DNA of 64,000 bases from Patescibacteria group bacterium (GCA_041645215.1 JBAZQK010000001.1:54091-118090), one strand, 5' to 3'; numbered from the stretch's first letter, positions 1 through 64,000 are shown. Numbers and translations: made by a program. The notes: a model not told the origin generated them from the letters alone.

Positions 1-30
1 TTATGGCCGGTTATAGTAAGGCCCGGCGTA

Positions 31-537
31 ATGGCAGAATTGGACAGTTGGCTGCCGCAGTTTTTAAAAGGCAAGATTTTTAAATATTTTTTAGCTAGCT
101 ACCTAATTATCTTATTACCAATCGGCCTGTGGCGCGGCGGTAGCGAAGCCTACAACGGTTTGCGCGCGGGCTTTAAGTTAAACAAATATCAGGCCGTAAC
201 CACCTGGCTAAGACAAAACACTCCCAGCCGTTCCATAATCTTCCAAAGCGACTGGAGCAATTTTCCGGTGCTGTGGTATAACGATTTGCATAATTATTAT
301 TTAACCGGCTTAGACCAAACTTTTATGTATGAATATGACCGTGATAAATATTGGTTGTGGCAGGCGGCGGCAGCGGGAGAGAAACGTAATTTATATGACA
401 TTGCCCGTTATAATTTTGGCGCGTCTTATATATTGCTGGACCGCGATTATCCCAAAATGTTGCTATGGTTGAATCGTGATAAACGATTTAAAAAAGTTTA
501 CTCTGACCAGGAGGCCATTATTTATGCGCTTGATTAA
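31..537 (+). CDS. Hypothetical protein. The ORF is open to the window edge, so it may be the C-terminal part of a longer gene.
   Basis: 168-aa ORF with an aromatic-rich sequence and no motif I recognise. It overlaps the next gene by 14 nt. Confidence 0.3.
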   Translation: MAELDSWLPQFLKGKIFKYFLASYLIILLPIGLWRGGSEAYNGLRAGFKLNKYQAVTTWLRQNTPSRSIIFQSDWSNFPVLWYNDLHNYYLTGLDQTFMYEYDRDKYWLWQAAAAGEKRNLYDIARYNFGASYILLDRDYPKMLLWLNRDKRFKKVYSDQEAIIYALD

Positions 538-1720
538 AAGTTTTTTTGGCCGGAATTTCGTTCTAACGATTTTATGTTTAAACGTTTTGCTCTGGACAGC
601 GGGCAGCGTGGTTCAGCAGCGCGTTGATTTATTAAGGGGGTCGCCGGGCATAACCTGGTTTCGCGAGGAAGTGGATTTTAAAGTGTACTTTTCCGGCCAA
701 GGCTGGGTGATTCCCGGCCGGGTGCTTTATGATAAAGGCTACGCTGAATATCCGCCTTTAGGGGTACTTTATATTTGGTGGCCCAGACTGGTAACAGATA
801 ATTTTGAAACCTACCACTGGTTATTATGGTTAAGCAATGCGGCCGGTTATGTATTGGCTGGTTGGTTAACCTGGAGATTGGCCAAACTCTGGCAGTTGGG
901 GGACGGTGCTTGGTGGTTATGGTTGCTGCCGTCGGCGGTTTATTACAGTTTGAATCGTTTTGATATTTTGCCAGTGGTTTTGGTTTTACTCAGTCTTTAT
1001 TGGTTTAAGGGTGGAAGTTTCCGTTTATCAGGGGTAAGTTTCGGCGCCGCGATGGCTGCTAAATTCTATCCTGTCTTATTAGTGCCGTTATTTTGGCAAT
1101 TATTTAAAAAACAAAATTTATCGCCAACTAGATTTGTGGTTTATAGTTTAGCGCCATTATTATCACTGTCACTGGCAGCAGTCATAGTCGGCGGCGGCCC
1201 GGCCGTCTGGTCGCCTTATGTTTTGCAAATGAGCCGGATTTTCGAACCAGGGAGTATCTGGTTTTTGTTGGCAGGCCTCTGGCCGCAAATTAATGACATC
1301 GTTCGCACTCTTACATCTTTAGCACAGGTGGCGGTGCCGATAATTTGGGGGATAGGGTCTTACTTAACCAAATTGCCTTGGCGGTTGGAGATTAACCTTA
1401 ATTTAGCCAGCTTAACTTTGTTGGGATTCGTTTTTTTTAATCATTTTTATTCTAACCAGTGGTGGCTGTGGATTTTACCCTGGCTGGCCTTAGTCTTCCC
1501 GGTTAATTTGATTTATTTATTAGGGGTTTATGACCTGGTGAATTATTTGGAGTTCCCGGTAGCGGCTGAACTTGGGGGTAAGGGCAGTCTGTTTTTTAAC
1601 TGGTTAGTGGTGGTGCGCAGCGGCCTGTTTTTGTTTATAATAGCTATATTGGTTAAACAATTAATAGGTGAGAGACGAAAAAGTATTTATGAAAATTTGG
1701 TTGATAATTCCCACTTATAA
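524..1720 (+). CDS. Polytopic integral membrane protein, possibly a GT87/DUF2029-like or PMT-like membrane glycosyltransferase.
   Basis: About 10 predicted TM helices, very Trp/Leu-rich, with a KFYPVLLVPLF segment. Start chosen at ATG 524, preceded by aggagg. The ORF track begins at 476. It lies directly upstream of a GT2 gene. Confidence 0.4.
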   Translation: MRLIKSFFGRNFVLTILCLNVLLWTAGSVVQQRVDLLRGSPGITWFREEVDFKVYFSGQGWVIPGRVLYDKGYAEYPPLGVLYIWWPRLVTDNFETYHWLLWLSNAAGYVLAGWLTWRLAKLWQLGDGAWWLWLLPSAVYYSLNRFDILPVVLVLLSLYWFKGGSFRLSGVSFGAAMAAKFYPVLLVPLFWQLFKKQNLSPTRFVVYSLAPLLSLSLAAVIVGGGPAVWSPYVLQMSRIFEPGSIWFLLAGLWPQINDIVRTLTSLAQVAVPIIWGIGSYLTKLPWRLEINLNLASLTLLGFVFFNHFYSNQWWLWILPWLALVFPVNLIYLLGVYDLVNYLEFPVAAELGGKGSLFFNWLVVVRSGLFLFIIAILVKQLIGERRKSIYENLVDNSHL

Positions 1721-2414
1721 CGAAAAAAGTACTATTATTCAACTACTGGAAGCGTTGTTTGGTTTACCCTTGGAATTGTCAATTTTGGTGGTAGATGACA
1801 ATTCACCCGACCAAACCGCTCAATTGGTTCAATCAGCGCAGAGTCAATATAAAAATTTGCATTTAGTCAAGCGGCCGGCCAAACTCGGCTTGGGTAGCGC
1901 TTATCGCTTTGGTTTTGATTACGCGTTGCACCGCGGAGCGGAGGCAGTGGGGCAGATGGACGCGGATTGGTCCCATCAACCAGTTGATGTTTTAAAGTTG
2001 CTGGCGGCAATTAACAATGGCGGTGATGCGGCCATTGGGTCGCGGCGGGTAACCGGCGGCGAAATTAGCGGTTGGAATTGGCGCCGGCATTTTATGAGCC
2101 GAGGCGCGACTTGGTTGGCGCGCTTGGTATTACGTTTAAAAACCCAGGACATAACTGCCGGGTTTAGGTTTTATACTAAAGCGGCCTTAAGCCGAATACC
2201 GTGGTCGCAGGTTAAAAGCGAGGGTTATGCTTGGCAAGAGGAGACTATTTTTTTGTGTGAGCAGGCGGGTTTAAAGATAATTGAGGTGCCGGTTAAGTTT
2301 GTTGATCGCCAGCAAGGCCAATCCAAATTAGGCTTAAGAGACGTTGTGGAATTTTTTAAGGCGGTGTTTAGATTAAAATTAGTTAAAATTTTAGCTACTA
2401 AAAAACACTCCTAA
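1689..2414 (+). CDS. Family-2 glycosyltransferase, polyprenol-phosphate mannose/glucose synthase-like (Dpm1/GtrB type).
   Basis: MKIWLIIPTYNE...VVDDNSPDQT...DADWSHQP matches the GT2 nucleotide-binding DxD region of dolichol-phosphate mannosyltransferase-like enzymes. The internal ATG at 1689 fits better than the ORF start at 1668. Confidence 0.7.
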   Translation: MKIWLIIPTYNEKSTIIQLLEALFGLPLELSILVVDDNSPDQTAQLVQSAQSQYKNLHLVKRPAKLGLGSAYRFGFDYALHRGAEAVGQMDADWSHQPVDVLKLLAAINNGGDAAIGSRRVTGGEISGWNWRRHFMSRGATWLARLVLRLKTQDITAGFRFYTKAALSRIPWSQVKSEGYAWQEETIFLCEQAGLKIIEVPVKFVDRQQGQSKLGLRDVVEFFKAVFRLKLVKILATKKHS

Positions 2415-2431
2415 TAAGGAGTGTTTTTTAG
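2399..2431. terminator. Bidirectional rho-independent terminator between convergent genes.
   Basis: aaaaacactcctaataaggagtgtttttt forms a perfect 9-bp stem flanked by A-runs and T-runs on both sides. Confidence 0.5.
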
Positions 2432-2443
2432 TAGTAATGTGAA

Positions 2444-3040
2444 TTAGGGTTGGCACTGTCCTGGCGGGTAGGCCGCCCCGCGACATACTAAGAGGACAGG
2501 GGTGGTAGCAGGAGGGACAGCAGGGATGACACCACAATCAGCATTTTTGTAGCAAGTTTCGCCTTGTTTGCGTGATCCGGCTGCAAAAGTTTCAGTCGGC
2601 GTTCCACCACCCAGCGATGTAACGGTTTTTAAGTTTTTTACAATAAACGACGAAATAATAAACGACGCCATTATGATTATGAGTCCGATTATAGCGCCGC
2701 TTAAAACTTTTTTGGCTTTGGTAATTTTTTCCTCATTGCCGGCCGCGGTCATCCAGCTAAAGCCGCCGTAGATTATTAAAATGACCGCCAACACGCCCAC
2801 CAATCCTAGAACCACATTAATGATAGTGGCCGCCACTAATACCGGGTCAGCTTCGCCAATCGGCAAACCTGCGGCTTTGGCGGTGTTTTTCAGGTTGTAG
2901 TCCTGCACTAGGGCAGGAGGATTTGGGTTTTCAGCGTAAACCGTTTTAACGTTAACAACTAGCGTAAACGAGAAAGCCATTAATACGCTAGCCATTAAAA
3001 TTATTAAAGCGATTTGCCCTTGTTTATAAGGACGTTTCAT
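2444..3040 (-). CDS. Secreted T4SS-type pilin (CPR TrbC/VirB2-like family) with a Cys-rich C-terminal tail.
   Basis: Signal/TM segment, then ...GGFSWMTAAGNEEKITKAKKVL... flanked by two hydrophobic helices. The C-terminus reads CYKNADCG...CRGAAYPPGQCQP. The same W-MTAAGNEEK core appears in the next three genes. Confidence 0.6.
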   Translation of the reverse strand: MKRPYKQGQIALIILMASVLMAFSFTLVVNVKTVYAENPNPPALVQDYNLKNTAKAAGLPIGEADPVLVAATIINVVLGLVGVLAVILIIYGGFSWMTAAGNEEKITKAKKVLSGAIIGLIIIMASFIISSFIVKNLKTVTSLGGGTPTETFAAGSRKQGETCYKNADCGVIPAVPPATTPVLLVCRGAAYPPGQCQP

Positions 3041-3067
3041 AGATTATTTTCCTCCGCTGTCAATACC

Positions 3068-3097
3068 CCGCGGCTGGCCGCGGGAAAAAAATAGGGA
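3068..3097 (-). terminator. Rho-independent terminator after the pilin gene at 3210-3572, read on the minus strand.
   Basis: ccccgcggctggccgcggg followed by aaaaaaa on the plus strand, which gives a GC hairpin plus U-run on the minus strand. Confidence 0.4.
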
Positions 3098-3209
3098 GAA
3101 TCCTCCGAAGTCCTCCTTGGGAGGACGAAGGAGGAGTATGGAGCTTCGGACGAATGAACACTTTTTGAAGAGCCGCCGATACCTCGTCGGCTTGCCGCGA
3201 GGTAGTTCA

Positions 3210-3572
3210 TTAAGGAGTGGCGCCAGTGGCATTAGATAAGTTGCTGATGACAAATGAGGCAATGGCGAAAGCGGCAAAGATGATTACTAAGCCAACTACG
3301 CCCGCTCCCAGTAATTTTTTGGCCTCGCCCACCTTTTCCTCGTTGCCGGCCGCGGTCATCCATTTAAAACCACCCATCAGAATTAATACTACCGCGACAA
3401 CACCTAAGAAACCTAAGATGACATTGATAATTTGCGCTATAGTGGTAATTAAATCCTTGTTGCCGAGGTTGACGTTACCCTCCAATGGGGTTAGCCCGTA
3501 GTTTTGCGCCAATACGACTGCTGGCAGGCCGTACATTACAGCGCCCGTAACAGATGCAATTATTTTTTTCAT
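3210..3572 (-). CDS. T4SS-type pilin, the minimal 120-aa form.
   Basis: Signal peptide, then ...GGFKWMTAAGNEEKVGEAKKLL... followed by a hydrophobic helix. Confidence 0.6.
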   Translation of the reverse strand: MKKIIASVTGAVMYGLPAVVLAQNYGLTPLEGNVNLGNKDLITTIAQIINVILGFLGVVAVVLILMGGFKWMTAAGNEEKVGEAKKLLGAGVVGLVIIFAAFAIASFVISNLSNATGATP

Positions 3573-3685
3573 GATGTCACCCCCTTTCTTAATTTTACGC
3601 CCGATAGAAAAAATCGAGTATAGTTATTTGAGTAATTAAATTATAAAATATTATTTCGTTTTAGTCAATTGCTTTTGTTTTATAG

Positions 3686-5206
3686 TTACTGTGATGCGCA
3701 TTCTTTACCAGCTACCCATTGCATTCCCGAGTCTGGCACATAACATTTGCCATTGATTAATTCATATGAACCGCCAATATAATTGCACCCCCAGATAGGG
3801 TTAGGATCGCCGACCGGCGGAAAAAGACCAGCCTTGCACATACCTTCTAAGACACCCCCCTTACAGCCCTTAAGTCCGCCTAAGTTTATTGTGCATTGTC
3901 CAATTTGTTGGCAGTTGTAGCCTAGATATTGCTTGCCGGCTTCTTCGGTCGGTGAGCCCCACCAACCAGGAATATTTTTACCGGCTTTTTTACAAGTACT
4001 GCCAGTTTCTAAACGGCAAATGAAATCTTTTTTAGCCCAATCCCAGCGGATACAGGCCCACTTAGGTTCAAGTTCATTGCCGCTCACCTGCGGATAGTCT
4101 TCCCCGGCCCGGAAATCAACTGGTAAATAACACGAGCCGTTGCTCAATTCGCCAAATACGCAAGCGCCATTGGTTATCATCCGGCTGATTGGTTTAAATA
4201 ATTCGGGGACGCAATTCTCAACCCGGGTGTTGTATTTTGTAGTTTTGTATTTTAATATGCGGTTTTTATAAGCTCCGCCGGGAGCGCCGTCAATAGTTTG
4301 AATACAAGCCCCGACGTCTTCGCAATTGTAAGCCCCTTTTATTATTAGTTGGCCTTGGGGTTTAATAATGTTGTTATTGGCATCTAATTTAGGCTTGCCA
4401 CATCCAGCCATCGGTTCCATTTCGCATTTTGCGCCATAATCTTTTCCTAGCGGCAGCCTAAAACAAGGTATTTCAGTCGTGGCTTCCGGGGTTGGTTGGA
4501 ATTGCTCAACCACTGGTTGCTGGCCGGAGAATATCTGGTAAACCGGCCGGTAAACAAAATTAATTAAGCTGTAAGCGCCCAAAACCACAGCCAAGCCAAC
4601 AACGCCGTACCCCAAGTTTTTTCTGGCTTTGGTGATTTTTTCCTCATTACCGGCCGCGGTCATCCATAGCAGTCCGCTATAAATAAATACCAGTAAGGTT
4701 AATCCGCCCAATCCGCTTAAAGCAAAGCCCAAAATCCGCTCACCATAAAATTCAAGCGGACCCTTGGTTATATTAAGCGGGTCAAATAATATGCTTTTAC
4801 CAATAAAGTTAGCAGGTGTGCCGCCAGTCAAGGTCTTGATGGTGGTGGAAAGAATAGCGTAACTACCCACTGTTACAACCAAGCCAATTAGGGCGTAGGC
4901 AATCATTTTTTTGCCTTTTTGAAAAGTTTCACTATTGCCGGCGGCGGTTAAAATCCGATAACCGCCTAATACCACAATCACCAAGGTTATCGTACCGGTT
5001 ACCACCATCAAACCGGCGGCCAGCCGGACAAACAGATCGTTGGGGTCAATAGTTCCTAGGGGATTAAACAATGGCGGGATGGATTCTTGGGCGCCGGTTA
5101 TTAGTGGCCAGCCCAGCGCCAAGATGGGAAGCAAAAAAAGCGCCCCCCCCAAAAAAAGATTGATTATTTTTTTATAACTCATAAATAATGTTATGGTTGG
5201 CAACAC
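3686..5206 (-). CDS. Fusion protein with two tandem pilin modules and a roughly 250-aa Cys-rich extracellular domain.
   Basis: Module 1 is ...ILTAAGNSETFQKGKKMIAYALIG... and module 2 is ...LWMTAAGNEEKITKARKNLGYGVVG.... The C-terminal half carries about 20 Cys residues in CxxC/CxC patterns. Confidence 0.55.
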   Translation of the reverse strand: MLPTITLFMSYKKIINLFLGGALFLLPILALGWPLITGAQESIPPLFNPLGTIDPNDLFVRLAAGLMVVTGTITLVIVVLGGYRILTAAGNSETFQKGKKMIAYALIGLVVTVGSYAILSTTIKTLTGGTPANFIGKSILFDPLNITKGPLEFYGERILGFALSGLGGLTLLVFIYSGLLWMTAAGNEEKITKARKNLGYGVVGLAVVLGAYSLINFVYRPVYQIFSGQQPVVEQFQPTPEATTEIPCFRLPLGKDYGAKCEMEPMAGCGKPKLDANNNIIKPQGQLIIKGAYNCEDVGACIQTIDGAPGGAYKNRILKYKTTKYNTRVENCVPELFKPISRMITNGACVFGELSNGSCYLPVDFRAGEDYPQVSGNELEPKWACIRWDWAKKDFICRLETGSTCKKAGKNIPGWWGSPTEEAGKQYLGYNCQQIGQCTINLGGLKGCKGGVLEGMCKAGLFPPVGDPNPIWGCNYIGGSYELINGKCYVPDSGMQWVAGKECASQ

Positions 5207-5871
5207 GTTTCGCTCTTATTTGTATCGCAGCTTCTTGGGCCCATATTTTTAGCCGCTGGGCAGTTTGTTTGACAGGTATTGGGAGAAGTACATGCTACAT
5301 TACAACACTTCCAGTCTGGTTTACAGTTTCTTTGCCCTAAATCCTCATCACCAGTAAAACAGCTTTGGTCAAAACATTTGTTTGGCAAAGTGCAAATATT
5401 TGACACATCACAGCCCAAAGATTCTTTCCACCATTCTTGAGTTAATATTTGTTTGGGAGTTTTTCCAACCGGCGTTGTTAGAATTCCATACAGAGCCACA
5501 ACCAAAAGATAGCCAGCTAAGATTATTAAAACACCGAGCAAAGTAGAGGTTATTAATTTACGGCCGGCGGTAAATTTTTCCTGATTGCCGGCGGCAAATA
5601 CCATGCTTTGCCCGCCCCAAATAAGCATAACCAGCGCCAGGCCGGCGAATATTGACAAAATAACTTTTTGCAGCACTACGAATAAACTAACAAAATCGCA
5701 CATTGTGCAATTGCCGGTGGCTTGGCAAGCCTCTGGCAAGTTGCCCACAATACCTTTTTTAAGTTCAAAAGTCTGGGCAAGGGCGGGCGATGGCGTTGCC
5801 ATTGAAGCCAATACGGTCAGACCGCCAAGCAAAAAAAGGGTAGCCAGTAGGACTTTAGTTGTCCGTTTCAT
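5191..5871 (-). CDS. T4SS-type pilin with a knottin-like, extremely Cys-rich C-terminal module.
   Basis: ...GGQSMVFAAGNQEKFTAGRKLI... pilin core. The C-terminus reads CDVSNICTLPNKCFDQSCF...CKPDWKCCNVACTSPNTCQTNCP...CDTNKSETCCQP. It overlaps the upstream gene by 16 nt. Confidence 0.55.
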   Translation of the reverse strand: MKRTTKVLLATLFLLGGLTVLASMATPSPALAQTFELKKGIVGNLPEACQATGNCTMCDFVSLFVVLQKVILSIFAGLALVMLIWGGQSMVFAAGNQEKFTAGRKLITSTLLGVLIILAGYLLVVALYGILTTPVGKTPKQILTQEWWKESLGCDVSNICTLPNKCFDQSCFTGDEDLGQRNCKPDWKCCNVACTSPNTCQTNCPAAKNMGPRSCDTNKSETCCQP

Positions 5872-5998
5872 ACCATTAATTTAGCACAAAAGGTTAGAAT
5901 AGTGAATTAGGAATTAAGAATTAAGAAGCGAGAAGATAGGAAGGAACGTTTTAGAGCTATAGTTTTTATTCTTAATTCGCAATTCATGATTCTTAATT

Positions 5999-7384
5999 CT
6001 ATTTTCTTAAGGTCTGTCCTACTTGATTGACGGCAAAATCAATGGCTTGTTTTAAATCTACGCCGCCGGCCGCTTGTCGGATCATATTTTGAAAAATCTC
6101 TCGCATAATTTTGGATTTAGAGCCGTGGTACCAGCTTTTAGCCGTTAGCAGTTGTTTAGCTGGTTTTCCCAAGTCAATATCTTCCAGTTGTTTATTAATA
6201 AGACTGCGCAGAGCGGTTGGTTTTTGAGCAGAGGTAAGATATTTGTCCGCCACTTCAGATTTGGTGGTTACGTATTGAATAAAGTTCCAGGCTTCATTGG
6301 GGTGCTGGCTTTGTTTAGGAACGGTTTCCAGGTAGTAACTGGCATAATAGACTGGTTTGTCAGCGGCATCAATTTGGGGAAAATTAGCAACCCCGATGTT
6401 AATTTTGGGCGACAATGTTCGCAGTGTAGCTAAATCGCGCCAGTAGGCAAAAACAAAACCAATTTTACCGGCCGCGAACAATTGCCAGGCGTTGCTCTGG
6501 TCGCGCGACCAGGTATAAGTTTCTTTGCTGGGGTTGGCAAAATCAGTATAAAACCTTAGAGCATCGGCGCCCGGGAAAAAATCTTGGCCGCCAACTTTGA
6601 CCGCTTGGTTAAAAGTAGCGGCGGTGCCGGTGTTGTTAGTCATCGGCGTGCCGTTCTGCAGCATTAGAGCCGATAGAATATCATCCGAGTACGGCACATT
6701 GTCGGCTTCGCCCACGGCGGCGCCATGCTGGACAAAAAAACCACTTTTATCAAGTACGGTAATTTTTTGCGTAGCGTCTTTGAATTCAGTCCAAGTAGCC
6801 GGCGCGGTTGATATTTGGGCATTATTCAAAAGGTCGCGATTGTAAAATAACAACAACGTGTCAAGACTGATTGGCAGGCCGTAGGTTTTATTGTCAAAAA
6901 TTGCGTCACGGGCAACAACATCAACAAAAGTGTCAGTTAAAGCCTGGGGTTTAATGGTTGAGCTGGTTTTAAAATACCATTGAGCTTCTTTTTTAAATAA
7001 ACCTTTAATTTCAACAGACGGTAATTTTAAGCTGGCCGGTAATGGCGATAATTTGTCTAACCAGCCGCCCAGACTGGAGTTAGGCAAGGACACAATGTCG
7101 GGGCCGGTACCGGCCGCTAAAGCTTCCAGCAGTTTATTCTCTAATTCTTCCGCCCGCACAGTTTGAATATTGACACTTATGTTGGGTTGGCTGGTTTTGT
7201 AGTCCTTAATTATTTGATCAAAATTAGATTTTTCACCCTCAATTCGCCACCAATTTAAAGTTAGAGGTTGGGCCGCCTCTTTGGCTTTAGGGTCGCCACC
7301 CTTGCAACCCAGACCCAGCAGACTGCCGACTAATAAACCAGTCATTAAAATAATTAAACCACGGTGCGAGCGGAGGATACTCAT
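5999..7384 (-). CDS. ABC transporter extracellular solute-binding lipoprotein, family-1 sugar-binding type.
   Basis: Lipobox LLGLGC in the signal peptide. The 461-aa length and a Trp/Tyr-rich periplasmic binding-protein pattern fit the family. Confidence 0.55.
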   Translation of the reverse strand: MSILRSHRGLIILMTGLLVGSLLGLGCKGGDPKAKEAAQPLTLNWWRIEGEKSNFDQIIKDYKTSQPNISVNIQTVRAEELENKLLEALAAGTGPDIVSLPNSSLGGWLDKLSPLPASLKLPSVEIKGLFKKEAQWYFKTSSTIKPQALTDTFVDVVARDAIFDNKTYGLPISLDTLLLFYNRDLLNNAQISTAPATWTEFKDATQKITVLDKSGFFVQHGAAVGEADNVPYSDDILSALMLQNGTPMTNNTGTAATFNQAVKVGGQDFFPGADALRFYTDFANPSKETYTWSRDQSNAWQLFAAGKIGFVFAYWRDLATLRTLSPKINIGVANFPQIDAADKPVYYASYYLETVPKQSQHPNEAWNFIQYVTTKSEVADKYLTSAQKPTALRSLINKQLEDIDLGKPAKQLLTAKSWYHGSKSKIMREIFQNMIRQAAGGVDLKQAIDFAVNQVGQTLRK

Positions 7385-8247
7385 ATGATTTGTTTTAAAT
7401 AGTCGCGAAATTCATCTTTTAATTCAGGGTCTTTGAGCGCCAAATCAACATTGGCTTCCAGCCAGCGCAATTTTGAGCCCATGTCGTAATAAATGCCGTC
7501 CACTAAACAAGCATAGATCGGTTTTTTGCTTAGCAGTTGATTAATCGCGTCCGGCAGCCACAACTCTCCGTTCTTGCCCAAAGGGGTGTTTTCTAATTCA
7601 GTGAATATTTCGGGTGTAAGAATATAACCGGAAATGCTGGCTAAGCGCGAGGGCGCGGCCACGGGACCGGGTTTTTCTACAACCGATTTTACTTTATAGA
7701 CACGGTCACTAATTGGTTCAGCCTCAATTATGCCATAATTTTTTGTGCCTTCGTCGTCAACTTTGTAGGCAGTTATAACCGGTTGTTCATATTGTTCATA
7801 GACCTCAATTAATTGTTGGAGGTGCGGCCGGGGGCCAAGCATTAAATCATCGCCAAAAATAACCGCAAAGGGTTCGTTATTAATTAAGTGTTTAGCGTTT
7901 AATATGGGCGTGCCGTTGCCGTAGGGGCCTTTTTGGCGAATATAAACAAAATTAGCCAGTTCAGCGATTTTTTTTACTTGTTCCAGGGCCTCAGTTTTGC
8001 CTTGACGCGCCAGCCAAGCTTCCAACTCCGGCATGTAATCAAAATGGTCCTCCACCGCCCGCTTGTTAAAACTAGTAACTACAATAATGTCTTCTATCCC
8101 TGAAGCTACCGCCTCTTCCACAATGTATTGCAAAATCGGCTTGTCAACTATTGGCAGCATTTCTTTGGGCAGGGCTTTGGTGACTGGTAAAAAGCGTGTG
8201 CCAAAACCGGCTACCGGAATGATTAGTTTGCGAATTTTTTGGGGCAT
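7381..8247 (-). CDS. galU: UTP--glucose-1-phosphate uridylyltransferase.
   Basis: The N-terminus KLIIPVAGFGTRFLPVTKALPKEMLPIVDKPILQYIVEEA is the canonical GalU nucleotide-binding motif. Its stop overlaps the start of the upstream substrate-binding gene. Confidence 0.9.
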   Translation of the reverse strand: MPQKIRKLIIPVAGFGTRFLPVTKALPKEMLPIVDKPILQYIVEEAVASGIEDIIVVTSFNKRAVEDHFDYMPELEAWLARQGKTEALEQVKKIAELANFVYIRQKGPYGNGTPILNAKHLINNEPFAVIFGDDLMLGPRPHLQQLIEVYEQYEQPVITAYKVDDEGTKNYGIIEAEPISDRVYKVKSVVEKPGPVAAPSRLASISGYILTPEIFTELENTPLGKNGELWLPDAINQLLSKKPIYACLVDGIYYDMGSKLRWLEANVDLALKDPELKDEFRDYLKQII

Positions 8248-9018
8248 ACCCTTCTTACCGCAACTTCACTTGCCGTTGACCAACAAATAAAGCGATAATT
8301 TATAAAAAAATTTTAAAAACATAGTGATGATAACACCCTTTTACTTGTTGCCGGCATCAGGTTTGTTTAGTGGAATTGGCGGTACCGAGCATAAACTACT
8401 TTTACCTTAGCACAAAAAAGGTTAAAATAAAAGGTTGGGCGGCGGTTTTTAAACGAGCAAAACCGAGCTTAGTCGGGAAATCTACTAAAGCGGTTAATGG
8501 TATTGTGAAGCTCCGCGGCCTGCCCGCCGCTCGCCTCACCTAATTAACCGATTGTTATAAAGTTACAGTACTAATATTTATAGTTAGAGTTTATCTAAAA
8601 CATCAGCTTTGGCAGGCGGGCCTGCCCCGCTAAGCGGGCAGACGGTTTTATTAAATTACTAGATTATTTAATTAAAAATTGATTAAACCCGCCTGCCAAA
8701 GCCGCTATGCCAAATACGCTCGGGCTATAAATCAAGAGTGGCATAGTTTGGTGTCAGTTTATCTATCAGGCAAGGCGAGCGGCGGGCAGGAATTTAAAAT
8801 TTAAAATTGTTTACTAGTTGGGTATAGGCTTAGGCGGTTTCATTATTAACTTTTTAGTATGTAGACGTAAGTCCTAACATAGTCAATTAAGCGAAGCGTT
8901 AGCGGAGTTTAATGGCGGAGATGGAGGCCCCGCAGTAGGACTTCGCCCACTACGGGGTAAAGATTCTCACTTAGGTACAATTCCGTAATTATTGGTTTTT
9001 CTTGACCCCGTAACAGAG

Positions 9019-9105
9019 CGGAGGGGGTGGGATTTGAACCCACGATACCATTTCTGGTATAACGGTTTTCGAGACCGTCCGATTAAACCACTCTCGCACC
9101 CCTCC
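9019..9105 (-). tRNA. tRNA-Ser(CGA), type II with a long variable arm.
   Basis: The reverse complement folds with acceptor GGAGGGG/CCCCTCC, anticodon stem ACGGT/ACCGT with loop CTCGAAA, variable arm TATACCAGAAATGGTATC and T-arm GTGGGTTCAAATCCCAC. The ORF 8992-9246 is its antisense artefact. Confidence 0.8.
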
Positions 9106-9304
9106 GCTCTTGTACGGGGCGGGCCTGCGCCTTCAACCACCCACCGCTACGCGGGGCCCCGCCATAGGCGGTGGTCGGCCACCCTTCCGCACTTCTACGG
9201 GGCGAGACCAGCGCACTGCTTGTTCCGTATTTTTTTATGGTGCTGAAGGATCGCTTAATTATTAATAATGCTCACAGTATATTTGGCGCAGGCCTCATTG
9301 TCAA

Positions 9305-10699
9305 TTAGGTAATATTAGCGACTTCAGGCGGAGGTAGTAATTTTAATAACCACAAACTCATAACGTATAAAATTATTGCTATGGCGATTTTTATCAGCAG
9401 TGGCAATGGTAATAATAATCCAACTGACATTATCAAGGTAGCAACAATAATTTTTTTCCACCGCGCCGGACTGGGCTTAAGGCCTAAGCGCCACAGCGTG
9501 ACCAAACCGACCAGAGCCATAAACGCTTCCACCGCGACTGTCATCCAAGCCGCGCCCCAGTAAGAATAAAGCGGAATAAAAATCGCGTAGCCCACCAGCC
9601 CCAGCGCCGCCGCCGCGGCATAATAAGGAATCATCCGGCGCTGTTCATCGAGCGCAAAAATTATATAGCCAGTGGCGTTGCCAATAAATATAAACGCCGT
9701 GGCCAAACTAAGAACGGCCAAAATTCGACCGGCCACGACAAAGTCGGCGCCGGCCAGCCACACTATTAAATCAGTGCCGGTTATAATACTGCCGGCGATT
9801 AGGGCCAGCCCCCCGGCCAGCAAAATATCAAACGTACCCTGGTAAATATTAAGCAGTTCGTTTTTATTTTTATTGGCTTGCGCCCGGGCGGCTAAGGGCA
9901 AAATCAATCCGCCGATAATGGCCGGCACCGCCAGCATGACCTCTAGAACTTTGTAAGCCGCGCCGTACACGCCAACTTCGGCCTCGCTCCGCACCCACGA
10001 CAAGATTATCGTATCGGTTTTAAAATAGATTAAATTAAGCGCGATGGTGGCCGCTACCGGCCAAGTGCTTTGCCACAAGTACCGCCAGATTGCCGGATTG
10101 ATTTGCCATTTAAAAGGGATTAGCTGTCGGGCCGCAATTAAGGTTATGGCAGCGGTAATTAAGCTTGATATTGTTAGAATAATAAAATAATAAGTTAAGC
10201 TGGCTTGTTGCGATACGGCCCACCAGGTTCCAGCCAGCAGTATTATTCGCCCCGCTAGTTCGCTTGCCACTAAGCGGCCGGTGGCCAGTTTGCTTTGGAA
10301 AACACCGCTAAAACACTGACTGATGGTGCTGGCAAAAAACGCTAAACTAGTTATGATTATTCCCGCCTTAACCAGCGGGGAATAAGGCAGGAATAAACTT
10401 ATGGCTGGCGCCAGGATAAAGGCGATTATTCCGGTGATTACGCGAAAGCTTAGTAAGTTGCCCAGTAATTCACTGGGTTGGTATTTTTGTCTGCCCAACT
10501 CGCGCGCCACTGTCATGGTTAAACCAAAATCAATCAGAATACCAAAGAACTGTAAAAAAGCCACCACGCTGACGTATTGGCCATAGCCGGCTTGTCCAAG
10601 TTGCCGGGTCATTAAAGCTACAATCGCCAAACCGAAAATTGTGCTGACAATTTTGCCGGATAATTGAATAATCGTATTTCGGCTGATAGCATTAATCAT
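9305..10699 (-). CDS. Polysaccharide/lipid-linked oligosaccharide flippase of the MOP superfamily, Wzx/MurJ-like.
   Basis: MINAISRNTIIQLSGKIVSTIFGLAIVALMTRQLGQAGYGQY... is the typical Wzx N-terminus, followed by about 14 TM helices. The internal start at 10699 avoids overlap with the adjacent gene; the full ORF runs to 10807. Confidence 0.6.
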   Translation of the reverse strand: MINAISRNTIIQLSGKIVSTIFGLAIVALMTRQLGQAGYGQYVSVVAFLQFFGILIDFGLTMTVARELGRQKYQPSELLGNLLSFRVITGIIAFILAPAISLFLPYSPLVKAGIIITSLAFFASTISQCFSGVFQSKLATGRLVASELAGRIILLAGTWWAVSQQASLTYYFIILTISSLITAAITLIAARQLIPFKWQINPAIWRYLWQSTWPVAATIALNLIYFKTDTIILSWVRSEAEVGVYGAAYKVLEVMLAVPAIIGGLILPLAARAQANKNKNELLNIYQGTFDILLAGGLALIAGSIITGTDLIVWLAGADFVVAGRILAVLSLATAFIFIGNATGYIIFALDEQRRMIPYYAAAAALGLVGYAIFIPLYSYWGAAWMTVAVEAFMALVGLVTLWRLGLKPSPARWKKIIVATLIMSVGLLLPLPLLIKIAIAIILYVMSLWLLKLLPPPEVANIT

Positions 10700-10700
10700 A

Positions 10701-11018
10701 CTAGTTGGTTGGCCATTGATAGGTTTTAAGGTTAATAAAATAATTGTTGTCTCGTTTAGTAACTTTAATGCCTTCGCGGCGCAAGAGCAAAGCTTGTTGC
10801 GTTCCACTCAGGCGCGGGTGGATTATGGATATCATACCTTGCTGATTAATGACTCGCTGCCAGGGGACATTGGGCGGACAAAGCCGCAAAGCCCAGCCGA
10901 CTAAGCGCGCGCCTTGCGGTTTACCTAAGATGGCGGCGACTTGTCCGTAAGTGGCCACTTGCCCGCGTGGAATTTGTTTAACTAAATTGTAAACTGCTTT
11001 ATAAAAACTCTCCGCCAT
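10701..11018 (-). CDS. Alkyltransferase-like (ATL) protein: the MGMT DNA-binding domain without the Cys acceptor.
   Basis: QVATYGQVAAILGKPQGARLVGWALRLCPPNVPWQRV matches the O6-alkylguanine-DNA alkyltransferase C-terminal domain, but the active-site PCHRV is PWQRV. A Trp in place of Cys is the ATL hallmark. Confidence 0.6.
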   Translation of the reverse strand: MAESFYKAVYNLVKQIPRGQVATYGQVAAILGKPQGARLVGWALRLCPPNVPWQRVINQQGMISIIHPRLSGTQQALLLRREGIKVTKRDNNYFINLKTYQWPTN

Positions 11019-11157
11019 ATTTAGCAGTATAGCAGTTTTAACCAGGGGTTATCTAAAAAATAAACCCCCTAAGCATATGACTTGTGCCAATGCTTAGGGG
11101 GCCTGAAAAAATAGGCTAGGAGTAACGATTTAAGTCTTAGCTGCAACTGCATGGTTT

Positions 11158-11808
11158 TTAGAGTTGTAACAAATGGCCGAGTTTTTTCTTTTTTGTCACC
11201 AACTCTTGCCTGTTCCATTGCGAGACTGGCATCTCCAAGGGTGCTCGTTCCAGTTTTATGCCACTCTGGCGAAGTAACCTCATTCTTTGAGGATTATTAG
11301 TCATCAACTTTATACTTTTAATGCCAAAGTGATGTAGGACGTCGGCCACATCTTCGTAGTGTGTGCGGTAATCCTCGTTAAAACCCAGAGACGTATAGGC
11401 ATCAACTACCAGCTCATGTTTTCGCCTCTGGCCCTCGGCATATACGATAAAATGATTTCTTAACCCCACAGCCTTACCGTGTTGTTCAAACGCAAATATG
11501 ATTAAACCATTTTTTTCTTCAGCAATACGCCGTTTGGCTTCCTCTAACTGCCAACCGCAATCACAATACTGGGAGCCAAAAAAGTGAGCCCAAATACACA
11601 CTGATTCAACTCTCACCAGTGGTTTTTTGACTTTGGTAGGGTTTCCTTTGGTCAGGACGGCATACTGCCCGCCAGGAAAAGCAAAGTACCAAATCTTAAA
11701 TAGACTCACTTTCCCGTCTGGAAGTTTAAGAGGCAGGTTCACTGGGCCAATTAGTTCAAATCGTCCAAATTGCTGAACAGTAGTAATTACTTGCTTTAAT
11801 TTTTTCAT
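11158..11808 (-). CDS. GTP cyclohydrolase II-like protein, RibA family.
   Basis: VRVESVCIWAHFFGSQYCDCGWQLEEA resembles the RibA zinc-site region (SEC...CDCGFQLE). ...LMTNNPQRMRLLRQSGIKL matches the RibA C-terminal TNNPxK motif. Confidence 0.55.
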   Translation of the reverse strand: MKKLKQVITTVQQFGRFELIGPVNLPLKLPDGKVSLFKIWYFAFPGGQYAVLTKGNPTKVKKPLVRVESVCIWAHFFGSQYCDCGWQLEEAKRRIAEEKNGLIIFAFEQHGKAVGLRNHFIVYAEGQRRKHELVVDAYTSLGFNEDYRTHYEDVADVLHHFGIKSIKLMTNNPQRMRLLRQSGIKLERAPLEMPVSQWNRQELVTKKKKLGHLLQL

Positions 11809-11960
11809 GATATTTTTCCTTGATTGTTAATGTAAGTAGTAATTGTTTCGATTTTATTACTTCATGTTGAGATAATGTAATAATTACGTCAATATGAATA
11901 TTACTTTACAATTAAAAAAGCCCATATTTATTAACATAAATTCATACAAATTAAAATAGG

Positions 11961-11977
11961 TGTCAATTTTATTGACA
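11961..11977. promoter_or_regulatory. Perfect palindrome TGTCAAT-N3-ATTGACA upstream of the TrmB-family regulator, a candidate auto-operator.
   Basis: tgtcaattttattgaca lies 33 nt upstream of the 12010 start codon, inside a 200-bp AT-rich intergenic region. Confidence 0.3.
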
Positions 11978-12009
11978 ATTATTATGATCTAGGATAGGAT
12001 AACTACACT

Positions 12010-12762
12010 ATGTCTATTGACGCCAAAGAACTACAACAATTTGGGCTAACCGAGAAAGAATCCGCACTTTATTTAGCTGCCCTAGAACTTGGCAGTACTT
12101 CCATTAGCGACCTGGCTAGGAAATCACAGCTAAAGAGACCCACTACCTATTTAGTGGTAAACCAGCTTGAAGTTATGGGTCTTTTATCTCAAACAAGGAT
12201 AGGCAAAAGATTTTTTTATTCAGCAGCGCATCCCAGACGGCTAGTTGAAAGAGTTCGCTTTCGTGCCAATCGTGCCGAAGAAATGATGCCCGAGCTGGTC
12301 GCGCTGTGTAACAATTCCTCTAATAAACCGAGGCTTCAAGTCTTTGAAGGGCTAGAAGGTGTGAAGCTACTGTACCAAGAATTATACGAATCGCTGAATA
12401 ATAAACAGGAAGCGCTCTGGTTTGCTAACATAGGTGCCCTGCGTCAGTACGTGCCCGAAGCCATCACTGAATACAAGAAAATTCTCCGTAAAATTAAAAA
12501 TCCCAAAATCAGAGAACTCAACTGCGGCGATAAAGAAGGTAAACATTGGCTTGAAGAAACTAAATCATTTCGAGGGCCACGCCATCAGGTGCGTATATTG
12601 CCGCCTAATTTTGAGTTCGGCAGTACTGATAATCTTATACTGGGCAATAAGCTTGTTATATTTTCTCTAAAAGGAGATGTTTCGGTTATTGTAATTGAGA
12701 ACAAAGAGATCGCCTTAACTTATCGAACACTTTTCGAAGCAGCCTGGAGGTTAGGTAAGTAA
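12010..12762 (+). CDS. TrmB-family transcriptional regulator with an N-terminal winged HTH.
   Basis: FGLTEKESALYLAALELGSTSISDLARKSQLKRPTTYLVVNQLEVMGLL is the typical TrmB HTH. Confidence 0.7.
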   Translation: MSIDAKELQQFGLTEKESALYLAALELGSTSISDLARKSQLKRPTTYLVVNQLEVMGLLSQTRIGKRFFYSAAHPRRLVERVRFRANRAEEMMPELVALCNNSSNKPRLQVFEGLEGVKLLYQELYESLNNKQEALWFANIGALRQYVPEAITEYKKILRKIKNPKIRELNCGDKEGKHWLEETKSFRGPRHQVRILPPNFEFGSTDNLILGNKLVIFSLKGDVSVIVIENKEIALTYRTLFEAAWRLGK

Positions 12763-13032
12763 GTCTAAGCATACTATCTAAAGTGAGGCGCAGCTACGAC
12801 GAGATCTGGCGAAGCCATGACGGGATCCCGCCAGTTTTCTCCTACATTTGGAGCGGGTAGCCCCAGTAGAATGTGCTTCGCACCTCTACGGGGCGCGGCG
12901 GGAGTCCCGCAGTATAGGCTTTGCCTAACTACGGGATAAATCGAACCCGCGTGATGAGTTTGTCCCGCAGCGACGAGATGAACGAAGTGAATCCGTCCGG
13001 CTGCGAGGATCCCGTTGCGTTACACCGCACAG

Positions 13033-13103
13033 AGCGGGTAGGGGGAGTCGAACCCCCCTCATCGGCTTGGAAAGCCGAGGTAATACCGCTATACGATACC
13101 CGC
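13033..13103 (-). tRNA. tRNA-Gly(TCC).
   Basis: The reverse complement is GCGGGTATCGTATAGCGGTATTACCTCGGCTTTCCAAGCCGATGAGGGGGGTTCGACTCCCCCTACCCGCT. Anticodon stem TCGGC/GCCGA has loop TTTCCAA. Confidence 0.7.
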
Positions 13104-13611
13104 TCTGTGAGGACAACATATGGCGTGGTCCTCGAAAAATAAAGTCGCTGACACTCCAATTTTTCGGGAGAAAACTCACATAATGACCGTTACCCGCCTG
13201 CCCCGCTAAGCGGGGCCTGCCTAAGCTATATCCCCATGAAGTGATCTCATTAAATAAATACAAGTTGAACGTAGACGGTTTGTTAATTGTCCGAGGCGAG
13301 CGGCGGGCAGGTACGATACCCGCTCCAAATGTAGGATTTATGATTATAGGTGCGGGAGAAAACACCTAGAATTTAATTTATACGACATCCGCTTCGTGCG
13401 TATGAATAGCGGGATCCTAGAAAATTAGAGTCGTTGCGCTCCTTAATTCTTGGGAGAAAACCGACACCAGTCCGCCAAGGCCTGTGTCATATTAATCGCT
13501 CTTGATAATTGGATTAATAAAATTTTAATTGATTTGCCAATTGTGCAAGACTGATAGTGGTCGGGTATGATACCACACTTAATAATAACAAATAAACTAC
13601 AGTGGAGTCAT

Positions 13612-14157
13612 TTAATTGTTCGTGGCTTCAGGTTTTGCCACAAGGCTGTCCGTTTGGGTTTTTTGGGATTGCTCCCTTAATTGTTTAACCTGAGTAAGAA
13701 TCTGCGTTAGTTGTTGTTCCAAACTGTCGTAGGTTAAATTACCAACGGATGCAGGCTGGAGATTGGCGCGGTTGGCCAGACTGTCAGACAGCTCTTCCAC
13801 ATCTTCGGAAATTTCTCCCATGTCCTCTGATATTTCCTCTACATCCTCGGAAATCTCTTCAACTTCTTCTGTTAGTTCGTCAACATCCTCGGTAACTTCT
13901 TCAATATCCTCGGCCACGTCTTTTAGGGTGCGGGTTTGTTGGTTAACACTGTATTGAATGAAAATAGAAAGATAAATCGCTTCCAAAGATACAGCGGTAG
14001 TTAGAATCAACAGAACTTTTTCAGTGCTGACACCAAATCCAACCAAGGCCAAGCAGGCTATAAATAGCATAGTGTGGATTATGATTGATGATTTGGAGCC
14101 AATCCAAGTGGTAGCTTGACTGGTTCTTTGGTCAAATTTGGAGGGAGATACCGACAT
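13612..14157 (-). CDS. Membrane-anchored acidic heptad-repeat protein with a coiled-coil-like region.
   Basis: N-terminal TM helices, then EDIEEVTEDVDELTEEVEEISEDVEEISEDMGEISEDVEELSD, six or more near-perfect 7-residue repeats. Confidence 0.4.
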   Translation of the reverse strand: MSVSPSKFDQRTSQATTWIGSKSSIIIHTMLFIACLALVGFGVSTEKVLLILTTAVSLEAIYLSIFIQYSVNQQTRTLKDVAEDIEEVTEDVDELTEEVEEISEDVEEISEDMGEISEDVEELSDSLANRANLQPASVGNLTYDSLEQQLTQILTQVKQLREQSQKTQTDSLVAKPEATNN

Positions 14158-14231
14158 AGAATACCTTTAGTGAATAATCAGTATTTATTACCAGCGTGCC
14201 GCGTTGAGCGTGACTGTGACCACGTTGAGCG

Positions 14232-14306
14232 TGGTGCCTGGGGCCAGAATCGAACTGGCGACGCCAGCCTCTTCAGGGCTGCGCTCTACCACTGAGCTAC
14301 CCAGGC
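14232..14306 (-). tRNA. tRNA-Phe(GAA).
   Basis: The reverse complement is GCCTGGGTAGCTCAGTGGTAGAGCGCAGCCCTGAAGAGGCTGGCGTCGCCAGTTCGATTCTGGCCCCAGGCACCA, with CCA encoded. Confidence 0.85.
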
Positions 14307-14376
14307 GTGGTGGTATTTTACCTTAGTGCGTTTTGGCGGGGCAAGCTGAGCCACCGCGTCACGCTGATAATAAATT

Positions 14377-14733
14377 TTAAAGATTGGCAATTATAAAACC
14401 ACTTAATACCAGCAAGAATCCTATTAAAACGTTACCTTCCGGTATGGTTTGAAAGACTAATCTGGCTAAAATGATTTCAGTGATCATTAGGGCTGTCCAG
14501 CTGGTTAAGGTTACAAGCCAAATGTTATTAAAGATTTTGATACCGTAGAGGTATCCACTGATAATTATAAAACCGCCAATTAATGTGGCCCAAAAATACC
14601 AACCCGAAGGTTTTAATATTAACCAAAGACTATTACCACCGGCACTGGCTTTGGCTCCAAATATCTGGGCCACAATCATGAGTGATTCGCCTGCTGCTAT
14701 TATAAGCAAGGTTAATATTTTTTGCCACAACAT
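14377..14733 (-). CDS. Small polytopic membrane protein, function unknown.
   Basis: 118 aa with four hydrophobic helices. Confidence 0.35.
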   Translation of the reverse strand: MLWQKILTLLIIAAGESLMIVAQIFGAKASAGGNSLWLILKPSGWYFWATLIGGFIIISGYLYGIKIFNNIWLVTLTSWTALMITEIILARLVFQTIPEGNVLIGFLLVLSGFIIANL

Positions 14734-14931
14734 AGGTTTGGTGTCGCGCCCGAGCTACGACTATAACCACGCTTAGCGTGGTGGGTATTGGGAGTTGTCG
14801 TCCCTACGGGAGATCACCCGCCATTCGGCCTCAAGCTCATGGCCGGGAGGCAGGGTGAAACCTACGACCTGTCTGCTGTCCAGCGGGACGCGCTATTCTT
14901 AAACTGACTTTTAAAGAAATAAAACTTAGGT

Positions 14932-15008
14932 TGGTCGGGGTGGTGGGATTTGAACCCACGATCTCGTGCTCCCAAAGCACGCGCGTTAAACCACTACGCT
15001 ACACCCCG
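14932..15008 (-). tRNA. tRNA-Pro(TGG).
   Basis: The reverse complement is CGGGGTGTAGCGTAGTGGTTTAACGCGCGTGCTTTGGGAGCACGAGATCGTGGGTTCAAATCCCACCACCCCGACCA. Confidence 0.85.
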
Positions 15009-15161
15009 ATAAGTGTATTACAGTGAGTTGTTTATTTTACGCTGTAAAGTGTAATGGGACCTGTCCGATGTACATCGGACCGCGCTAGCCTCAACCAAAG
15101 GCTGATCCGCCTCTGGCGGAAACTGCGCCAATCCCCGATGAATGTATTACATTGTTAATTT

Positions 15162-15234
15162 TGGGTCCGGCGAGACTCGAACTCGCAACCAACTGCTTAA
15201 GAGGCAGCTGCTCTACCACTTGAGCTACGGACCC
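15162..15234 (-). tRNA. tRNA-Lys(CTT).
   Basis: The reverse complement is GGGTCCGTAGCTCAAGTGGTAGAGCAGCTGCCTCTTAAGCAGTTGGTTGCGAGTTCGAGTCTCGCCGGACCCA, anticodon loop CTCTTAA. Confidence 0.85.
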
Positions 15235-15274
15235 ATGGATGAAACACCTTATGTTAAGTATCGCTTAATAACCT

Positions 15275-15324
15275 GTAACCAATCCTCCTTGGGAGGACTG
15301 CTCTACCACTTGAGCTACGGACCC
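15275..15324 (-). pseudogene. Partial duplicate of the tRNA-Lys 5' half (acceptor 5' strand plus D-arm) fused to a non-tRNA hairpin.
   Basis: 27 nt, ctgctctaccacttgagctacggaccc, are identical to 15208-15234. They are followed by a tcctccttgggagga hairpin instead of an anticodon arm, with no T-arm or 3' acceptor. Confidence 0.5.
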
Positions 15325-15404
15325 ATGATTGGCTTGTAGCATATAGCTTATAGTAAATAGCGTGAGGGGTCTCTCACTATTAGCTATGTGCCATTAGCTA
15401 ATTT

Positions 15405-15460
15405 GCCCCGGAGGGATTCGAACCCCCAATAATCCCGCCGTGGCGGGACCGTGATATCAT
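15405..15460 (-). pseudogene. Partial tRNA-Arg-like copy with T-arm, 3' acceptor and D-loop similarity but no 5' acceptor strand.
   Basis: gccccggagggattcgaacccccaat is near-identical to the 3' part of the tRNA-Arg at 15548-15622, and gtgatatcat matches its D-region. No complementary 5' acceptor is present. Two hairpins separate the two copies. Confidence 0.4.
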
Positions 15461-15547
15461 AGTCTGCCATAGTCTTTGACCTGAACCAGAGCATAGCACG
15501 GTTCAGGCCTACCATGAACCGTGTTACTTTAGAGCAATTCTGGTTCA

Positions 15548-15622
15548 TGGTGCCCCCGGAGGGATTCGAACCCCCAATAGCTGGTCCGAAGCCAGCCGTG
15601 ATATCCATTTCACTACGAGGGC
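15548..15622 (-). tRNA. tRNA-Arg(TCG).
   Basis: The reverse complement is GCCCTCGTAGTGAAATGGATATCACGGCTGGCTTCGGACCAGCTATTGGGGGTTCGAATCCCTCCGGGGGCACCA, anticodon loop CTTCGGA. Confidence 0.8.
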
Positions 15623-15752
15623 GTAAAAAAATATAGTCGGGTTAATAATCGTGCAGCATTATAAGCGTAAAGCACAGATCACGATAACACAGGATCTATG
15701 AATATTCAAGTTTAGGTTGATTAATATTTTTTAATCAGCATCAGCTGATAAT

Positions 15753-16790
15753 TTAGCGTAAGCTATCAATTGAGATAACGTGAGCTTCCGCCGTGGCTTG
15801 GGTGATTATATCCTGTTTTAATAAATCCCGAATACTGTGGTCCATGGTTATCATGCCTTGGGCGGCGCTGGTTTGAATGACAGATTTTATTTGTGGCGTT
15901 TTATTTTCGCGAATTAAATTGGCGATCGCTGAGTTATTCGTTAGGATTTCTCGCGCGGCCACTCGTCCGCCGCCGACCTTAGGCAGCAGACGTTGAGAAA
16001 TAATGGCGCGTAAACTTGAAGATAATTGCGATCGAATTTGGTTTTGCTGGTGGGGCGGGAATACATCAACGATGCGGTCAAGGGTTTCAGCCGCATTGTT
16101 GGTGTGTAAAGTGGCAAATACTAAATGTCCGGTTTCGGCCAGCGTGATGGTAGCGGCGATAGTTTCAATATCGCGCATTTCTCCAACCATAATCACGTTC
16201 GGATCCTGCCGCAAAATATGCTTTAGTCCTTCATTAAAAGACAACATATCAGTACCAAGTTGGCGCTGTTTGATAATACTTTTAACCGGGGTAAAAACAA
16301 ATTCAATCGGGTCTTCTAAAGTAATTATATTTACCGCCCGTTCATTATTGATTTGTTCAATAATAGCAGCCAAGGTAGTTGATTTGCCGCAGCCGGTGGG
16401 ACCTGTTACCAACACTAAACCGTAATCAAGACGTGTCAGGTTGTAAACCACCGCTGGCATGGTTAGATCTTCCAGGGCCGGAATTTTAGTAGGAATAACA
16501 CGTGCCACCAGGCCAGGATTGTCTTTTTCAAAATGCAGGTTAATACGGAAGCGGGTGCCGTCTTTAATTTGGAATGAAGTATCAAGCTCGCGTTCAGTTT
16601 CAAATTTCTGTTTTAGTTTTGGCGCCAACATAGCATTGAGCAGTTCAGACAGGTTTTTGCCGGTTAGAATAGGATAATCAAGCTCTTTTAATATACCATC
16701 CACTCTAACAATCGGTGGTTTGTTAACCACCATATGCAAGTCAGAGGCTTTTAAACTAGCAGCCTCGCTAAGCAGAGATTCAATAGTCAT
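15753..16790 (-). CDS. pilT: Type IV pilus retraction ATPase PilT (twitching motility protein).
   Basis: Walker A is LVLVTGPTGCGKSTT. NIITLEDPIEF and MVGEMRD match the PilT/PilU signature motifs. 345 aa. Confidence 0.9.
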   Translation of the reverse strand: MTIESLLSEAASLKASDLHMVVNKPPIVRVDGILKELDYPILTGKNLSELLNAMLAPKLKQKFETERELDTSFQIKDGTRFRINLHFEKDNPGLVARVIPTKIPALEDLTMPAVVYNLTRLDYGLVLVTGPTGCGKSTTLAAIIEQINNERAVNIITLEDPIEFVFTPVKSIIKQRQLGTDMLSFNEGLKHILRQDPNVIMVGEMRDIETIAATITLAETGHLVFATLHTNNAAETLDRIVDVFPPHQQNQIRSQLSSSLRAIISQRLLPKVGGGRVAAREILTNNSAIANLIRENKTPQIKSVIQTSAAQGMITMDHSIRDLLKQDIITQATAEAHVISIDSLR

Positions 16791-16865
16791 ATGTTTAATC
16801 GATTAGTTAATTGTAGGACTTTCGCGTTTGAGCCAAGTTCGAGGCAAAACCGAGCATTTGAGCAA

Positions 16866-17035
16866 GCCGTAGTAAACCCCGTTACACCCCGTCCTGAAGG
16901 ACCGGGCATTTTTGGGGAAGATTTTTAATTTCCCATTCACCCCGTTAGAAGTCTCCACCGGCGGTGGAGTATCCCGACAGCCATTGGGATTACTTCTAAC
17001 GGGGCATTCTGGGTGTAACGGGGTTTACTACGGTG
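16866..17035. ncRNA. Candidate structured RNA or repeat element with three nested inverted repeats.
   Basis: The outer stem gccgtagtaaaccccgttacaccc (16866-16889) pairs with gggtgtaacggggtttactacggtg (17011-17035). Inside it ccccgttagaagt pairs with acttctaacgggg, and ctccaccggcggtggag forms a further palindrome. Confidence 0.35.
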
Positions 17036-17241
17036 AGCGAAAAGCCGAGGTTTTAACGAAGAAATTGGCCAAAGCCGCTTGCGGGGTCGGGCTGCGCCCG
17101 CCCCTAAAGCGGCAAGCGCGTAAGTCCTAAATTGTTTAAAAAATGAAATTCTCAACCGCAGCCCCGCCTTGGCGGAGCGAGGTATTTTGGCGAAGGAAGA
17201 TAACCGACCAATCAATTATAGCTAAAAAAGCAGGTTTTAGG

Positions 17242-17607
17242 CTATTGGTTAAAATAAAGTTCCTCAATACCCTGTTTTATAAGTTCCACTGGCGGCGCCA
17301 GGAATGTTTGTTTATTAAAACGGTAGGGTCGGCCATAACCCAAGCCCCGTTTGCCAGTGCGGCGACTATGGCGGTCGATGTCCACTCCGTTAATATGGAT
17401 AGTGGGCGAGGCAAAAAAATTATATAACTCGGCCTGTTCCATAGTATCTATACAAATAAGTTTTGGTTCGTCTTTGATTCCTAGCGTCTTAAGGCTTTTA
17501 ACAAGGTTAGCTGCCGTTTCCTGCCACCAGCGGCAGTCACGGGTATATAAAAGCTCAATCCCTCCATTGGGGGCAGGCCCGGTGACAAAGTTGTAGTTAC
17601 TGTTCAT
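17242..17607 (-). CDS. Hypothetical protein, possibly a thioredoxin/glutaredoxin-like fold without a CxxC motif.
   Basis: 121 aa with a single Cys in DCRWW. The call rests only on weak resemblance to the glutaredoxin-like family. Confidence 0.25.
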   Translation of the reverse strand: MNSNYNFVTGPAPNGGIELLYTRDCRWWQETAANLVKSLKTLGIKDEPKLICIDTMEQAELYNFFASPTIHINGVDIDRHSRRTGKRGLGYGRPYRFNKQTFLAPPVELIKQGIEELYFNQ

Positions 17608-17698
17608 ATTTTATTTTCCTTCGTTCCGCTAAGCGGGGCTTCGTCATAATACCCTCCCGATTCCGCCAGCCGGCGGACATCGGCCCAGGAGCTTCATA

Positions 17699-18757
17699 TT
17701 ATTGGTCAAAGCCGACAAGTTCCGGTTCAAGTTCAATTTTGACTCCTAATTTTTTATAGGCGGTTTTAATTATTTGTTCCGCCAAGGCCATAACGTCGTT
17801 CGCGGTTGCCCGGCCGGTGTTGAGAATCACCAACGGTTGTTTGGGGTTGATTTGCGCCCCCCGGTTAGTTAGGCCCTTAAAGCCCAGAGTTTCAATCAAA
17901 AAGGCCGTTGGCACTTTGATTTGCTGACCGTTGACGAGCTTGGCTTTGTCTAATAATTTGGCCAGATCGTCAGGCGTGAATTCTTTTTTAAAACCAGCTT
18001 TTAATTTGTTGTATTGCGGCTTAGTCAAATATAAATTTTTAAAAAATGACCCGGCACTGCCGCCTCTGGCCCTGGTGGGAAAGGGGTATTTACGATTTCG
18101 GATGTTTATGACGGCGGTTCTGATTTCTCTTAGGTTTGGTCGTTGAGTAAAATGTTTTTTTAAATCACTGTAGCGCAAATCAGGTCGGCCGTTTTTTAGC
18201 AGTTGCATGGTTAGCTCCAGGATGATATAGCGCCCCTTGGCCGTAGAGTTAAAGATGCTGGTACGGTAGCCAAAGCGGCACTGTCGTGAATTTATTATCC
18301 GGATGTCGCTGGTCTGCAAATCAAATACTTTGACGGTTTTTAAAACCCGGCTTAACTCCTGGCCATAGGCGCCAATGTTTTGTACTACGGCCCCGCCGGC
18401 CCGGCCGGGTATATGGGAAAGATTTTCTATGCCCCACAATCGGTTTTTGACGGCGAACTTAACAACATCGTCCCACTTTTCGCCCGCCGCAATCTGCAGC
18501 CAGTACTGATTGTTGGGCCGGCGCTGTAATTGAATGCCCCGCAGCCGCAAGTTTATAACCAGGCCGTTAAAACCGGCGTCGCTGACAACAATATTGCTGC
18601 CCCCGCCCAACACCCAGAGTTTTAATTGTTTTTGGCGCGCCCAAGCCACGGCTTGATTTAAGGCCGACAATTTATTGATGGTGATAAAAAATTTGGCTCG
18701 GCCGCCGATTTTAAAGGTTGTTAAAGGTTTTAACGGTTTGTTTTTTATAATTTTCAT
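17699..18757 (-). CDS. murB: UDP-N-acetylenolpyruvoylglucosamine reductase.
   Basis: FKIGGRAKFFITINKLSALNQAVAWARQKQLKLWVLGGGSNIVVSDAGFNGLVINL is the FAD-binding N-terminus of MurB. 352 aa with a C-terminal extension. Confidence 0.85.
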   Translation of the reverse strand: MKIIKNKPLKPLTTFKIGGRAKFFITINKLSALNQAVAWARQKQLKLWVLGGGSNIVVSDAGFNGLVINLRLRGIQLQRRPNNQYWLQIAAGEKWDDVVKFAVKNRLWGIENLSHIPGRAGGAVVQNIGAYGQELSRVLKTVKVFDLQTSDIRIINSRQCRFGYRTSIFNSTAKGRYIILELTMQLLKNGRPDLRYSDLKKHFTQRPNLREIRTAVINIRNRKYPFPTRARGGSAGSFFKNLYLTKPQYNKLKAGFKKEFTPDDLAKLLDKAKLVNGQQIKVPTAFLIETLGFKGLTNRGAQINPKQPLVILNTGRATANDVMALAEQIIKTAYKKLGVKIELEPELVGFDQ

Positions 18758-18892
18758 AATGTAGTTTGGCTTTTACCACGATTTCTTTCATACCTTTGAT
18801 TATATCAAACTAACAGTCCGGAGTCTCTCATTGTTAACATAAAACCCTCATTTGGAGAAGGGTTGAATGATGTCTCGTCAAACAAGGCAACC

Positions 18893-18970
18893 CGTATGAC
18901 GGGTTGGGGTGGCTAATGGGAATTGAACTCCCGTAATCGCTGCCACAGAGCGGTGTTCTACCATTGAACT
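18893..18970 (-). pseudogene. Degenerate partial copy of tRNA-His (D-arm to T-arm), overlapped by the stop-codon region of the Doc/Fic gene.
   Basis: ccgtaatcgctgccacagagcggtgttctaccattgaacta matches 21786-21826 of the intact tRNA-His apart from one substitution. The 5' acceptor is replaced and the last codons of the Doc/Fic ORF (RRLVQW*) are encoded within the D-arm sequence. Confidence 0.5.
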
Positions 18971-19377
18971 AACCGGCGTTTAATGAATTTTTCTATGTAT
19001 TTTACAGTTTCGTCTTTGGCTTCAGCCGGGCCTTGGGCTACCCAGAGAGCAAAATTATAAAGTTCGGTTTTGTCGGCTTTTAACCACTTGCCGTTTAAAT
19101 ACAAAAAAACCAACAAGGCAGTGACGGCTATTCGCTTATTGCCGTTTTGAAAAGGATGGTTTTTATTTAACAAATAAAATAGCATGGCCGCCTTGCTGAT
19201 TAGGCCATGGTAAAGATATTTTTTATCAAACTTTTGCCAAGGAACAGTCAGGCAGCTTTCCAAAACATTCGGATATCTGGTTGCAAAAGGCGGAATCGGT
19301 TCGTCCCAATTCATGGTTTTGGTGGTCAGGGTGTGGGCGGTGTATTTGATCATTTCCACTGAAATATTCTTAATCAT
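18958..19377 (-). CDS. Fic/Doc-family protein (death-on-curing type toxin/AMPylase-phosphotransferase fold).
   Basis: HPFQNGNKRIAVTA matches the Doc/Fic motif HxFx(D/N)GNKR. 139 aa. Confidence 0.7.
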   Translation of the reverse strand: MIKNISVEMIKYTAHTLTTKTMNWDEPIPPFATRYPNVLESCLTVPWQKFDKKYLYHGLISKAAMLFYLLNKNHPFQNGNKRIAVTALLVFLYLNGKWLKADKTELYNFALWVAQGPAEAKDETVKYIEKFIKRRLVQW

Positions 19378-19380
19378 AAA

Positions 19381-19644
19381 CTATTCCTTCCCCAGCTTTT
19401 TTAGAACCTCGCCGTATTGTTTAATAACCTCAACCACGCCGCTGTCAATTTCTTTTTTTACCCTATCGGTTAATTTGGTAGTTAAAAAATCTTTAATGTC
19501 CTCTTTTTTAATAATATAATTACGCCCCACCTTTTCACCTTTGATTTGGCCGCTTTTAACTTTTTTAAAAATAGTAACGCGGCTCGTCCTCGCGAGGTCA
19601 GCTAATTCTTTGACAGAATAGTATTGTTTTTGAGTTTTTTCCAT
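19381..19644 (-). CDS. Small HTH DNA-binding protein (excisionase/MerR-like HTH_17), the likely partner or antitoxin-regulator of the Doc/Fic gene.
   Basis: YYSVKELADLARTSRVTIFKKVKSGQIKGEKVGRNYIIKKEDI. 87 aa, 3 nt upstream of the Doc/Fic gene in the same orientation. Confidence 0.55.
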   Translation of the reverse strand: MEKTQKQYYSVKELADLARTSRVTIFKKVKSGQIKGEKVGRNYIIKKEDIKDFLTTKLTDRVKKEIDSGVVEVIKQYGEVLKKLGKE

Positions 19645-19649
19645 ATATT

Positions 19650-19710
19650 GCGTTAACCTTATATTATTATGTTAACATATGTTAACAAACTAGTCAACAG
19701 TTAACAAAAT
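19650..19710. promoter_or_regulatory. Cluster of four GTTAAC palindromes immediately upstream of the HTH-Doc operon, a candidate operator.
   Basis: cgttaacc ... atgttaacatatgttaacaaactagtcaacagttaacaaaa. Confidence 0.35.
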
Positions 19711-20023
19711 ATCTAATTAAAACACAAAGCATTAATCATTCACGTTAAAAATTGGGAAGCTTGATTAAACAGCTTATTCCAAACAAAAAATTCTCCTTTG
19801 GGGGAGAGATTGTCTAATGGGTGGCTGAACGAATAGAAGTGGAAAACTTTATTGAAGTTTGGAACGTTGGTATTGACAGAAATATAAAAATAGTCTACAG
19901 TTATTTGTTCTTTAACAAAAGTTGTTTTTACTGATTTATAAATAAGTGGTGATCTGAGTTGTTTATTTATAATTTAGTAAAAACAACTAAATAATATCTA
20001 TCCACAAAAATAGGAGTACAACA

Positions 20024-20893
20024 GTGAAACACAAATTATGGTTTCTGTTTTTTGTTTTGTTTTTATCCAGTTGCTCGACAACGGACGAGCCAGATTATAC
20101 AAAGCAGTTACCACTATTAAAGGGTCATATGAATGACTATGCTGATTTGTTCAGTCAGTCAACCAGAGACTCTTTGGAAAAGCAGTTAAAACTATATGAA
20201 GAACAAACATCCAATCAAATAGTTATTCTTAGTGTTCCTTCTATAGGAGAAAAGACTATTGAAGAATATTCTTATTGGGTGGCCGAATCATGGAAGATTG
20301 GTCAAAAAGGAAAAGACAACGGTATTTTAATTACTGTTGCCAAGGAAGAAAAAAAAGTTCGCATTGAGGTAGGTTATGGTTTGGAGGGAGCCTTACCTGA
20401 TGGCCGCTGTTGGTACATTATAAAAAGTCGTTTTCTTTCTGAGGTCAGCGGTAAATATAAAGATTTTGATAAGGCCATTGAGCAAACCGTAGAAGCAATA
20501 CAGCTCAGCATAGCCGGAGAATTCTCAGCAGTAGAGAAGAAAGTTGAGGACAAAGAAAATTCTTTATGGTTTATAGGAGCTCTTATTATAGCAGCTGCCT
20601 TAGCTGGATTTATTGGGTTACTCTTGGATAAAACAATAGTCAGTAGTGTGGCCACAGCTATAGTCTATCCTTTAGTTTGGTTAGCCTTCTGGCCGCCAGA
20701 CGCACTGGTACTTATTGGTTTAATAGCCTTGGGTGCTCTGATTGGTTTTATAGCCAGGTATTTTATTGAAGCAGGTTTAGAAGGTAGTGGTGGAAGTAGT
20801 GGCGGGGGCTATTATGGTGGTGGTAGCAGTAGTAGCGGTTTCTTTGGTGGTGGCGGTAGTTTTGGCGGCGGCGGTGCCAGTGGTGGTTGGTAA
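20024..20893 (+). CDS. TPM-domain lipoprotein (YgcG/TLP18.3 phosphatase-like) with a C-terminal TM segment and Gly-rich tail.
   Basis: Lipobox LSSCST. ...NGILITVAKEEKKVRIEVGYGLEGALPD... is the TPM signature. The C-terminus ends in a GGSSGGGYYGGGSSSSGFFGGGGSFGGGGASGGW tail. Confidence 0.7.
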   Translation: MKHKLWFLFFVLFLSSCSTTDEPDYTKQLPLLKGHMNDYADLFSQSTRDSLEKQLKLYEEQTSNQIVILSVPSIGEKTIEEYSYWVAESWKIGQKGKDNGILITVAKEEKKVRIEVGYGLEGALPDGRCWYIIKSRFLSEVSGKYKDFDKAIEQTVEAIQLSIAGEFSAVEKKVEDKENSLWFIGALIIAAALAGFIGLLLDKTIVSSVATAIVYPLVWLAFWPPDALVLIGLIALGALIGFIARYFIEAGLEGSGGSSGGGYYGGGSSSSGFFGGGGSFGGGGASGGW

Positions 20894-20921
20894 TTAAATT
20901 CAAATAAAAAAGGAAATTAAG

Positions 20922-21569
20922 ATGAAACTCACAAAAGAAGATAAAAAAATTATTTTTCAGGCGGTACAAAGGAATGAGGCTTTTACCTCAGCAGAAATCG
21001 CTTGGTGCATAACAGGCAGGTCCAGTTCGTATACCGACGCAGCTTTAATCTGGGGTATTGTATTGGTCGCATTTGGGATTGTGCTCCAATTAGTTATGGA
21101 ATTGAGTGGAAGTTGGGACGGCGATGCGACTTTGTCGTTGGTGGAATCGGTTGTGTTGTTCGCGGTTGGTTTACTAGTTGCTAAAATTCCAAGTTGCCGT
21201 CGATTAGTGATAGATAAAAATAGAATGAGAAGGCAGGTAATTGAACGAGCTCAGGCTAGTTTTTATAGAGGAGGTGTTCAATTAACGAAGGGTCACAATG
21301 GTGTGCTGGTTTTCGTCAGCGTCTTTGAGCGTTTGATTATTATCATTGCGGATAAAGCTATTGATGATGTTGGAGTTTTAAAAGAATTTATTAAAGTGGT
21401 AAATAGCGAAAACCCAGATAAAAAATCATGGGGTAATAAAAACACTGTTATTCAAAAGTGTATCAATCACATTGATGCTCTAGGGGTAATATGCGGTTCT
21501 AAATTACCTCGCCAGGTTGGTGATGTGAATGAGTTGTCCGACGATGGATTAAATGAAAAAGAGGTATAA
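20922..21569 (+). CDS. Divergent TPM-like membrane protein.
   Basis: HNGVLVFVSVFERLIIIIADKAID parallels the NGILITVAKEEKKVRIEVGYG block of the upstream TPM protein. An N-terminal TM helix is present. Confidence 0.35.
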   Translation: MKLTKEDKKIIFQAVQRNEAFTSAEIAWCITGRSSSYTDAALIWGIVLVAFGIVLQLVMELSGSWDGDATLSLVESVVLFAVGLLVAKIPSCRRLVIDKNRMRRQVIERAQASFYRGGVQLTKGHNGVLVFVSVFERLIIIIADKAIDDVGVLKEFIKVVNSENPDKKSWGNKNTVIQKCINHIDALGVICGSKLPRQVGDVNELSDDGLNEKEV

Positions 21570-21752
21570 AATAATATTATATAAGTGAAATTTCCTAGAG
21601 TCTGCTATTTATAGCGGACTCTCTTTTATTTTGGCAACTTAACAAGAGTTTGCCGTCTCAGGGTGGGGTACGAATTTTGTTAAAAATTGGGAAACTCAAT
21701 TCAGTAGCTTACCTAAAACAAAAAACTCTCTCTTGAAGGAGAGATTTTTCGA

Positions 21753-21827
21753 TGGGGTGAGTGAGGGGAATCGAACCCCCGTAACCGCTGCCACAGAGCG
21801 GTGTTCTACCATTGAACTACACCCACC
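21753..21827 (-). tRNA. tRNA-His(GTG) with G-1 and an encoded CCA.
   Basis: The reverse complement is G-GTGGGTGTAGTTCAATGGTAGAACACCGCTCTGTGGCAGCGGTTACGGGGGTTCGATTCCCCTCACTCACCCCA, anticodon loop CTGTGGC. Confidence 0.85.
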
Positions 21828-22043
21828 ATATATTGTTCTTTAAAAAAACTCTTGCACAAACATGACAAGAGGATAATTCGCCCGCTGTGCCAAGTTTAAG
21901 CAGTATAGGTTAAAGTGTATTAACAAGTCAATCATCCGGTCTATAAGATTTTGGATTAGCGCTGATGATTTACCGGCCGTTAATTTAAAAAACCACTGCT
22001 GAACAAAAAACAGTGGTTTTTTAAAAGTACAACAAAACAAAAG

Positions 22044-23351
22044 TTACTGGGCGTTATTAGTTACAATTGAACTGGCTTGGGCGTTGTCAATTACCGATAT
22101 CCAGATTTTACCGGGATTAAGAATTAACGGTTGACCGCTAGAGTCTTGCCAGTCAAAGAAACTGTCGCTATCGGTTTTAGTCCATTGGCCCTGATACATT
22201 TGACCGTTGGCAAAAAGCAATAACTGGCCGCTACCGGTTGTCTGTATATCAACCCGTTTCAAGGCGTCGTTAGGATAAGGGGTAATTTTGGTGAATAGGA
22301 CAATCACGTTTTTTATAGCCGGAGCCGTATTAGTCGCGCTATCAAATTGAGTGGTGCCGCCGGTGGTGCGAGCGTAGGTGTCTGTAACCGATTGATAAGT
22401 GTAAACCACTTGGTATTCCGACGGTTGATAAGGAATGGTGATATTGAGCACGGGCTTGCCCGTCGGCAAATCCTTGTTAAAATTTAATTTTGGGACGGCG
22501 CCGGTCTGGCTCCAATTTTTATTAGCCGCGTAGTCCCAAAAGCGTTTAGCGGTAGTGAACAAGTTGTGCGGCGGTTTTTTAGAATCGTCGCGCGTGTAAG
22601 CGTCAGCATTAAAGAATTCATTAACGTCCTGAATATCACCATAACCCTTTTGCAATTGACTTAAAGCTTTTTCACTACCGCCGGAGTGGCTAAAGAAGGG
22701 CGCTAGCGGGCGAATCCAATCGTTAAAGAACGAGCGCGCGCTGCGGATAGGTCCGACTAATCCGGGCGGCAGTTCACTTTGGAACACGGTGACAAAGCGG
22801 GTGATGCCGCCTTCGGTGGGTGACTCAATCACCAAATCGGCGCTATTCAGGCCGGCTTGCGGACGAACCGTAGGAAAATTTTCTATGACAACGGCCCAGG
22901 GGCGGCGCTCCGCGTTAGCCGTAGTCGTGGCTAGGCCCGTCAAGGGAGCGACCGCGGTAAACTGTTCTACCGGTTTAAGTTTTTTGGGGGCGCGGTAAGA
23001 AATGTCGGCGGTTTGTAAACTATAATTATTGAAGTTTAAAAATACCACCAAACTACTAGTCAGTAAGATGGCAATTATACCAATGCCAAACCAAGCCAAC
23101 CAGCGCCAGTAAACCGCGTCTTGATCCGGTATTTTAATCGGCGCTTGGTAATCAACCAGTTGGGGCGCCGCTAAGTTATTAATTTCCTGATAATTAAATT
23201 TGCTGGCCGCCTCCCTAGCCGCCGTGGTTTTTTGGGCGCGGGAAGTTTCTTGACTGGTCGTTATTGGCTTGGTTGGCGCGCGACGGGGGCGGTGGACTGA
23301 TTTTGGTTTAAGGCTGTTGGGGCTAGCCTCCTGTCTAGCTTTGGTGGGCAT
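22044..23351 (-). CDS. DUF3048-domain protein (YerB-like) with a basic N-terminus and a TM anchor.
   Basis: RPWAVVIENFPTVRPQAGLNSADLVIESPTEGGITRFVTVFQS matches the DUF3048 core. Confidence 0.55.
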   Translation of the reverse strand: MPTKARQEASPNSLKPKSVHRPRRAPTKPITTSQETSRAQKTTAAREAASKFNYQEINNLAAPQLVDYQAPIKIPDQDAVYWRWLAWFGIGIIAILLTSSLVVFLNFNNYSLQTADISYRAPKKLKPVEQFTAVAPLTGLATTTANAERRPWAVVIENFPTVRPQAGLNSADLVIESPTEGGITRFVTVFQSELPPGLVGPIRSARSFFNDWIRPLAPFFSHSGGSEKALSQLQKGYGDIQDVNEFFNADAYTRDDSKKPPHNLFTTAKRFWDYAANKNWSQTGAVPKLNFNKDLPTGKPVLNITIPYQPSEYQVVYTYQSVTDTYARTTGGTTQFDSATNTAPAIKNVIVLFTKITPYPNDALKRVDIQTTGSGQLLLFANGQMYQGQWTKTDSDSFFDWQDSSGQPLILNPGKIWISVIDNAQASSIVTNNAQ

Positions 23352-23740
23352 AGGTTTTATGTTAATGGTATTTAAGATGCTTATAAACTTTATTATAGCG
23401 CGAAAATTGGCAATGTCTAAAATTTAATGATTCGGTTTTTTTATTCTACTACTACTTTTACCTTTTTATCTTTGCAGTATTCTTGAATTAGTCCGAACCC
23501 CAGTAGTACCCTGCTAAGCGGGGACACGGGGCATAGCGCATTTCACTCTGCCAGTTGGAGGGCGAGCCTGCCTGCCGGCAGGCAGGGAAGTCCCCCCGCG
23601 AAAATTCGGAAAGGCGGCGGAGCCGCACCGCTGACAATTTCAAGTTTTTCTTTGGCGACAAATTCTTAAAATTTAATTTATTTGAGAGTAAAGGTACAAC
23701 CGTATTTATCGTCGTGCCAATTGTAATTACATCAAACATT

Positions 23741-24277
23741 TTATTTTTTAATTAAAGCTGCTATAACGATTAAAATAATAAAAGGCGCAATAGTCCAGAT
23801 CGGTTGGAATATTATGTTAAGAATTTTTGAGGGGAATTTTATAGTGGGAAATATAAACCAAAATTTTTCTATTTTTGTCTGCTCTATAACCTCCCCTTTC
23901 ATTTTTAAAAGCCAAATGAGATCGGCGACTAAAATCAAATGATAAATACCTACCCACCAAAGCTCACTCTTTATAACCATGAGGGTGGCTACAACAAAAA
24001 TGGTACCGACAAAAATAAAGGACGGGAATACATAAAGAAACCATGGTAAATTTACCGCTCGCTTGAATTTCTCGCTCGTAGCCCAATGGCCTTGCCACTT
24101 TTGTATCGTTTCCGCGGGAACAAATTCATTCATTGGCGTTTTCTGAGATAATTCTTTCCATTGTGCCGCTTTATTCTTTCTTAAGATAAAAATAGCTACA
24201 CTTAAAAAGTTTTGATGCAAACCAAAAATTAACAGAAGAACTGAGATATTCATTAATATATTAAACAATGTATTCAT
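23741..24277 (-). CDS. Hypothetical membrane protein.
   Basis: 178 aa with four or five hydrophobic helices and no motif I recognise. Confidence 0.3.
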   Translation of the reverse strand: MNTLFNILMNISVLLLIFGLHQNFLSVAIFILRKNKAAQWKELSQKTPMNEFVPAETIQKWQGHWATSEKFKRAVNLPWFLYVFPSFIFVGTIFVVATLMVIKSELWWVGIYHLILVADLIWLLKMKGEVIEQTKIEKFWFIFPTIKFPSKILNIIFQPIWTIAPFIILIVIAALIKK

Positions 24278-24462
24278 ATTTTATAGTAAAATTAGTTTTC
24301 GACTTTATGATTAAAAATTTTTCTTTTTCTCCTTTCAAAACCGCCAATTCGTTTTTACCCCCAAAATTGAATACCAATTAGTCGCCGAGCCCCGCACCAG
24401 AACAAGTTCGGTGTGGGATAAACTCCACGAGGCGAACCAAAACTCTTTGACTTTTCCTGTCT

Positions 24463-24526
24463 GGTGCCTCGGGAGGAATTGAACCTACATCAGTGGCTTA
24501 GAAGTCCACAGTTCTATCTTCACCCC
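24463..24526 (-). pseudogene. Degenerate, D-arm-deleted copy of the adjacent tRNA-Arg.
   Basis: ggaggaattgaacctacatcagtggcttagaagtccacagttctatcttcacccc aligns with 24541-24600 of the intact gene with substitutions. The D-arm is missing and the acceptor strands are not complementary. Confidence 0.4.
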
Positions 24527-24534
24527 TTTATTTA

Positions 24535-24606
24535 TCCCCCCGAGAGGAATTGAACCTCTATACCCGGCTTAGAAGTCCGGAGTTCTATCCATTGAACTAC
24601 AGGGGG
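24535..24606 (-). tRNA. tRNA-Arg(TCT), flanked by an 18-nt perfect leader/trailer inverted repeat. There is an A-G mismatch at position 31-39.
   Basis: The reverse complement is CCCCCTG TA GTTCAATGGATAGAAC TCCGGACTTCTAAGCCGGG TATAGAGGTTCAATTCCTCTCGGGGGG A. The flanking cccctttatttatccccc (24523-24540) and gggggataaataaagggg (24603-24620) are exact reverse complements. Confidence 0.55.
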
Positions 24607-24714
24607 GATAAATAAAGGGGCAAGTTGTCCGCTCCGTCGTCGCTCCGTCATCGCTTCGCCAGATCTCGCAGAGCGACGACGGAGCGGGAAACTACGAGGG
24701 CATAGGGAAATGTA

Positions 24715-24850
24715 ACCCCAGTATATCAACTTCGCTAACAAAATTAGCGAGCGTGAGTCGAAAGACTGTTTAATAAATAAATGGTGATTTAACTTTGATT
24801 AATTTTACTGATTTTGTTAAGAGCGAGCTATAGCGAAGTAGTTATACTGG
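24715..24850. mobile_element. MITE-like element of family 'cccagtata' (copy 1 of 3), about 136 bp with terminal inverted repeats and no coding capacity.
   Basis: cccagtatatcaacttcgctaacaaaattagcgagc ... gagctatagcgaagtagttatactggg. Near-identical copies lie at 42279-42416 and, inverted, at 55338-55480. Confidence 0.5.
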
Positions 24851-24990
24851 GTAAAATTCAAAAATCTCCGCCCAAGGCGGATCTACCTAGGGTACGAAAA
24901 ATGTAAAATTATTTACAAATGTGTTTTATTTTTAAATTTGATAAGGGCTAATCAATTTTATTACTAATTTAAACTAAATTCAAGCTTATT

Positions 24991-25890
24991 TTAAGTGTAG
25001 CGTTTAGTGGTAATAATATTAGCGTGGCCCAGAGTTTGTTGGATATTTTTTATGGTGTTGCCTTGTTTTATAAGTTGATTGGCAAAAACGTGACGCAAGG
25101 TTGAGGGTGTAATTTTTTTATTCAGTCCAGCCGCCAAACGATAGTGTTTAATTATTCTTTGTAAGCTGCGAGGGGTTAAGGCAAAATTATGACGTTGCTT
25201 GCGCACGGGCGAGGTTTGAGCGCGATCATGACTAATGAATAAGGCTGGCTCGGTATCATGCCGCGCCTTTAGATAATTGTTTATAATATTTTTAATATTA
25301 GGCGGCAATGGTATTTGGCGTACCCGACCTTTAGTACGGCTGATCGTAATAAAATTTTCCTCCGCCTTAAGCGCGTTACGTTGCAGGTGGGACAATTCGG
25401 AAACTTTTAAACCCGCCGCCACCAATAAATTTAAAATCGCTAAGTCGCGTTTTTTTATTAATTCACTATCTTGGCTTTGTTCACAAAATTTAATCATTAA
25501 ATTAACCTCGGCCGCGCTGACCGCCGGTAAAATGATTGAACGCAGTCGCTTTAACGACAAGTTGGTATAGTCAGGCACCGGAATGCCGGTTTGTGACAGG
25601 TATTTTAAAAAAGCCCGCAGTCCGATTAAATAATAATTTTGCGTGGCCGGCGACAAGTTGTGCCCGCTATTGGAGGTGGATTGCTTAAGCCAGGCCTTAT
25701 AGTTTTCCAAGTGCTGGCCGGTGAGGTCGCTGGCTTTATCAAGTTTAACCCGGGCCTGGTCCGACCATTGCCGGAATTTATTCAGATAAATGCGGTAATT
25801 GGATGCCGACGATTGGCTCAACTGGCGCTTAAGTTTAAGCGTTTGCAGAAAATTGTTTATGGTTTCGTTTAAACCAGCCGGGTTCGCCAT
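24991..25890 (-). CDS. Tyrosine-type site-specific recombinase (phage-integrase/XerCD family).
   Basis: C-terminal ...TLRHVFANQLIKQGNTIKNIQQTLGHANIITTKRYT carries the R...H..R..Y catalytic tetrad. The N-terminal SAM-like domain reads YRIYLNKFRQWS. Confidence 0.8.
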   Translation of the reverse strand: MANPAGLNETINNFLQTLKLKRQLSQSSASNYRIYLNKFRQWSDQARVKLDKASDLTGQHLENYKAWLKQSTSNSGHNLSPATQNYYLIGLRAFLKYLSQTGIPVPDYTNLSLKRLRSIILPAVSAAEVNLMIKFCEQSQDSELIKKRDLAILNLLVAAGLKVSELSHLQRNALKAEENFITISRTKGRVRQIPLPPNIKNIINNYLKARHDTEPALFISHDRAQTSPVRKQRHNFALTPRSLQRIIKHYRLAAGLNKKITPSTLRHVFANQLIKQGNTIKNIQQTLGHANIITTKRYT

Positions 25891-26141
25891 AGTATTAATA
25901 TTTTACGACACTTGTCCTAAAGCGTCCAGTTTTTAGTACACCGCCAAAATTAAAAGTTGTTAGTACACCGCTGTTAGTACAACCGCTTGACATCTACGGC
26001 AAAATGAGCTAAGTTAGTAAGTTCTTTAACAAACGTTTACAATCATCTTTTTGGGCACATAAAATACTCAAAAAGATGGTTGTAAACAATACAGAAATAA
26101 CATAATTCCATAAAACACAAACTAATTTAGGAGATCTTACA

Positions 26142-27317
26142 ATGAAACTAGTAGCTAACAGTGAAGTCACCGGAAAGGCAACAGTCGCAATAAGGTGGTG
26201 TTTAAGTAAGGAGGAGGTCGCTACCTTACGTGAAAAAAAAATTACTGATCCTTATCTATTGTTCGTTATTGTTCATGATAAGGTAAACGTTGATCGTCAA
26301 TTGGTTCGCCTTAATCAAATAATGACATATCTATCCTTTAATCATCCGGGCAGTAACACTGTATTTGCCACAATTGTATGGCATGGTAGCAAAACAAAAT
26401 TAAAGGAATGGTGTCTGTACACTGATAAAGATGGAGATTGGAGAAACAAGTTTTATGACAGCGAAGCAGACATGTTGGTGGCAGGTGATTGGGGTGAAGT
26501 CCGGATAGATGTCGATGTATCACCGGAATTCTTTGCCAAGGAGCCGCCAGCGTGGGAAAAGCGATGGGTGAATTTGTGGTTTGAAAGGAAAATGCCGCGT
26601 CATCAATGCAAGTATCGTAAACGTCGCATGCTCGCTTATTCTATCCAACCGCCATTGGTATTGGCGTTTATCATATTTATTTCCCTGTTCCGTTTTCTCG
26701 CTGCAGTGTTTTGGATTTTATTCCGGACCAAGACTGAAGTCAATCTTAAACCAATTGTCCGACCATTTGAATACGATAGTAATGATGTGTGGTGGCAGGC
26801 TAAGACTGCACGTAATTTCTATGCGGAGAATAAGAACTACAAAGAGAGGTCTCGTCTTGTGTGGTTATATCATCCAGTAGTTATTATCCTTGCGTCAGCG
26901 CTACTTTTTATTAGTGACAGGACTTTCGGAGGTTTATTTTTAGCCTCGCATTTCTTTTCAGCCTGGTGGTTGTACATTTTACTGAGCCCTATTGCTATAA
27001 CCTTGGTAGTGTTTGTAGCATTCATTATTACCGTGGTTATTTTTAACTTTGTTAAGTTAATTGGCTTAGTGTTTGGAAAAACCTCTAAAGAGGAGAAACA
27101 AACTAAAAAAGAGGATAAACAAAAACGTAAAAAAGAAGCGGAACAAGCTGTAATTGAGACAAAGCTTGAATTGATTGAAAGCGATTTATTGCCACTTACA
27201 TGTGGCGAGGAACAATTGATTCCTGAACTCAAAGCTCTTCCTAAAGAAAAGCGGACCATTTATCTTCGTTTTCTGGATCTCAGATCAAAATTATGTAAAC
27301 CGTTTGCAGGAGCTTGA
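26142..27317 (+). CDS. Hypothetical protein with a soluble N-terminal domain, TM helices and a Lys/Glu-rich tail, lying in a low-GC segment.
   Basis: 391 aa. It is markedly more AT-rich than its neighbours and sits next to the recombinase gene. No motif I recognise. Confidence 0.35.
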   Translation: MKLVANSEVTGKATVAIRWCLSKEEVATLREKKITDPYLLFVIVHDKVNVDRQLVRLNQIMTYLSFNHPGSNTVFATIVWHGSKTKLKEWCLYTDKDGDWRNKFYDSEADMLVAGDWGEVRIDVDVSPEFFAKEPPAWEKRWVNLWFERKMPRHQCKYRKRRMLAYSIQPPLVLAFIIFISLFRFLAAVFWILFRTKTEVNLKPIVRPFEYDSNDVWWQAKTARNFYAENKNYKERSRLVWLYHPVVIILASALLFISDRTFGGLFLASHFFSAWWLYILLSPIAITLVVFVAFIITVVIFNFVKLIGLVFGKTSKEEKQTKKEDKQKRKKEAEQAVIETKLELIESDLLPLTCGEEQLIPELKALPKEKRTIYLRFLDLRSKLCKPFAGA

Positions 27318-27568
27318 ACATTATTTTAATCCCAGACTTATTAATATAAGATGAGCTGGGATTTTTATTATGAATAGCCCTTGAACTCTACTTTATTATT
27401 TATATAATCCCTAGCTAGATATTTGAGTAATCTATTTGCTCCCCCGCTCCCTTGCCAAAGTTTAAGCTTTGTGGTAGATTGGTGGCGCATTATTATTAAC
27501 CGACGTTAACTTTGGTTGGCGGATTTATCCACCTCGACTAGACTAGCGTTTATAAGGAGAGCAATATC

Positions 27569-27898
27569 ATGCTCGACAAAGACAGCAAGGATAAGATAAT
27601 TAAAAAGTTTAAAATTCACGACCAGGACACCGGGTCGGCGGAAGTGCAAATTGCCATTTTGACCGAGGAGGTTAAACGTTTAACCGAGCATTTGCAAAAC
27701 CACAAAAAGGATTTTTCCTCGCGCCGCGGTTTGATTAAAAAGGTGGGACAGCGTCGCCGCTTACTTAAGTTTTTGCAGCGTGATAATTTGGAAAGCTTTC
27801 AGCAAATAGTAAAAAAACTTAAATTAAAAGTTAAGATTTCGGCCGTGGCCGACAGTTTAGGTGAGGTCGCCGAGGAAGAAGTACCAAACGAAGAGTAA
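27569..27898 (+). CDS. rpsO: 30S ribosomal protein S15 with a short acidic C-terminal extension.
   Basis: TGSAEVQIAILTEEVKRLTEHLQNHKKDFSSRRGLIKKVGQRRRLLKFL matches the S15 consensus. Confidence 0.85.
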   Translation: MLDKDSKDKIIKKFKIHDQDTGSAEVQIAILTEEVKRLTEHLQNHKKDFSSRRGLIKKVGQRRRLLKFLQRDNLESFQQIVKKLKLKVKISAVADSLGEVAEEEVPNEE

Positions 27899-27900
27899 GC

Positions 27901-28449
27901 TTGGATAGTGAAATTATGTTAAAACATAAAGATCAACGAGTTGGCGTATTTATTGACGTGCAAAATATGTATTATTCGGCCCGTAATTTATACGGGGCGC
28001 GGGTGAATTTTGGTAATATTTTGGAACAAGCCGTATCAGGCCGTAAATTGATTCGGGCCATTGCTTATGTTATCAAGGCCGAGGCGCCGGAAGAGGTCAA
28101 GTTTTTTGAGGCCTTGGACAAACAGGGTTTTGAATTAAAAATGAAAGATCTGCAGGTGTTTGTCGGTGGCGCCAAAAAAGGTGATTGGGATGTGGGGGTG
28201 GCGATTGACGCTATCTCAATGGCGCCCAAATTGGATGTAATAGTTTTAGTGACCGGTGACGGCGATTTTGTGCCCTTGGTGCAGTTTTTACAATTTTTGG
28301 GTCAGCGGGTTGAGGTAATTGCGTTTGGCGACACGGCCTCCGCCAAGTTAATTGAGCAGGCCGATGATTTTTTTGACTTGGCAACCCAGCCGAATAAGTA
28401 CTTGTTTCATTCCAGCGTTATTGATAAAAATAAAAATGTAAAAAAATAA
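27901..28449 (+). CDS. NYN-domain protein (LabA/DUF88, PIN-like putative RNase).
   Basis: VGVFIDVQNMYYSAR...DWDVGVAIDAI...DVIVLVTGDGDFVPLVQFLQFLGQRVEVIAF is the NYN/LabA signature. Confidence 0.75.
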   Translation: MDSEIMLKHKDQRVGVFIDVQNMYYSARNLYGARVNFGNILEQAVSGRKLIRAIAYVIKAEAPEEVKFFEALDKQGFELKMKDLQVFVGGAKKGDWDVGVAIDAISMAPKLDVIVLVTGDGDFVPLVQFLQFLGQRVEVIAFGDTASAKLIEQADDFFDLATQPNKYLFHSSVIDKNKNVKK

Positions 28450-28656
28450 AGCTCCGCGGGTTTATCCAGCCTTCGTCCTCCCAAGGAGGACGGAGGCGAA
28501 TAAGTTTTCATAATTATTAACGGTAATAAATAGTAATCTAGCGAATTGCGGGTTATTTGAAGAGAGGTGGTTTAAGGTTTTTGGCTTAAATTAACTCCTT
28601 TCAAATAACTATCCGCGGCGCCGGTTGACTGTTCAGTACCAAAGAAAGGATAGTTT

Positions 28657-30861
28657 ATGTCACAAGTTAAGAGTTTTGAGCGCGAGGTGGCTGGCCGCAA
28701 ACTTACCGTTGAGTTTGGCAAGTTAGCCGGTCAGGCGCATGGCGCCTGCACTGTTCGTTACGGCGATACAGTTGTTTTAGCGACGGCGGTTCAGGCTGAA
28801 ACACCGCGCGAGGGAATAGATTATTTCCCCTTGATGGTTGATTATGAGGAGCGGCTCTACGCGGCGGGCAAGATTAAGGGTTCACGTTTTATAAAACGTG
28901 AAGGTCGTCCAACTGATGAAGCGATTTTGACCGGGCGTTTAATTGATCGTTCGTTGCGCCCATTGTTTCCGGAAACGGAACGGCGCGATGTACAGGTAAT
29001 GGTAACGGTGTTGTCGGTTGATCAGGAAAATTCCGTGGACGTGGTGGCTTTGTTAGGGGCCTCGTTGGCCCTGGCCGCTTCGCCAATCAATTGGGGCGGT
29101 CCGGTGGCCGCGGTGCGGGTCGGGCGGATTAACGGCGAATGGGTAATTAATCCATCACATACCGCTCGCGCCAAGTCAGATTTAGAAGTTTTTGTTACCG
29201 GTACCGCGGATGAAGTGGTAATGATTGAAGCGGCGGCTCAGCAAATTCCCGAAGCGGTAATGGCGGAGGCAATTGAGTTTGGTCATAAGCAGGTGGCGCG
29301 ACTTCTGCCTTTTATTAAGGAGATTATTGCGGTCGTCGGGCAAGCCAAGCCCGCCGCGATGGCAATAGAGGCCGCGACGGTTGAGGCCCAAGTCAAGTTG
29401 CGCGCCAAAGTGGACGGGTATTTGCAAGGTAAATTTGAGCCTTTGTTCGCGGCTCGCGCCAAGTCAGATTATCGCTCGATTTTAAAAAAGATACAGACTG
29501 ACTTGGATGAGGTATTAAAGGCGGACAACGAAGTGTCCAAGGAAGATCGAGCGCTCGGTTTAAATATGGTTCAGGAATATTTAGATAAGGCGGCGCGTCA
29601 ATTAGTCTTAGATAAAGGAATTAGAGTTGACGGTCGCCGGATTGACGCCATTCGTCCTCTTGCCGCCGAAGTTGGGGTGTTGCCCCGCACTCATGGCACT
29701 GGTTTATTTCAGCGCGGCGAAACTCAAGTGTTATCAATTGTAACTTTAGGTTCACCCGGCGACGAGCAGACTTTAGATGGTATGGAAGAAGACGGCAAAA
29801 AACGTTTTATGCATCATTATAATTTCCCCGGCTTTTCCGTGGGCGAGACTAAGCCGGTTCGTGGACCAGGACGGCGTGAAATTGGTCATGGCGCTTTGGT
29901 GGAAAAAGCCTTGTTACCGGTTATACCAACTGACAAAGCCACCTTCCCCTACACAATTCGGGTGGTGTCGGAAGTTTTATCCTCCAATGGTTCATCGTCG
30001 CAAGCTTCAATTTGCGGTTCCAGTTTGGCTTTGATGGACGCCGGCGTGCCGATTAGCGCGGCGGTCGCTGGAATTGCGATGGGTTTGATAATTGATTTAA
30101 ACAACAAGTCGCGTTACGCCATCTTAACCGATATTCAAGGAATTGAGGATTACTCCGGCGATATGGATTTTAAAGTGGCCGGCACGGCGGCGGGGGTGAC
30201 CGTGATTCAATTGGATATTAAACTCGGCGGCATCGCGCTAACGATTGTTAAGGAAACTTTGTTGCGCGCCGGCCAGGACCGCGCCAAAATTTTGGATGTT
30301 ATGAACGCGGTAATCAGCGCCCCCCGTCCGGAGTTGTCGCCCTACGCGCCGCGGATTGTGTCGTTCCATATTCCAGTTGACCGAATTCGCGACGTTATCG
30401 GCCCCGGCGGTAAAATGATAAATGAGATTATTGATGTCACCGGTGTAACCATAGATATTGAGGATGATGGTTTGGTTATGATAACGTCCGTTAGTTCGGA
30501 GGCATCGCAAAAAGCTATTGACTGGATTAAGAATTTAACCCGTGAAGTTAAGGCGGGAGAGGTTTTTACCGGCAAGGTTACCAGACTAATGAATTTTGGC
30601 GCCTTTGTGGAGATTCTGCCTAAACAAGAAGGCCTGGTTCACATATCAGAATTGGCTTGGCGGCGCGTTAACAATGTTGAGGATGTAGTTAAAGTTGGCG
30701 ATACGCTAGAGGTCAAGGTGGTAGAGATAGATGATATGGGGAGGATTAATTTGTCGCACAAGCAAACTATGCCTACACCAGAGGGCTATGACGAATCAAA
30801 CAATGGTTTTGATGACCGTCGCCACAGCCAGCCTCATCGCGGCGGACAGCGACGTTATTAA
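28657..30861 (+). CDS. pnp: Polyribonucleotide nucleotidyltransferase (PNPase).
   Basis: Two RNase PH domains, KH and S1 domains. GKLAGQAHGACTVRYGDTVVL, GRREIGHGALVEKAL and the C-terminal S1 segment GEVFTGKVTRLMNFGAFVEI all match. 734 aa. Confidence 0.95.
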   Translation: MSQVKSFEREVAGRKLTVEFGKLAGQAHGACTVRYGDTVVLATAVQAETPREGIDYFPLMVDYEERLYAAGKIKGSRFIKREGRPTDEAILTGRLIDRSLRPLFPETERRDVQVMVTVLSVDQENSVDVVALLGASLALAASPINWGGPVAAVRVGRINGEWVINPSHTARAKSDLEVFVTGTADEVVMIEAAAQQIPEAVMAEAIEFGHKQVARLLPFIKEIIAVVGQAKPAAMAIEAATVEAQVKLRAKVDGYLQGKFEPLFAARAKSDYRSILKKIQTDLDEVLKADNEVSKEDRALGLNMVQEYLDKAARQLVLDKGIRVDGRRIDAIRPLAAEVGVLPRTHGTGLFQRGETQVLSIVTLGSPGDEQTLDGMEEDGKKRFMHHYNFPGFSVGETKPVRGPGRREIGHGALVEKALLPVIPTDKATFPYTIRVVSEVLSSNGSSSQASICGSSLALMDAGVPISAAVAGIAMGLIIDLNNKSRYAILTDIQGIEDYSGDMDFKVAGTAAGVTVIQLDIKLGGIALTIVKETLLRAGQDRAKILDVMNAVISAPRPELSPYAPRIVSFHIPVDRIRDVIGPGGKMINEIIDVTGVTIDIEDDGLVMITSVSSEASQKAIDWIKNLTREVKAGEVFTGKVTRLMNFGAFVEILPKQEGLVHISELAWRRVNNVEDVVKVGDTLEVKVVEIDDMGRINLSHKQTMPTPEGYDESNNGFDDRRHSQPHRGGQRRY

Positions 30862-30879
30862 GGCTGGCTATAGTTAAAA

Positions 30880-30911
30880 GGTGTCACGGGTAAATCCGTG
30901 GCACCTTTTCC
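30880..30911 (+). terminator. Rho-independent terminator after pnp.
   Basis: ggtgtcacgggtaaatccgtggcacc followed by ttttcc. Confidence 0.5.
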
Positions 30912-31138
30912 AACGGTCCGAGTGGGGTATGCATCCTGCTCACGGCGGGACGCAGCTTCATTCATCAGAAAGGTAAACCTGGAGTACAAAGGCGGAGCCC
31001 CGCTTAGTGGGGCAGAGGTGGATAGTATTTTAACAAGTCAATGGTTTGTGGATAACTTGTTAAAAGTGTGGATAATGAGTAAAATTGTTGCTCACCATAT
31101 TTTATTGTTTTTGTTTAATATTAGCTAAAATTAGCCCA

Positions 31139-31167
31139 TTGACCTAAGTCAAAAAGTATGCTATACT
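31139..31167 (+). promoter_or_regulatory. Near-consensus sigma70-type promoter: TTGACC, 17-nt spacer, TATACT.
   Basis: ttgacctaagtcaaaaagtatgctatact. It lies in a 700-bp gene-free interval about 340 nt upstream of a terminator hairpin. Confidence 0.35.
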
Positions 31168-31506
31168 ACTTATGTTAATTAAAAAGGGATGGCATTTAAG
31201 GCTTACGCCATAAACATTGTTTAGGGCTTAATCCTTCCCTACTTTCCTTTTTACCGCTAACTGGTGGCGGGAATAAATTAAAATTAAAAATTTTTAAAAC
31301 AAAAATAAAAAAACGGCAGCTATCTATATGGTAGACTGACCATACGGAAGGTGGGAAATTGCGCAGACCCTTTAAAAATTAGCCAGTGTGCGCGCCTAAG
31401 GTGCTCTAAGGATTCACCCTAATAAACTACTTTATATAATAATTGTGGTTTATAGGTAGGAAGAGCATCGTATTAAGCGCCAGTCTCGCCATTTACTTAT
31501 AATTTT

Positions 31507-31535
31507 TAAAGGGCGCCATGATTGGCGCTTTTTAG
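31507..31535 (+). terminator. Rho-independent terminator hairpin, possibly the 3' end of an sRNA started at the 31139 promoter.
   Basis: aaagggcgccatgattggcgcttttt. An extended -10 promoter (tgctataat at 31573-31581) for the DksA-like gene follows. Confidence 0.4.
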
Positions 31536-31604
31536 TTTGCTTAGTCCTTTTCCGGCAGCGCATAAAATGCTATAATAGCGCTATCTTAAATTTATAGTTT
31601 ATTT

Positions 31605-31976
31605 ATGGACAAATCGTTTATTGCTGAAATGAACCAAATACTTGTGAAAACCAAGGCTAAGCTGGGAGCCGAGTTGGTACAATTTGGTCAGCCCCAAACT
31701 CGTTCGGGGCATGAGCTTGAAGCCAGTTTCCCTGACTACGGTGATAAAGACGATGAGAACGCGGCCGAGATTGCGACCTTTTCTGACAATTTAGCTCTTA
31801 AGCATACTTTAGAAAAGGCGTTGGATGATGTGGTGAAAGCTTTGGCGAGAATTGGCAGTGGCACTTACGGAGTTTGTAAATATTGTGGACAGGAAATTGA
31901 TGTTCGTCGCTTACGGGCGCGGCCGGAATCAAGTTCATGTGTGGCCTGCAAGATCAAGCAGTTGCATAAAAAATGA
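31605..31976 (+). CDS. DksA/TraR-family C4 zinc-finger protein.
   Basis: The C-terminal CKYCGQEIDVRRLRARPESSSCVACK four-Cys finger is typical of DksA/TraR. Confidence 0.7.
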   Translation: MDKSFIAEMNQILVKTKAKLGAELVQFGQPQTRSGHELEASFPDYGDKDDENAAEIATFSDNLALKHTLEKALDDVVKALARIGSGTYGVCKYCGQEIDVRRLRARPESSSCVACKIKQLHKK

Positions 31977-32413
31977 AGCGACCAGTTGGTTTATTCAGCA
32001 ATTGGTGGTGGGCCGTAATATTATTCGCAGTTGACAGAGTACTCAAGCGCCTGGCTTACAATGAATTAATATCCGATCAGGGAGGGCTTTTTTATTTGAC
32101 TTTAAAAATTAACACGCAGGCGGTTTTTAGTTGGCCGGTAGCGAATGGAGTGATTCAATTGCTTGGTTGGGCGGCGGCGGCAGTGGTGATAGCGGCAATG
32201 GTTAAGGGGCGCGAGCGCTGGGAGCCGTTGACCCGCTTTGGCGGGCAGTTGATTATAGTGGGCGGTGTCAGTAATTTATTGGATCGTTTTTATTACGGCG
32301 GCGTGATTGATATATTGGCGGCTTTTAATAATTTATATTTTAATTTAGCCGATGTTTATTTATTAGGCGGCGCGGCGTTGCTAATTGTCAGTAAAAGAAT
32401 TCGGTTAATTTAA
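31973..32413 (+). CDS. lspA: Lipoprotein signal peptidase (signal peptidase II).
   Basis: VSNLLDRFYYGGVIDILAAFNNLYFNLADVYLLGGAALL carries the conserved FNxAD block. Four TM helices. The start overlaps the upstream stop. Confidence 0.8.
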   Translation: MKRPVGLFSNWWWAVILFAVDRVLKRLAYNELISDQGGLFYLTLKINTQAVFSWPVANGVIQLLGWAAAAVVIAAMVKGRERWEPLTRFGGQLIIVGGVSNLLDRFYYGGVIDILAAFNNLYFNLADVYLLGGAALLIVSKRIRLI

Positions 32414-32718
32414 ATGAATGGCAATACCGCTCCCGCCGCGGGCGTGTTTTATATGATTTATGGGTTTATCTTTACCCCAGTCAAGCTTCGGTGCAGGCTC
32501 TAAATCCTGACTGGTCCTGAATTTATTTCAGGACAGGACAGGCTTGATTCAGGAATCTCGAGAGATGCCGAAATCACCGCCGCCCTCGCCGAAGGCGAGG
32601 CTCCGCCAAATGGCGGGCCGGGGGAAACGGTGATTGGCGGGGCAAGCCACCGCCGTTAGCGGGGCAAGCAGTATGACAAAAAGCCAACCTGTAATTCCTA
32701 TTATTGTTCAATTTGTTT

Positions 32719-34242
32719 ATGTCAGCCAAGGTTTATACAGTTCATATATTTGGACTTTCAGCTATCACTATTGAAGTGGAAGCTGATATGTCGTCGCAGT
32801 TGCCCGGTATATTTATTGTGGGGTTACCCGACAAAGCTGTGGAAGAGGCGCGGGAACGTGTCCGATCGGCTTTAAAAAATTGCGATTGCGAATTTCCGCG
32901 CACTAAAGTAACTATAAATTTGGCTCCGGCGGATGTAAAAAAAGAGGGCTCGGCTTATGATTTACCGATCGCTTTAGCGTTGTTATCGGCTAGTCGCCAA
33001 CTTAAGTCGGATATTGACTGGCGCGGCGCTCTTTTTATGGGTGAGTTGTCGTTGGACGGACAATTGCGTTCGGTTCCCGGGGTGTTGGTGGCGGCGCGGG
33101 CGGCCCAGCGCTTGGGCTTTAAAAAAATTTTTGTGCCGGTAGCTAACGCGGCGGAGGCCGCCTTAGTAGATAAAGTAGAGGTTTACGCGGCCCGTGATTT
33201 ACGAGAAATATTAGCTCATTTAAGCGGACAAAAATTATTAGATCGCCAACCATTAACAGTGTTGCCGCTCGTGGCCAATTTTGTCGTTGGTGAATTTGAT
33301 TTGTTGAATATTCATGGGCAGGAGCAAGCTAAACGAACCTTGGAGATTGCGGCCGCGGGCGGTCATAATTTACTAATGTCGGGCCCGCCGGGCTCTGGTA
33401 AAACCTTGTTGGCTAAGGCTTTGGTGTCTTTATTGTCACCGTTAGGGCGCGAAGAAATAATTGAAGTAACGGAAATATACAGTGTGGCCGGGTTAATGAC
33501 AGCGTCCAAAACCATCAAAGCGACGCGGCCCTGGCGGGCGCCACACCATACGGCTTCGGAAGTATCTTTGGTGGGAGGCGGTTCAACGGTGCGGCCGGGA
33601 GAAATTTCTTTAGCTCACCGCGGGGTTTTGTTTCTTGATGAATTGCCCGAATTTCCGCGGTCAGTTTTAGAAAGTTTGCGCCAACCCTTAGAGGACGGTG
33701 TGATTACAGTTTCTCGCGCCGCCGGCAGCGTGTCGTTTCCGGCTCGATTTATTTTAGTGGCGGCGATGAATCCTTGCCCGTGCGGTTTTGCCGGTGATCC
33801 GGCTAAACCTTGTCTTTGTACTCCGGGGCAAGTGTGGCGCTATCAACGCAAACTTTCCGGCCCGTTATTAGATCGGTTTGATTTGCACGTTCAAGTGCCG
33901 CGACTGCCGTTTGAAAAGTTAGAATTACCGGGCAAAGAAACTTCGCAAATTGTGGCTAAACGCGTCCGGGCGGCGCGCGGACGCCAACAGCAGCGTTTTG
34001 GCATAGGCGTTACCAAGTTGAATTCAGCTATGAGTTTATTGGATATAAAAAAGTTGATAGTTTTACCACCATCAGCTCAAGATTTACTGCGCCAGGCGGT
34101 AAACAAGTATCATTTATCAACCCGCGTTTATCATCGCGTGTTAAAAGTAGCCCGTACGATTGCTGATTTAGCCGGTGTCTTAGACATTGACACCAGCCAC
34201 GTGGCCGAGGCGTTGCAGTATCGTCCGCGAGTTAATGAGTAG
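32719..34242 (+). CDS. comM: YifB/ComM-family Mg-chelatase-like AAA+ ATPase.
   Basis: N-terminal Lon-protease-like domain VYTVHIFGLSAITIEVEAD. Walker A is LLMSGPPGSGKTLLAKAL. A C-terminal Mg-chelatase domain follows. Start taken at ATG 32719. Confidence 0.85.
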   Translation: MSAKVYTVHIFGLSAITIEVEADMSSQLPGIFIVGLPDKAVEEARERVRSALKNCDCEFPRTKVTINLAPADVKKEGSAYDLPIALALLSASRQLKSDIDWRGALFMGELSLDGQLRSVPGVLVAARAAQRLGFKKIFVPVANAAEAALVDKVEVYAARDLREILAHLSGQKLLDRQPLTVLPLVANFVVGEFDLLNIHGQEQAKRTLEIAAAGGHNLLMSGPPGSGKTLLAKALVSLLSPLGREEIIEVTEIYSVAGLMTASKTIKATRPWRAPHHTASEVSLVGGGSTVRPGEISLAHRGVLFLDELPEFPRSVLESLRQPLEDGVITVSRAAGSVSFPARFILVAAMNPCPCGFAGDPAKPCLCTPGQVWRYQRKLSGPLLDRFDLHVQVPRLPFEKLELPGKETSQIVAKRVRAARGRQQQRFGIGVTKLNSAMSLLDIKKLIVLPPSAQDLLRQAVNKYHLSTRVYHRVLKVARTIADLAGVLDIDTSHVAEALQYRPRVNE

Positions 34243-34428
34243 CGGTTGGAATTAGAATTAAGAATTAAGAATTGCGAATTAAGCCACCCTATGGGTGGTC
34301 ACCCGAAAGGTGAAATCAAGAATTTAGGAGCACTTAATCCCCCTGAACACTTTAACACTTAAACAAATTTGAGCCAGTGATTAAGTGATCTAGTGTTCCA
34401 GTGTTCTCGTGTTTCAGTGTTATAGTGA

Positions 34429-35721
34429 TTACCTAGTGTAGTTAAGCGGGTTAGTGCGGCGATTGTATACCCGAACTTCAAAATGCACGTGTGAACCGGT
34501 GGAACGGCCGGTTGAGCCCATGGCCGCGATTTGTTGGCCACGCGCCACCCGATCACCAACCGTGGCCAGCAGTTTACTGTTGTGGCTATACAAGGTTTTA
34601 ATACCGCCGCCATGGTCAATAATAATGTAGAGTCCATAACCGCCTCTATTCCAGCCGGCCACTTCAACAATACCGTCTTCGGCGGCATAAACCGGGGTGC
34701 CGATTTTGTCAGCAATATCCAAACCAGGGTGCCGCCAGCTAAAATATTGGGTAATTCGGCGGTTGACAGTGGGCCATTGCATGCGACTTGAACTAAGGGG
34801 GGCCGAGGGGCCAAGAGTAAACTTAGATTCTGGTATTATTGTATTTACTCGGCTAGTTACGGCCGGCGGGGTGTAGATCGGTTTGGCGCCGGGAATAACC
34901 AAAGTTTGCCCCACCGTTAGTTTGCCACCTAGATTATTGAATTCGTTTATGCTGTCGGCGTTAACGCCGAATTTTTTGGCGATTTTAGAAACCGTCTCAC
35001 CTCGCCCAACCCGGTAACTAAGTCCATTGGTCGGTAAAATAGTTAATCGTTGACCAATGCGTAAAACACTGCGCAGACTTAGGCGGTTTTCCCATAATAA
35101 AGTGTTAACATTCAAGCCGTAATTTTGCGCGATGCTGGAAATAGTATCACCTGATTTGACTGCATAATATTCAATTCGTTCCCGGCCGGCCACTCCCGGT
35201 TGAGTTGTTACCAGGTAAGGTTTTAAAAAGGCGGCCCCGTCCTCGGTTAAAATAATCATCGGCTCGCCGGCGGTGTTAACATTGGTTTGACTATTATCAA
35301 CCGTAGCGCCATTAGTATCGTCAACGCCATTTTCGTTTAAAGCGCCGGGTTCGTTAAGTTGATTTAGAGGTGTGTCATAAGAGCTGGTAATTAAAGGGTA
35401 AAGTAAATTACCTTGACCAAAACTTTCGGCCGCTTGGGTTTGGGTAGCTAGGTTTTGCCAACTTACCAAAGCTCCAATTAGTATAATTAAATATAAAACA
35501 ACGGCATGATGGCGGAGCAAATATGTTATATTAAAACCATCTTCTAAGTTTTTGAACCAGCGTTGCCAGCGTAGACTAATGTTGTATGGTTTAATAATAA
35601 ACCAGCGCCACCATATTTTAGCTAGCGGTTTAATTATTTTACTGTATAACAAAACTAGAGATCGTGATGATCTCTGCGGAGTTTTTAGCCAGCGTATGAT
35701 CCATAGGGCCAGCTGCCACAA
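34429..35721 (-). CDS. Peptidoglycan hydrolase with two LysM domains and a C-terminal M23 metallopeptidase.
   Basis: LysM domains are YAVKSGDTISSIAQNYGLN and YRVGRGETVSKIAKKFGVN. M23 motifs are HPGLDIA...GYGLYIIIDHGGGIKTLYSH...GSTGRSTGSHVHFEV. Confidence 0.85.
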   Translation of the reverse strand: MWQLALWIIRWLKTPQRSSRSLVLLYSKIIKPLAKIWWRWFIIKPYNISLRWQRWFKNLEDGFNITYLLRHHAVVLYLIILIGALVSWQNLATQTQAAESFGQGNLLYPLITSSYDTPLNQLNEPGALNENGVDDTNGATVDNSQTNVNTAGEPMIILTEDGAAFLKPYLVTTQPGVAGRERIEYYAVKSGDTISSIAQNYGLNVNTLLWENRLSLRSVLRIGQRLTILPTNGLSYRVGRGETVSKIAKKFGVNADSINEFNNLGGKLTVGQTLVIPGAKPIYTPPAVTSRVNTIIPESKFTLGPSAPLSSSRMQWPTVNRRITQYFSWRHPGLDIADKIGTPVYAAEDGIVEVAGWNRGGYGLYIIIDHGGGIKTLYSHNSKLLATVGDRVARGQQIAAMGSTGRSTGSHVHFEVRVYNRRTNPLNYTR

Positions 35722-35896
35722 AATATTTTCTAATCGTCGGTTTATAAGGGGTATCCTTTTTTAAGCCCGCCAGTCTGGTTTGGCAAAAAAGCAGCAGCGC
35801 TGGTTTTAGCTGACTTAAATTAAACTCGCCACAAGCGAGCCTAAATTTACCATTTTAGGGTACTTTGGTCAATGTAGCGAATTAGTTTTAAAAATA

Positions 35897-36077
35897 TAAG
35901 AGATGGTTTCAAAACCCTTTTCGTGGCGTCCGTAAGGTGGATTGAACGAGACAAGGAAGATGAGCAAAATACCCGGAAACGTAGCAGTAGCTACGATGAG
36001 GACATTTTGGGAAATCTGACGCAGTCGCAGTCAAAAAACAGAGATTGCAGCAGAAATAGGGTTTTGAAACCATCTCA
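35897..36077. repeat. 181-bp element bounded by a perfect 18-bp inverted repeat upstream of leuS, a candidate leader RNA or MITE.
   Basis: gagatggtttcaaaaccc at 35897-35914 and gggttttgaaaccatctc at 36060-36077. The interior contains additional short stems. No T-box consensus is recognisable. Confidence 0.4.
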
Positions 36078-36232
36078 TAGTACGCTTGGTTAAGTTGTCG
36101 TTTGTAGGGTTAAAATGTTAGTATAAAATATAGCTATCAATTATAATTCTTTTACCCTCCTCCGCCCCGCTGAGCTCCGGCTCCGCCGTAGTCCGGCGCG
36201 GTATCTTCAGTGATCTAGTTGGTAATTAATAT

Positions 36233-39200
36233 ATGAAGTCGTATAACCATACAGAAGTTGAACTAAAGTGGCAGCGTCGCTGGCAGGATGAAAAAATCTT
36301 TGCGACTGGTGAGGACACTAAAAAAAAACGCAGCTACATTTTGGATATGTTTCCTTATCCGTCGGCCCAAGGTTTGCATGTCGGCCACCCCGAAGGTTAT
36401 ATCGCGACTGATATTTATGCTCGCTACTTAAGGCTTAAAGGAGTAAACGTATTGCATCCGATGGGCTGGGACGCGTTTGGTTTACCCACGGAAAACTTTG
36501 CCATTAAAACCGGACGGCATCCTAATGAAGTTGCGCGGCAAAACATTGATAATTTTCGCCGCCAGATTAAATCTTTAGGATTTTCTTATGATTGGGATCG
36601 GGAGATTAATACCGCCGACCCGGCTTACTATAAATGGACGCAGTGGTTGTTCTTAAAATTGTATGAGCAAGGGCTGGCTTACCAAAAGCAGGCGCCGGTT
36701 AATTGGTGTCCGTCTTGCCAAACTGTGTTGGCCAACGAACAGGTGGCCGGCGGCGAGTGCGAGCGCTGTCATAGCCAGGTGGAGCAGCGTCAGATGAAAC
36801 AATGGTTTTTTAAAATTACGGATTATACCGAGCGTTTGTTAAAAGATTTAACCGGCTTAGATTGGCCGGCGTCAATTGTGGAAATGCAGCGCAATTGGAT
36901 TGGCAAAAGTGAAGGCGCGGAAGTAAATTTTTCAATTATTGATAGCGACGTTAAAAGATTTATTTTGCTTCACGGACGAAGCGCTTCATCTGCCAGCCAT
37001 TTTATTCCGCCGCTAAAAATTGAATTAGAAAAGATGGGTTATGAGGTAGAAACTCCGGATTTACCTAACACCGATTTACCTGATGATATTGAACAAACGG
37101 AATTTGTTAAAGCTAATTGTAAATTGGACCGACATACGGTTATAGTAGGGCACTCTATGGGCGGCGTGGTAGCCTTGCGTTTGCTGGAACAAGGCATAAA
37201 AGTTAATAAGGTTATTTTAATTAGTACACCGTTTACCGGGAAATTTTTGGATAGAAAAGACAGACCGTCTGTAACTAAAGCTTGCCAAAGGGGTTTTGAT
37301 TTTGAAACGATTATCAAAAATGCCAGTAGTTTTATGGTGTTGGGAGACAGTCAGGATCATGCTGTGTCACCAATTGAGGCAGAAATGTTCGCGGAAAAAT
37401 TAAAAGTTAAGGCTAAGATAGTTAAATCAGAGTCGTCACATTTTTGTTCCCAGAATGAGCCTGAGGTGTTGGCCTTTTGTACTAACGCTATTAGAATTTT
37501 TACTACTAGATTGGATACTATTTTTGGCGCGACTTATTTAGTTTTGGCGCCGGAGCACGAGGCTATTAATAAATTACAACCGCAGATTAAGAACTGGCCG
37601 GAGGTTGTGGCTTATATTGAAGCGGCTAAAAAGAAAACCGAGCTAGAAAGGAAAATTGAAACCAAAGACAAGACTGGAGTCGAATTGAAGGGTGTCTTAG
37701 TCGTTAATCCAGCTAACAATGAGTCCATACCTGTGTATGTGGCTGACTATGTATTGATGGGGTATGGTACCGGCGCCATTATGGCCGTGCCGGCGCATGA
37801 TGAGCGTGATTGGGAATTTGCCAAAAAATTTGATTTGTCGACTAAGCAAGTAATAGCCCTGGAAACAGGGTTAAAAAGAAAAAACGAGGAAAGGCGTGAT
37901 GGCGGTTGTGGAATAATTTTTGATTCAAAGTCGCAAAAGTATGCGGTACTTGAAGAAGAGGGCTCTGGTTTTTTGGGTTTTTGCGCGGGTGGATTAGATA
38001 CCAATAAAAATGAGCAGACGGAGGTAATTAGAGAGATTAAGGAAGAAAGCGGCTTATATGATTTTTGTCATATAGAAAAAATAAGTACAGCCTTTTCCCA
38101 TTTTTATAATAGTTTAAAAAATGTAAATCGTTTTGCTCATGCAGTTTGCTATTTATTTATTCTAAAATCAACAAATGTCAAGCCAACCAAGCTTGAAGTC
38201 CATGAAAAGTATAGTTTAGTTTGGAAAGACCCGGCAGAAATAGAGCAAAATTGGACTAAACAGAATCGGCAAGCTGATACTGAGTATTGGGTATATTTTT
38301 TGCACCAAGCAGTAGTCCGTGCGGTAGAACTTGGTTTTGATAAAACTAATACAAATTATAAGTTTAGGGCCACAACTGATTATGGACTACTAATTAATTC
38401 CGAGGAGTTTGACGGTTTGAGTTCTAAAGAGGCCATTTCCAAAATTGCGGAAAAAATTAAGGCCAAGTTAACTACTGAGTATCGCCTGCGCGATTGGCTG
38501 ATTTCGCGGCAACGTTATTGGGGTGCACCAATTCCAATTATCTACTGCCCGCATTGTATCGATAAAAAAGAATTTCCGGAACCCAAATTTATTGTTAATT
38601 GTGCCGATCATGACGGCTTTGAAAATATTATTAGCGGTAAAAAGCATGTGGTCACCCGAGCTCTTAGCTCAGAAGACGACGCCGCAAACTATGCGCAGAC
38701 TGTGCCTGGCGATATTTTGGAAATGATCGATAATAAGACAAAACAGCGAATCTATGTAAAAGTAGTAGGCGCTCAGACATTCAAATCGTTAGACGATCTT
38801 TTTAAAGAACGCAAAATCGCCGAAGCGACATTTAATAGAAAATTCTCGGCCAAAACTGAATTAAGTAATGAATACGAAAAAAATAGAAAAGGCTACACAA
38901 AGCAGATTGATACGTATGGACTGGTTGCTTGGCAAATTGAACTTATCACTAAAGCTGTGCCAGTGCCGGAGCCAGATTTGCCGGTTACTCTGTCCGATGA
39001 CGTGGATTTTCGCCCGCATGGTGAATCACCCTTAGCGCGGTCAGAGTCTTTTCATAAGGTTAAGTGTCTTAAGTGTGGCGCCTCGGCCCGCCGCGAGAGT
39101 GACACTATGGATACGTTTGTGGATTCAGCTTGGTACTTTCTGCGTTATGCTGACCCGCATAATGTTAAAGAGGCTTTTGCCAAAGAGAAAATTAAAACCT

Positions 39201-40099
39201 GGTTGCCGGTAAATTTATATGTCGGTGGCGCTGAACACGCTGTCATGCATCTTTTGTATGCCCGGTTTATTACCAAAGTGCTGCACGATTTAGGCTATGT
39301 GGATTTTAGTGAGCCGTTTGTAAAATTGCGCAACCAAGGCTTGATTATGGGCGAGGACGGACAAAAAATGTCTAAGTCGCGCGGTAATGTAGTGAATCCT
39401 GATGAAATTGTGGCCAAGTACGGCGCTGATACTTTTCGGCTTTACGAAATGTTTTTGGGTCCGCTGGAAGATGTTAAACCCTGGAATACGGCCGGTATTA
39501 TTGGTTTACGGCGATTTCTGGAAAGAGTTTGGAATTTAATATTGAACTATAAAAATACCTCTAAGGCCGAGGTAGCCCTAGAGCCAACCGTAAACTTGCG
39601 GCGCGCGACTGCCCAGACTATAAAAAAAGTAACAGCTGATATTGAAGCTTTCCGTTTTAATACGGCTATTAGCGCGTTAATGAAACTGGTTAATGATTTA
39701 TCGGTTACTCCGGCGCCAGTTGACACTAAAGAGTATGCTGGCGCCATACGCACCTTGTTAATATTGCTTTATCCGTTCGCGCCCCACATAACAGCCGAAC
39801 TTTGGAGTCGGGCTAGTGTGCTGAGGGATAGTTATTTTCCAGATGATGCTGACAAGCAGATTTGGCAGTTGGCTTGGCCGACCTATCATGAGCAGGATTT
39901 AGCAGTGGATTTTATGGTGGTCACCGTACAAGTGAACGGTCGCATGCGTGTCAGCATTAATTGTCCGAGTACGGCCAGCGAGGCCGAGATAGTTGAACTT
40001 GTTAAAAATAATCCAGTCGTGGCTAAGTATTTGGTCGATAAGACCATTAAACGGGTTATTTATGTAGCTGGAAAATTGATAAATTTGGTGGTGGAGTAG
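36233..40099 (+). CDS. leuS: Leucyl-tRNA synthetase carrying three large insertions: an alpha/beta-hydrolase domain, a Nudix hydrolase domain and an unassigned domain.
   Basis: The class-I core is intact (PYPSAQGLHVGHPEGY; KMSKSRGN; editing-domain TTRLDTIFGATYLVLAPEH). After EGAEVNF, about 190 aa are inserted containing a GHSMGG serine-hydrolase nucleophile elbow. About 175 aa between FAKKFDL and GLLINSEEFDGL contain the Nudix box GGLDTNKNEQTEVIREIKEESGL. About 140 extra aa sit between YCPHC and LPVTLSDDV. Total 1288 aa against roughly 820-870 aa for typical bacterial LeuS. Confidence 0.9.
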   Translation: MKSYNHTEVELKWQRRWQDEKIFATGEDTKKKRSYILDMFPYPSAQGLHVGHPEGYIATDIYARYLRLKGVNVLHPMGWDAFGLPTENFAIKTGRHPNEVARQNIDNFRRQIKSLGFSYDWDREINTADPAYYKWTQWLFLKLYEQGLAYQKQAPVNWCPSCQTVLANEQVAGGECERCHSQVEQRQMKQWFFKITDYTERLLKDLTGLDWPASIVEMQRNWIGKSEGAEVNFSIIDSDVKRFILLHGRSASSASHFIPPLKIELEKMGYEVETPDLPNTDLPDDIEQTEFVKANCKLDRHTVIVGHSMGGVVALRLLEQGIKVNKVILISTPFTGKFLDRKDRPSVTKACQRGFDFETIIKNASSFMVLGDSQDHAVSPIEAEMFAEKLKVKAKIVKSESSHFCSQNEPEVLAFCTNAIRIFTTRLDTIFGATYLVLAPEHEAINKLQPQIKNWPEVVAYIEAAKKKTELERKIETKDKTGVELKGVLVVNPANNESIPVYVADYVLMGYGTGAIMAVPAHDERDWEFAKKFDLSTKQVIALETGLKRKNEERRDGGCGIIFDSKSQKYAVLEEEGSGFLGFCAGGLDTNKNEQTEVIREIKEESGLYDFCHIEKISTAFSHFYNSLKNVNRFAHAVCYLFILKSTNVKPTKLEVHEKYSLVWKDPAEIEQNWTKQNRQADTEYWVYFLHQAVVRAVELGFDKTNTNYKFRATTDYGLLINSEEFDGLSSKEAISKIAEKIKAKLTTEYRLRDWLISRQRYWGAPIPIIYCPHCIDKKEFPEPKFIVNCADHDGFENIISGKKHVVTRALSSEDDAANYAQTVPGDILEMIDNKTKQRIYVKVVGAQTFKSLDDLFKERKIAEATFNRKFSAKTELSNEYEKNRKGYTKQIDTYGLVAWQIELITKAVPVPEPDLPVTLSDDVDFRPHGESPLARSESFHKVKCLKCGASARRESDTMDTFVDSAWYFLRYADPHNVKEAFAKEKIKTWLPVNLYVGGAEHAVMHLLYARFITKVLHDLGYVDFSEPFVKLRNQGLIMGEDGQKMSKSRGNVVNPDEIVAKYGADTFRLYEMFLGPLEDVKPWNTAGIIGLRRFLERVWNLILNYKNTSKAEVALEPTVNLRRATAQTIKKVTADIEAFRFNTAISALMKLVNDLSVTPAPVDTKEYAGAIRTLLILLYPFAPHITAELWSRASVLRDSYFPDDADKQIWQLAWPTYHEQDLAVDFMVVTVQVNGRMRVSINCPSTASEAEIVELVKNNPVVAKYLVDKTIKRVIYVAGKLINLVVE

Positions 40100-40301
40100 C
40101 TTAATTTAAAATGTAAATATCTCCGCCAAAGGCGGATCTGCCTCTGGCATGAAAAAATTAAAATGATAATGCAAAATGTAAAAATTATGAATTTAGACAT
40201 TTTATAATTTTGGTTGCCTTGTGCAACCATCCCGCCGCGGCGGGATAAAAGCAAAACTTTTATTGTCATTTTTCATTTTGATTTTTTATTTTTAAACTTT
40301 C

Positions 40302-40916
40302 GTGACAGTATTCTCTAAATCAGCTCGGGACCTGGCTAAAATTTGTAAAATTTTAAAACAAGGTGAAGTCGTGGCCGCGCCTACTGAAACCGCCTATGGT
40401 TTGTTGGCGGACGCGACTAATCCGCATGCCATCACTAAAGTGTTTATCATTAAAGGTCGTGCCGAGAAAAAAGTTTTACCGTTGGCGGTTTCTAATTATA
40501 CAATGGCGCAAGAGTTGGCCGTATTTTCACCGCTAGCTAAAAAATTGGCCCGGGGTTTTTGGCCCGGTCCTTTGACTTTGGTTTTACCGGCGCGAGTCAA
40601 ACTGCCGCCTAATGTAGTATCGCTAGATAAATTTGTCGGCTTACGGATGAGTGGCTCAACTTGGCTTACCCAATTAGTTAAAACTTACGGCCGGCCGTTA
40701 ACCGTAACCTCGGCCAACTTATCAGGTCAGTCGTCGCTTTATGATGCCGTTGCCGTACAACAAAGTTTGTCCCGGCGCGGTCTTAAATATATAGTGCGGT
40801 CGCGCCGCTTGCCGCTTAGGCCGACTTCAACCATTGTGAAAGTGGCCGGCCGCCGTTGGCGCATTATCAGACTGGGTGCGATAACGCCGGCTAAATTAAG
40901 AAGTGTGATAAGATAG
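40302..40916 (+). CDS. tsaC: L-threonylcarbamoyladenylate synthase (YrdC/Sua5/TsaC family).
   Basis: KQGEVVAAPTETAYGLLADATNPHAITKVFIIKGR...PGPLTLVLPA is the YrdC domain. Confidence 0.8.
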   Translation: MTVFSKSARDLAKICKILKQGEVVAAPTETAYGLLADATNPHAITKVFIIKGRAEKKVLPLAVSNYTMAQELAVFSPLAKKLARGFWPGPLTLVLPARVKLPPNVVSLDKFVGLRMSGSTWLTQLVKTYGRPLTVTSANLSGQSSLYDAVAVQQSLSRRGLKYIVRSRRLPLRPTSTIVKVAGRRWRIIRLGAITPAKLRSVIR

Positions 40917-41084
40917 AATGAAGTCGCCTTACATGTGGTCAGCCTTAGGGTGAAATTACGAATGACGGGTTAAGAATTAGAGTATTAAATAATTTTAAAT
41001 TTTAAATTCTTAATTTTTAATCAATTTTTAATAATTTAGTAATTCAATAAAAATTAAAAATTTGTAATTAGAAATTTTACTGTT

Positions 41085-42242
41085 ATGCCTTTTCAAGGCC
41101 ACTTTAATTTAGGCGGCTTATTGCCGCAGCGTTTGTCGCCGCAGGTTAAGGCGCTGTACTGGTCGGCGGTGCTGCAAAATTTGGCGCTCGGTATGCTGTT
41201 GCTGTTTGAGCCGATTTATTTATGGCAACAAGGCTTTGGTTTGGCCGGCATAATGAAATTTTTCCTAGCCGTTTACACGGTATATTTTTTCTTGGCGCCG
41301 CTGGGGGCTAATTTTGCCACCCGGCGCGGGTTTGAAAATTCAATTTTCCTGTCAACGATTTTTCAGTTTATTTATTATGTCTGTTTGTTTTTAATTGCTC
41401 AAAGTTGGTATTGGGCCATACCGGCCGTGGCGCTTTACGCTTTGCAAAAAAGTTTTTACTTTCCAGCCTATCACGCTTACTTTGCCCGTTATTCGGATGA
41501 AACCGAAGAAGGCCGTGAGGTTGGCGGCATGTCCGTGTCGCTGGCGCTGGTTTATGTGGCCGGACCATTGCTGGCCGGTTTTTTGCTGACTTTTGGCTCC
41601 TGGTTTTGGTTGTTTTTGGCAGGCGGGTTAATTTTATTGTCGTCCAATTGGCCCTTGTTGCGCCATCGGCCCGAGTTTACGCCGCGCCAATTTCCTTATG
41701 GGGCGGCCTATAAGCGAATTTTCGCGCCGGTCCTGCGCCGCCCGTTGCTGGCGGGCTTAGGTTTTGGCGAGGAGCTGATTTTTATGACTTTGTGGCCGGT
41801 GTTTATGTATGTGCTGGTGGTTAATTACGCCACGGTCGGTATTTTTGTGGCTGTTTCAACACTGATTATGGCTATAGTTACCTTGTATGTCGGCCGGCTT
41901 ACCGATACCAGTAACAAAAAAACGGTTTTGCGGGTTTCGGTGTTATTTAATCAATTGGGTTTACTCGGCCGTTTAATTGTGAGTTCGCCGTTTTTAATTT
42001 TTTTGGTTGATGCCTGGACGCGCGTTACGCATAGTATGATTATTGTGCCGATTTACGCTGTAACTTACCAGCGCGCCAAGCATCAGTCGTCAATGGATAC
42101 GGCCGTATTTTTTGAAATGACTTTGAGTTTGGGTAAAATTTTGGCGGCGTTGATACTGTTAACTATTTTTACAGTTACAACCAGTTGGGGCGCGATTTGG
42201 CTGGTGGCGGCGTTAATGGCGATTTTATACGCGGCGCTGTAG
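41085..42242 (+). CDS. Polytopic membrane transporter, MFS-like.
   Basis: 385 aa with about 11 TM helices. It has an MFS-like pattern but no exact signature motif. Confidence 0.45.
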   Translation: MPFQGHFNLGGLLPQRLSPQVKALYWSAVLQNLALGMLLLFEPIYLWQQGFGLAGIMKFFLAVYTVYFFLAPLGANFATRRGFENSIFLSTIFQFIYYVCLFLIAQSWYWAIPAVALYALQKSFYFPAYHAYFARYSDETEEGREVGGMSVSLALVYVAGPLLAGFLLTFGSWFWLFLAGGLILLSSNWPLLRHRPEFTPRQFPYGAAYKRIFAPVLRRPLLAGLGFGEELIFMTLWPVFMYVLVVNYATVGIFVAVSTLIMAIVTLYVGRLTDTSNKKTVLRVSVLFNQLGLLGRLIVSSPFLIFLVDAWTRVTHSMIIVPIYAVTYQRAKHQSSMDTAVFFEMTLSLGKILAALILLTIFTVTTSWGAIWLVAALMAILYAAL

Positions 42243-42278
42243 GGAAAATGAATAAAGAATTACGAATCAAGAATTAAG

Positions 42279-42416
42279 CCCAGTATAACTACTTTGTTAT
42301 AGCTCGCTTTTAAAATAAAATTTATAAATCAAATAAGTAACCTATCTAATCATTATCTCTTATTAGTTACTTAATCTAAGCTCGCTAAATTTTATTTAAC
42401 AAAGTTGTTATACTGG
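42279..42416. mobile_element. MITE-like element of family 'cccagtata' (copy 2).
   Basis: cccagtataactactttgttatagctcgctttta ... aagctcgctaaattttatttaacaaagttgttatactggg. The terminal inverted repeats are about 35 bp. Confidence 0.5.
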
Positions 42417-42548
42417 GTAAGAATAGAACATCTAAATTCTAAAACCTAAATTTTATAAATAATACTCAACAGCCAATTAATAACTCAAAAGTTAAATATC
42501 AAAATGAAAAATTTTTATTTTTGATTTTTACATTTTAAATTTTTTATC

Positions 42549-43421
42549 ATGTCTCTTCCTTCTAGTCTTTTAGCTTGGACCAAACAATTGGTTAAGCAGT
42601 ATAATCTTCGTCCCGGTCGCCGGTTGGGGCAGCATTTTTTAATTGACCGCCAAGTATTAGAGCAGATTATGGCGGCGGCCGAATTAAAACCAGCAACTCC
42701 GGTTTTGGAAGTTGGCGGTGGTTTAGGGGCGTTAACCCTGTCATTATTAAATACCACTCCCCGTTTAACTGTCGTAGAGTTGGATAAAAATTTAGCGCCG
42801 CTGTTGCAAAAACTGGGGTTGGCTGCTGAACATTTTAAAGTTATTAGTGGTGATATTTTAAAAGTCAGTGACAAAGTTTTACAACAGTCGCTTAGTCTTG
42901 AGCCTGATGATGATTTTTATATAGTGGCTAACTTGCCCTACGAAATTTCCGGGGCTTTTTTGCGGCGATTTTTATCCGGCGTCTGGCGACCAGAGATTAT
43001 GGTGTTGTTATTGCAAGCGGAAGTAGCCGAACGTTTGGTGGCTAAACCAGGAGAAGTAAGTTTATTAACCCTGCAAGCTTGGTTGGCAGCTGAAGTAAAA
43101 ATAATAAAAAAAGTTAGACCAAGCTCATTTTATCCGCCGCCGCGAGTTAACTCTGCGATTGTTAAATTTAAGCTGCGTACAGTAGAGGAACGAATCGCTT
43201 TACTAAGTGGCCTAAGTGAGGAATATTTTTGGCAAGTGGCTAAGGCCGGATTTACTGCCCGACGAAAATATTTAATTAGCAATTTACATCGCCAGCTTAA
43301 GTTTGATAAATCAAAATTGATTGAGATTTTTAAAAAACTTGATATTCCGCTTTCGGTCCGGGCGCAGGAGCTGTCTTTGGAGCAGTGGGCGGAGTTAGCC
43401 GGAGGGTTGAATAAAGAATAG
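42549..43421 (+). CDS. rsmA: 16S rRNA (adenine1518/1519-N6)-dimethyltransferase.
   Basis: LGQHFLIDRQVLEQI...VLEVGGGLGALT...VANLPYEISGAFL are the KsgA/RsmA signature motifs. Confidence 0.9.
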   Translation: MSLPSSLLAWTKQLVKQYNLRPGRRLGQHFLIDRQVLEQIMAAAELKPATPVLEVGGGLGALTLSLLNTTPRLTVVELDKNLAPLLQKLGLAAEHFKVISGDILKVSDKVLQQSLSLEPDDDFYIVANLPYEISGAFLRRFLSGVWRPEIMVLLLQAEVAERLVAKPGEVSLLTLQAWLAAEVKIIKKVRPSSFYPPPRVNSAIVKFKLRTVEERIALLSGLSEEYFWQVAKAGFTARRKYLISNLHRQLKFDKSKLIEIFKKLDIPLSVRAQELSLEQWAELAGGLNKE

Positions 43422-43734
43422 CGAATTACGAATCACGAATGCAGAATTAGGATTATTGTAATTCCCTTTTTGGCATTCATTTATTTGACATTGAATTGGC
43501 ATTTGTTATTTGAAATTTGATATTACTGGTTCCTGTGTCATTCTGAAGCCGATGTCCATCGGCTGAAGAATCTAGATCCTTCACCCCACCAAGGGCGGGG
43601 TTCAGGATGACAAAAGCGTAAGTCCTATCAGTATTTTTTGTTCTTTGACTTTTCGCTACTTCCGTGCTATAATTAATGTACTTATTAAGAAAAATTTGTA
43701 AATTTTATCCAGTTTATTTGGCTGTTCAACCAAT

Positions 43735-44472
43735 ATGTCGCCAGAAAATCAGACTGGCCAATCAAATAGTTGGCAATTGGGGCTAGGCGCAGTGGCGATT
43801 TTGGCGTTAGTCTTGGGGGTTTGGCAAATTCGGAATTCAATTAGCGCGCCGTTTGCTTTTGTTGCTAGTAGTGATGCCAATCAGACCAATCAGCCGCCTA
43901 AAGTCAGTGATGACATTGAGGCTTTAAAAACTAAGGATAACGATACCGACGGCTTATCGGATTATGATGAAATTTATTTGTATCAGACCAGTCCGTATTT
44001 AAAAGATTCTGATTCCGACGGGATTAGCGATAAAACCGAGGTGGAGCGCGGCACTGACCCCAATTGTCCCACCGGTAAAAATTGCGGACCAGTACAATTT
44101 CAACCAACCGCGGCAGTTGATAATAATCCGCTGAATCTTGGTAACGCGCTGGCGCCGACACCGGAACAAATAAGAGCTTATTTAAAACAAAGCGGCGCGA
44201 CCGACAGTTTATTAGCGAGTTATAGCGACCAGCAGTTATTGGATTTGTATAAACAGGTGGCGGGCGAGGTTGCGCCCCAACCCGCATCCGCGCCCCCAAC
44301 CGCCGGTGAAAAAATCAGTTTAAAACCTGAGGAAAAAGCCGCTTTGCAAAAAATGACACCGGCTGAAATAAGGCAGTTTTTAATTAAAAGCGGGGTCAAA
44401 GCCGACGAGCTTAATAAAATAGACGATGTGACCTTAAAAGCGATGGTGGAGCAGATAATAAATGGGCAATAA
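43735..44472 (+). CDS. Membrane-anchored protein with thrombospondin-type-3-like Ca-binding repeats, the first gene of the T4SS-like island.
   Basis: N-terminal TM helix, then DNDTDGLSDYDE and DSDSDGISDKTE, matching the DxDxDGxxDxxE pattern. Confidence 0.4.
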   Translation: MSPENQTGQSNSWQLGLGAVAILALVLGVWQIRNSISAPFAFVASSDANQTNQPPKVSDDIEALKTKDNDTDGLSDYDEIYLYQTSPYLKDSDSDGISDKTEVERGTDPNCPTGKNCGPVQFQPTAAVDNNPLNLGNALAPTPEQIRAYLKQSGATDSLLASYSDQQLLDLYKQVAGEVAPQPASAPPTAGEKISLKPEEKAALQKMTPAEIRQFLIKSGVKADELNKIDDVTLKAMVEQIINGQ

Positions 44473-44579
44473 TTTAAAATGTAAATATCAAAAATTAAAA
44501 TGACAATGCAAAATGTAATAATTTTAAATTTTAATCTGTCATTTTCCATTTTGGTTTTTGAATTTTTAATTTAACCATT

Positions 44580-47500
44580 GTGTTTCCATCAGTCAAAAAA
44601 GGTTCTAAATTAAAGCGTTTGGTTGCCGCCCTGGCAATTGGTTTGGCAATGCTGACTATGGCCACGCCGGCTTTGTTAACTCCGCGGCCGGCGCAGGCGC
44701 AATTTACTGACGTTGCTAACTTAGCAGTTAACACTGGTAAGTGGATATGGGAAAGAATGGTAGAGGTTGGTGACTGGGTTTATAAACATGGCGCGGCCAT
44801 AGCTTTTCGTAACGCCGCCCGGACTTTTACGCAAAAAATCGCTTATGACTCGGCTAATATGTTAGCCTCGGGCGGCCAAGGCCAGACTCCTTTATTTACT
44901 TGGAAAAATTTAGGCAAATCAATTTCTGATGCCGGTGATGAGGCCGCCGGCAGTTTTTTGGACGGCATTGCCTCGGGCGGGGTGTGGGGTAAGTTTAATA
45001 TTTGCGAACCAACCGGACCCAACGCGCCCTTTGCCAAATTAATGATAACTATGCCGGCGTTTAATTTAAATTTAAGCGGTGCTTACAAACCCATTAAGCC
45101 GCGCTGTACCCTGTCTAAATTTAAAGACAACTGGAACAAAGTTTTAAACGACCCCGAGGCTAAAAAAACTTTTCTAAAAGATTTTTCGGTTGTGTTTGAT
45201 CCTAAACAAAGTGAGTTAGGTGTGGGGTTGAATGTGCAAACCAACTTGGTCAAGGAAATTGAACTAAAAAAATATTTAGCAGAAAAAAATGCTACCGCCA
45301 GCGGCGGCATTTTGCCAATCACGCAAACCATTACTCAATTTATTAAAACGCCGGCGCCGCGCATTGAGCGGGCCGCCAATATGACAACCGAGCAGGCCTT
45401 AAAAGAACCACTGGTGTTTACCGGTGATATTCTGGCTGACGCTTTAGGTGTTTTTACCAATACTTTAGCGGCTAAGTTAATGAAGCGGTTAACACAGGGT
45501 GATATTCCCAATCCGGCCGGCATAGGGCCGTCATCATTGTTTGGCGCGGCTTATGGGGCCAGCGGGGTGGAGTATGCGCAAGCCATTAATGCCACGCTTT
45601 TAACCGCCCCTTTGGCCGGCGGCGATGTGTTGGATATGATCAGTGAATTTTCCGGCTGTCCCAGCGATACCCAGTACGCGGCCATAAATAATTGTACAAT
45701 CAACAGTAAATTTGAGCAGGCCTTGCGCAAAGCCGAAGACGGTAACGCGTTAACGGTTAAAGAGGCTATTAACAAAGGCTTAATTAGCGGCGGCTGGGTG
45801 TTTAAGCAAGAAAAACCGCAAAATGTTCGCTTGCCCGATGCTTGGTACTTGTCTGATATTAAAAAGTTGCGTTTGGCCCGTATTTTACCGTTGGGTTGGG
45901 AATTGGCAGTACAAAAAGTGTCTGGCCAGGATGTGAGTTTGAATGATGTGATGAACGGATTCACTGATACCAAAAGTCCGTATTATCATTTGATTGACCC
46001 CAACTGGATATTAAAGGCGCCGCTGTCGCAGTGCCGCCTTAGGGGCCCCGGGCAAATTATACAATCGGCCGGTGGAACGCGTAATGACACTTGCGTTGAT
46101 ACCCAAAGTTGTATCGCCGAAGATGAAGACGGTACTTGTTCGGCCTGGGGCTACTGCACCAAAGATAAAAATATCTGGCGCCTGGGGGGCGATAGTTGTG
46201 AATTTCCCAAAGGCTCGGGCGTCTCACCCTATGCCTCCTGCCAAACCTTTACCGCGCCCGGCGGCAACAGTGTTTCTTATTTGCAGAATTCACTGGCTAA
46301 TTTTGACGACGGAGTTTGCAGCGGGGCGGTCGGCTGCAGGTGGTATTCAACCTTGTTTAATAGTTCGCCGTCGGCTACTTCCGCCAATCGTTATTTGTTA
46401 ACTAAACCGCCTTTATATTTAAAGAATTTAGATAAATTAACTTGCGATGCCGCTAACGAAGGTTGTACTAAATTTTTGCGGCTTACTAATATAAACGCCG
46501 TCGCTTTAGGCAGTGTGGCGGGCGCTAATCCGGCGGAAAAAGTGGTTAATCAGGTGATAAACAGCAGCGACACTTATGATAAATATGCTCAAGTTCAATC
46601 AGTAACTTTAAAATCCGCCCCGGTCCAGTTTAAATGTTATGACACTGACGCCGGCGGTAAGCTTATTACTGGCAATGATTCGCCCGAGTGTAAAAATTAT
46701 TTAAACCTGTGCCGCGCCAATGAGGTTGGTTGCGATCTTTATACGCCCAAGGACGGCTCGCCGGCTATACCGGGAGTATTTGAACCAACTAACACTTGCC
46801 CGGCGCAGTGTGTTGGTTATCAGGTTTACCAACAACAACCGACATTTTTTGAAAAAAATCCAACTCCAGCGCAATATTTTATTCCCGCGACTGCCCAAAA
46901 ATGTTCAGCCACCGCCGTGGGTTGCGAAGAGTTTACCAATGTCAGCCAAAATGAACAGCGTGAATATTATAGCCAATTGCGGCAGTGCATTAAACCGGGG
47001 GCCAAAGCCGCGACTTATTTTACCTGGGTTGGGTCGGAATTAACCGGTTATCAATTAAAACGGTATAGTTTAAAATCATCGTCGGCCTCTTCTTTGGCGG
47101 CGCCGGCCACCACCGATAGTTCCGGCGATTGTCGTCCGAGCGGCTCGGCGCAATATCCCACGGCCGACCCGGATTGCAAACAATTTTATGATGTAGCGGG
47201 TAATGCCCATTATCGTAATTTATCAGTAACCATTACCGCTTCCGACCAGTGTACGCGTTACCGCGCCACCAATGTTAGTAAAACTGATTGTATTGGTGCT
47301 AGTGGTGTCAGCGGCGTTGGCGGCACTGGCGGCGAATGGGACGCGACAGTTGAAAAATGTTTTTACAACGCCATACCCCAAGAAGGCCAGATGTGCAATG
47401 CTTCGCAAGTTGGTTGTCGCGAGTATAAGGGGCCAACCGGTGACAATGTAAAATTGGTTTTCCCCATATCAACTTTTGGCGACAATGACGCCAAGACCAA

Positions 47501-50500
47501 ATGGCCGATTGACGCTTCGCCGACCGGTGATTGGAAATCCGGCACTATATCTAATGATTCGTCAGCCGCTTTTGGCCATTCGTTTGATTCCGGAACCGAC
47601 AGGATTATTTATAAAGATGTCGCCGTTGGCAATATTACGCCTGACCAGCAATATGTGATTTCTTTTTGGGCGAAAAAGAGCGCCTTGGCTGGTAGACCGC
47701 AATCATTTAATAGCGCGCCCTTAAACTCTAGCGCTTTAGTACCCAGTAATGTCAGCGGCGTTAACTTCTGGTGGCAGGGGGTTAAAAAACAATGGAGCGC
47801 CGTGCCTGGCGCCCAGGCGCAGACTTCGCCAATTTCTTTGACCGCCAATCCACCAGTTATTTCTAATTTAATAAGCACTCCGCCGGCCAGCTCGGCCACT
47901 ACCAATTTAACCTGGACAGCTGATACAGCCCCGACTGACCAAATAACCGTTAGCATTGATAACGGGGTCCTGCCACCGACTACTTACCTGGCTGATTCGC
48001 GCTGTGCTAACGCTGGCTCCAAAACTGATACGCCTTGTACTAACAACGACACTTGCCGTGTTCTAACTTCTACTTGTCGGCCGGCTGATTTTAAATGTAA
48101 GGGCGGACCCCAAGACGGGTTAGCTTGTCCGACCGAACAGAATTCCGAGTGTCAGAATACAACCGCCACTTGCGCTAGCGGCAAATGTTCCAACAATGAT
48201 ACTATAAGCTGTACCGGCACTGATGCTACCCCCTGTCGCAATACCACCGCGACTTGTGAATCAACCACCAAGAAGTGTTCCGGTCCTTATAAACAAAATG
48301 AAATATGCAGTGTTAATAATGACTGCGTTGACCAAACCCCGATTTGCCAAATAAATACCCCAATCCCGGTCAAAACCGGAACCGTGGCGGTTAACTTGCC
48401 TACTCGTATTTACAGCGATTATACTTTACCGATCGGCGCTACTTATAATTTATCAGTGGCTTACAGCGGCGGCAGTACGGTAACTAAACAAGTGGCGGTT
48501 AAGGTTAATAATCCATTGGGTCAATTTAGCCTAACCAGTCCGCTTAACGGCGCCACCAACCAATCAATTACGCCGAAAATTGAATGGACCGCTTCGGCGC
48601 GGGCGACTAATTACGCCTTAACAGTGGGCAGCGATTCTTATACTTTAGCCGCCACTGAAGTTTGCAGTGTTGCTTCTTGTTCGTTCACTGTTCCGGTCAA
48701 TCGCAAATTACAATACAACCAAGCTTACGCCGTATCAATTCAGGCGGCCACTGATATTGTTACAAAAAACAGTGATAATAGTATTTCCTTTACCACTGAA
48801 CAAGCCTCGGCCGGCGTTTTTGGTTTTAACGCGCCGGCGGATGACCCGCTGACGACCGGTGGTGAAGACGAAAGATTAAGCATTCCAGTATCTAATATGG
48901 AACAGGGGTCAATTCCGGTAAATATCGCCTGGTCGCCCTCTAGTAACGCGACTTCGTACATTGTTACGGTTTACCAGCAAGAAGACGCTGGTATGAGTTT
49001 AAAATGGAGTACAACCACAACCACCGCTACCGCCGTGGCAGTGGATAAAGGTCTTTTGAAATATGATACTTATTGTAGAATTGAGGTTACAGCCTTAAGC
49101 GGGGCCGCCAGTAAGAGCATTAAACTAGAAGGTTCAGCTGGCAACAATCCTTGTCGCACGCAACAGCCGCCCAAGTCGGCGACCGTGACTGACCCAGCCT
49201 CGGCCGCCGTCATAAAAACCCTTAACCCGATTTTTAGGTGGCAAAGAGGGTGGTGGAATATATCATATAAAATTGAGGTTCAAGTTAATAATGGCGTGAG
49301 TTTTGTTGATTTGTGCGGCCGGGATAATTTGACCACTACGGTATTAACCACTCCGGAATTATCAGCCGGTTGCGGCAACAATTTAACCTTTAAGGATTTA
49401 GGCAGTTATCGCTGGCGGGTAATTTCAAAAAACGCTCATCCTAATGTGGCTTATTCAGTAGTTTCGCCCGGTGCCACTGTGGATTGGAGTTATTTTAGTG
49501 TCAGCACTTTTGAACCGTCTTACGGCGGCAGTGGCGTAACTTATGGCAGTTTGCCCAGCGTAGTCGGCTCCAACAAAGAAAATCCGACACCGCCGGCGCT
49601 TAAGGGATTGCAAGCCGTTTTGAGCGGCAGTTCAGGCCAGTACAGTCCTGCTAAATGTACCGATCCCAATAATCCGCCGGTTATAGTTGGTAAGCAAGAT
49701 TATAAAGTAACGCTTGCTTGGGATGCTTACCAAAATCCGACTGACAAAAAACAGGCGTTAGGGTTTAATTTGTACCGCGGTATTGGCGGTCAGGCGGTTA
49801 CTTATTTGGGCTGCTTAGGCGCAACTGAGGTTTGTAAGCCGAATACTCCGGTTGGTGCTATCACCAATACGACTTACCTTGACAGCAGTAGTAGAATTAA
49901 AGATTTAACCGCCAACCGTTTTGTTTATCAACTTCGCGCTTTTAATACCGGCGGCGAATCCAAAGGCATTTCCGTGGCCGTGGCTACATCTAATCCGCCC
50001 ATTAAGCCGTCTTGTGTGCCGACCGCGGTTACGCCGGATAAAGGTGATATTGTGGTTAAATTAATGGTAGATGGCCAGCCAGCGGCTGGTGTAAGTTCTT
50101 ATGAATTAAATAGTGCTGAACATGCAGATGTGGCTATTTCAACCTCAGGCGATAAAATTTCTGGCCAGGCTCCAGGTGATTATTTATTTAATTATTTAGG
50201 CGGCAGTTTAACTGGTTTTACTAATGCGGAAATTTATTCTCTGGAGGCCAGCCCCGGCGGCAGTATAAATTGTGTGGGCGCGCCGTGCGGCGAGGTGCAG
50301 GGCATTTTGCAAGCCGGACAAACTTTAACTTATACTATTAATTTCGTTACTCCGCCGGCGCCGCCAGCCTCCGTTCCGCCCAACACCAACTTGGATTTTA
50401 GTGTGGCCAGCGGCGGCTTAGCCAGCGATTGGCAGCTTTATACTTTTGGTCCTTATGAATTGCCAGCCCCGGTTGATACCGCTAATGGCGTACGGGTTAG

Positions 50501-53500
50501 AATTAGCGCCGCCGACCGGTTTGTGATTGATAATGTTATCTTACAGCAAGTGGCGGACACGGTTTATGTGAATAAAGGGTCTTGGAAAATGCCTAAGGAC
50601 GCCGCTGGCGGTGATTTGTGCAAACTTAAAGATATCGGTTGCAAGGCTTATACCGACCGGCAAAAAACCACTTATAATTTAACCGGTTTTAGTAAAATCT
50701 GCCGCGCCGAGGCAATTGGCTGTGAGGCCTTGGTTGATACCCGTAACTCTGATTCAGCCAAAGAGATTTCGGCCGCGGTTAGCGGGCAAACAATTTATAC
50801 CCCGGCTGACCAGCTGGTGTACCGGGTTTACGACACCAAAAAGGCCTGCGCCGCCAGTATGCAGGCCTGTCAGCGTGTGGGCGAGCCGGTATTATCAGCC
50901 ACCGGCCAAGCGCAAAGTTGGGGTGATAAATTTGTAAAGCTTAATCCGGACACTTTCAGCGGAAATAATTCGCCGCTTTGTTCAGCCCGGCAAAATAGAT
51001 GTCAGGTATTTAAAACCGGCAGTGTTCCCCATTATTTTAAAGACCCGGGTAATAATGTTTGCGAATATAAGCAGTTAACGCCGGCTGACCAGTATGGCTG
51101 GTATAAACAAGGCACGAGCGAGGCTTGTAACTTGTTAGCTAATGCCAGTTTTGAGAATTTTGAAGCAGCTAATAATATAACTGGCCAGCCAATCACCAAC
51201 AGCGGTACGGCCGGCGATAATATTGAAGATGCGTTTAAATATTGGCAACGAAATAATAGCAGTTCAACTGAACAGGGGGCTTATTTATATGCCCTGCCGT
51301 CGTTTGGTCAGGGTTATTATAATGGTAATACCATTTTGAAAGTCAAGAGCGTGGCCCAGCCTTATTCTGGGGTATGGAGTGAGGTGGTGGAGTTGCCAAC
51401 AGTGGATACGGCTAACCCTCGCTACTTTACAGTGGGGGCGCGTTTATACGTACCGCTTGGCGCTAAAATGGATACGCCTTGGATACTTAGCCAGCACTCT
51501 TATAATGGTGATGAGCCTACACCAGTCAATTGCCCCCAGCGGCTGGTTAATGGTGTTAATGTTAGTTCTTGTCATCATTATGAGTATGAACCAAATGAAC
51601 CAGGGAATGATTATACCGTAACCGAAGCTGATAAAGGTAAATGGGTTTATAAATCCGCTACCATCAAGGCGGACCCGGGAGTAAAGTATGTGTCTTTAGG
51701 AATTATTGTGGCGACTGACAAGGATTGTGCGAATGGCAGATGTAAGTCTGATCAAGAAATTTACGTTGATGGCGTGAGTATAACCGAAGGCACCGCGCCT
51801 TATGCTTATGCTTGCCCCAGCGAAATGTCCAGCTGTAAAGCTTACCGTGATCCGGCCTTAACCAATAGCACATATTATTATTTGGACAATAAAAAATTAG
51901 ACCGTAGTTCTTGCGGCGGTAAGGTGAGTGAAAAAGACGGCTGTTTACTGCTTAATGATTTGTCGCAGTCCGGTGAGTTGCCTTGGAACGCTAACCAAAG
52001 TTATGGCCAAAGCCGTAATCAGGATGGTGTCGCGGTCGCGTCTGTGTCAGGTGTGGGGCGTTGTTCCAATGACCCTACTCAAACCAAAACCTGCACCAAA
52101 TCCAGCGATTGCGGTTCAACCACTGCTTATTGTGATTATAAAGCAACTAATGATAGTGTGGCGCCGGACACCAATCTGATTCTTAAGGTGCGGCGCGATC
52201 GGGTGTGTTCGGAGTGGCTGTCTTGCCAAACCAGCACCACTGTAACCGATCCGCAAACCGGCAAAACTCGCGAAATTTGTTATTCACTGGGCCGTTGCGA
52301 CCAGGTTAGCCAATCCAAAGCCGCCGGGCAGTGCGCTAATTGGCTGGAGCCAGAAGCGCAACAACATCCGTTGGACGAGGCTGATTATGTCGGCCGCAAT
52401 GTTACCTGGGCCGGCCAGGAATATTCCGGTTATTCCATACCGGGCCTGTGTTCGCTGGATATGGTTAGTTCCACACCAGCTTGCGGGGTGGCTATTAGTA
52501 AGGCCAAAGCCTGTCGTATTTATCCCGAGGGTGACGCGCCGTTCCCGGCCAAAGTGGCGCGGTTTGATAGCGATAAGGCCGATACCGCCAAAATTATTAC
52601 CCGTTCCCCCGGCTACAAAGACGCTAATGTGTGTCAGCCGGGTGAGGATTGCGAATGCAGTTACCAGCGCGCTAATTATACTAGTGAAACTAAGTTCTTT
52701 GGTTACAAAGGCACGCCGCCATCGGTTATTAATAAGGTGACTGAAGATTGTGGATCAGGTCAGACTAATCAAGAAATTTTGGAAAAGTGCGCCGAACAGT
52801 CAAAGTTAAAGCAGATTACTTTGGCGCGCGGCTTAAAGGGTTATTGTTTGGAGACTGATTCGTCGCGGCGCATTAATGCCAGCCAAGATCAAGCTTGTTT
52901 AACCTGGTTGCCGATTGATGTGGTTCAGGGCGAGACCTCCATTTTTGACGACAAACCCGAAGCCGGTTTTACTCCCCAGCGCACCGATGGCAACTTGCTT
53001 TATTGTCTGCAGGCCAATAGCAATGCTAATCGCGGTACAAATAAATATGAAGTCATTTCTAATAATATGGGCCGTAAGGTAGAAGTAAATAATTTTTTTG
53101 GCGGCGGTGGAGCATCTGGAGTTGGTGATGCAATGTTTGACATGATGAATATAGTAAAATGTGACGGCGCCGATGTTTGCAAAGAGCGTGGCACTTTCAG
53201 CACCGACTCCGAATATATATGGAGTCATGTTGAACATGGGTTTGGTTTTAGTTTGTCTTTAAGTGATTTTGAAAAACAGTTGGGCGGTATACAAGCGATT
53301 GATGCTATTAAGATTAAAGGTATATATAATGTATACCCCTTTGAACTCAACTTAAGCCGTTCTGTGGAATCGGCTGGAGATTCTTGGTCTGGCGGTTCAG
53401 GTGGAATTGGCATAAGAGTCAAATTTAACCCGGCTGACCCGGATAAATTTCTTGACGTGCAATTGTATCATACCCCGGCGAGTTACGGGTTCTTTAGGTT

Positions 53501-54905
53501 TAAAATAGTGATTTATCCTCGCGAATGGTGTTATAGTTTGGCGCAAGTAGTGGATAAACAACAAACCATCCCCAACAAAGCCCAAACTAATCGGGTGAAT
53601 ACTAGCTCAACTTATTCAATTTCTGGTTTAGGTTATAAATATGACAAAGATTCGCAAGGTAATCCGATTATTCCACCATTTGGCGCGGTTTTTAACAGCC
53701 CGTTGCAACCGGAAAATATTGATAAAATTGTGGCTGTTGTTCAGGAACCGGCGCAACAAAATAACCGATATCAAAATAATTCTGCCAACGCTATCTTTAG
53801 TTGCCGCACCGATCGCAGTGGTTTTGCCTGCGGCCAATGGATGTGCTTGGTTAATGGGCCGGGCGATATTAATGATGCTAGCAAGGTGGGGCAGGCTTGC
53901 AAAGTTACAGCCAACGCAACTTCATATTGTGGTTTAACACCAGCTTGCCCAGCCGGGGCTACTTGCGAAGCAGATTATCAAAAAGACCAGCCTTATATTT
54001 GTACCGGCACTAATCCGGTAATTACTATCCCCGGTAGCGACGGCGTGGCTGTGCTGACTAAACTTTATGAGCCAATTCAGGAGATCTTTGCTAAAGTTTA
54101 TAAGCGTTATGACTGGAGTGGCAAAGACAAAGCTTATCGGGAAATAACGGATAATAATCTTCTTCCGTCGTCACCTGATATTAGTAGTGATCCATCATTA
54201 ACCGACCCGCCAATAATAAGCAGTGTGACGCGCGACGACAAAGGCCGGGTTACGGGCGAAGATGTTAAATATAATTTCAGTATTTCCACTGTTCAGCAAA
54301 GCCGCGCCACTGGTGAAATTAAAGGCGTTAGTCCGTTAGCCGTAACCGCCGCCTTTTACGCTTATAATCCGAACGGCAACCAGATGCCCCTCAGGTTTGT
54401 GGGGGTTGATTGGGATAATAAATTACAGCCTGATAAAAATATTCAGGTACTAGCCTCGTTAAAGAATCACAAGCCGATTTGCCAAGCGCAATATGTCTGC
54501 GCCGGCGACCCCACTTTGTCTTGCGCTGATGTTAACGATACTAAACAGTGCGGCAATAAAGGGCCTTGCCAGCGAAATAAAGATTTTAATTTTGGCGACA
54601 GCCCCGATGCCTGTATAGACGACGAATCCGACCGCGCCGGCTACTTCTTCTACACCAATGTTTATACTTGTTCCGGGTCTGGTCATCCTAATTGGGATTC
54701 TAATAAGGGCGCTTGCGTTTATGAACCGAGCGTGGCCGTGCGCGATAACTGGGGGTGGTGGAGCAACGGCCAATATGACGACGCTGACGCTATTATTGCT
54801 GGCGCCACTGCCAATAATAAAACTTGGTTAGATTATAGTAAAAAGTCTGATACTACTGATACTGCTAATCCGGTCAAGATAATCGTAAAACCCAAGAGCC
54901 AGTAG
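44580..54905 (+). CDS. Giant secreted/surface protein of 3441 aa, Cys-, Thr-, Asn- and Gly-rich, with GTG start and signal peptide.
   Basis: Signal peptide LAIGLAMLTMATPALLTPRPAQAQ. A single uninterrupted ORF of 10.3 kb with more than 150 Cys residues, many in CxxC/CxxxxC spacings. Only short antisense ORFs overlap it. Confidence 0.6.
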   Translation: MFPSVKKGSKLKRLVAALAIGLAMLTMATPALLTPRPAQAQFTDVANLAVNTGKWIWERMVEVGDWVYKHGAAIAFRNAARTFTQKIAYDSANMLASGGQGQTPLFTWKNLGKSISDAGDEAAGSFLDGIASGGVWGKFNICEPTGPNAPFAKLMITMPAFNLNLSGAYKPIKPRCTLSKFKDNWNKVLNDPEAKKTFLKDFSVVFDPKQSELGVGLNVQTNLVKEIELKKYLAEKNATASGGILPITQTITQFIKTPAPRIERAANMTTEQALKEPLVFTGDILADALGVFTNTLAAKLMKRLTQGDIPNPAGIGPSSLFGAAYGASGVEYAQAINATLLTAPLAGGDVLDMISEFSGCPSDTQYAAINNCTINSKFEQALRKAEDGNALTVKEAINKGLISGGWVFKQEKPQNVRLPDAWYLSDIKKLRLARILPLGWELAVQKVSGQDVSLNDVMNGFTDTKSPYYHLIDPNWILKAPLSQCRLRGPGQIIQSAGGTRNDTCVDTQSCIAEDEDGTCSAWGYCTKDKNIWRLGGDSCEFPKGSGVSPYASCQTFTAPGGNSVSYLQNSLANFDDGVCSGAVGCRWYSTLFNSSPSATSANRYLLTKPPLYLKNLDKLTCDAANEGCTKFLRLTNINAVALGSVAGANPAEKVVNQVINSSDTYDKYAQVQSVTLKSAPVQFKCYDTDAGGKLITGNDSPECKNYLNLCRANEVGCDLYTPKDGSPAIPGVFEPTNTCPAQCVGYQVYQQQPTFFEKNPTPAQYFIPATAQKCSATAVGCEEFTNVSQNEQREYYSQLRQCIKPGAKAATYFTWVGSELTGYQLKRYSLKSSSASSLAAPATTDSSGDCRPSGSAQYPTADPDCKQFYDVAGNAHYRNLSVTITASDQCTRYRATNVSKTDCIGASGVSGVGGTGGEWDATVEKCFYNAIPQEGQMCNASQVGCREYKGPTGDNVKLVFPISTFGDNDAKTKWPIDASPTGDWKSGTISNDSSAAFGHSFDSGTDRIIYKDVAVGNITPDQQYVISFWAKKSALAGRPQSFNSAPLNSSALVPSNVSGVNFWWQGVKKQWSAVPGAQAQTSPISLTANPPVISNLISTPPASSATTNLTWTADTAPTDQITVSIDNGVLPPTTYLADSRCANAGSKTDTPCTNNDTCRVLTSTCRPADFKCKGGPQDGLACPTEQNSECQNTTATCASGKCSNNDTISCTGTDATPCRNTTATCESTTKKCSGPYKQNEICSVNNDCVDQTPICQINTPIPVKTGTVAVNLPTRIYSDYTLPIGATYNLSVAYSGGSTVTKQVAVKVNNPLGQFSLTSPLNGATNQSITPKIEWTASARATNYALTVGSDSYTLAATEVCSVASCSFTVPVNRKLQYNQAYAVSIQAATDIVTKNSDNSISFTTEQASAGVFGFNAPADDPLTTGGEDERLSIPVSNMEQGSIPVNIAWSPSSNATSYIVTVYQQEDAGMSLKWSTTTTTATAVAVDKGLLKYDTYCRIEVTALSGAASKSIKLEGSAGNNPCRTQQPPKSATVTDPASAAVIKTLNPIFRWQRGWWNISYKIEVQVNNGVSFVDLCGRDNLTTTVLTTPELSAGCGNNLTFKDLGSYRWRVISKNAHPNVAYSVVSPGATVDWSYFSVSTFEPSYGGSGVTYGSLPSVVGSNKENPTPPALKGLQAVLSGSSGQYSPAKCTDPNNPPVIVGKQDYKVTLAWDAYQNPTDKKQALGFNLYRGIGGQAVTYLGCLGATEVCKPNTPVGAITNTTYLDSSSRIKDLTANRFVYQLRAFNTGGESKGISVAVATSNPPIKPSCVPTAVTPDKGDIVVKLMVDGQPAAGVSSYELNSAEHADVAISTSGDKISGQAPGDYLFNYLGGSLTGFTNAEIYSLEASPGGSINCVGAPCGEVQGILQAGQTLTYTINFVTPPAPPASVPPNTNLDFSVASGGLASDWQLYTFGPYELPAPVDTANGVRVRISAADRFVIDNVILQQVADTVYVNKGSWKMPKDAAGGDLCKLKDIGCKAYTDRQKTTYNLTGFSKICRAEAIGCEALVDTRNSDSAKEISAAVSGQTIYTPADQLVYRVYDTKKACAASMQACQRVGEPVLSATGQAQSWGDKFVKLNPDTFSGNNSPLCSARQNRCQVFKTGSVPHYFKDPGNNVCEYKQLTPADQYGWYKQGTSEACNLLANASFENFEAANNITGQPITNSGTAGDNIEDAFKYWQRNNSSSTEQGAYLYALPSFGQGYYNGNTILKVKSVAQPYSGVWSEVVELPTVDTANPRYFTVGARLYVPLGAKMDTPWILSQHSYNGDEPTPVNCPQRLVNGVNVSSCHHYEYEPNEPGNDYTVTEADKGKWVYKSATIKADPGVKYVSLGIIVATDKDCANGRCKSDQEIYVDGVSITEGTAPYAYACPSEMSSCKAYRDPALTNSTYYYLDNKKLDRSSCGGKVSEKDGCLLLNDLSQSGELPWNANQSYGQSRNQDGVAVASVSGVGRCSNDPTQTKTCTKSSDCGSTTAYCDYKATNDSVAPDTNLILKVRRDRVCSEWLSCQTSTTVTDPQTGKTREICYSLGRCDQVSQSKAAGQCANWLEPEAQQHPLDEADYVGRNVTWAGQEYSGYSIPGLCSLDMVSSTPACGVAISKAKACRIYPEGDAPFPAKVARFDSDKADTAKIITRSPGYKDANVCQPGEDCECSYQRANYTSETKFFGYKGTPPSVINKVTEDCGSGQTNQEILEKCAEQSKLKQITLARGLKGYCLETDSSRRINASQDQACLTWLPIDVVQGETSIFDDKPEAGFTPQRTDGNLLYCLQANSNANRGTNKYEVISNNMGRKVEVNNFFGGGGASGVGDAMFDMMNIVKCDGADVCKERGTFSTDSEYIWSHVEHGFGFSLSLSDFEKQLGGIQAIDAIKIKGIYNVYPFELNLSRSVESAGDSWSGGSGGIGIRVKFNPADPDKFLDVQLYHTPASYGFFRFKIVIYPREWCYSLAQVVDKQQTIPNKAQTNRVNTSSTYSISGLGYKYDKDSQGNPIIPPFGAVFNSPLQPENIDKIVAVVQEPAQQNNRYQNNSANAIFSCRTDRSGFACGQWMCLVNGPGDINDASKVGQACKVTANATSYCGLTPACPAGATCEADYQKDQPYICTGTNPVITIPGSDGVAVLTKLYEPIQEIFAKVYKRYDWSGKDKAYREITDNNLLPSSPDISSDPSLTDPPIISSVTRDDKGRVTGEDVKYNFSISTVQQSRATGEIKGVSPLAVTAAFYAYNPNGNQMPLRFVGVDWDNKLQPDKNIQVLASLKNHKPICQAQYVCAGDPTLSCADVNDTKQCGNKGPCQRNKDFNFGDSPDACIDDESDRAGYFFYTNVYTCSGSGHPNWDSNKGACVYEPSVAVRDNWGWWSNGQYDDADAIIAGATANNKTWLDYSKKSDTTDTANPVKIIVKPKSQ

Positions 54906-55174
54906 TTAACAAGTTTAGGACTTGTGAGTTTGTCACCCCGAATTTATTTCGGGGTCTATTTTAATTTACTTGAATACGGTAAAAATTACTTTTTGCATAA
55001 CCCCTTTGTTTTTATTTTAGCTATCATTTATTTCCATGAAAGTTTGCATAAAATATCAAAATCTGTTATAATTAACTTATAATTTAGGTTAAAGTGTGGT
55101 AGAATTTAATAACACTTGATCACTTTATCACTCAAACACCGGAACAAAAGGACACTTGAGCATTATTCATGGGC

Positions 55175-55335
55175 AATGATAATTAATGTAAATATCAAAA
55201 ATCAAAATGCCTATTATAACTCAAAAGTCAAAAGTAAAAGCTTCGCTTTTAGTAGTTTTGCGATTTTCATGCCCGAGGCAGATCCGCCTTTGGCGGAGAC
55301 TTTTAACTTTTGACTTAAATTTAATATTTACATTT
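55175..55335. repeat. 'gatatttacatttt' family repeat element with a central ccgcctttggcgg hairpin and no cargo.
   Basis: The left end is aatgtaaatatcaaaaatcaaaatg...ctcaaaagtcaaaagtaaaag. The centre is ggcagatccgcctttggcggag. The right end is cttttaacttttgacttaaatttaatatttacatttta, the inverted complement of the left end. Confidence 0.45.
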
Positions 55336-55337
55336 TA

Positions 55338-55480
55338 CCCAGTATAACTACTTCGCTACAACTCGCTTTTAACAAAATTAGTGCAATTAATATATTAATC
55401 AGATTTAAATTATCATTTATTTACTAAACAGTCTGTCAACTCACGCTCGTTAATTTTGTTAGCGAAGTTGATATACTGGG
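55338..55480. mobile_element. MITE-like element of family 'cccagtata' (copy 3, inverted relative to copy 1).
   Basis: cccagtataactacttcgctacaactcgcttttaacaaaattag ... taattttgttagcgaagttgatatactggg. Confidence 0.5.
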
Positions 55481-55495
55481 TTTAAATTTCCTGTC

Positions 55496-58471
55496 GTGCT
55501 AACCGATATTAAATCAAAACTTAATCAATTGCTGTGGGCCGTGGTGGGCCAAAAACGGCGGCTTTATGTTGTGCCGCTGATAGCGGCCGGAATATCAGCT
55601 TTGTTACTAGTTGTGCCACTGCCGGCCTATGCCAGTTTATGGTCGTTGTTAGCGGAGTTAGTCTTATGGATTGCCAAGTTGATCGGCGGGTTGGTAATAA
55701 CTTTGATTGATATTTTAATACAGATTGTTCAGTATAATGATTTTATCAACGCGCCGGCGGTAAGTAAGGGGTGGGTAATAGTGCGCGATGTGGTGAATAT
55801 GTTTGTGATTGTGCTGATGCTGGTAATCGCCTTTGCCACCACTTTTCGCATTGAGGAGTATCAATATAAAAAACTATTAAGCAGACTGCTGATAATGTCG
55901 GTGCTGGTCAATTTTTCCAAAATGCTGACCGGCTTTTTTATTGATTTTGCCCAAGTGATAATGCTCACCTTTGTCAATGGTTTTAAAGAGGCGGCGGCCG
56001 GTAATTTTGTCAACGGTTTTAAAATTCAAGCTATGTATGATTTCGCGCAAAATACGGATGCCGCCGGAAAAGCTGACTCTGGTGATTTTTTGGTGGCCGC
56101 GCTGTTGGCGCTGATAAGTTTGACAATAACTTTGGTTGTGGTGGGGGTTTATGTGGTGGTGTTTTTGCTAAGAATTGTGTTTTTATGGATGCTAATCATT
56201 CTTTCGCCAATGGCTTTTGTGCTGTCGGCGTTTCCCGGGCAAGCTAAAAAATATTCTACCGAGTGGTGGGAATATTTTGGCAAATATTTAACTGCCGGCC
56301 CGATTCTGGCGTTCTTTTTATGGCTTAGCTTGGCGGTAATGCAGTTTGATAGCAGCGCCTTTGGCACAGCTTTTAAGGCAGAAACCAAAGAAACCGCCGG
56401 GGTGGGCACAGTGGCGAGCAGTGGCGCCGTGGGCGCTTCCATTTCTGCATTTGGTCAGTCTGATGTTTTGCTGTCGTTTATTATTAACATAATTTTATTG
56501 CTGGGCGGATTATGGATGACGCAGAAACTAGGCGTGGCCGGCGGCAAGCTGGCCGGGGCGGCTTTAGCCAAAATCCAATCCGCCGGCGCTTCAATCGCCA
56601 AAGCGCCATTCAAGCCAGTAGGATTTCTCGCCAGTCGTGTCTGGGGCACGGCTAAATACAATTGGAATTTGGCTACTTCAAAGTTGATGGAGGGGCATGA
56701 AGGCAAAAAAGTGGGAATTTTAAGGAAAGCGGCCTTTGCGGTTCTTAACCCAGTGGCTGCCGCCCGCGGTTGGGAAGCCCGTACTGAAGAGATAGAAAAA
56801 CAAGCACAGGAGATAGCCGGCGCTTATGGACGTGAAGTTACAGAGCAGTTCCGTACCGGCGGTAAGCTCAAGATGCCGTATGCCACTTTTACCGAAAGAC
56901 GGCACGAAGACGAGTTTCAGAAGGAATATCAGAATATGACTAAAGAAGAATTCATGGAAACTGCCCTTAATACCGAAAATTTGGGTGGTCTAGAGGGTAA
57001 ACGCCGTAGGCGCGCCATAGTGAAGTCAGCTGCTTCACAAGGGTATCTAGATGATATTATGCGTTTGGGCCACTTTGCCAATAAATACGGCAAGGCTGAT
57101 GGGACTGTATATGATGACGAGACTTTGGATAACTTTCTTTATGGCTACATGGGGCATGACCAGGAAAGTATGCGCGTGATGACGACTGACCTAGAACACC
57201 TTGGTAAGGGTACCCATCATTGGGAGTATCTCGGGCATGCTTATTTTGACCCCAAGTCCGGCGCTTACCATCGTGGCTACAACGTGAAAAGTAAGGATGA
57301 AAAAGGTAATGACGTCCTAGAGAATACTTGGCAGAAAGAATATTCACGGCAGGAGATTCAGAAGGTTGGTGGCCGTATTCGCGTTCAAGACGCCCCGCAT
57401 AATGAGTTGAGTATTAAAGGTGATATGTGGAAAGAAGGTGAGGAAGATGAAGATGGTAATGTGCATCATGCGGGCGAATTTAAGATTAATAAGGCAGGGA
57501 CCGAAGCTGGTCAAATAGCCGGGTTTAGGTGGGGACACGGCGAAGGAGGTCCTACCGGTTTCCAGCAGTACATAATGAGTGCAACTTCAGATGCTTCTAC
57601 TCTGCGCGATATACACTTTGCTCAAGGTAGAATGAAGGAGGCTATGCTCTCTAAAGAGGTGGATGGAAAGACTGGGGAGGTCATAGTTGATTCAATGGAG
57701 CAACTAGAGAAAATCCAGCATTTGTTTGATGAGATTCCAAATAAAATTTTAAGATTTTACGCCCAACTAGCAGATATTAATGATCTCAAAGAAATAGAGG
57801 CCCTGAGCGGGTTTGTAGTTAGGGTAAAGGACAAAGAAACAGGCCAAGAAACCTCCCATATTATAGGGGAACCAGAACATAAACCTCCTATAGCTGCTGA
57901 AACTGCTGCTAAACTTGCACGGGATAAAAGTATTCCAGGTAAGGATGAAAAGGAATTGGCTCCAAGAGAAAGCGCAGTGGCTGATGTGATCTCTCAAATG
58001 ATGTTGGGGCAGACCAATTCGCTTGATGCAATGGCAGCTGCTCTGGAGGGGAGTAAAAAGTTCGAGGATGGCACTGACTTTAATAAATTAGCAGAACAGG
58101 TCGTGGGGGCATGGTCGAGCAAACGACAAGAGTTTTTCGAGCCGAATGATTTAATGGGCCAGTTTGCTGGCAGGGGTGTTATGGGTAAAGATATGGTTGA
58201 TTTTGTTAAAGAAATTAAATCGGCAATTGTGCGGGGTTTCCTTGATGCTGCTATGATAAAAAAGCATGGGATTAGTAGTGATGATACTGTTAAGTTAATT
58301 AGGAACGCAGTGAGGTCTAAGATTTTCCCCGACCCCGAGAAACCAAATGAGGCCAGGGCTGGCAGGCAGAAGATTGAGTTCAGCGAACAGGAATTGGGAC
58401 AGTTACAGCCGCAGATTGATCTGACTATTCGTTCCTTCCTTCCTTTAGCTCCCTCCCAATCTTCTCCTTAG
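55496..58471 (+). CDS. VirB6/TrbL-like polytopic membrane protein with a roughly 600-aa hydrophilic C-terminal extension.
   Basis: The N-terminal 380 aa have six or seven TM helices with a VirB6/TcpH-like layout. The C-terminal part is charged and soluble. The position between the surface protein and the VirB3/VirB4 genes fits T4SS organisation. Confidence 0.45.
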   Translation: MLTDIKSKLNQLLWAVVGQKRRLYVVPLIAAGISALLLVVPLPAYASLWSLLAELVLWIAKLIGGLVITLIDILIQIVQYNDFINAPAVSKGWVIVRDVVNMFVIVLMLVIAFATTFRIEEYQYKKLLSRLLIMSVLVNFSKMLTGFFIDFAQVIMLTFVNGFKEAAAGNFVNGFKIQAMYDFAQNTDAAGKADSGDFLVAALLALISLTITLVVVGVYVVVFLLRIVFLWMLIILSPMAFVLSAFPGQAKKYSTEWWEYFGKYLTAGPILAFFLWLSLAVMQFDSSAFGTAFKAETKETAGVGTVASSGAVGASISAFGQSDVLLSFIINIILLLGGLWMTQKLGVAGGKLAGAALAKIQSAGASIAKAPFKPVGFLASRVWGTAKYNWNLATSKLMEGHEGKKVGILRKAAFAVLNPVAAARGWEARTEEIEKQAQEIAGAYGREVTEQFRTGGKLKMPYATFTERRHEDEFQKEYQNMTKEEFMETALNTENLGGLEGKRRRRAIVKSAASQGYLDDIMRLGHFANKYGKADGTVYDDETLDNFLYGYMGHDQESMRVMTTDLEHLGKGTHHWEYLGHAYFDPKSGAYHRGYNVKSKDEKGNDVLENTWQKEYSRQEIQKVGGRIRVQDAPHNELSIKGDMWKEGEEDEDGNVHHAGEFKINKAGTEAGQIAGFRWGHGEGGPTGFQQYIMSATSDASTLRDIHFAQGRMKEAMLSKEVDGKTGEVIVDSMEQLEKIQHLFDEIPNKILRFYAQLADINDLKEIEALSGFVVRVKDKETGQETSHIIGEPEHKPPIAAETAAKLARDKSIPGKDEKELAPRESAVADVISQMMLGQTNSLDAMAAALEGSKKFEDGTDFNKLAEQVVGAWSSKRQEFFEPNDLMGQFAGRGVMGKDMVDFVKEIKSAIVRGFLDAAMIKKHGISSDDTVKLIRNAVRSKIFPDPEKPNEARAGRQKIEFSEQELGQLQPQIDLTIRSFLPLAPSQSSP

Positions 58472-58541
58472 AAAATTTTTTATGATAGCTGTTTTGTGAC
58501 CCCCATTTATTTGTTATCAAATTAGAATCAAGGTTATAATT

Positions 58542-60539
58542 ATGACGCAATTACGGCGGTTAGACGACCTGCGGTATATTGACCCTCAAGAGCTTAATCA
58601 ACCTGCAGTTTTACAGCAGGTGACGGCCTTGACACGGGATTCTTATACTACTTACGAAGCTGATGAGATTGATTCGGCTATTTTGTCACTTGAGCAAGCG
58701 GTGGAATTGGTGGATGACGAGCTGGGTAAAAATTGGAAACTACGCCCTAGTTATGAAAAACTGTTGGCGCTGTTACGTTTTGGGCTTTTAATAGTTCGTT
58801 TTAGCGAGAAAGATGTTCGTGAGGTGTTGACTGGCAATCTGATTTTTTTTCTCAAAGAGGAACCGGATTTGCGGGAGCGTTTCCGCAGCTTGGTCTTTGT
58901 GCAGGGTGACTATAATATGGCTAAGCGCAAGGAACTGCTGAACATTTTGACCGTTAATCGTGAGCAGCTGGCCGGACACACTGTTGAGGAGTGGCTTAAG
59001 GACTACAACAACACAGTAGGTGCTAGTCAGAGAGGTGGGTTAACCCAGGTGAGCTATTTGAACCAAAGTCAGTTGGCAAAATCCTTGCATACCACCGAAG
59101 ATAGGGAAATTTTACTGAACCTTTTGCAAACCTATGATTGGCTTAGAGAGGGTGGCGCTTTGCCAGTTGAACTTATTGTGCCAGAACGTAAGTTAACCGC
59201 GGTCGGCCGTGAGCGTGTGCCGCACGCTGCAACCGTTGTTACTGGTAAACCTGAGGCCGATATTATTGCGCCAGCGTCTAATGCTTCACCAGTGACTGTC
59301 TCTGCTCCAGTTGCCTTAGCAAAGCCGCTCGCCGTCTCGGCTACTCCAGTAGCCACCCCGCCTGTCGAGGTTACCCGATCAACTTTCGTGCCGCCGCTTA
59401 AGCCGGTGCCGCAGGTGATGAAGTCCGCCCAGCCCGCGTTTTTGTTTGATGAGACGGATGAGCGGGAAGCAGACCGCTATCGCGAGCAAATGGCAAATAG
59501 CAAATGGCGAATGGCAGGAAGTCTAGAAGGTAAACTTAGGACTAGAGCCGAGGAAGTGGTTAAGGAGCGTAATTTCAGTTTTAAGGACGAGGTTAGCCAT
59601 AAGCGGTTTGTGCAGTTGTTTGTGTCGTTTTTGAAAGATGTGCGGGATGTTATTGAGACGCGGGAAATGCTGCTTAAAAGTACGGATAGCGGCGGACTTG
59701 GTTTAACCAGCGACAAAACCGAGAAAGTTATGGAGATTTTAGAGCAAGCGAAGAAGGAGTTTGAATCAAGAATTAAGAATCAAGAATTAAGAACAGAAGA
59801 GACAAAGCCGTTAGATTCTTCAGCCGATAGCCCTCGGTTTCAGAATGACAAAGTGAAGCAGGTTGATATAACATCTAAACCCAAAACCGAGTTGGATAAG
59901 ATGATTGAGGCCGAGGCAGTAGCACTGGAACACTTAAACACCCCAAAGAACGTCACTGGAGTGACGTCTACGGGGCAGGCTGGAACACTGGAACAAAAGA
60001 GTGAGATTCTTCACTCCGTTCAGAATGACAAGACGAGGCAGAATCTAGAAATTAATCCAGAAAAATTAGAAGTTACCAGACAACAGATTTTGCAGGAAAT
60101 CGTGGGGAAAATTGAAGCTGAAAAACCTCAAGCAGTAGGTTCGATAGAGTTGCGCACTACTGGGCAAGAGGGAGCAACGCGTCCGCGGTTAATGGATATT
60201 AAAGCCCCGCCCCGTGTGTTAGGGCCGGTGGAGGAGTTAAGAACCTTATCAATGGTTGATTTTCGTCGCTTAGCTAAAGAGCCGGTTGAGGTCTTAAATA
60301 AAATTAGTAAAAAAATTGATATTATTGGTGAAACTTCAGTGGGCAAGCGGGTGGAGGCGGTGCGGGCTTGGCAAAATTCGCCGGTATATCAGTTGTATTT
60401 AAAAATTGGCCGCCAAAGCATTGATAGTGGCAAATCAGTGGTTGATATAATTGCGGAATATACCAGCCAAGGGGAAGTTGTTTTGAGCGAGGGTGAGTTC
60501 AACGCCATTGTTGATTTTAATGAACGGATCAGATTCTAG
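58542..60539 (+). CDS. Hypothetical T4SS-associated protein of 665 aa, hydrophilic and coiled-coil-rich.
   Basis: No motif I recognise. It contains an in-frame GAATTAA-type repeat tract at 59760-59800. Confidence 0.35.
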   Translation: MTQLRRLDDLRYIDPQELNQPAVLQQVTALTRDSYTTYEADEIDSAILSLEQAVELVDDELGKNWKLRPSYEKLLALLRFGLLIVRFSEKDVREVLTGNLIFFLKEEPDLRERFRSLVFVQGDYNMAKRKELLNILTVNREQLAGHTVEEWLKDYNNTVGASQRGGLTQVSYLNQSQLAKSLHTTEDREILLNLLQTYDWLREGGALPVELIVPERKLTAVGRERVPHAATVVTGKPEADIIAPASNASPVTVSAPVALAKPLAVSATPVATPPVEVTRSTFVPPLKPVPQVMKSAQPAFLFDETDEREADRYREQMANSKWRMAGSLEGKLRTRAEEVVKERNFSFKDEVSHKRFVQLFVSFLKDVRDVIETREMLLKSTDSGGLGLTSDKTEKVMEILEQAKKEFESRIKNQELRTEETKPLDSSADSPRFQNDKVKQVDITSKPKTELDKMIEAEAVALEHLNTPKNVTGVTSTGQAGTLEQKSEILHSVQNDKTRQNLEINPEKLEVTRQQILQEIVGKIEAEKPQAVGSIELRTTGQEGATRPRLMDIKAPPRVLGPVEELRTLSMVDFRRLAKEPVEVLNKISKKIDIIGETSVGKRVEAVRAWQNSPVYQLYLKIGRQSIDSGKSVVDIIAEYTSQGEVVLSEGEFNAIVDFNERIRF

Positions 60540-60599
60540 AATTATGAATCAAGAATTAGGAATTAAGAATAATACAGCAAAAATAAAAACATTTACAGT

Positions 60600-61001
60600 A
60601 TGGAAACTCAAAACTCAAATCGCAAAAGTCAAAACCACAACGTAAAAGCTAAAAGTGATTTAAAACACAGATGTTATTATTATTCCATTAATATCATTAA
60701 GTTTTTAAAAACCCTGCCTAATGATAAAGTATACTGGAGCATATCAGACCAGCTATTAAGGAGTGCCACTAGTATTGGAGCCAATGTAATTGAGGCAAAA
60801 TCAGCCAGTTCCAGAAGAGATTTCATTAAATTTTATGACATTGCCCTAAAGAGCGCCAATGAAACCAAATATTGGTTAGCCTTAATGAGAGACGCTCTTG
60901 GCATAACCGCAATCCAGGTTAATCCTTTGTTGATTGAAGTTGAAGAACTATCTAATATTTTAGCCGCCAGCTTGTTAACCTTAAAGAACAAAAGACAATG
61001 A
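60600..61001 (+). CDS. Four-helix-bundle protein (23S rRNA intervening-sequence protein/Avd-like family), divergent copy.
   Basis: LLRSATSIGANVIEAKSASSRRDFIKFYDIALKSANETKYWLALMRD matches the family core (compare the copy at 62693). It is flanked by the inverted repeat caaaaccacaacgtaaaag / cttttgcgttgtggttttg. Confidence 0.65.
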   Translation: METQNSNRKSQNHNVKAKSDLKHRCYYYSINIIKFLKTLPNDKVYWSISDQLLRSATSIGANVIEAKSASSRRDFIKFYDIALKSANETKYWLALMRDALGITAIQVNPLLIEVEELSNILAASLLTLKNKRQ

Positions 61002-61017
61002 TTTTTACTTTTGCGTT

Positions 61018-61512
61018 GTGGTTTTGAGATTTGACTTTTTAGTTTTAACTTTTCCTACTGTGCAACAATTCGTCGTGCCCCAATTTATAGACGTTGAGGA
61101 TAAAATTTTTGGCCCCATAACCACGCGGCAATTCATTATTTTGTTAGTGGGGGCGTTTATTCTTTTTATTGAGTATAAAATATTAGATTTTACCCTGTTT
61201 GTTCTACTGGGGGTAATAACATTGGTAGTTTTTGGAATTTTGGCCTTTTTTAAGATAAATGGTATGCCGGTTCACTATTTTTTGTTAAACTTTACTCAAA
61301 GCTTCAAACGCCCCAAGGTGCGCATTTGGCAAAAGGATATTAATGAGCAAGAGCTTAAACTAAACCTGCATCGCCCCGTGATGGTTACTAAGGCCGTAAC
61401 GGCGCTAAAGCCGCCTTTGGAAAAATCTAAACTCACCCAACTTGGTATGTTGGTTGATACGGGAGGAATGTATAGAGGAGAGGAAGAAGAGATTAGTAAG
61501 AGGAGTAATTAA
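61018..61512 (+). CDS. PrgI/TcpE-like small membrane protein (VirB3 analogue of Gram-positive-type T4SS).
   Basis: KIFGPITTRQFIILLVGAFILFI followed by a second TM helix, the PrgI-family pattern. The true start may be an internal GTG. Confidence 0.5.
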   Translation: MVLRFDFLVLTFPTVQQFVVPQFIDVEDKIFGPITTRQFIILLVGAFILFIEYKILDFTLFVLLGVITLVVFGILAFFKINGMPVHYFLLNFTQSFKRPKVRIWQKDINEQELKLNLHRPVMVTKAVTALKPPLEKSKLTQLGMLVDTGGMYRGEEEEISKRSN

Positions 61513-61532
61513 TGTAAAATGCAAAAATCAAA

Positions 61533-61904
61533 ATGGAAAATGACAAATTAAAATTTAAAAATGAATTCAAGAAAAGATTATATTCTTTTGTACTAAGCTT
61601 AATTAAGTTTATTGAATCTCTATCTAAAGGGGCTGTCAGCGATGTAATGGGTAAGCAATTATTACGCAGTGGCACTAGTATATTGGCCAATTATATAGAG
61701 GCCAATTCAGCCAGTTCCAAAAAAGATTTTATTAACTTTTTTACTCATTCTTTAAAATCAGCTAATGAATCAAAAGTTTGGCTAACACTCTTAAGAGATA
61801 CTAATAAAGGCAGTAAATCAGAGGTTGATTATCTTTTAAATGAATTGATAGAAATAGCTAATATTTTAGCTTCAAGTATATTAACTCTTAAAAACAAAAA
61901 ATAA
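61533..61904 (+). CDS. Four-helix-bundle protein (IVS/Avd-like family), divergent copy.
   Basis: LLRSGTSILANYIEANSASSKKDFINFFTHSLKSANESKVWLTLLRD. It is flanked by inverted aatgtaaa(t)atcaaaaatcaaaat repeats. Confidence 0.65.
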   Translation: MENDKLKFKNEFKKRLYSFVLSLIKFIESLSKGAVSDVMGKQLLRSGTSILANYIEANSASSKKDFINFFTHSLKSANESKVWLTLLRDTNKGSKSEVDYLLNELIEIANILASSILTLKNKK

Positions 61905-61954
61905 TTTTGCATTTTTAATTGTAATTTTGATTTTTGATATTTACATTTTGAATT

Positions 61955-62647
61955 TTGACTATGCCCAAACGCGAATTAGCCGGTAAAAAAAAGTCGCTCC
62001 CGTCAACCACCAGGTACTTGGATATTGGCGAGATTAGGGATGATGCCGTAGTTTTAAGAGATGGCACCTTGCGGGCCGTGTTGATGTGTTCGTCAATTAA
62101 TTTTTCGCTGAAAAGCGATGACGAGCAGAAGGCAATCGTGCAGGGCTATGTAAGTTTTCTTAATTCTTTGGAATTTCCTTTACAAATTGTGGCCCAATCG
62201 CGCAAATTAAATATTGACGGGTATTTGGCCAATTTAAACAACATCGCCAAACAGCAAACTAATGAATTGTTACGGGTGCAGATTAATGATTACACGGCCT
62301 ATATTAAAGAACTAATATCACTGGGCGATATTATGACTAAGCGTTTTTATGTGGTGGTGCCGTATAATCCGGGTAGTGACAAACGCCGCAGCTTTTGGGA
62401 GAGATTTGTTTCCATTTTTTCCGCCGCTAAAGCCGTTAGATTGTCGCGTGATAAATTTAATAAATATTTGGAATCTTTGGAAAGACGGGCTGGTCAGGTA
62501 GAAAGCGGCCTGGCCTCAATGGGTTTAACCGCGGTCCGACTTGATACCCAAAGTTTAATTGAGCTTTATTATACAAGTTACAATCCGGAACTTAGAGAAA
62601 CGGAAAAGTTGGCCGGAATGGATGAGATACAAGTGGAAGCAGATTAA
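61955..62647 (+). CDS. N-terminal roughly 230 aa of a VirB4/TcpF/PrgJ-like T4SS ATPase, separated from the rest of the gene.
   Basis: RDGTLRAVLMCSSINFSLKSDDEQKAIVQGYVSFLNSLEFPLQIVAQSRKLNIDGYLANL ... TKRFYVVVPYNPG aligns with the N-terminal region of Gram-positive VirB4-like ATPases (the TcpF/PrgJ pattern). The ORF stops at 62647 and homology continues in the ORF starting at 63147. Confidence 0.65.
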   Translation: MTMPKRELAGKKKSLPSTTRYLDIGEIRDDAVVLRDGTLRAVLMCSSINFSLKSDDEQKAIVQGYVSFLNSLEFPLQIVAQSRKLNIDGYLANLNNIAKQQTNELLRVQINDYTAYIKELISLGDIMTKRFYVVVPYNPGSDKRRSFWERFVSIFSAAKAVRLSRDKFNKYLESLERRAGQVESGLASMGLTAVRLDTQSLIELYYTSYNPELRETEKLAGMDEIQVEAD

Positions 62648-62692
62648 AATGACAAAATAGAATTACGAATACCGAATCATGAATAGCGAATT

Positions 62693-63079
62693 ATGAATAA
62701 AACCAGCGATACCATAAAGTCTTTTACTGATTTAAATAGTTGGCGCGAAGCCCACCAACTAGTTTTGCTGGTTTATCAGGCGACTGGCAGTTTTCCTAAA
62801 GAGGAATTATTTGGTTTAACCAATCAAATTAGGCGCGCCGCAGTTTCAATTACTTCCAATATAGCTGAAGGATTTAGTCGTCAAAGTTATTCTGAAAAAG
62901 TGCATTTCTATTCTATCGCTCAAGGTTCTTTAACCGAAGTTCAAAATCAGTTGCTGATTGCTCGCGATATTGGTTATATAAAGATAAATTCTTTTACGGT
63001 TTTAGCTGACCAATCAATCGCTGCTCATAAGACGCTTAGCGGATTAATAAAAAAATCTAAAACTATTCGTGATTCGTGA
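62693..63079 (+). CDS. Four-helix-bundle protein (23S rRNA IVS protein/Avd-like), canonical copy.
   Basis: WREAHQLVLLVYQATGSFPKEELFGLTNQIRRAAVSITSNIAEGFSRQSYSEKVHFYSIAQGSLTEVQNQLLIARDIGYI is a textbook member of the family. Confidence 0.85.
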   Translation: MNKTSDTIKSFTDLNSWREAHQLVLLVYQATGSFPKEELFGLTNQIRRAAVSITSNIAEGFSRQSYSEKVHFYSIAQGSLTEVQNQLLIARDIGYIKINSFTVLADQSIAAHKTLSGLIKKSKTIRDS

Positions 63080-63146
63080 TTCGCTATTCGGAGTATTATA
63101 ATTTTACATTCTAACTTTTGACTTACCTTTGATATTTACATTTTAA

Positions 63147-64000
63147 ATTTTCTATCATGGCTATTTCTCCGGAAAAATTTGAAAGTGATTTACAAAAATC
63201 AGCCACTACCCGGGCGGCGCCCGCGGCAGCGGGAGAGGTGTCGGCTCGCCAGCTATTAGAGGCGGAGCGCATATTGCGCCAAGGTACGGTAAAAATAAGG
63301 GAATTAATCGCGCCGGCTTCATTCAAAGTTACGCCTGATCATGTTGAGTTAAACAATTTTTTTGTTAGAACTTTATTTGTTTTGACATATCCGCGTTATA
63401 TTTCTTTAGGCTGGTTTGCGCCTATCGTGAACTTGAATTTTGCGCTTGACATCGGAATGTACTTTTATTTGGTGCCCAGCGAAATTATTCTAAAACAATT
63501 GCGCAATAAAGTGGGCGCTCTGGAAGCGCAAATAATGGCCGACCACGAAAAAGGCGCGCCCCGCGACCCGGTGCGGGAGACCGCCCTGCAAGACATTGAA
63601 CAGTTGCGCGACAGCCTTACCCAGGGTTCGGAGAAATTTTTTCAGTTTGCTTTATATGTAACTTTATACGCCCCTAGCCTTAAAGAACTGGATAAGATTA
63701 CCGAGGAAGTGGAAAGTTTGTTCGGCTCTAAATTAATATATTCCCGTCGCGCTTTATGGCAGACGGAGCAGGGTTTTAATTCCACCTTGCCACTCGGTAA
63801 TGATGAATTGCAGATTTACTTTAATATGAATTCCTCGCCGATTGCTTCGTCTTTCCCGTTTACCTCGTCCGAACTTACCAGCGACAACGGAATTATGTAT
63901 GGCATTAACCGCCATAATAACTCGTTAATTTTATTTGATCGCTTTAGTTTGCAGAACGCCAACATGGTGGTATTTGCCACCTCGGGCGCTGGTAAAAGTT
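63147..64000 (+). CDS. VirB4/TcpF-like T4SS ATPase, central part up to the Walker A motif. It is open at the window end and absent from the ORF track because no stop is reached.
   Basis: The frame opens at ATG 63147 and runs to the window edge. LNNFFVRTLFVLTYPRYISLGWFAPIV and ...FPFTSSELTSDNGIMYGINRHNNSLILFDRFSLQNANMVVFATSGAGKS match the VirB4 signature preceding and including Walker A. Confidence 0.8.

Follow-up and report, generated by a model that had tools for sequence, protein, structure and literature searches.

What kind of genetic unit carries three small four-helix-bundle (4HB) protein genes into the junctions of a single T4SS operon, and whether such units serve the operon or only reside in it, is the question raised by positions 60,540 to 63,146 of a stretch of DNA from a Patescibacteria group bacterium (GCA_041645215.1 JBAZQK010000001.1:54091-118090; the whole 64,000-nucleotide stretch analysed is hereafter the window). 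A preliminary description of this DNA had proposed three paralogous 4HB genes in discrete, repeat-bounded cassettes at gene junctions, and both proposals were supported (Table 1). The three genes (h1, h2 and h3) lie where they had been placed, and their products score above the cut-offs of PF05635 (79.5, 67.5 and 121.9 bits, respectively; cut-off 33.8) and TIGR02436 (89.1, 81.3 and 116.9 bits; cut-off 24), which places them in one four-helix-bundle family (S23p, "23S rRNA IVS protein"). By sequence homology, h3 matches the solved four-helix-bundle structure 2GSC (XCC0516; E=5.8e-21) and h2 the solved four-helix-bundle structure PDB 2RLD (E=1.5e-15). Pairwise identities among the three proteins are 50%, 28% and 22%, and an HMM built from them found no further 4HB copy in the 64-kb window. 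Evolutionarily, h2 is 85% identical to a paralogue at positions 5419-5790 of locus L001, with a dN/dS of 0.12, and the comparison of h3 with L006 2995-3381 gives a dN/dS of 0.09; these values of about 0.1 (0.09-0.12) indicate that purifying selection acts on the 4HB genes. The same h3 protein, with no differences, is present in five contigs from five samples.

Structurally, each unit (467, 444 and 443 nt for cassettes 1, 2 and 3) takes up all of its intergenic gap, beginning at the stop codon of one host gene and reaching the start codon of the next. The bracketing of each 4HB gene by inverted repeats is real, but these repeats, initially described as short, are long heptamer arrays of 35-60 nt, with period-7 tandem arrays (TRF) making up all six arms and not the third pair alone. 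The first and last codons of the 4HB gene fall within the two complementary 7-nt repeat arrays; in cassette 3, the last five codons of h3 (TIRDS) lie in the right arm. A terminal stem is present in both the MFE and the centroid folds, with z = -5.2, -2.0 and -3.4 for cassettes 1, 2 and 3, the cassette 2 stem being the weak one. The arm motifs exceed chance expectation (5 matches versus 0 expected, and 2 versus 0.06 expected), and a 23-nt core located inside the arms, TCCGCCAAAGGCGGATCTGCCTC, occurs 4 times versus 0 expected. The cassettes also contribute coding sequence to their neighbours: the final codons and the stop codon of the PrgI-like gene come from the left end of cassette 2, and the C-terminus of its product departs from those at L002 and L006 precisely where cassette 2 starts. 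Homology with a paralogous cassette at L001 5392-5808 likewise begins at 61506, the left end of cassette 2. At the other end of the PrgI-like gene, L002 has ATG where the window has the GTG at 61061.

Table 1 Cassettes, host genes and ORF-less elements in the window.
Feature	Position	Strand	Details
ORF-less GAAT-type hairpin	5895..6001	.	Flanked by two minus-strand genes; distant from the T4SS cluster
ORF-less hairpin with nested mini-inserts	40101..40300	.	Between LeuRS and Sua5
ORF-less AAAATCA-type hairpin	44471..44571	.	Between 245-aa and 3441-aa genes; 48-nt arms, 5-nt loop
ORF-less composite of nested arm remnants	55110..55335	+	Operon 5' leader; CACTTTA, AAAATCA and CAAAAGT types plus 28-nt mini-insert
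Remnant left end of older GAAT-type cassette	60537..60596	+	98% identical to L001 4348-4407; TRF period 7 60538-60570
Cassette 1 inverted repeat	60595-60654 / 61002-61061		60 nt; 78% complementary
Cassette 1 left arm	60595..60654	+	CAAAACT/CAAAAGT heptamers; includes h1 ATG 60600; TRF period 7; pairs with 61002-61061 in MFE and centroid folds, z = -5.2
h1, 4HB protein gene	60600..61001	+	133 aa, pI 9.7; PF05635 E=2.5e-22, TIGR02436 E=2.1e-25
Cassette 1 right arm	61002..61061	+	Terminates at probable PrgI start, GTG 61061
PrgI/VirB3-like host gene	61061..61512	+	PF12666 E=5.8e-11
Cassette 2 left arm	61506..61560	+	AATGNAA heptamers; includes h2 ATG 61533; TRF period 7
Cassette 2 inverted repeat	61511-61560 / 61905-61954		50 nt; 76% complementary
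h2, 4HB protein gene	61533..61904	+	123 aa, pI 9.6; PF05635 E=1.4e-18, TIGR02436 E=5.4e-23
Cassette 2 right arm	61903..61958	+	AATTTTG heptamers; ends 3 nt upstream of TraC-like gene ATG
Stand-alone VirB4 N-terminal (TraC-like) protein	61961..62647	+	228 aa; NCBIfam VirB4_plasma positions 110-233; PF26593
Short left-arm remnant of older AAAATCA-type (h2-type) hairpin	62646..62660	+	Aligned to L006 ORF-less hairpin, same junction
Cassette 3 left arm	62657..62700	+	GAATNNN heptamers; includes h3 ATG 62693; TRF period 7 62660-62700; fold z = -3.4
Cassette 3 inverted repeat	62657-62691 / 63065-63099		35 nt; 77% complementary
h3, 4HB protein gene	62693..63079	+	128 aa, pI 9.5; PF05635 E=1.7e-35, TIGR02436 E=4.7e-34
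Cassette 3 right arm	63065..63099	+	ATTCGNG heptamers; inverted repeat, TRF and fold
Right arm of older AAAATCA-type hairpin, apparent host of cassette 3	63095..63152	+	Ends 4 nt before VirB4 C piece ATG
VirB4 ATPase, C piece	63157..64000, runs off window	+	NCBIfam conju_CD1110 E=3.1e-38, model positions 182-429

Cassette 3 had been thought to lie inside VirB4, a placement that the relatives contradict, as the N piece is a separate gene in all of those examined. Its best 120 homologues are all stand-alone proteins of 197-243 aa, and among the related genome loci in which the N and C pieces could both be placed, the two genes are separate in 79 of 79, with a gap of <100 nt in 60 of them; the C piece is 624 aa in L001. 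Because the two pieces are two genes in relatives, cassette 3 occupies a gene junction like the other two. The operon holds at least five full-length 4HB copies plus one remnant, and the 4HB hits in T4SS loci, 35 of 35, all share the strand of their operon. Promoter-like and terminator-like sites show no excess over shuffled controls across 54800-64000, cassettes included, and the 5' leader of the operon has a promoter-like site (55043-55072) downstream of a terminator-like hairpin (54935-54955).

This architecture recurs among relatives. In related T4SS operons, all 22 of the 4HB genes counted as independent are flanked by inverted-repeat arms built of heptamers, which come in at least 12 flavours of sequence, and among h3-like metagenome cassettes (n=75) 80% outscore every shuffled control. 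Arms pair better with their own partner than with foreign arms (43 vs 33, Wilcoxon p = 1e-11). The median size in relatives is 440 nt, with a median distance of 5 nt between the stop codon upstream and the start of the left arm, and of 6 nt between the right arm and the start of the next ORF. Neighbouring genes are co-oriented with the 4HB gene in 138/146 cases, versus a baseline of 198/245 (Fisher p = 1.3e-4). The cassettes are not T4SS-specific: their neighbours span 74 different Pfam families, unrelated housekeeping genes included, with T4SS proteins the commonest neighbours of h3-like cassettes (T4SS_pilin 8, PrgI 7, TraC-like N piece 3 and TrbC 2, of 119-146 neighbours). Neither the 64-kb window nor any of the 80 loci with the closest h3 relatives yielded rRNA, and neither the three units nor these 80 relatives lie in an rRNA gene. 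The VirB4 N-C junction of L029 has the same heptamer-armed build, with a PD-(D/E)XK-family GxxExxY ORF (TIGR04256 E=5.3e-13, PF13366 E=5.9e-15) replacing the 4HB gene. Mismatches within the arms show no G·U excess on the transcribed strand (40 vs 34 in one set, 110 vs 163 in the other), and thus arm complementarity may be maintained as a property of the DNA or through a copying mechanism, not by selection for RNA pairing.

The cassettes also turn over. Population-level polymorphism, which the preliminary description had proposed looking for together with target-site duplications, is present: in a strain whose flanks are 98% identical, junctions 1 and 2 differ in content, cassettes 1 and 2 having been replaced, and two h1 alleles, 8% diverged, occur in one sample with the following 3 kb identical. 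These alleles differ mostly by transitions at third codon positions, with no specificity for adenine. Cassette 3 differs between strains by 1 mismatch in 505 nt, compared with 20 in 687 nt for the flanking N gene. At L006, junctions 1 and 4 carry copies that share 88% identity over 439 nt and end sharply at stop and start codons, whereas their flanks are unrelated (41%); between two lineages, element copies are 94-95% identical and the host genes there only about 75-78%. Copies 88-95% identical are present at unrelated junctions, and the closest relative of each 4HB protein is mostly at another junction. Target-site duplications could not be defined, none being consistent at the ends of the two L006 copies or of the window copies, and no recombinase, transposase or RT was found associated with the cassettes. 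A MITE or IS-derived miniature element was considered and rejected, as inverted repeats are present but enclose an intact, selected ORF, with no consistent duplication.

Older elements lie beneath and around the present cassettes. The segment 60537..60596 contains the TAG that terminates the 665-aa gene, together with an array of GAATNAN heptamers, a leader and the initial 18 codons of a 4HB ORF that has been disrupted, and it aligns with the left end of complete GAAT-type cassettes at junctions 1 and 4 of L006. Alignment likewise indicates that cassette 3 is nested in an older ORF-less hairpin, 63095..63152 being near-identical to the right arms of both an ORF-less hairpin at L006 10660-10700 and cassette 2. 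Nesting is seen at junctions 1 and 3, and in every nested case the older element has one arm missing, so replacement by recombination fits as well as insertion. Arm motifs without a 4HB gene were found at the three places noted earlier (40101-40300, 44470-44579 and 55175-55335), with further copies at 5895-6001, 34253-34283, 40991-41076, 42248-42276, 42476-42547 and 43416-43440. Their suggested origin as decayed cassettes gains support from the L006 N-C hairpin, which aligns end to end with the cassette 2 arms and retains the first ORF codons; L006 also carries a complete GAAT-type 4HB cassette orthologous in place to 55110..55335. The motifs also follow LeuRS, Sua5, an MFS transporter and KsgA, with or without a 4HB gene, and the 665-aa gene has a heptamer array in frame within its coding sequence. 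The counter-reading in the preliminary description, by which the repeats would be generic intergenic motifs with no insertion polymorphism, is therefore half right: the motifs are generic and 4HB-independent, but insertion polymorphism exists.

Among known systems, the 23S rRNA intervening sequences (IVSs) of Coxiella burnetii and Leptospira carry an S23p ORF within 428-444 nt, and in Coxiella the ORF occupies the loop of a long stem formed by the terminal inverted repeats, tandem heptamers precede the start codon, and RNase III excision has been shown, the nature and spread of the element being treated as a list of hypotheses only (PMC4990558). The cassettes share with these the protein family, the size (here 443-467 nt, median 440 in relatives), the stem with the ORF in its loop and, with Coxiella, the heptamers ahead of a start region in or next to the stem. 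They differ in location, which is helix 25 or 45 of 23S rRNA there and the stop-to-start junctions of protein-coding operons here, and, unlike the 23S rRNA IVSs, they are nested and polymorphic, with many copies to an operon; purifying selection acts on the ORF here, whereas that of Coxiella is decaying and apparently untranslated. What defines an IVS was thus found in the enclosing long stem, the S23p ORF, the heptamers and the length of about 430-445 nt, and not in an rRNA-gene location. CPR bacteria are known to have 23S_rRNA_IVP ORFs, catalogued by Pfam only, in insertion sequences of 16S and 23S rRNA genes, where they are scattered sporadically (J Bacteriol 2024, PMC11270868); family and bacterial radiation are those of the genes here, the location inside rRNA genes is not, and the relevant passages of that study mention neither heptamer arms nor operon-junction copies.

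We posit that each unit is probably an IVS-type palindromic element of about 440-470 nt living in an operon and not in an rRNA gene. Anatomically, it would carry a single gene, lacking a promoter, that encodes a small basic four-helix-bundle protein (S23p/Avd-like) and is oriented with the host genes. Since it is co-oriented and without promoter or terminator signals, such an element would be transcribed within the operon mRNA, in which its arms are predicted to fold into a stem of 20-55 bp that rejoins the two host cistrons. By analogy with the homologous Coxiella 23S rRNA IVS, this stem may be an RNase III substrate and, if cut, the insertion would cost the host little. Comparison of strains and species shows that the elements copy to new junctions, landing in or overwriting older ones, and that the ORF is lost in time, leaving ORF-less hairpins behind; both the mobility mechanism and the RNase III processing are what we infer. 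The 4HB protein, kept by purifying selection, would most likely be the element's own nucleic-acid-binding factor. Here the analogy is with Avd, the DGR accessory protein whose pentamer binds RT and RNA, and for this reason the 4HB proteins are expected to bind nucleic acid. Several species have junctions 1 and 4 occupied, which could also mean a conserved function.

That last observation leads to a reading in which the cassettes are domesticated modules, the hairpins being host mRNA-processing or stability elements that set the relative output of T4SS genes and the 4HB protein an RNA-binding regulator of the operon. The junctions before PrgI and after VirB4 are each 4HB-occupied in 6-8 related species, which speaks for such a role together with the purifying selection on the proteins, the better conservation of cassette 3 than of its flanking N gene and the prominence of T4SS proteins among neighbours of h3-like cassettes. 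We nevertheless consider it unlikely, as some 69 of 80 related T4SS operons lack a 4HB gene within 10 kb, the occupied junctions differ among species and strains, cassettes decay, nest and get swapped, the same cassettes adjoin unrelated housekeeping genes, and ORF-less hairpins lie among LeuRS, Sua5, the MFS transporter and KsgA. Somewhat less improbable, though still doubtful, is a DNA-level hairpin moved in trans, whose arms would be single-stranded or cruciform sites acted on by an enzyme from another locus (compare REP/RAYT or integron attC), or else nuclease-driven homing with 4HB cargo. The missing G·U signature of RNA-level selection, the persistence of ORF-less hairpins, the GxxExxY ORF of L029 in the same architecture at the same junction and the better match of arms to their own partners would all suit it; the strong orientation bias with host transcription is unexpected for a purely DNA-level site, the window offers no candidate enzyme, its only tyrosine recombinase (PF00589, 24991-25890) lying 35 kb away on the other strand, and the arms bracket the ORF whereas integrons have one site beside it.

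Dedicated mobility might also be dispensed with altogether, if heptamer arrays arose by replication slippage and homologous recombination between arrays shuffled the 4HB paralogues. ORF-less arrays at many junctions and even in frame in the 665-aa gene, the lack of target-site duplications and of a transposase, and the loss of one arm of the older element in replacements are in keeping with this, yet the two L006 copies share sharp ends between unrelated flanks, each left arm is without exception the reverse complement of its right arm despite the diversity of flavours, the elements keep to a constant size of about 440 nt, and between lineages element identity exceeds host gene identity, so that we judge it improbable. 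We attach almost no credence to the view that these are Avd accessory genes of a DGR elsewhere in the genome. The proteins have a homologous basic four-helix-bundle fold in common with Avd, and h3 alone gives weak matches (PF22296 21.3 bits, NF033474 20.2 bits, phrog_3206 E=6.2e-9), but the curated models stay far under their cut-offs (PF22296 40 bits, NF033474 80 bits), and at least five full-length copies and a remnant in one operon, enclosed by inverted repeats, differ from a DGR context, as do the h1 allele differences, which are not adenine-specific. No RT family matched the window ORFs scanned or looked up, and the window has no TR/VR-like direct repeat of ≥50 nt; because neither an RT nor a template/variable repeat pair was found, the locus is not a DGR, and the earlier view that it is no standard Avd context is borne out within the window.

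Other repeat systems resemble the IVS-type elements that we favour in part. Integron gene cassettes share promoter-less, co-oriented ORFs, and were rejected as a candidate because the repeats here bracket each ORF and vary among cassettes, in place of a single 3' attC per ORF with an IntI integrase and attI heading the array. REP/BIME, ERIC and Neisseria Correia elements are co-transcribed inverted repeats between operon genes, some of which are RNase III substrates or affect how stable the mRNA is; to our knowledge, they have no ORF, show one conserved sequence per family and, where they are MITEs, have target-site duplications, whereas the cassettes have an ORF, variable arm sequence with a constant heptamer build, and no duplication that we could find. 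In heterocystous cyanobacteria, Elhai et al. in 2008 (Genome Res 18:1484) reportedly described arrays of tandem heptamers along with nested "small dispersed repeats"; the latter, structured inserts some 21-30 nt long, are said to lie within arrays and mini-transposons and to differ in sequence while sharing one secondary structure; we know of no tie to 4HB genes described there. Intergenic 7-nt arrays with nested structured mini-inserts of about 21-30 nt are found here too, in another phylum and with the arrays paired, complementary and enclosing an ORF, which makes the two systems alike in kind without proving homology. More tentatively, cassettes with heptamer arms may all belong to a single widespread class of palindromic elements that bear an ORF and whose homing targets are gene junctions and older elements' hairpins, with a 4HB or (as at L029) a GxxExxY PD-(D/E)XK protein as cargo. 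The small protein would recognise the heptamer stem, insertion would do no harm thanks to that stem (by RNase III excision from mRNA or by holding the upstream stop beside the downstream start), and rRNA intervening sequences would be a minor side-niche.

What is new here is the presence of IVS-build elements in protein-coding operons of Patescibacteria (CPR), differing between closely related strains. Intervening sequences in rRNA and their S23p ORFs were described around 1990, and their identity and spread have been a question ever since; with one conserved copy per site, they offer little to compare. The operon copies, with strain alleles, nested insertions, decayed ORF-less forms, sharp ends and a selected protein, are natural material for studying element ends, target preference and the protein's contribution. 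For the annotation of Patescibacteria (CPR), the cassettes matter in giving neighbouring genes stop codons and new C-termini; they also break metagenome assemblies and can pass for gene interruptions, as with VirB4 here. Other double-hairpin inserts occur in L001, L002 and L006, and a true MITE with 4-bp duplications, in contrast to the 4HB cassettes, lies nearby.

The three paralogous four-helix-bundle (4HB) genes that the preliminary description placed in the T4SS operon, here h1, h2 and h3 for cassettes 1, 2 and 3, were confirmed by profile searches, each scoring well over the curated thresholds for two family models, PF05635 (23S_rRNA_IVP) and TIGR02436 (four helix bundle protein), with h3 matching the solved pentameric four-helix-bundle protein 2GSC (E=5.8e-21) and h2 matching 2RLD (E=1.5e-15). 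The proteins are basic (pI 9.5-9.7) and share pairwise identities of 50%, 28% and 22%, and a profile built from them found no further 4HB copy within the 64-kb window. Evolutionarily, dN/dS is 0.12 between h2 and its paralogue and 0.09 between h3 and its copy in a Kerfeldbacteria genome (L006), ratios by which the 4HB protein is judged functional and under selection. Exact-sequence look-ups recovered each protein in its own context only, and there is therefore no sign of very recent transposition of identical copies.

Cassette 3 had been taken to lie inside VirB4, a reading that we reject. The best 120 homologues of the 228-aa TraC-like protein upstream of it (the N piece) are all stand-alone, 197-243 aa long and from Patescibacteria (the closest named one among them, from Candidatus Kerfeldbacteria, at 85% identity); a stop codon ends the N piece in 80/80 species-level genome loci, and the ATPase gene (the C piece) is a separate ORF after it in all 79 loci where it could be placed. 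Since N and C are always separate genes, cassette 3 occupies an ordinary gene junction, whose gap is shorter than 100 nt in 60 of these 79 loci (median ~40 nt) and which, among these related genome loci, holds a 4HB gene in the window's lineage only. The 665-aa gene that precedes cassette 1 has in-frame heptamer arrays at 59755-59790 (counterpart at about 240-290 of the related contig L002), built of GAATCAA/GAATTAA units in the window versus four GAGTGGC units in a 98%-related strain, and other repeat-derived stretches of this gene also vary between these strains.

Features of the cassette region and of the small elements found with it (window positions unless a related contig is named)
Feature	Position	Length	Description
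h1	60600-61001	133 aa	4HB ORF
h2	61533-61904	123 aa	4HB ORF
h3	62693-63079	128 aa	4HB ORF
Host gene		665 aa	no Pfam match
Host gene			PrgI-family protein
Host gene		228 aa	TraC-like protein, matches N-terminal part of VirB4 models
Host gene			VirB4 ATPase proper
MITE-like copies	42279-42417, 55337-55481, about 24706-24857; L001 4551-4690
Mini-inserts, window	34289-34318, 40122-40150, 40215-40250, 40924-40953, about 43550-43615, 55272-55300
Mini-inserts, relatives	L001 5809-5840; L002 1887-1920; L006 9735-9772

Structurally, h1, h2 and h3 are enclosed by imperfect inverted repeats of 60, 50 and 35 nt (76-78% complementarity), of which the short motifs originally noticed are the cores. Tandem Repeats Finder resolved 6/6 arms into arrays of 7-nt units (AAACTCA/TTTTGAG, AATGCAA/AATTTTG and GAATAAC/ATTCGCG by cassette), and, counted between the outer ends of their two arms, the whole units span 467, 444 and 443 nt. 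The left arm holds the start codon and first codons of the ORF in all three cassettes, and in cassette 3 the right arm supplies the final five codons of h3 together with its stop codon. A terminal stem is predicted to close each whole unit in both minimum-energy and centroid RNA folds, with 21-55 predicted pairs joining the unit ends and fold z-scores of -5.2, -2.0 and -3.4 for cassettes 1, 2 and 3. As to promoters of their own, promoter-like and terminator-like sites were not in excess in a consensus scan.

The same build recurs in relatives. In related T4SS operons, 22/22 independent full-length 4HB genes are flanked by heptamer inverted repeats of 25-100 nt, in at least 12 heptamer flavours, and the operon strand carries all 35 of the 4HB HMM matches. 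The closest relatives of h3 (58-72% identity) came from 80 metagenome loci, which yielded 75 cassettes with enough flank, 80% of which have an inverted-repeat score beating every shuffled control; arms in this set pair better with their own partners than with those of other cassettes (43 vs 33, p = 1e-11), and the median element size is 440 nt. Sequence comparison shows a discrete unit of constant build and size. The left arm begins a median of 5 nt after the upstream stop codon and the right arm ends a median of 6 nt before the next ORF; elements are strictly confined to stop-to-start gaps, and co-orientation with the host genes is likewise shown (138/146 neighbours vs an 81% baseline, p = 1.3e-4). 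Neighbours of h3-like cassettes represent 74 Pfam families, with T4SS proteins the most frequent (T4SS_pilin 8, PrgI 7, TrbC 2, plus 3 TraC-like) and others including TPP enzymes, SecDF, aminoacyl-tRNA synthetases, ATP synthase, ParB, thymidylate synthase and RF-1; the T4SS operon seems to be a preferred but not the sole site, an enrichment that is only suggestive because related species share ancestry.

Two L006 copies of the GAAT type (flavours being named by heptamer), which lie before PrgI and after VirB4 respectively, share 88% identity over 439 nt but have unrelated flanks (41% identity); their similarity begins at the upstream gene's stop codon, TAG, and stops a few bases short of the next start codon, and no consistent target-site duplication was found at the aligned ends of GAAT-type copies. 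Most 4HB proteins have their nearest relative at a different junction, as with h3, whose relative (88% identity) lies in the 5' leader of the operon in L006, and h1, whose relative (72% identity) lies in contig L012, 4.7 kb downstream of the N piece; these comparisons show duplication to unrelated junctions. GAAT-type sequences (window 60537-60596, L001 4348-4550, L006 8773-9213 and 12575-13012) are 94-95% identical between the window lineage and L006, against about 75-78% for the host N and C genes, in which synonymous sites are saturated; this excess of element over host-gene identity suggests either that genomes exchanged elements recently or that constraint is unusually strong.

Exact-protein look-up also recovered independent contigs, which come from five samples. 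One strain (L002, L003), with 98% identity in PrgI and VirB4, differs from the window at two junctions, carrying another 4HB cassette, truncated and with CACTTTA-type arms, between the 665-aa gene and PrgI (junction 1) and a 288-nt ORF-less repeat composite between PrgI and the N piece (junction 2), and it retains cassette 3. Within the window's own sample, two contigs represent two cassette-1 alleles, with 29 of 30 differences over 3.3 kb falling within 60764-61016 (8% divergence) and a single mismatch in the adjoining ~3 kb (61017-64000); most of the changes are transitions at third codon positions, with no adenine specificity. Population polymorphism, which the preliminary description proposed to look for, therefore exists, both between strains and within one sample. 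Same-sample contigs break or branch at about 35937-36077, where one runs into glycosyltransferase genes, not LeuRS, after a 141-nt overlap, and at 60688-61353, inside cassette 1 where the two alleles coexist; the window sequence may therefore join strain variants across repeats.

Alignments further show nesting, replacement and ORF loss. Between the N and C pieces (junction 3), L006 has an ORF-less hairpin that aligns end to end with both arms of cassette 2 and of its L001 paralogue and whose left arm still opens an h2-like ORF (ATGCAAAATGACAAATTAAAATTTAAAAATG), which bears out the early suggestion that ORF-less copies are decayed cassettes. The window retains the right arm (63095-63152) and a left-arm stub (62646-62660) of this older hairpin with cassette 3 between them, so that cassette 3 is nested inside an element that is older and has decayed. 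Junction 1 holds a complete GAAT-type cassette in L006, a third kind of cassette in L002, and in the window only the first 60 nt of a GAAT-type cassette (98% identical to L001 4348-4407), with cassette 1 directly after. Past the window end, L001 has a 4HB remnant of 60 aa behind VirB4 as well as two more 4HB cassettes, one of them full and with 86% identity to cassette 2, the other 8.8 kb downstream; over ~73 kb of contiguous sequence, the remnant and every full copy fall within the last 13 kb. Same-flavour ORF-less hairpins or solo arrays follow LeuRS, Sua5, MFS transporter and KsgA genes, precede the 3441-aa gene, and lie in the operon leader and at 5895-6001; at least nine other species have an ORF-less heptamer hairpin at the VirB4 N-C junction, and in one such hairpin CGCATAA is repeated 13 times in tandem. 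The arms are generic intergenic elements. The alternative that they are no more than generic motifs upstream of most genes, lacking polymorphism, is right about their generic nature and fails on the rest: they are not upstream of most genes, and polymorphism is present. At 44455-44475, 55162-55185 and L001 5370-5392 an AAAATCA-type element is preceded by ATGGG(C/A)AAT(G/A)ATAA, the start of a CACTTTA-type 4HB ORF; this shared stub suggests either that insertion favours a point just within a resident element or that the stub is co-mobilised.

Among known systems, the rRNA intervening sequence (IVS) of Coxiella is 428-444 nt long and has an ORF reported as decaying and probably untranslated (PMC4990558), and ORFs of the PF05635 family are on record from insertions in the 16S and 23S rRNA genes of CPR bacteria (PMC11270868). 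Our elements share with the Coxiella IVS its size, inverted-repeat stem, S23p ORF in the loop and heptamers before the start codon, but they lack its defining location, since they are not in rRNA (0/80 loci with the nearest h3 relatives contain any), and, in contrast to the reportedly decaying Coxiella ORF, the 4HB protein is under selection here. PF05635 is also recognised as Avd-like; a diversity-generating retroelement (DGR) was nevertheless rejected, as Avd-specific models stayed under their cut-offs, no reverse transcriptase family matched the window ORFs that were scanned or searched, the window has no TR/VR pair, and the h1 alleles show no adenine specificity, so that the original statement that this is no standard Avd context is upheld within the window. 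A defence system was also rejected, PADLOC giving a single marginal HEPN-like match, to h2 only (E=0.006). On balance, then, the elements are probably of IVS type in a new habitat, with their population dynamics visible, and the preliminary description is confirmed as an observation and supported in part as an interpretation. The literature on TIGR02436, PF05635, S23p, GxxExxY and heptamer repeats yielded no account of heptamer-armed cassettes at operon junctions. Curators of the family may know of such cassettes.

Mechanistically, by analogy with the homologous rRNA element, IVS-type cassettes would be co-transcribed with the operon and processed by RNase III, which, if so, would explain why insertions are tolerated. 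On the transcribed strand, G·U vs A·C arm mismatches number 40 vs 34 in the 22 cassettes and 110 vs 163 in the 75, with no G·U excess, so this strand test, which heptamer register slippage weakens either way, lends no support to an RNA-only constraint. The missing excess would be compatible with arm complementarity that arose at the DNA level or by copying, as would the same architecture around a different gene in L029, where the VirB4 N-C junction (1813-2345) has a PD-(D/E)XK-family GxxExxY / PDDEXK_3 ORF inside GCGAAT-type heptamer inverted repeats. L029, from another Patescibacteria species, has a second GxxExxY ORF before PrgI (region 1-500), with a 63-nt direct repeat on its flanks, the PrgI start codon being part of that repeat.

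Other small elements accompany the heptamer arrays. A MITE-like element of ~140 nt has 21-nt terminal inverted repeats (CCCAGTATAACTAC...) and 4-bp target duplications, two copies with TAAG sitting in GAATTAAGAAT heptamer arrays and one having TTTA. Mini-inserts of ~30 nt, nested inside heptamer arms, consist of two short G+C-rich hairpins whose shape is constant while the sequence varies (one 23-nt core occurs 4 times vs 0 expected), and they resemble the 'small dispersed repeats' of Nostoc. Elsewhere, look-up of a 500-aa ORF at 9305-10807 returned no record, and the leucyl-tRNA synthetase gene (36233-40099) is unusually long at 1288 aa, with an Abhydrolase_6 (alpha/beta-hydrolase) match between its synthetase domains. 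Partial tRNA duplications (18905-18971 vs 21753-21819, 19744-19821 vs 21679-21756 and 24467-24518 vs 24538-24589; tRNA-His 90%, tRNA-Arg 81% identity) bracket a low-G+C stretch at 19-22 kb and adjoin a tyrosine recombinase gene (24991-25890), and together they look like scars of integrated elements.
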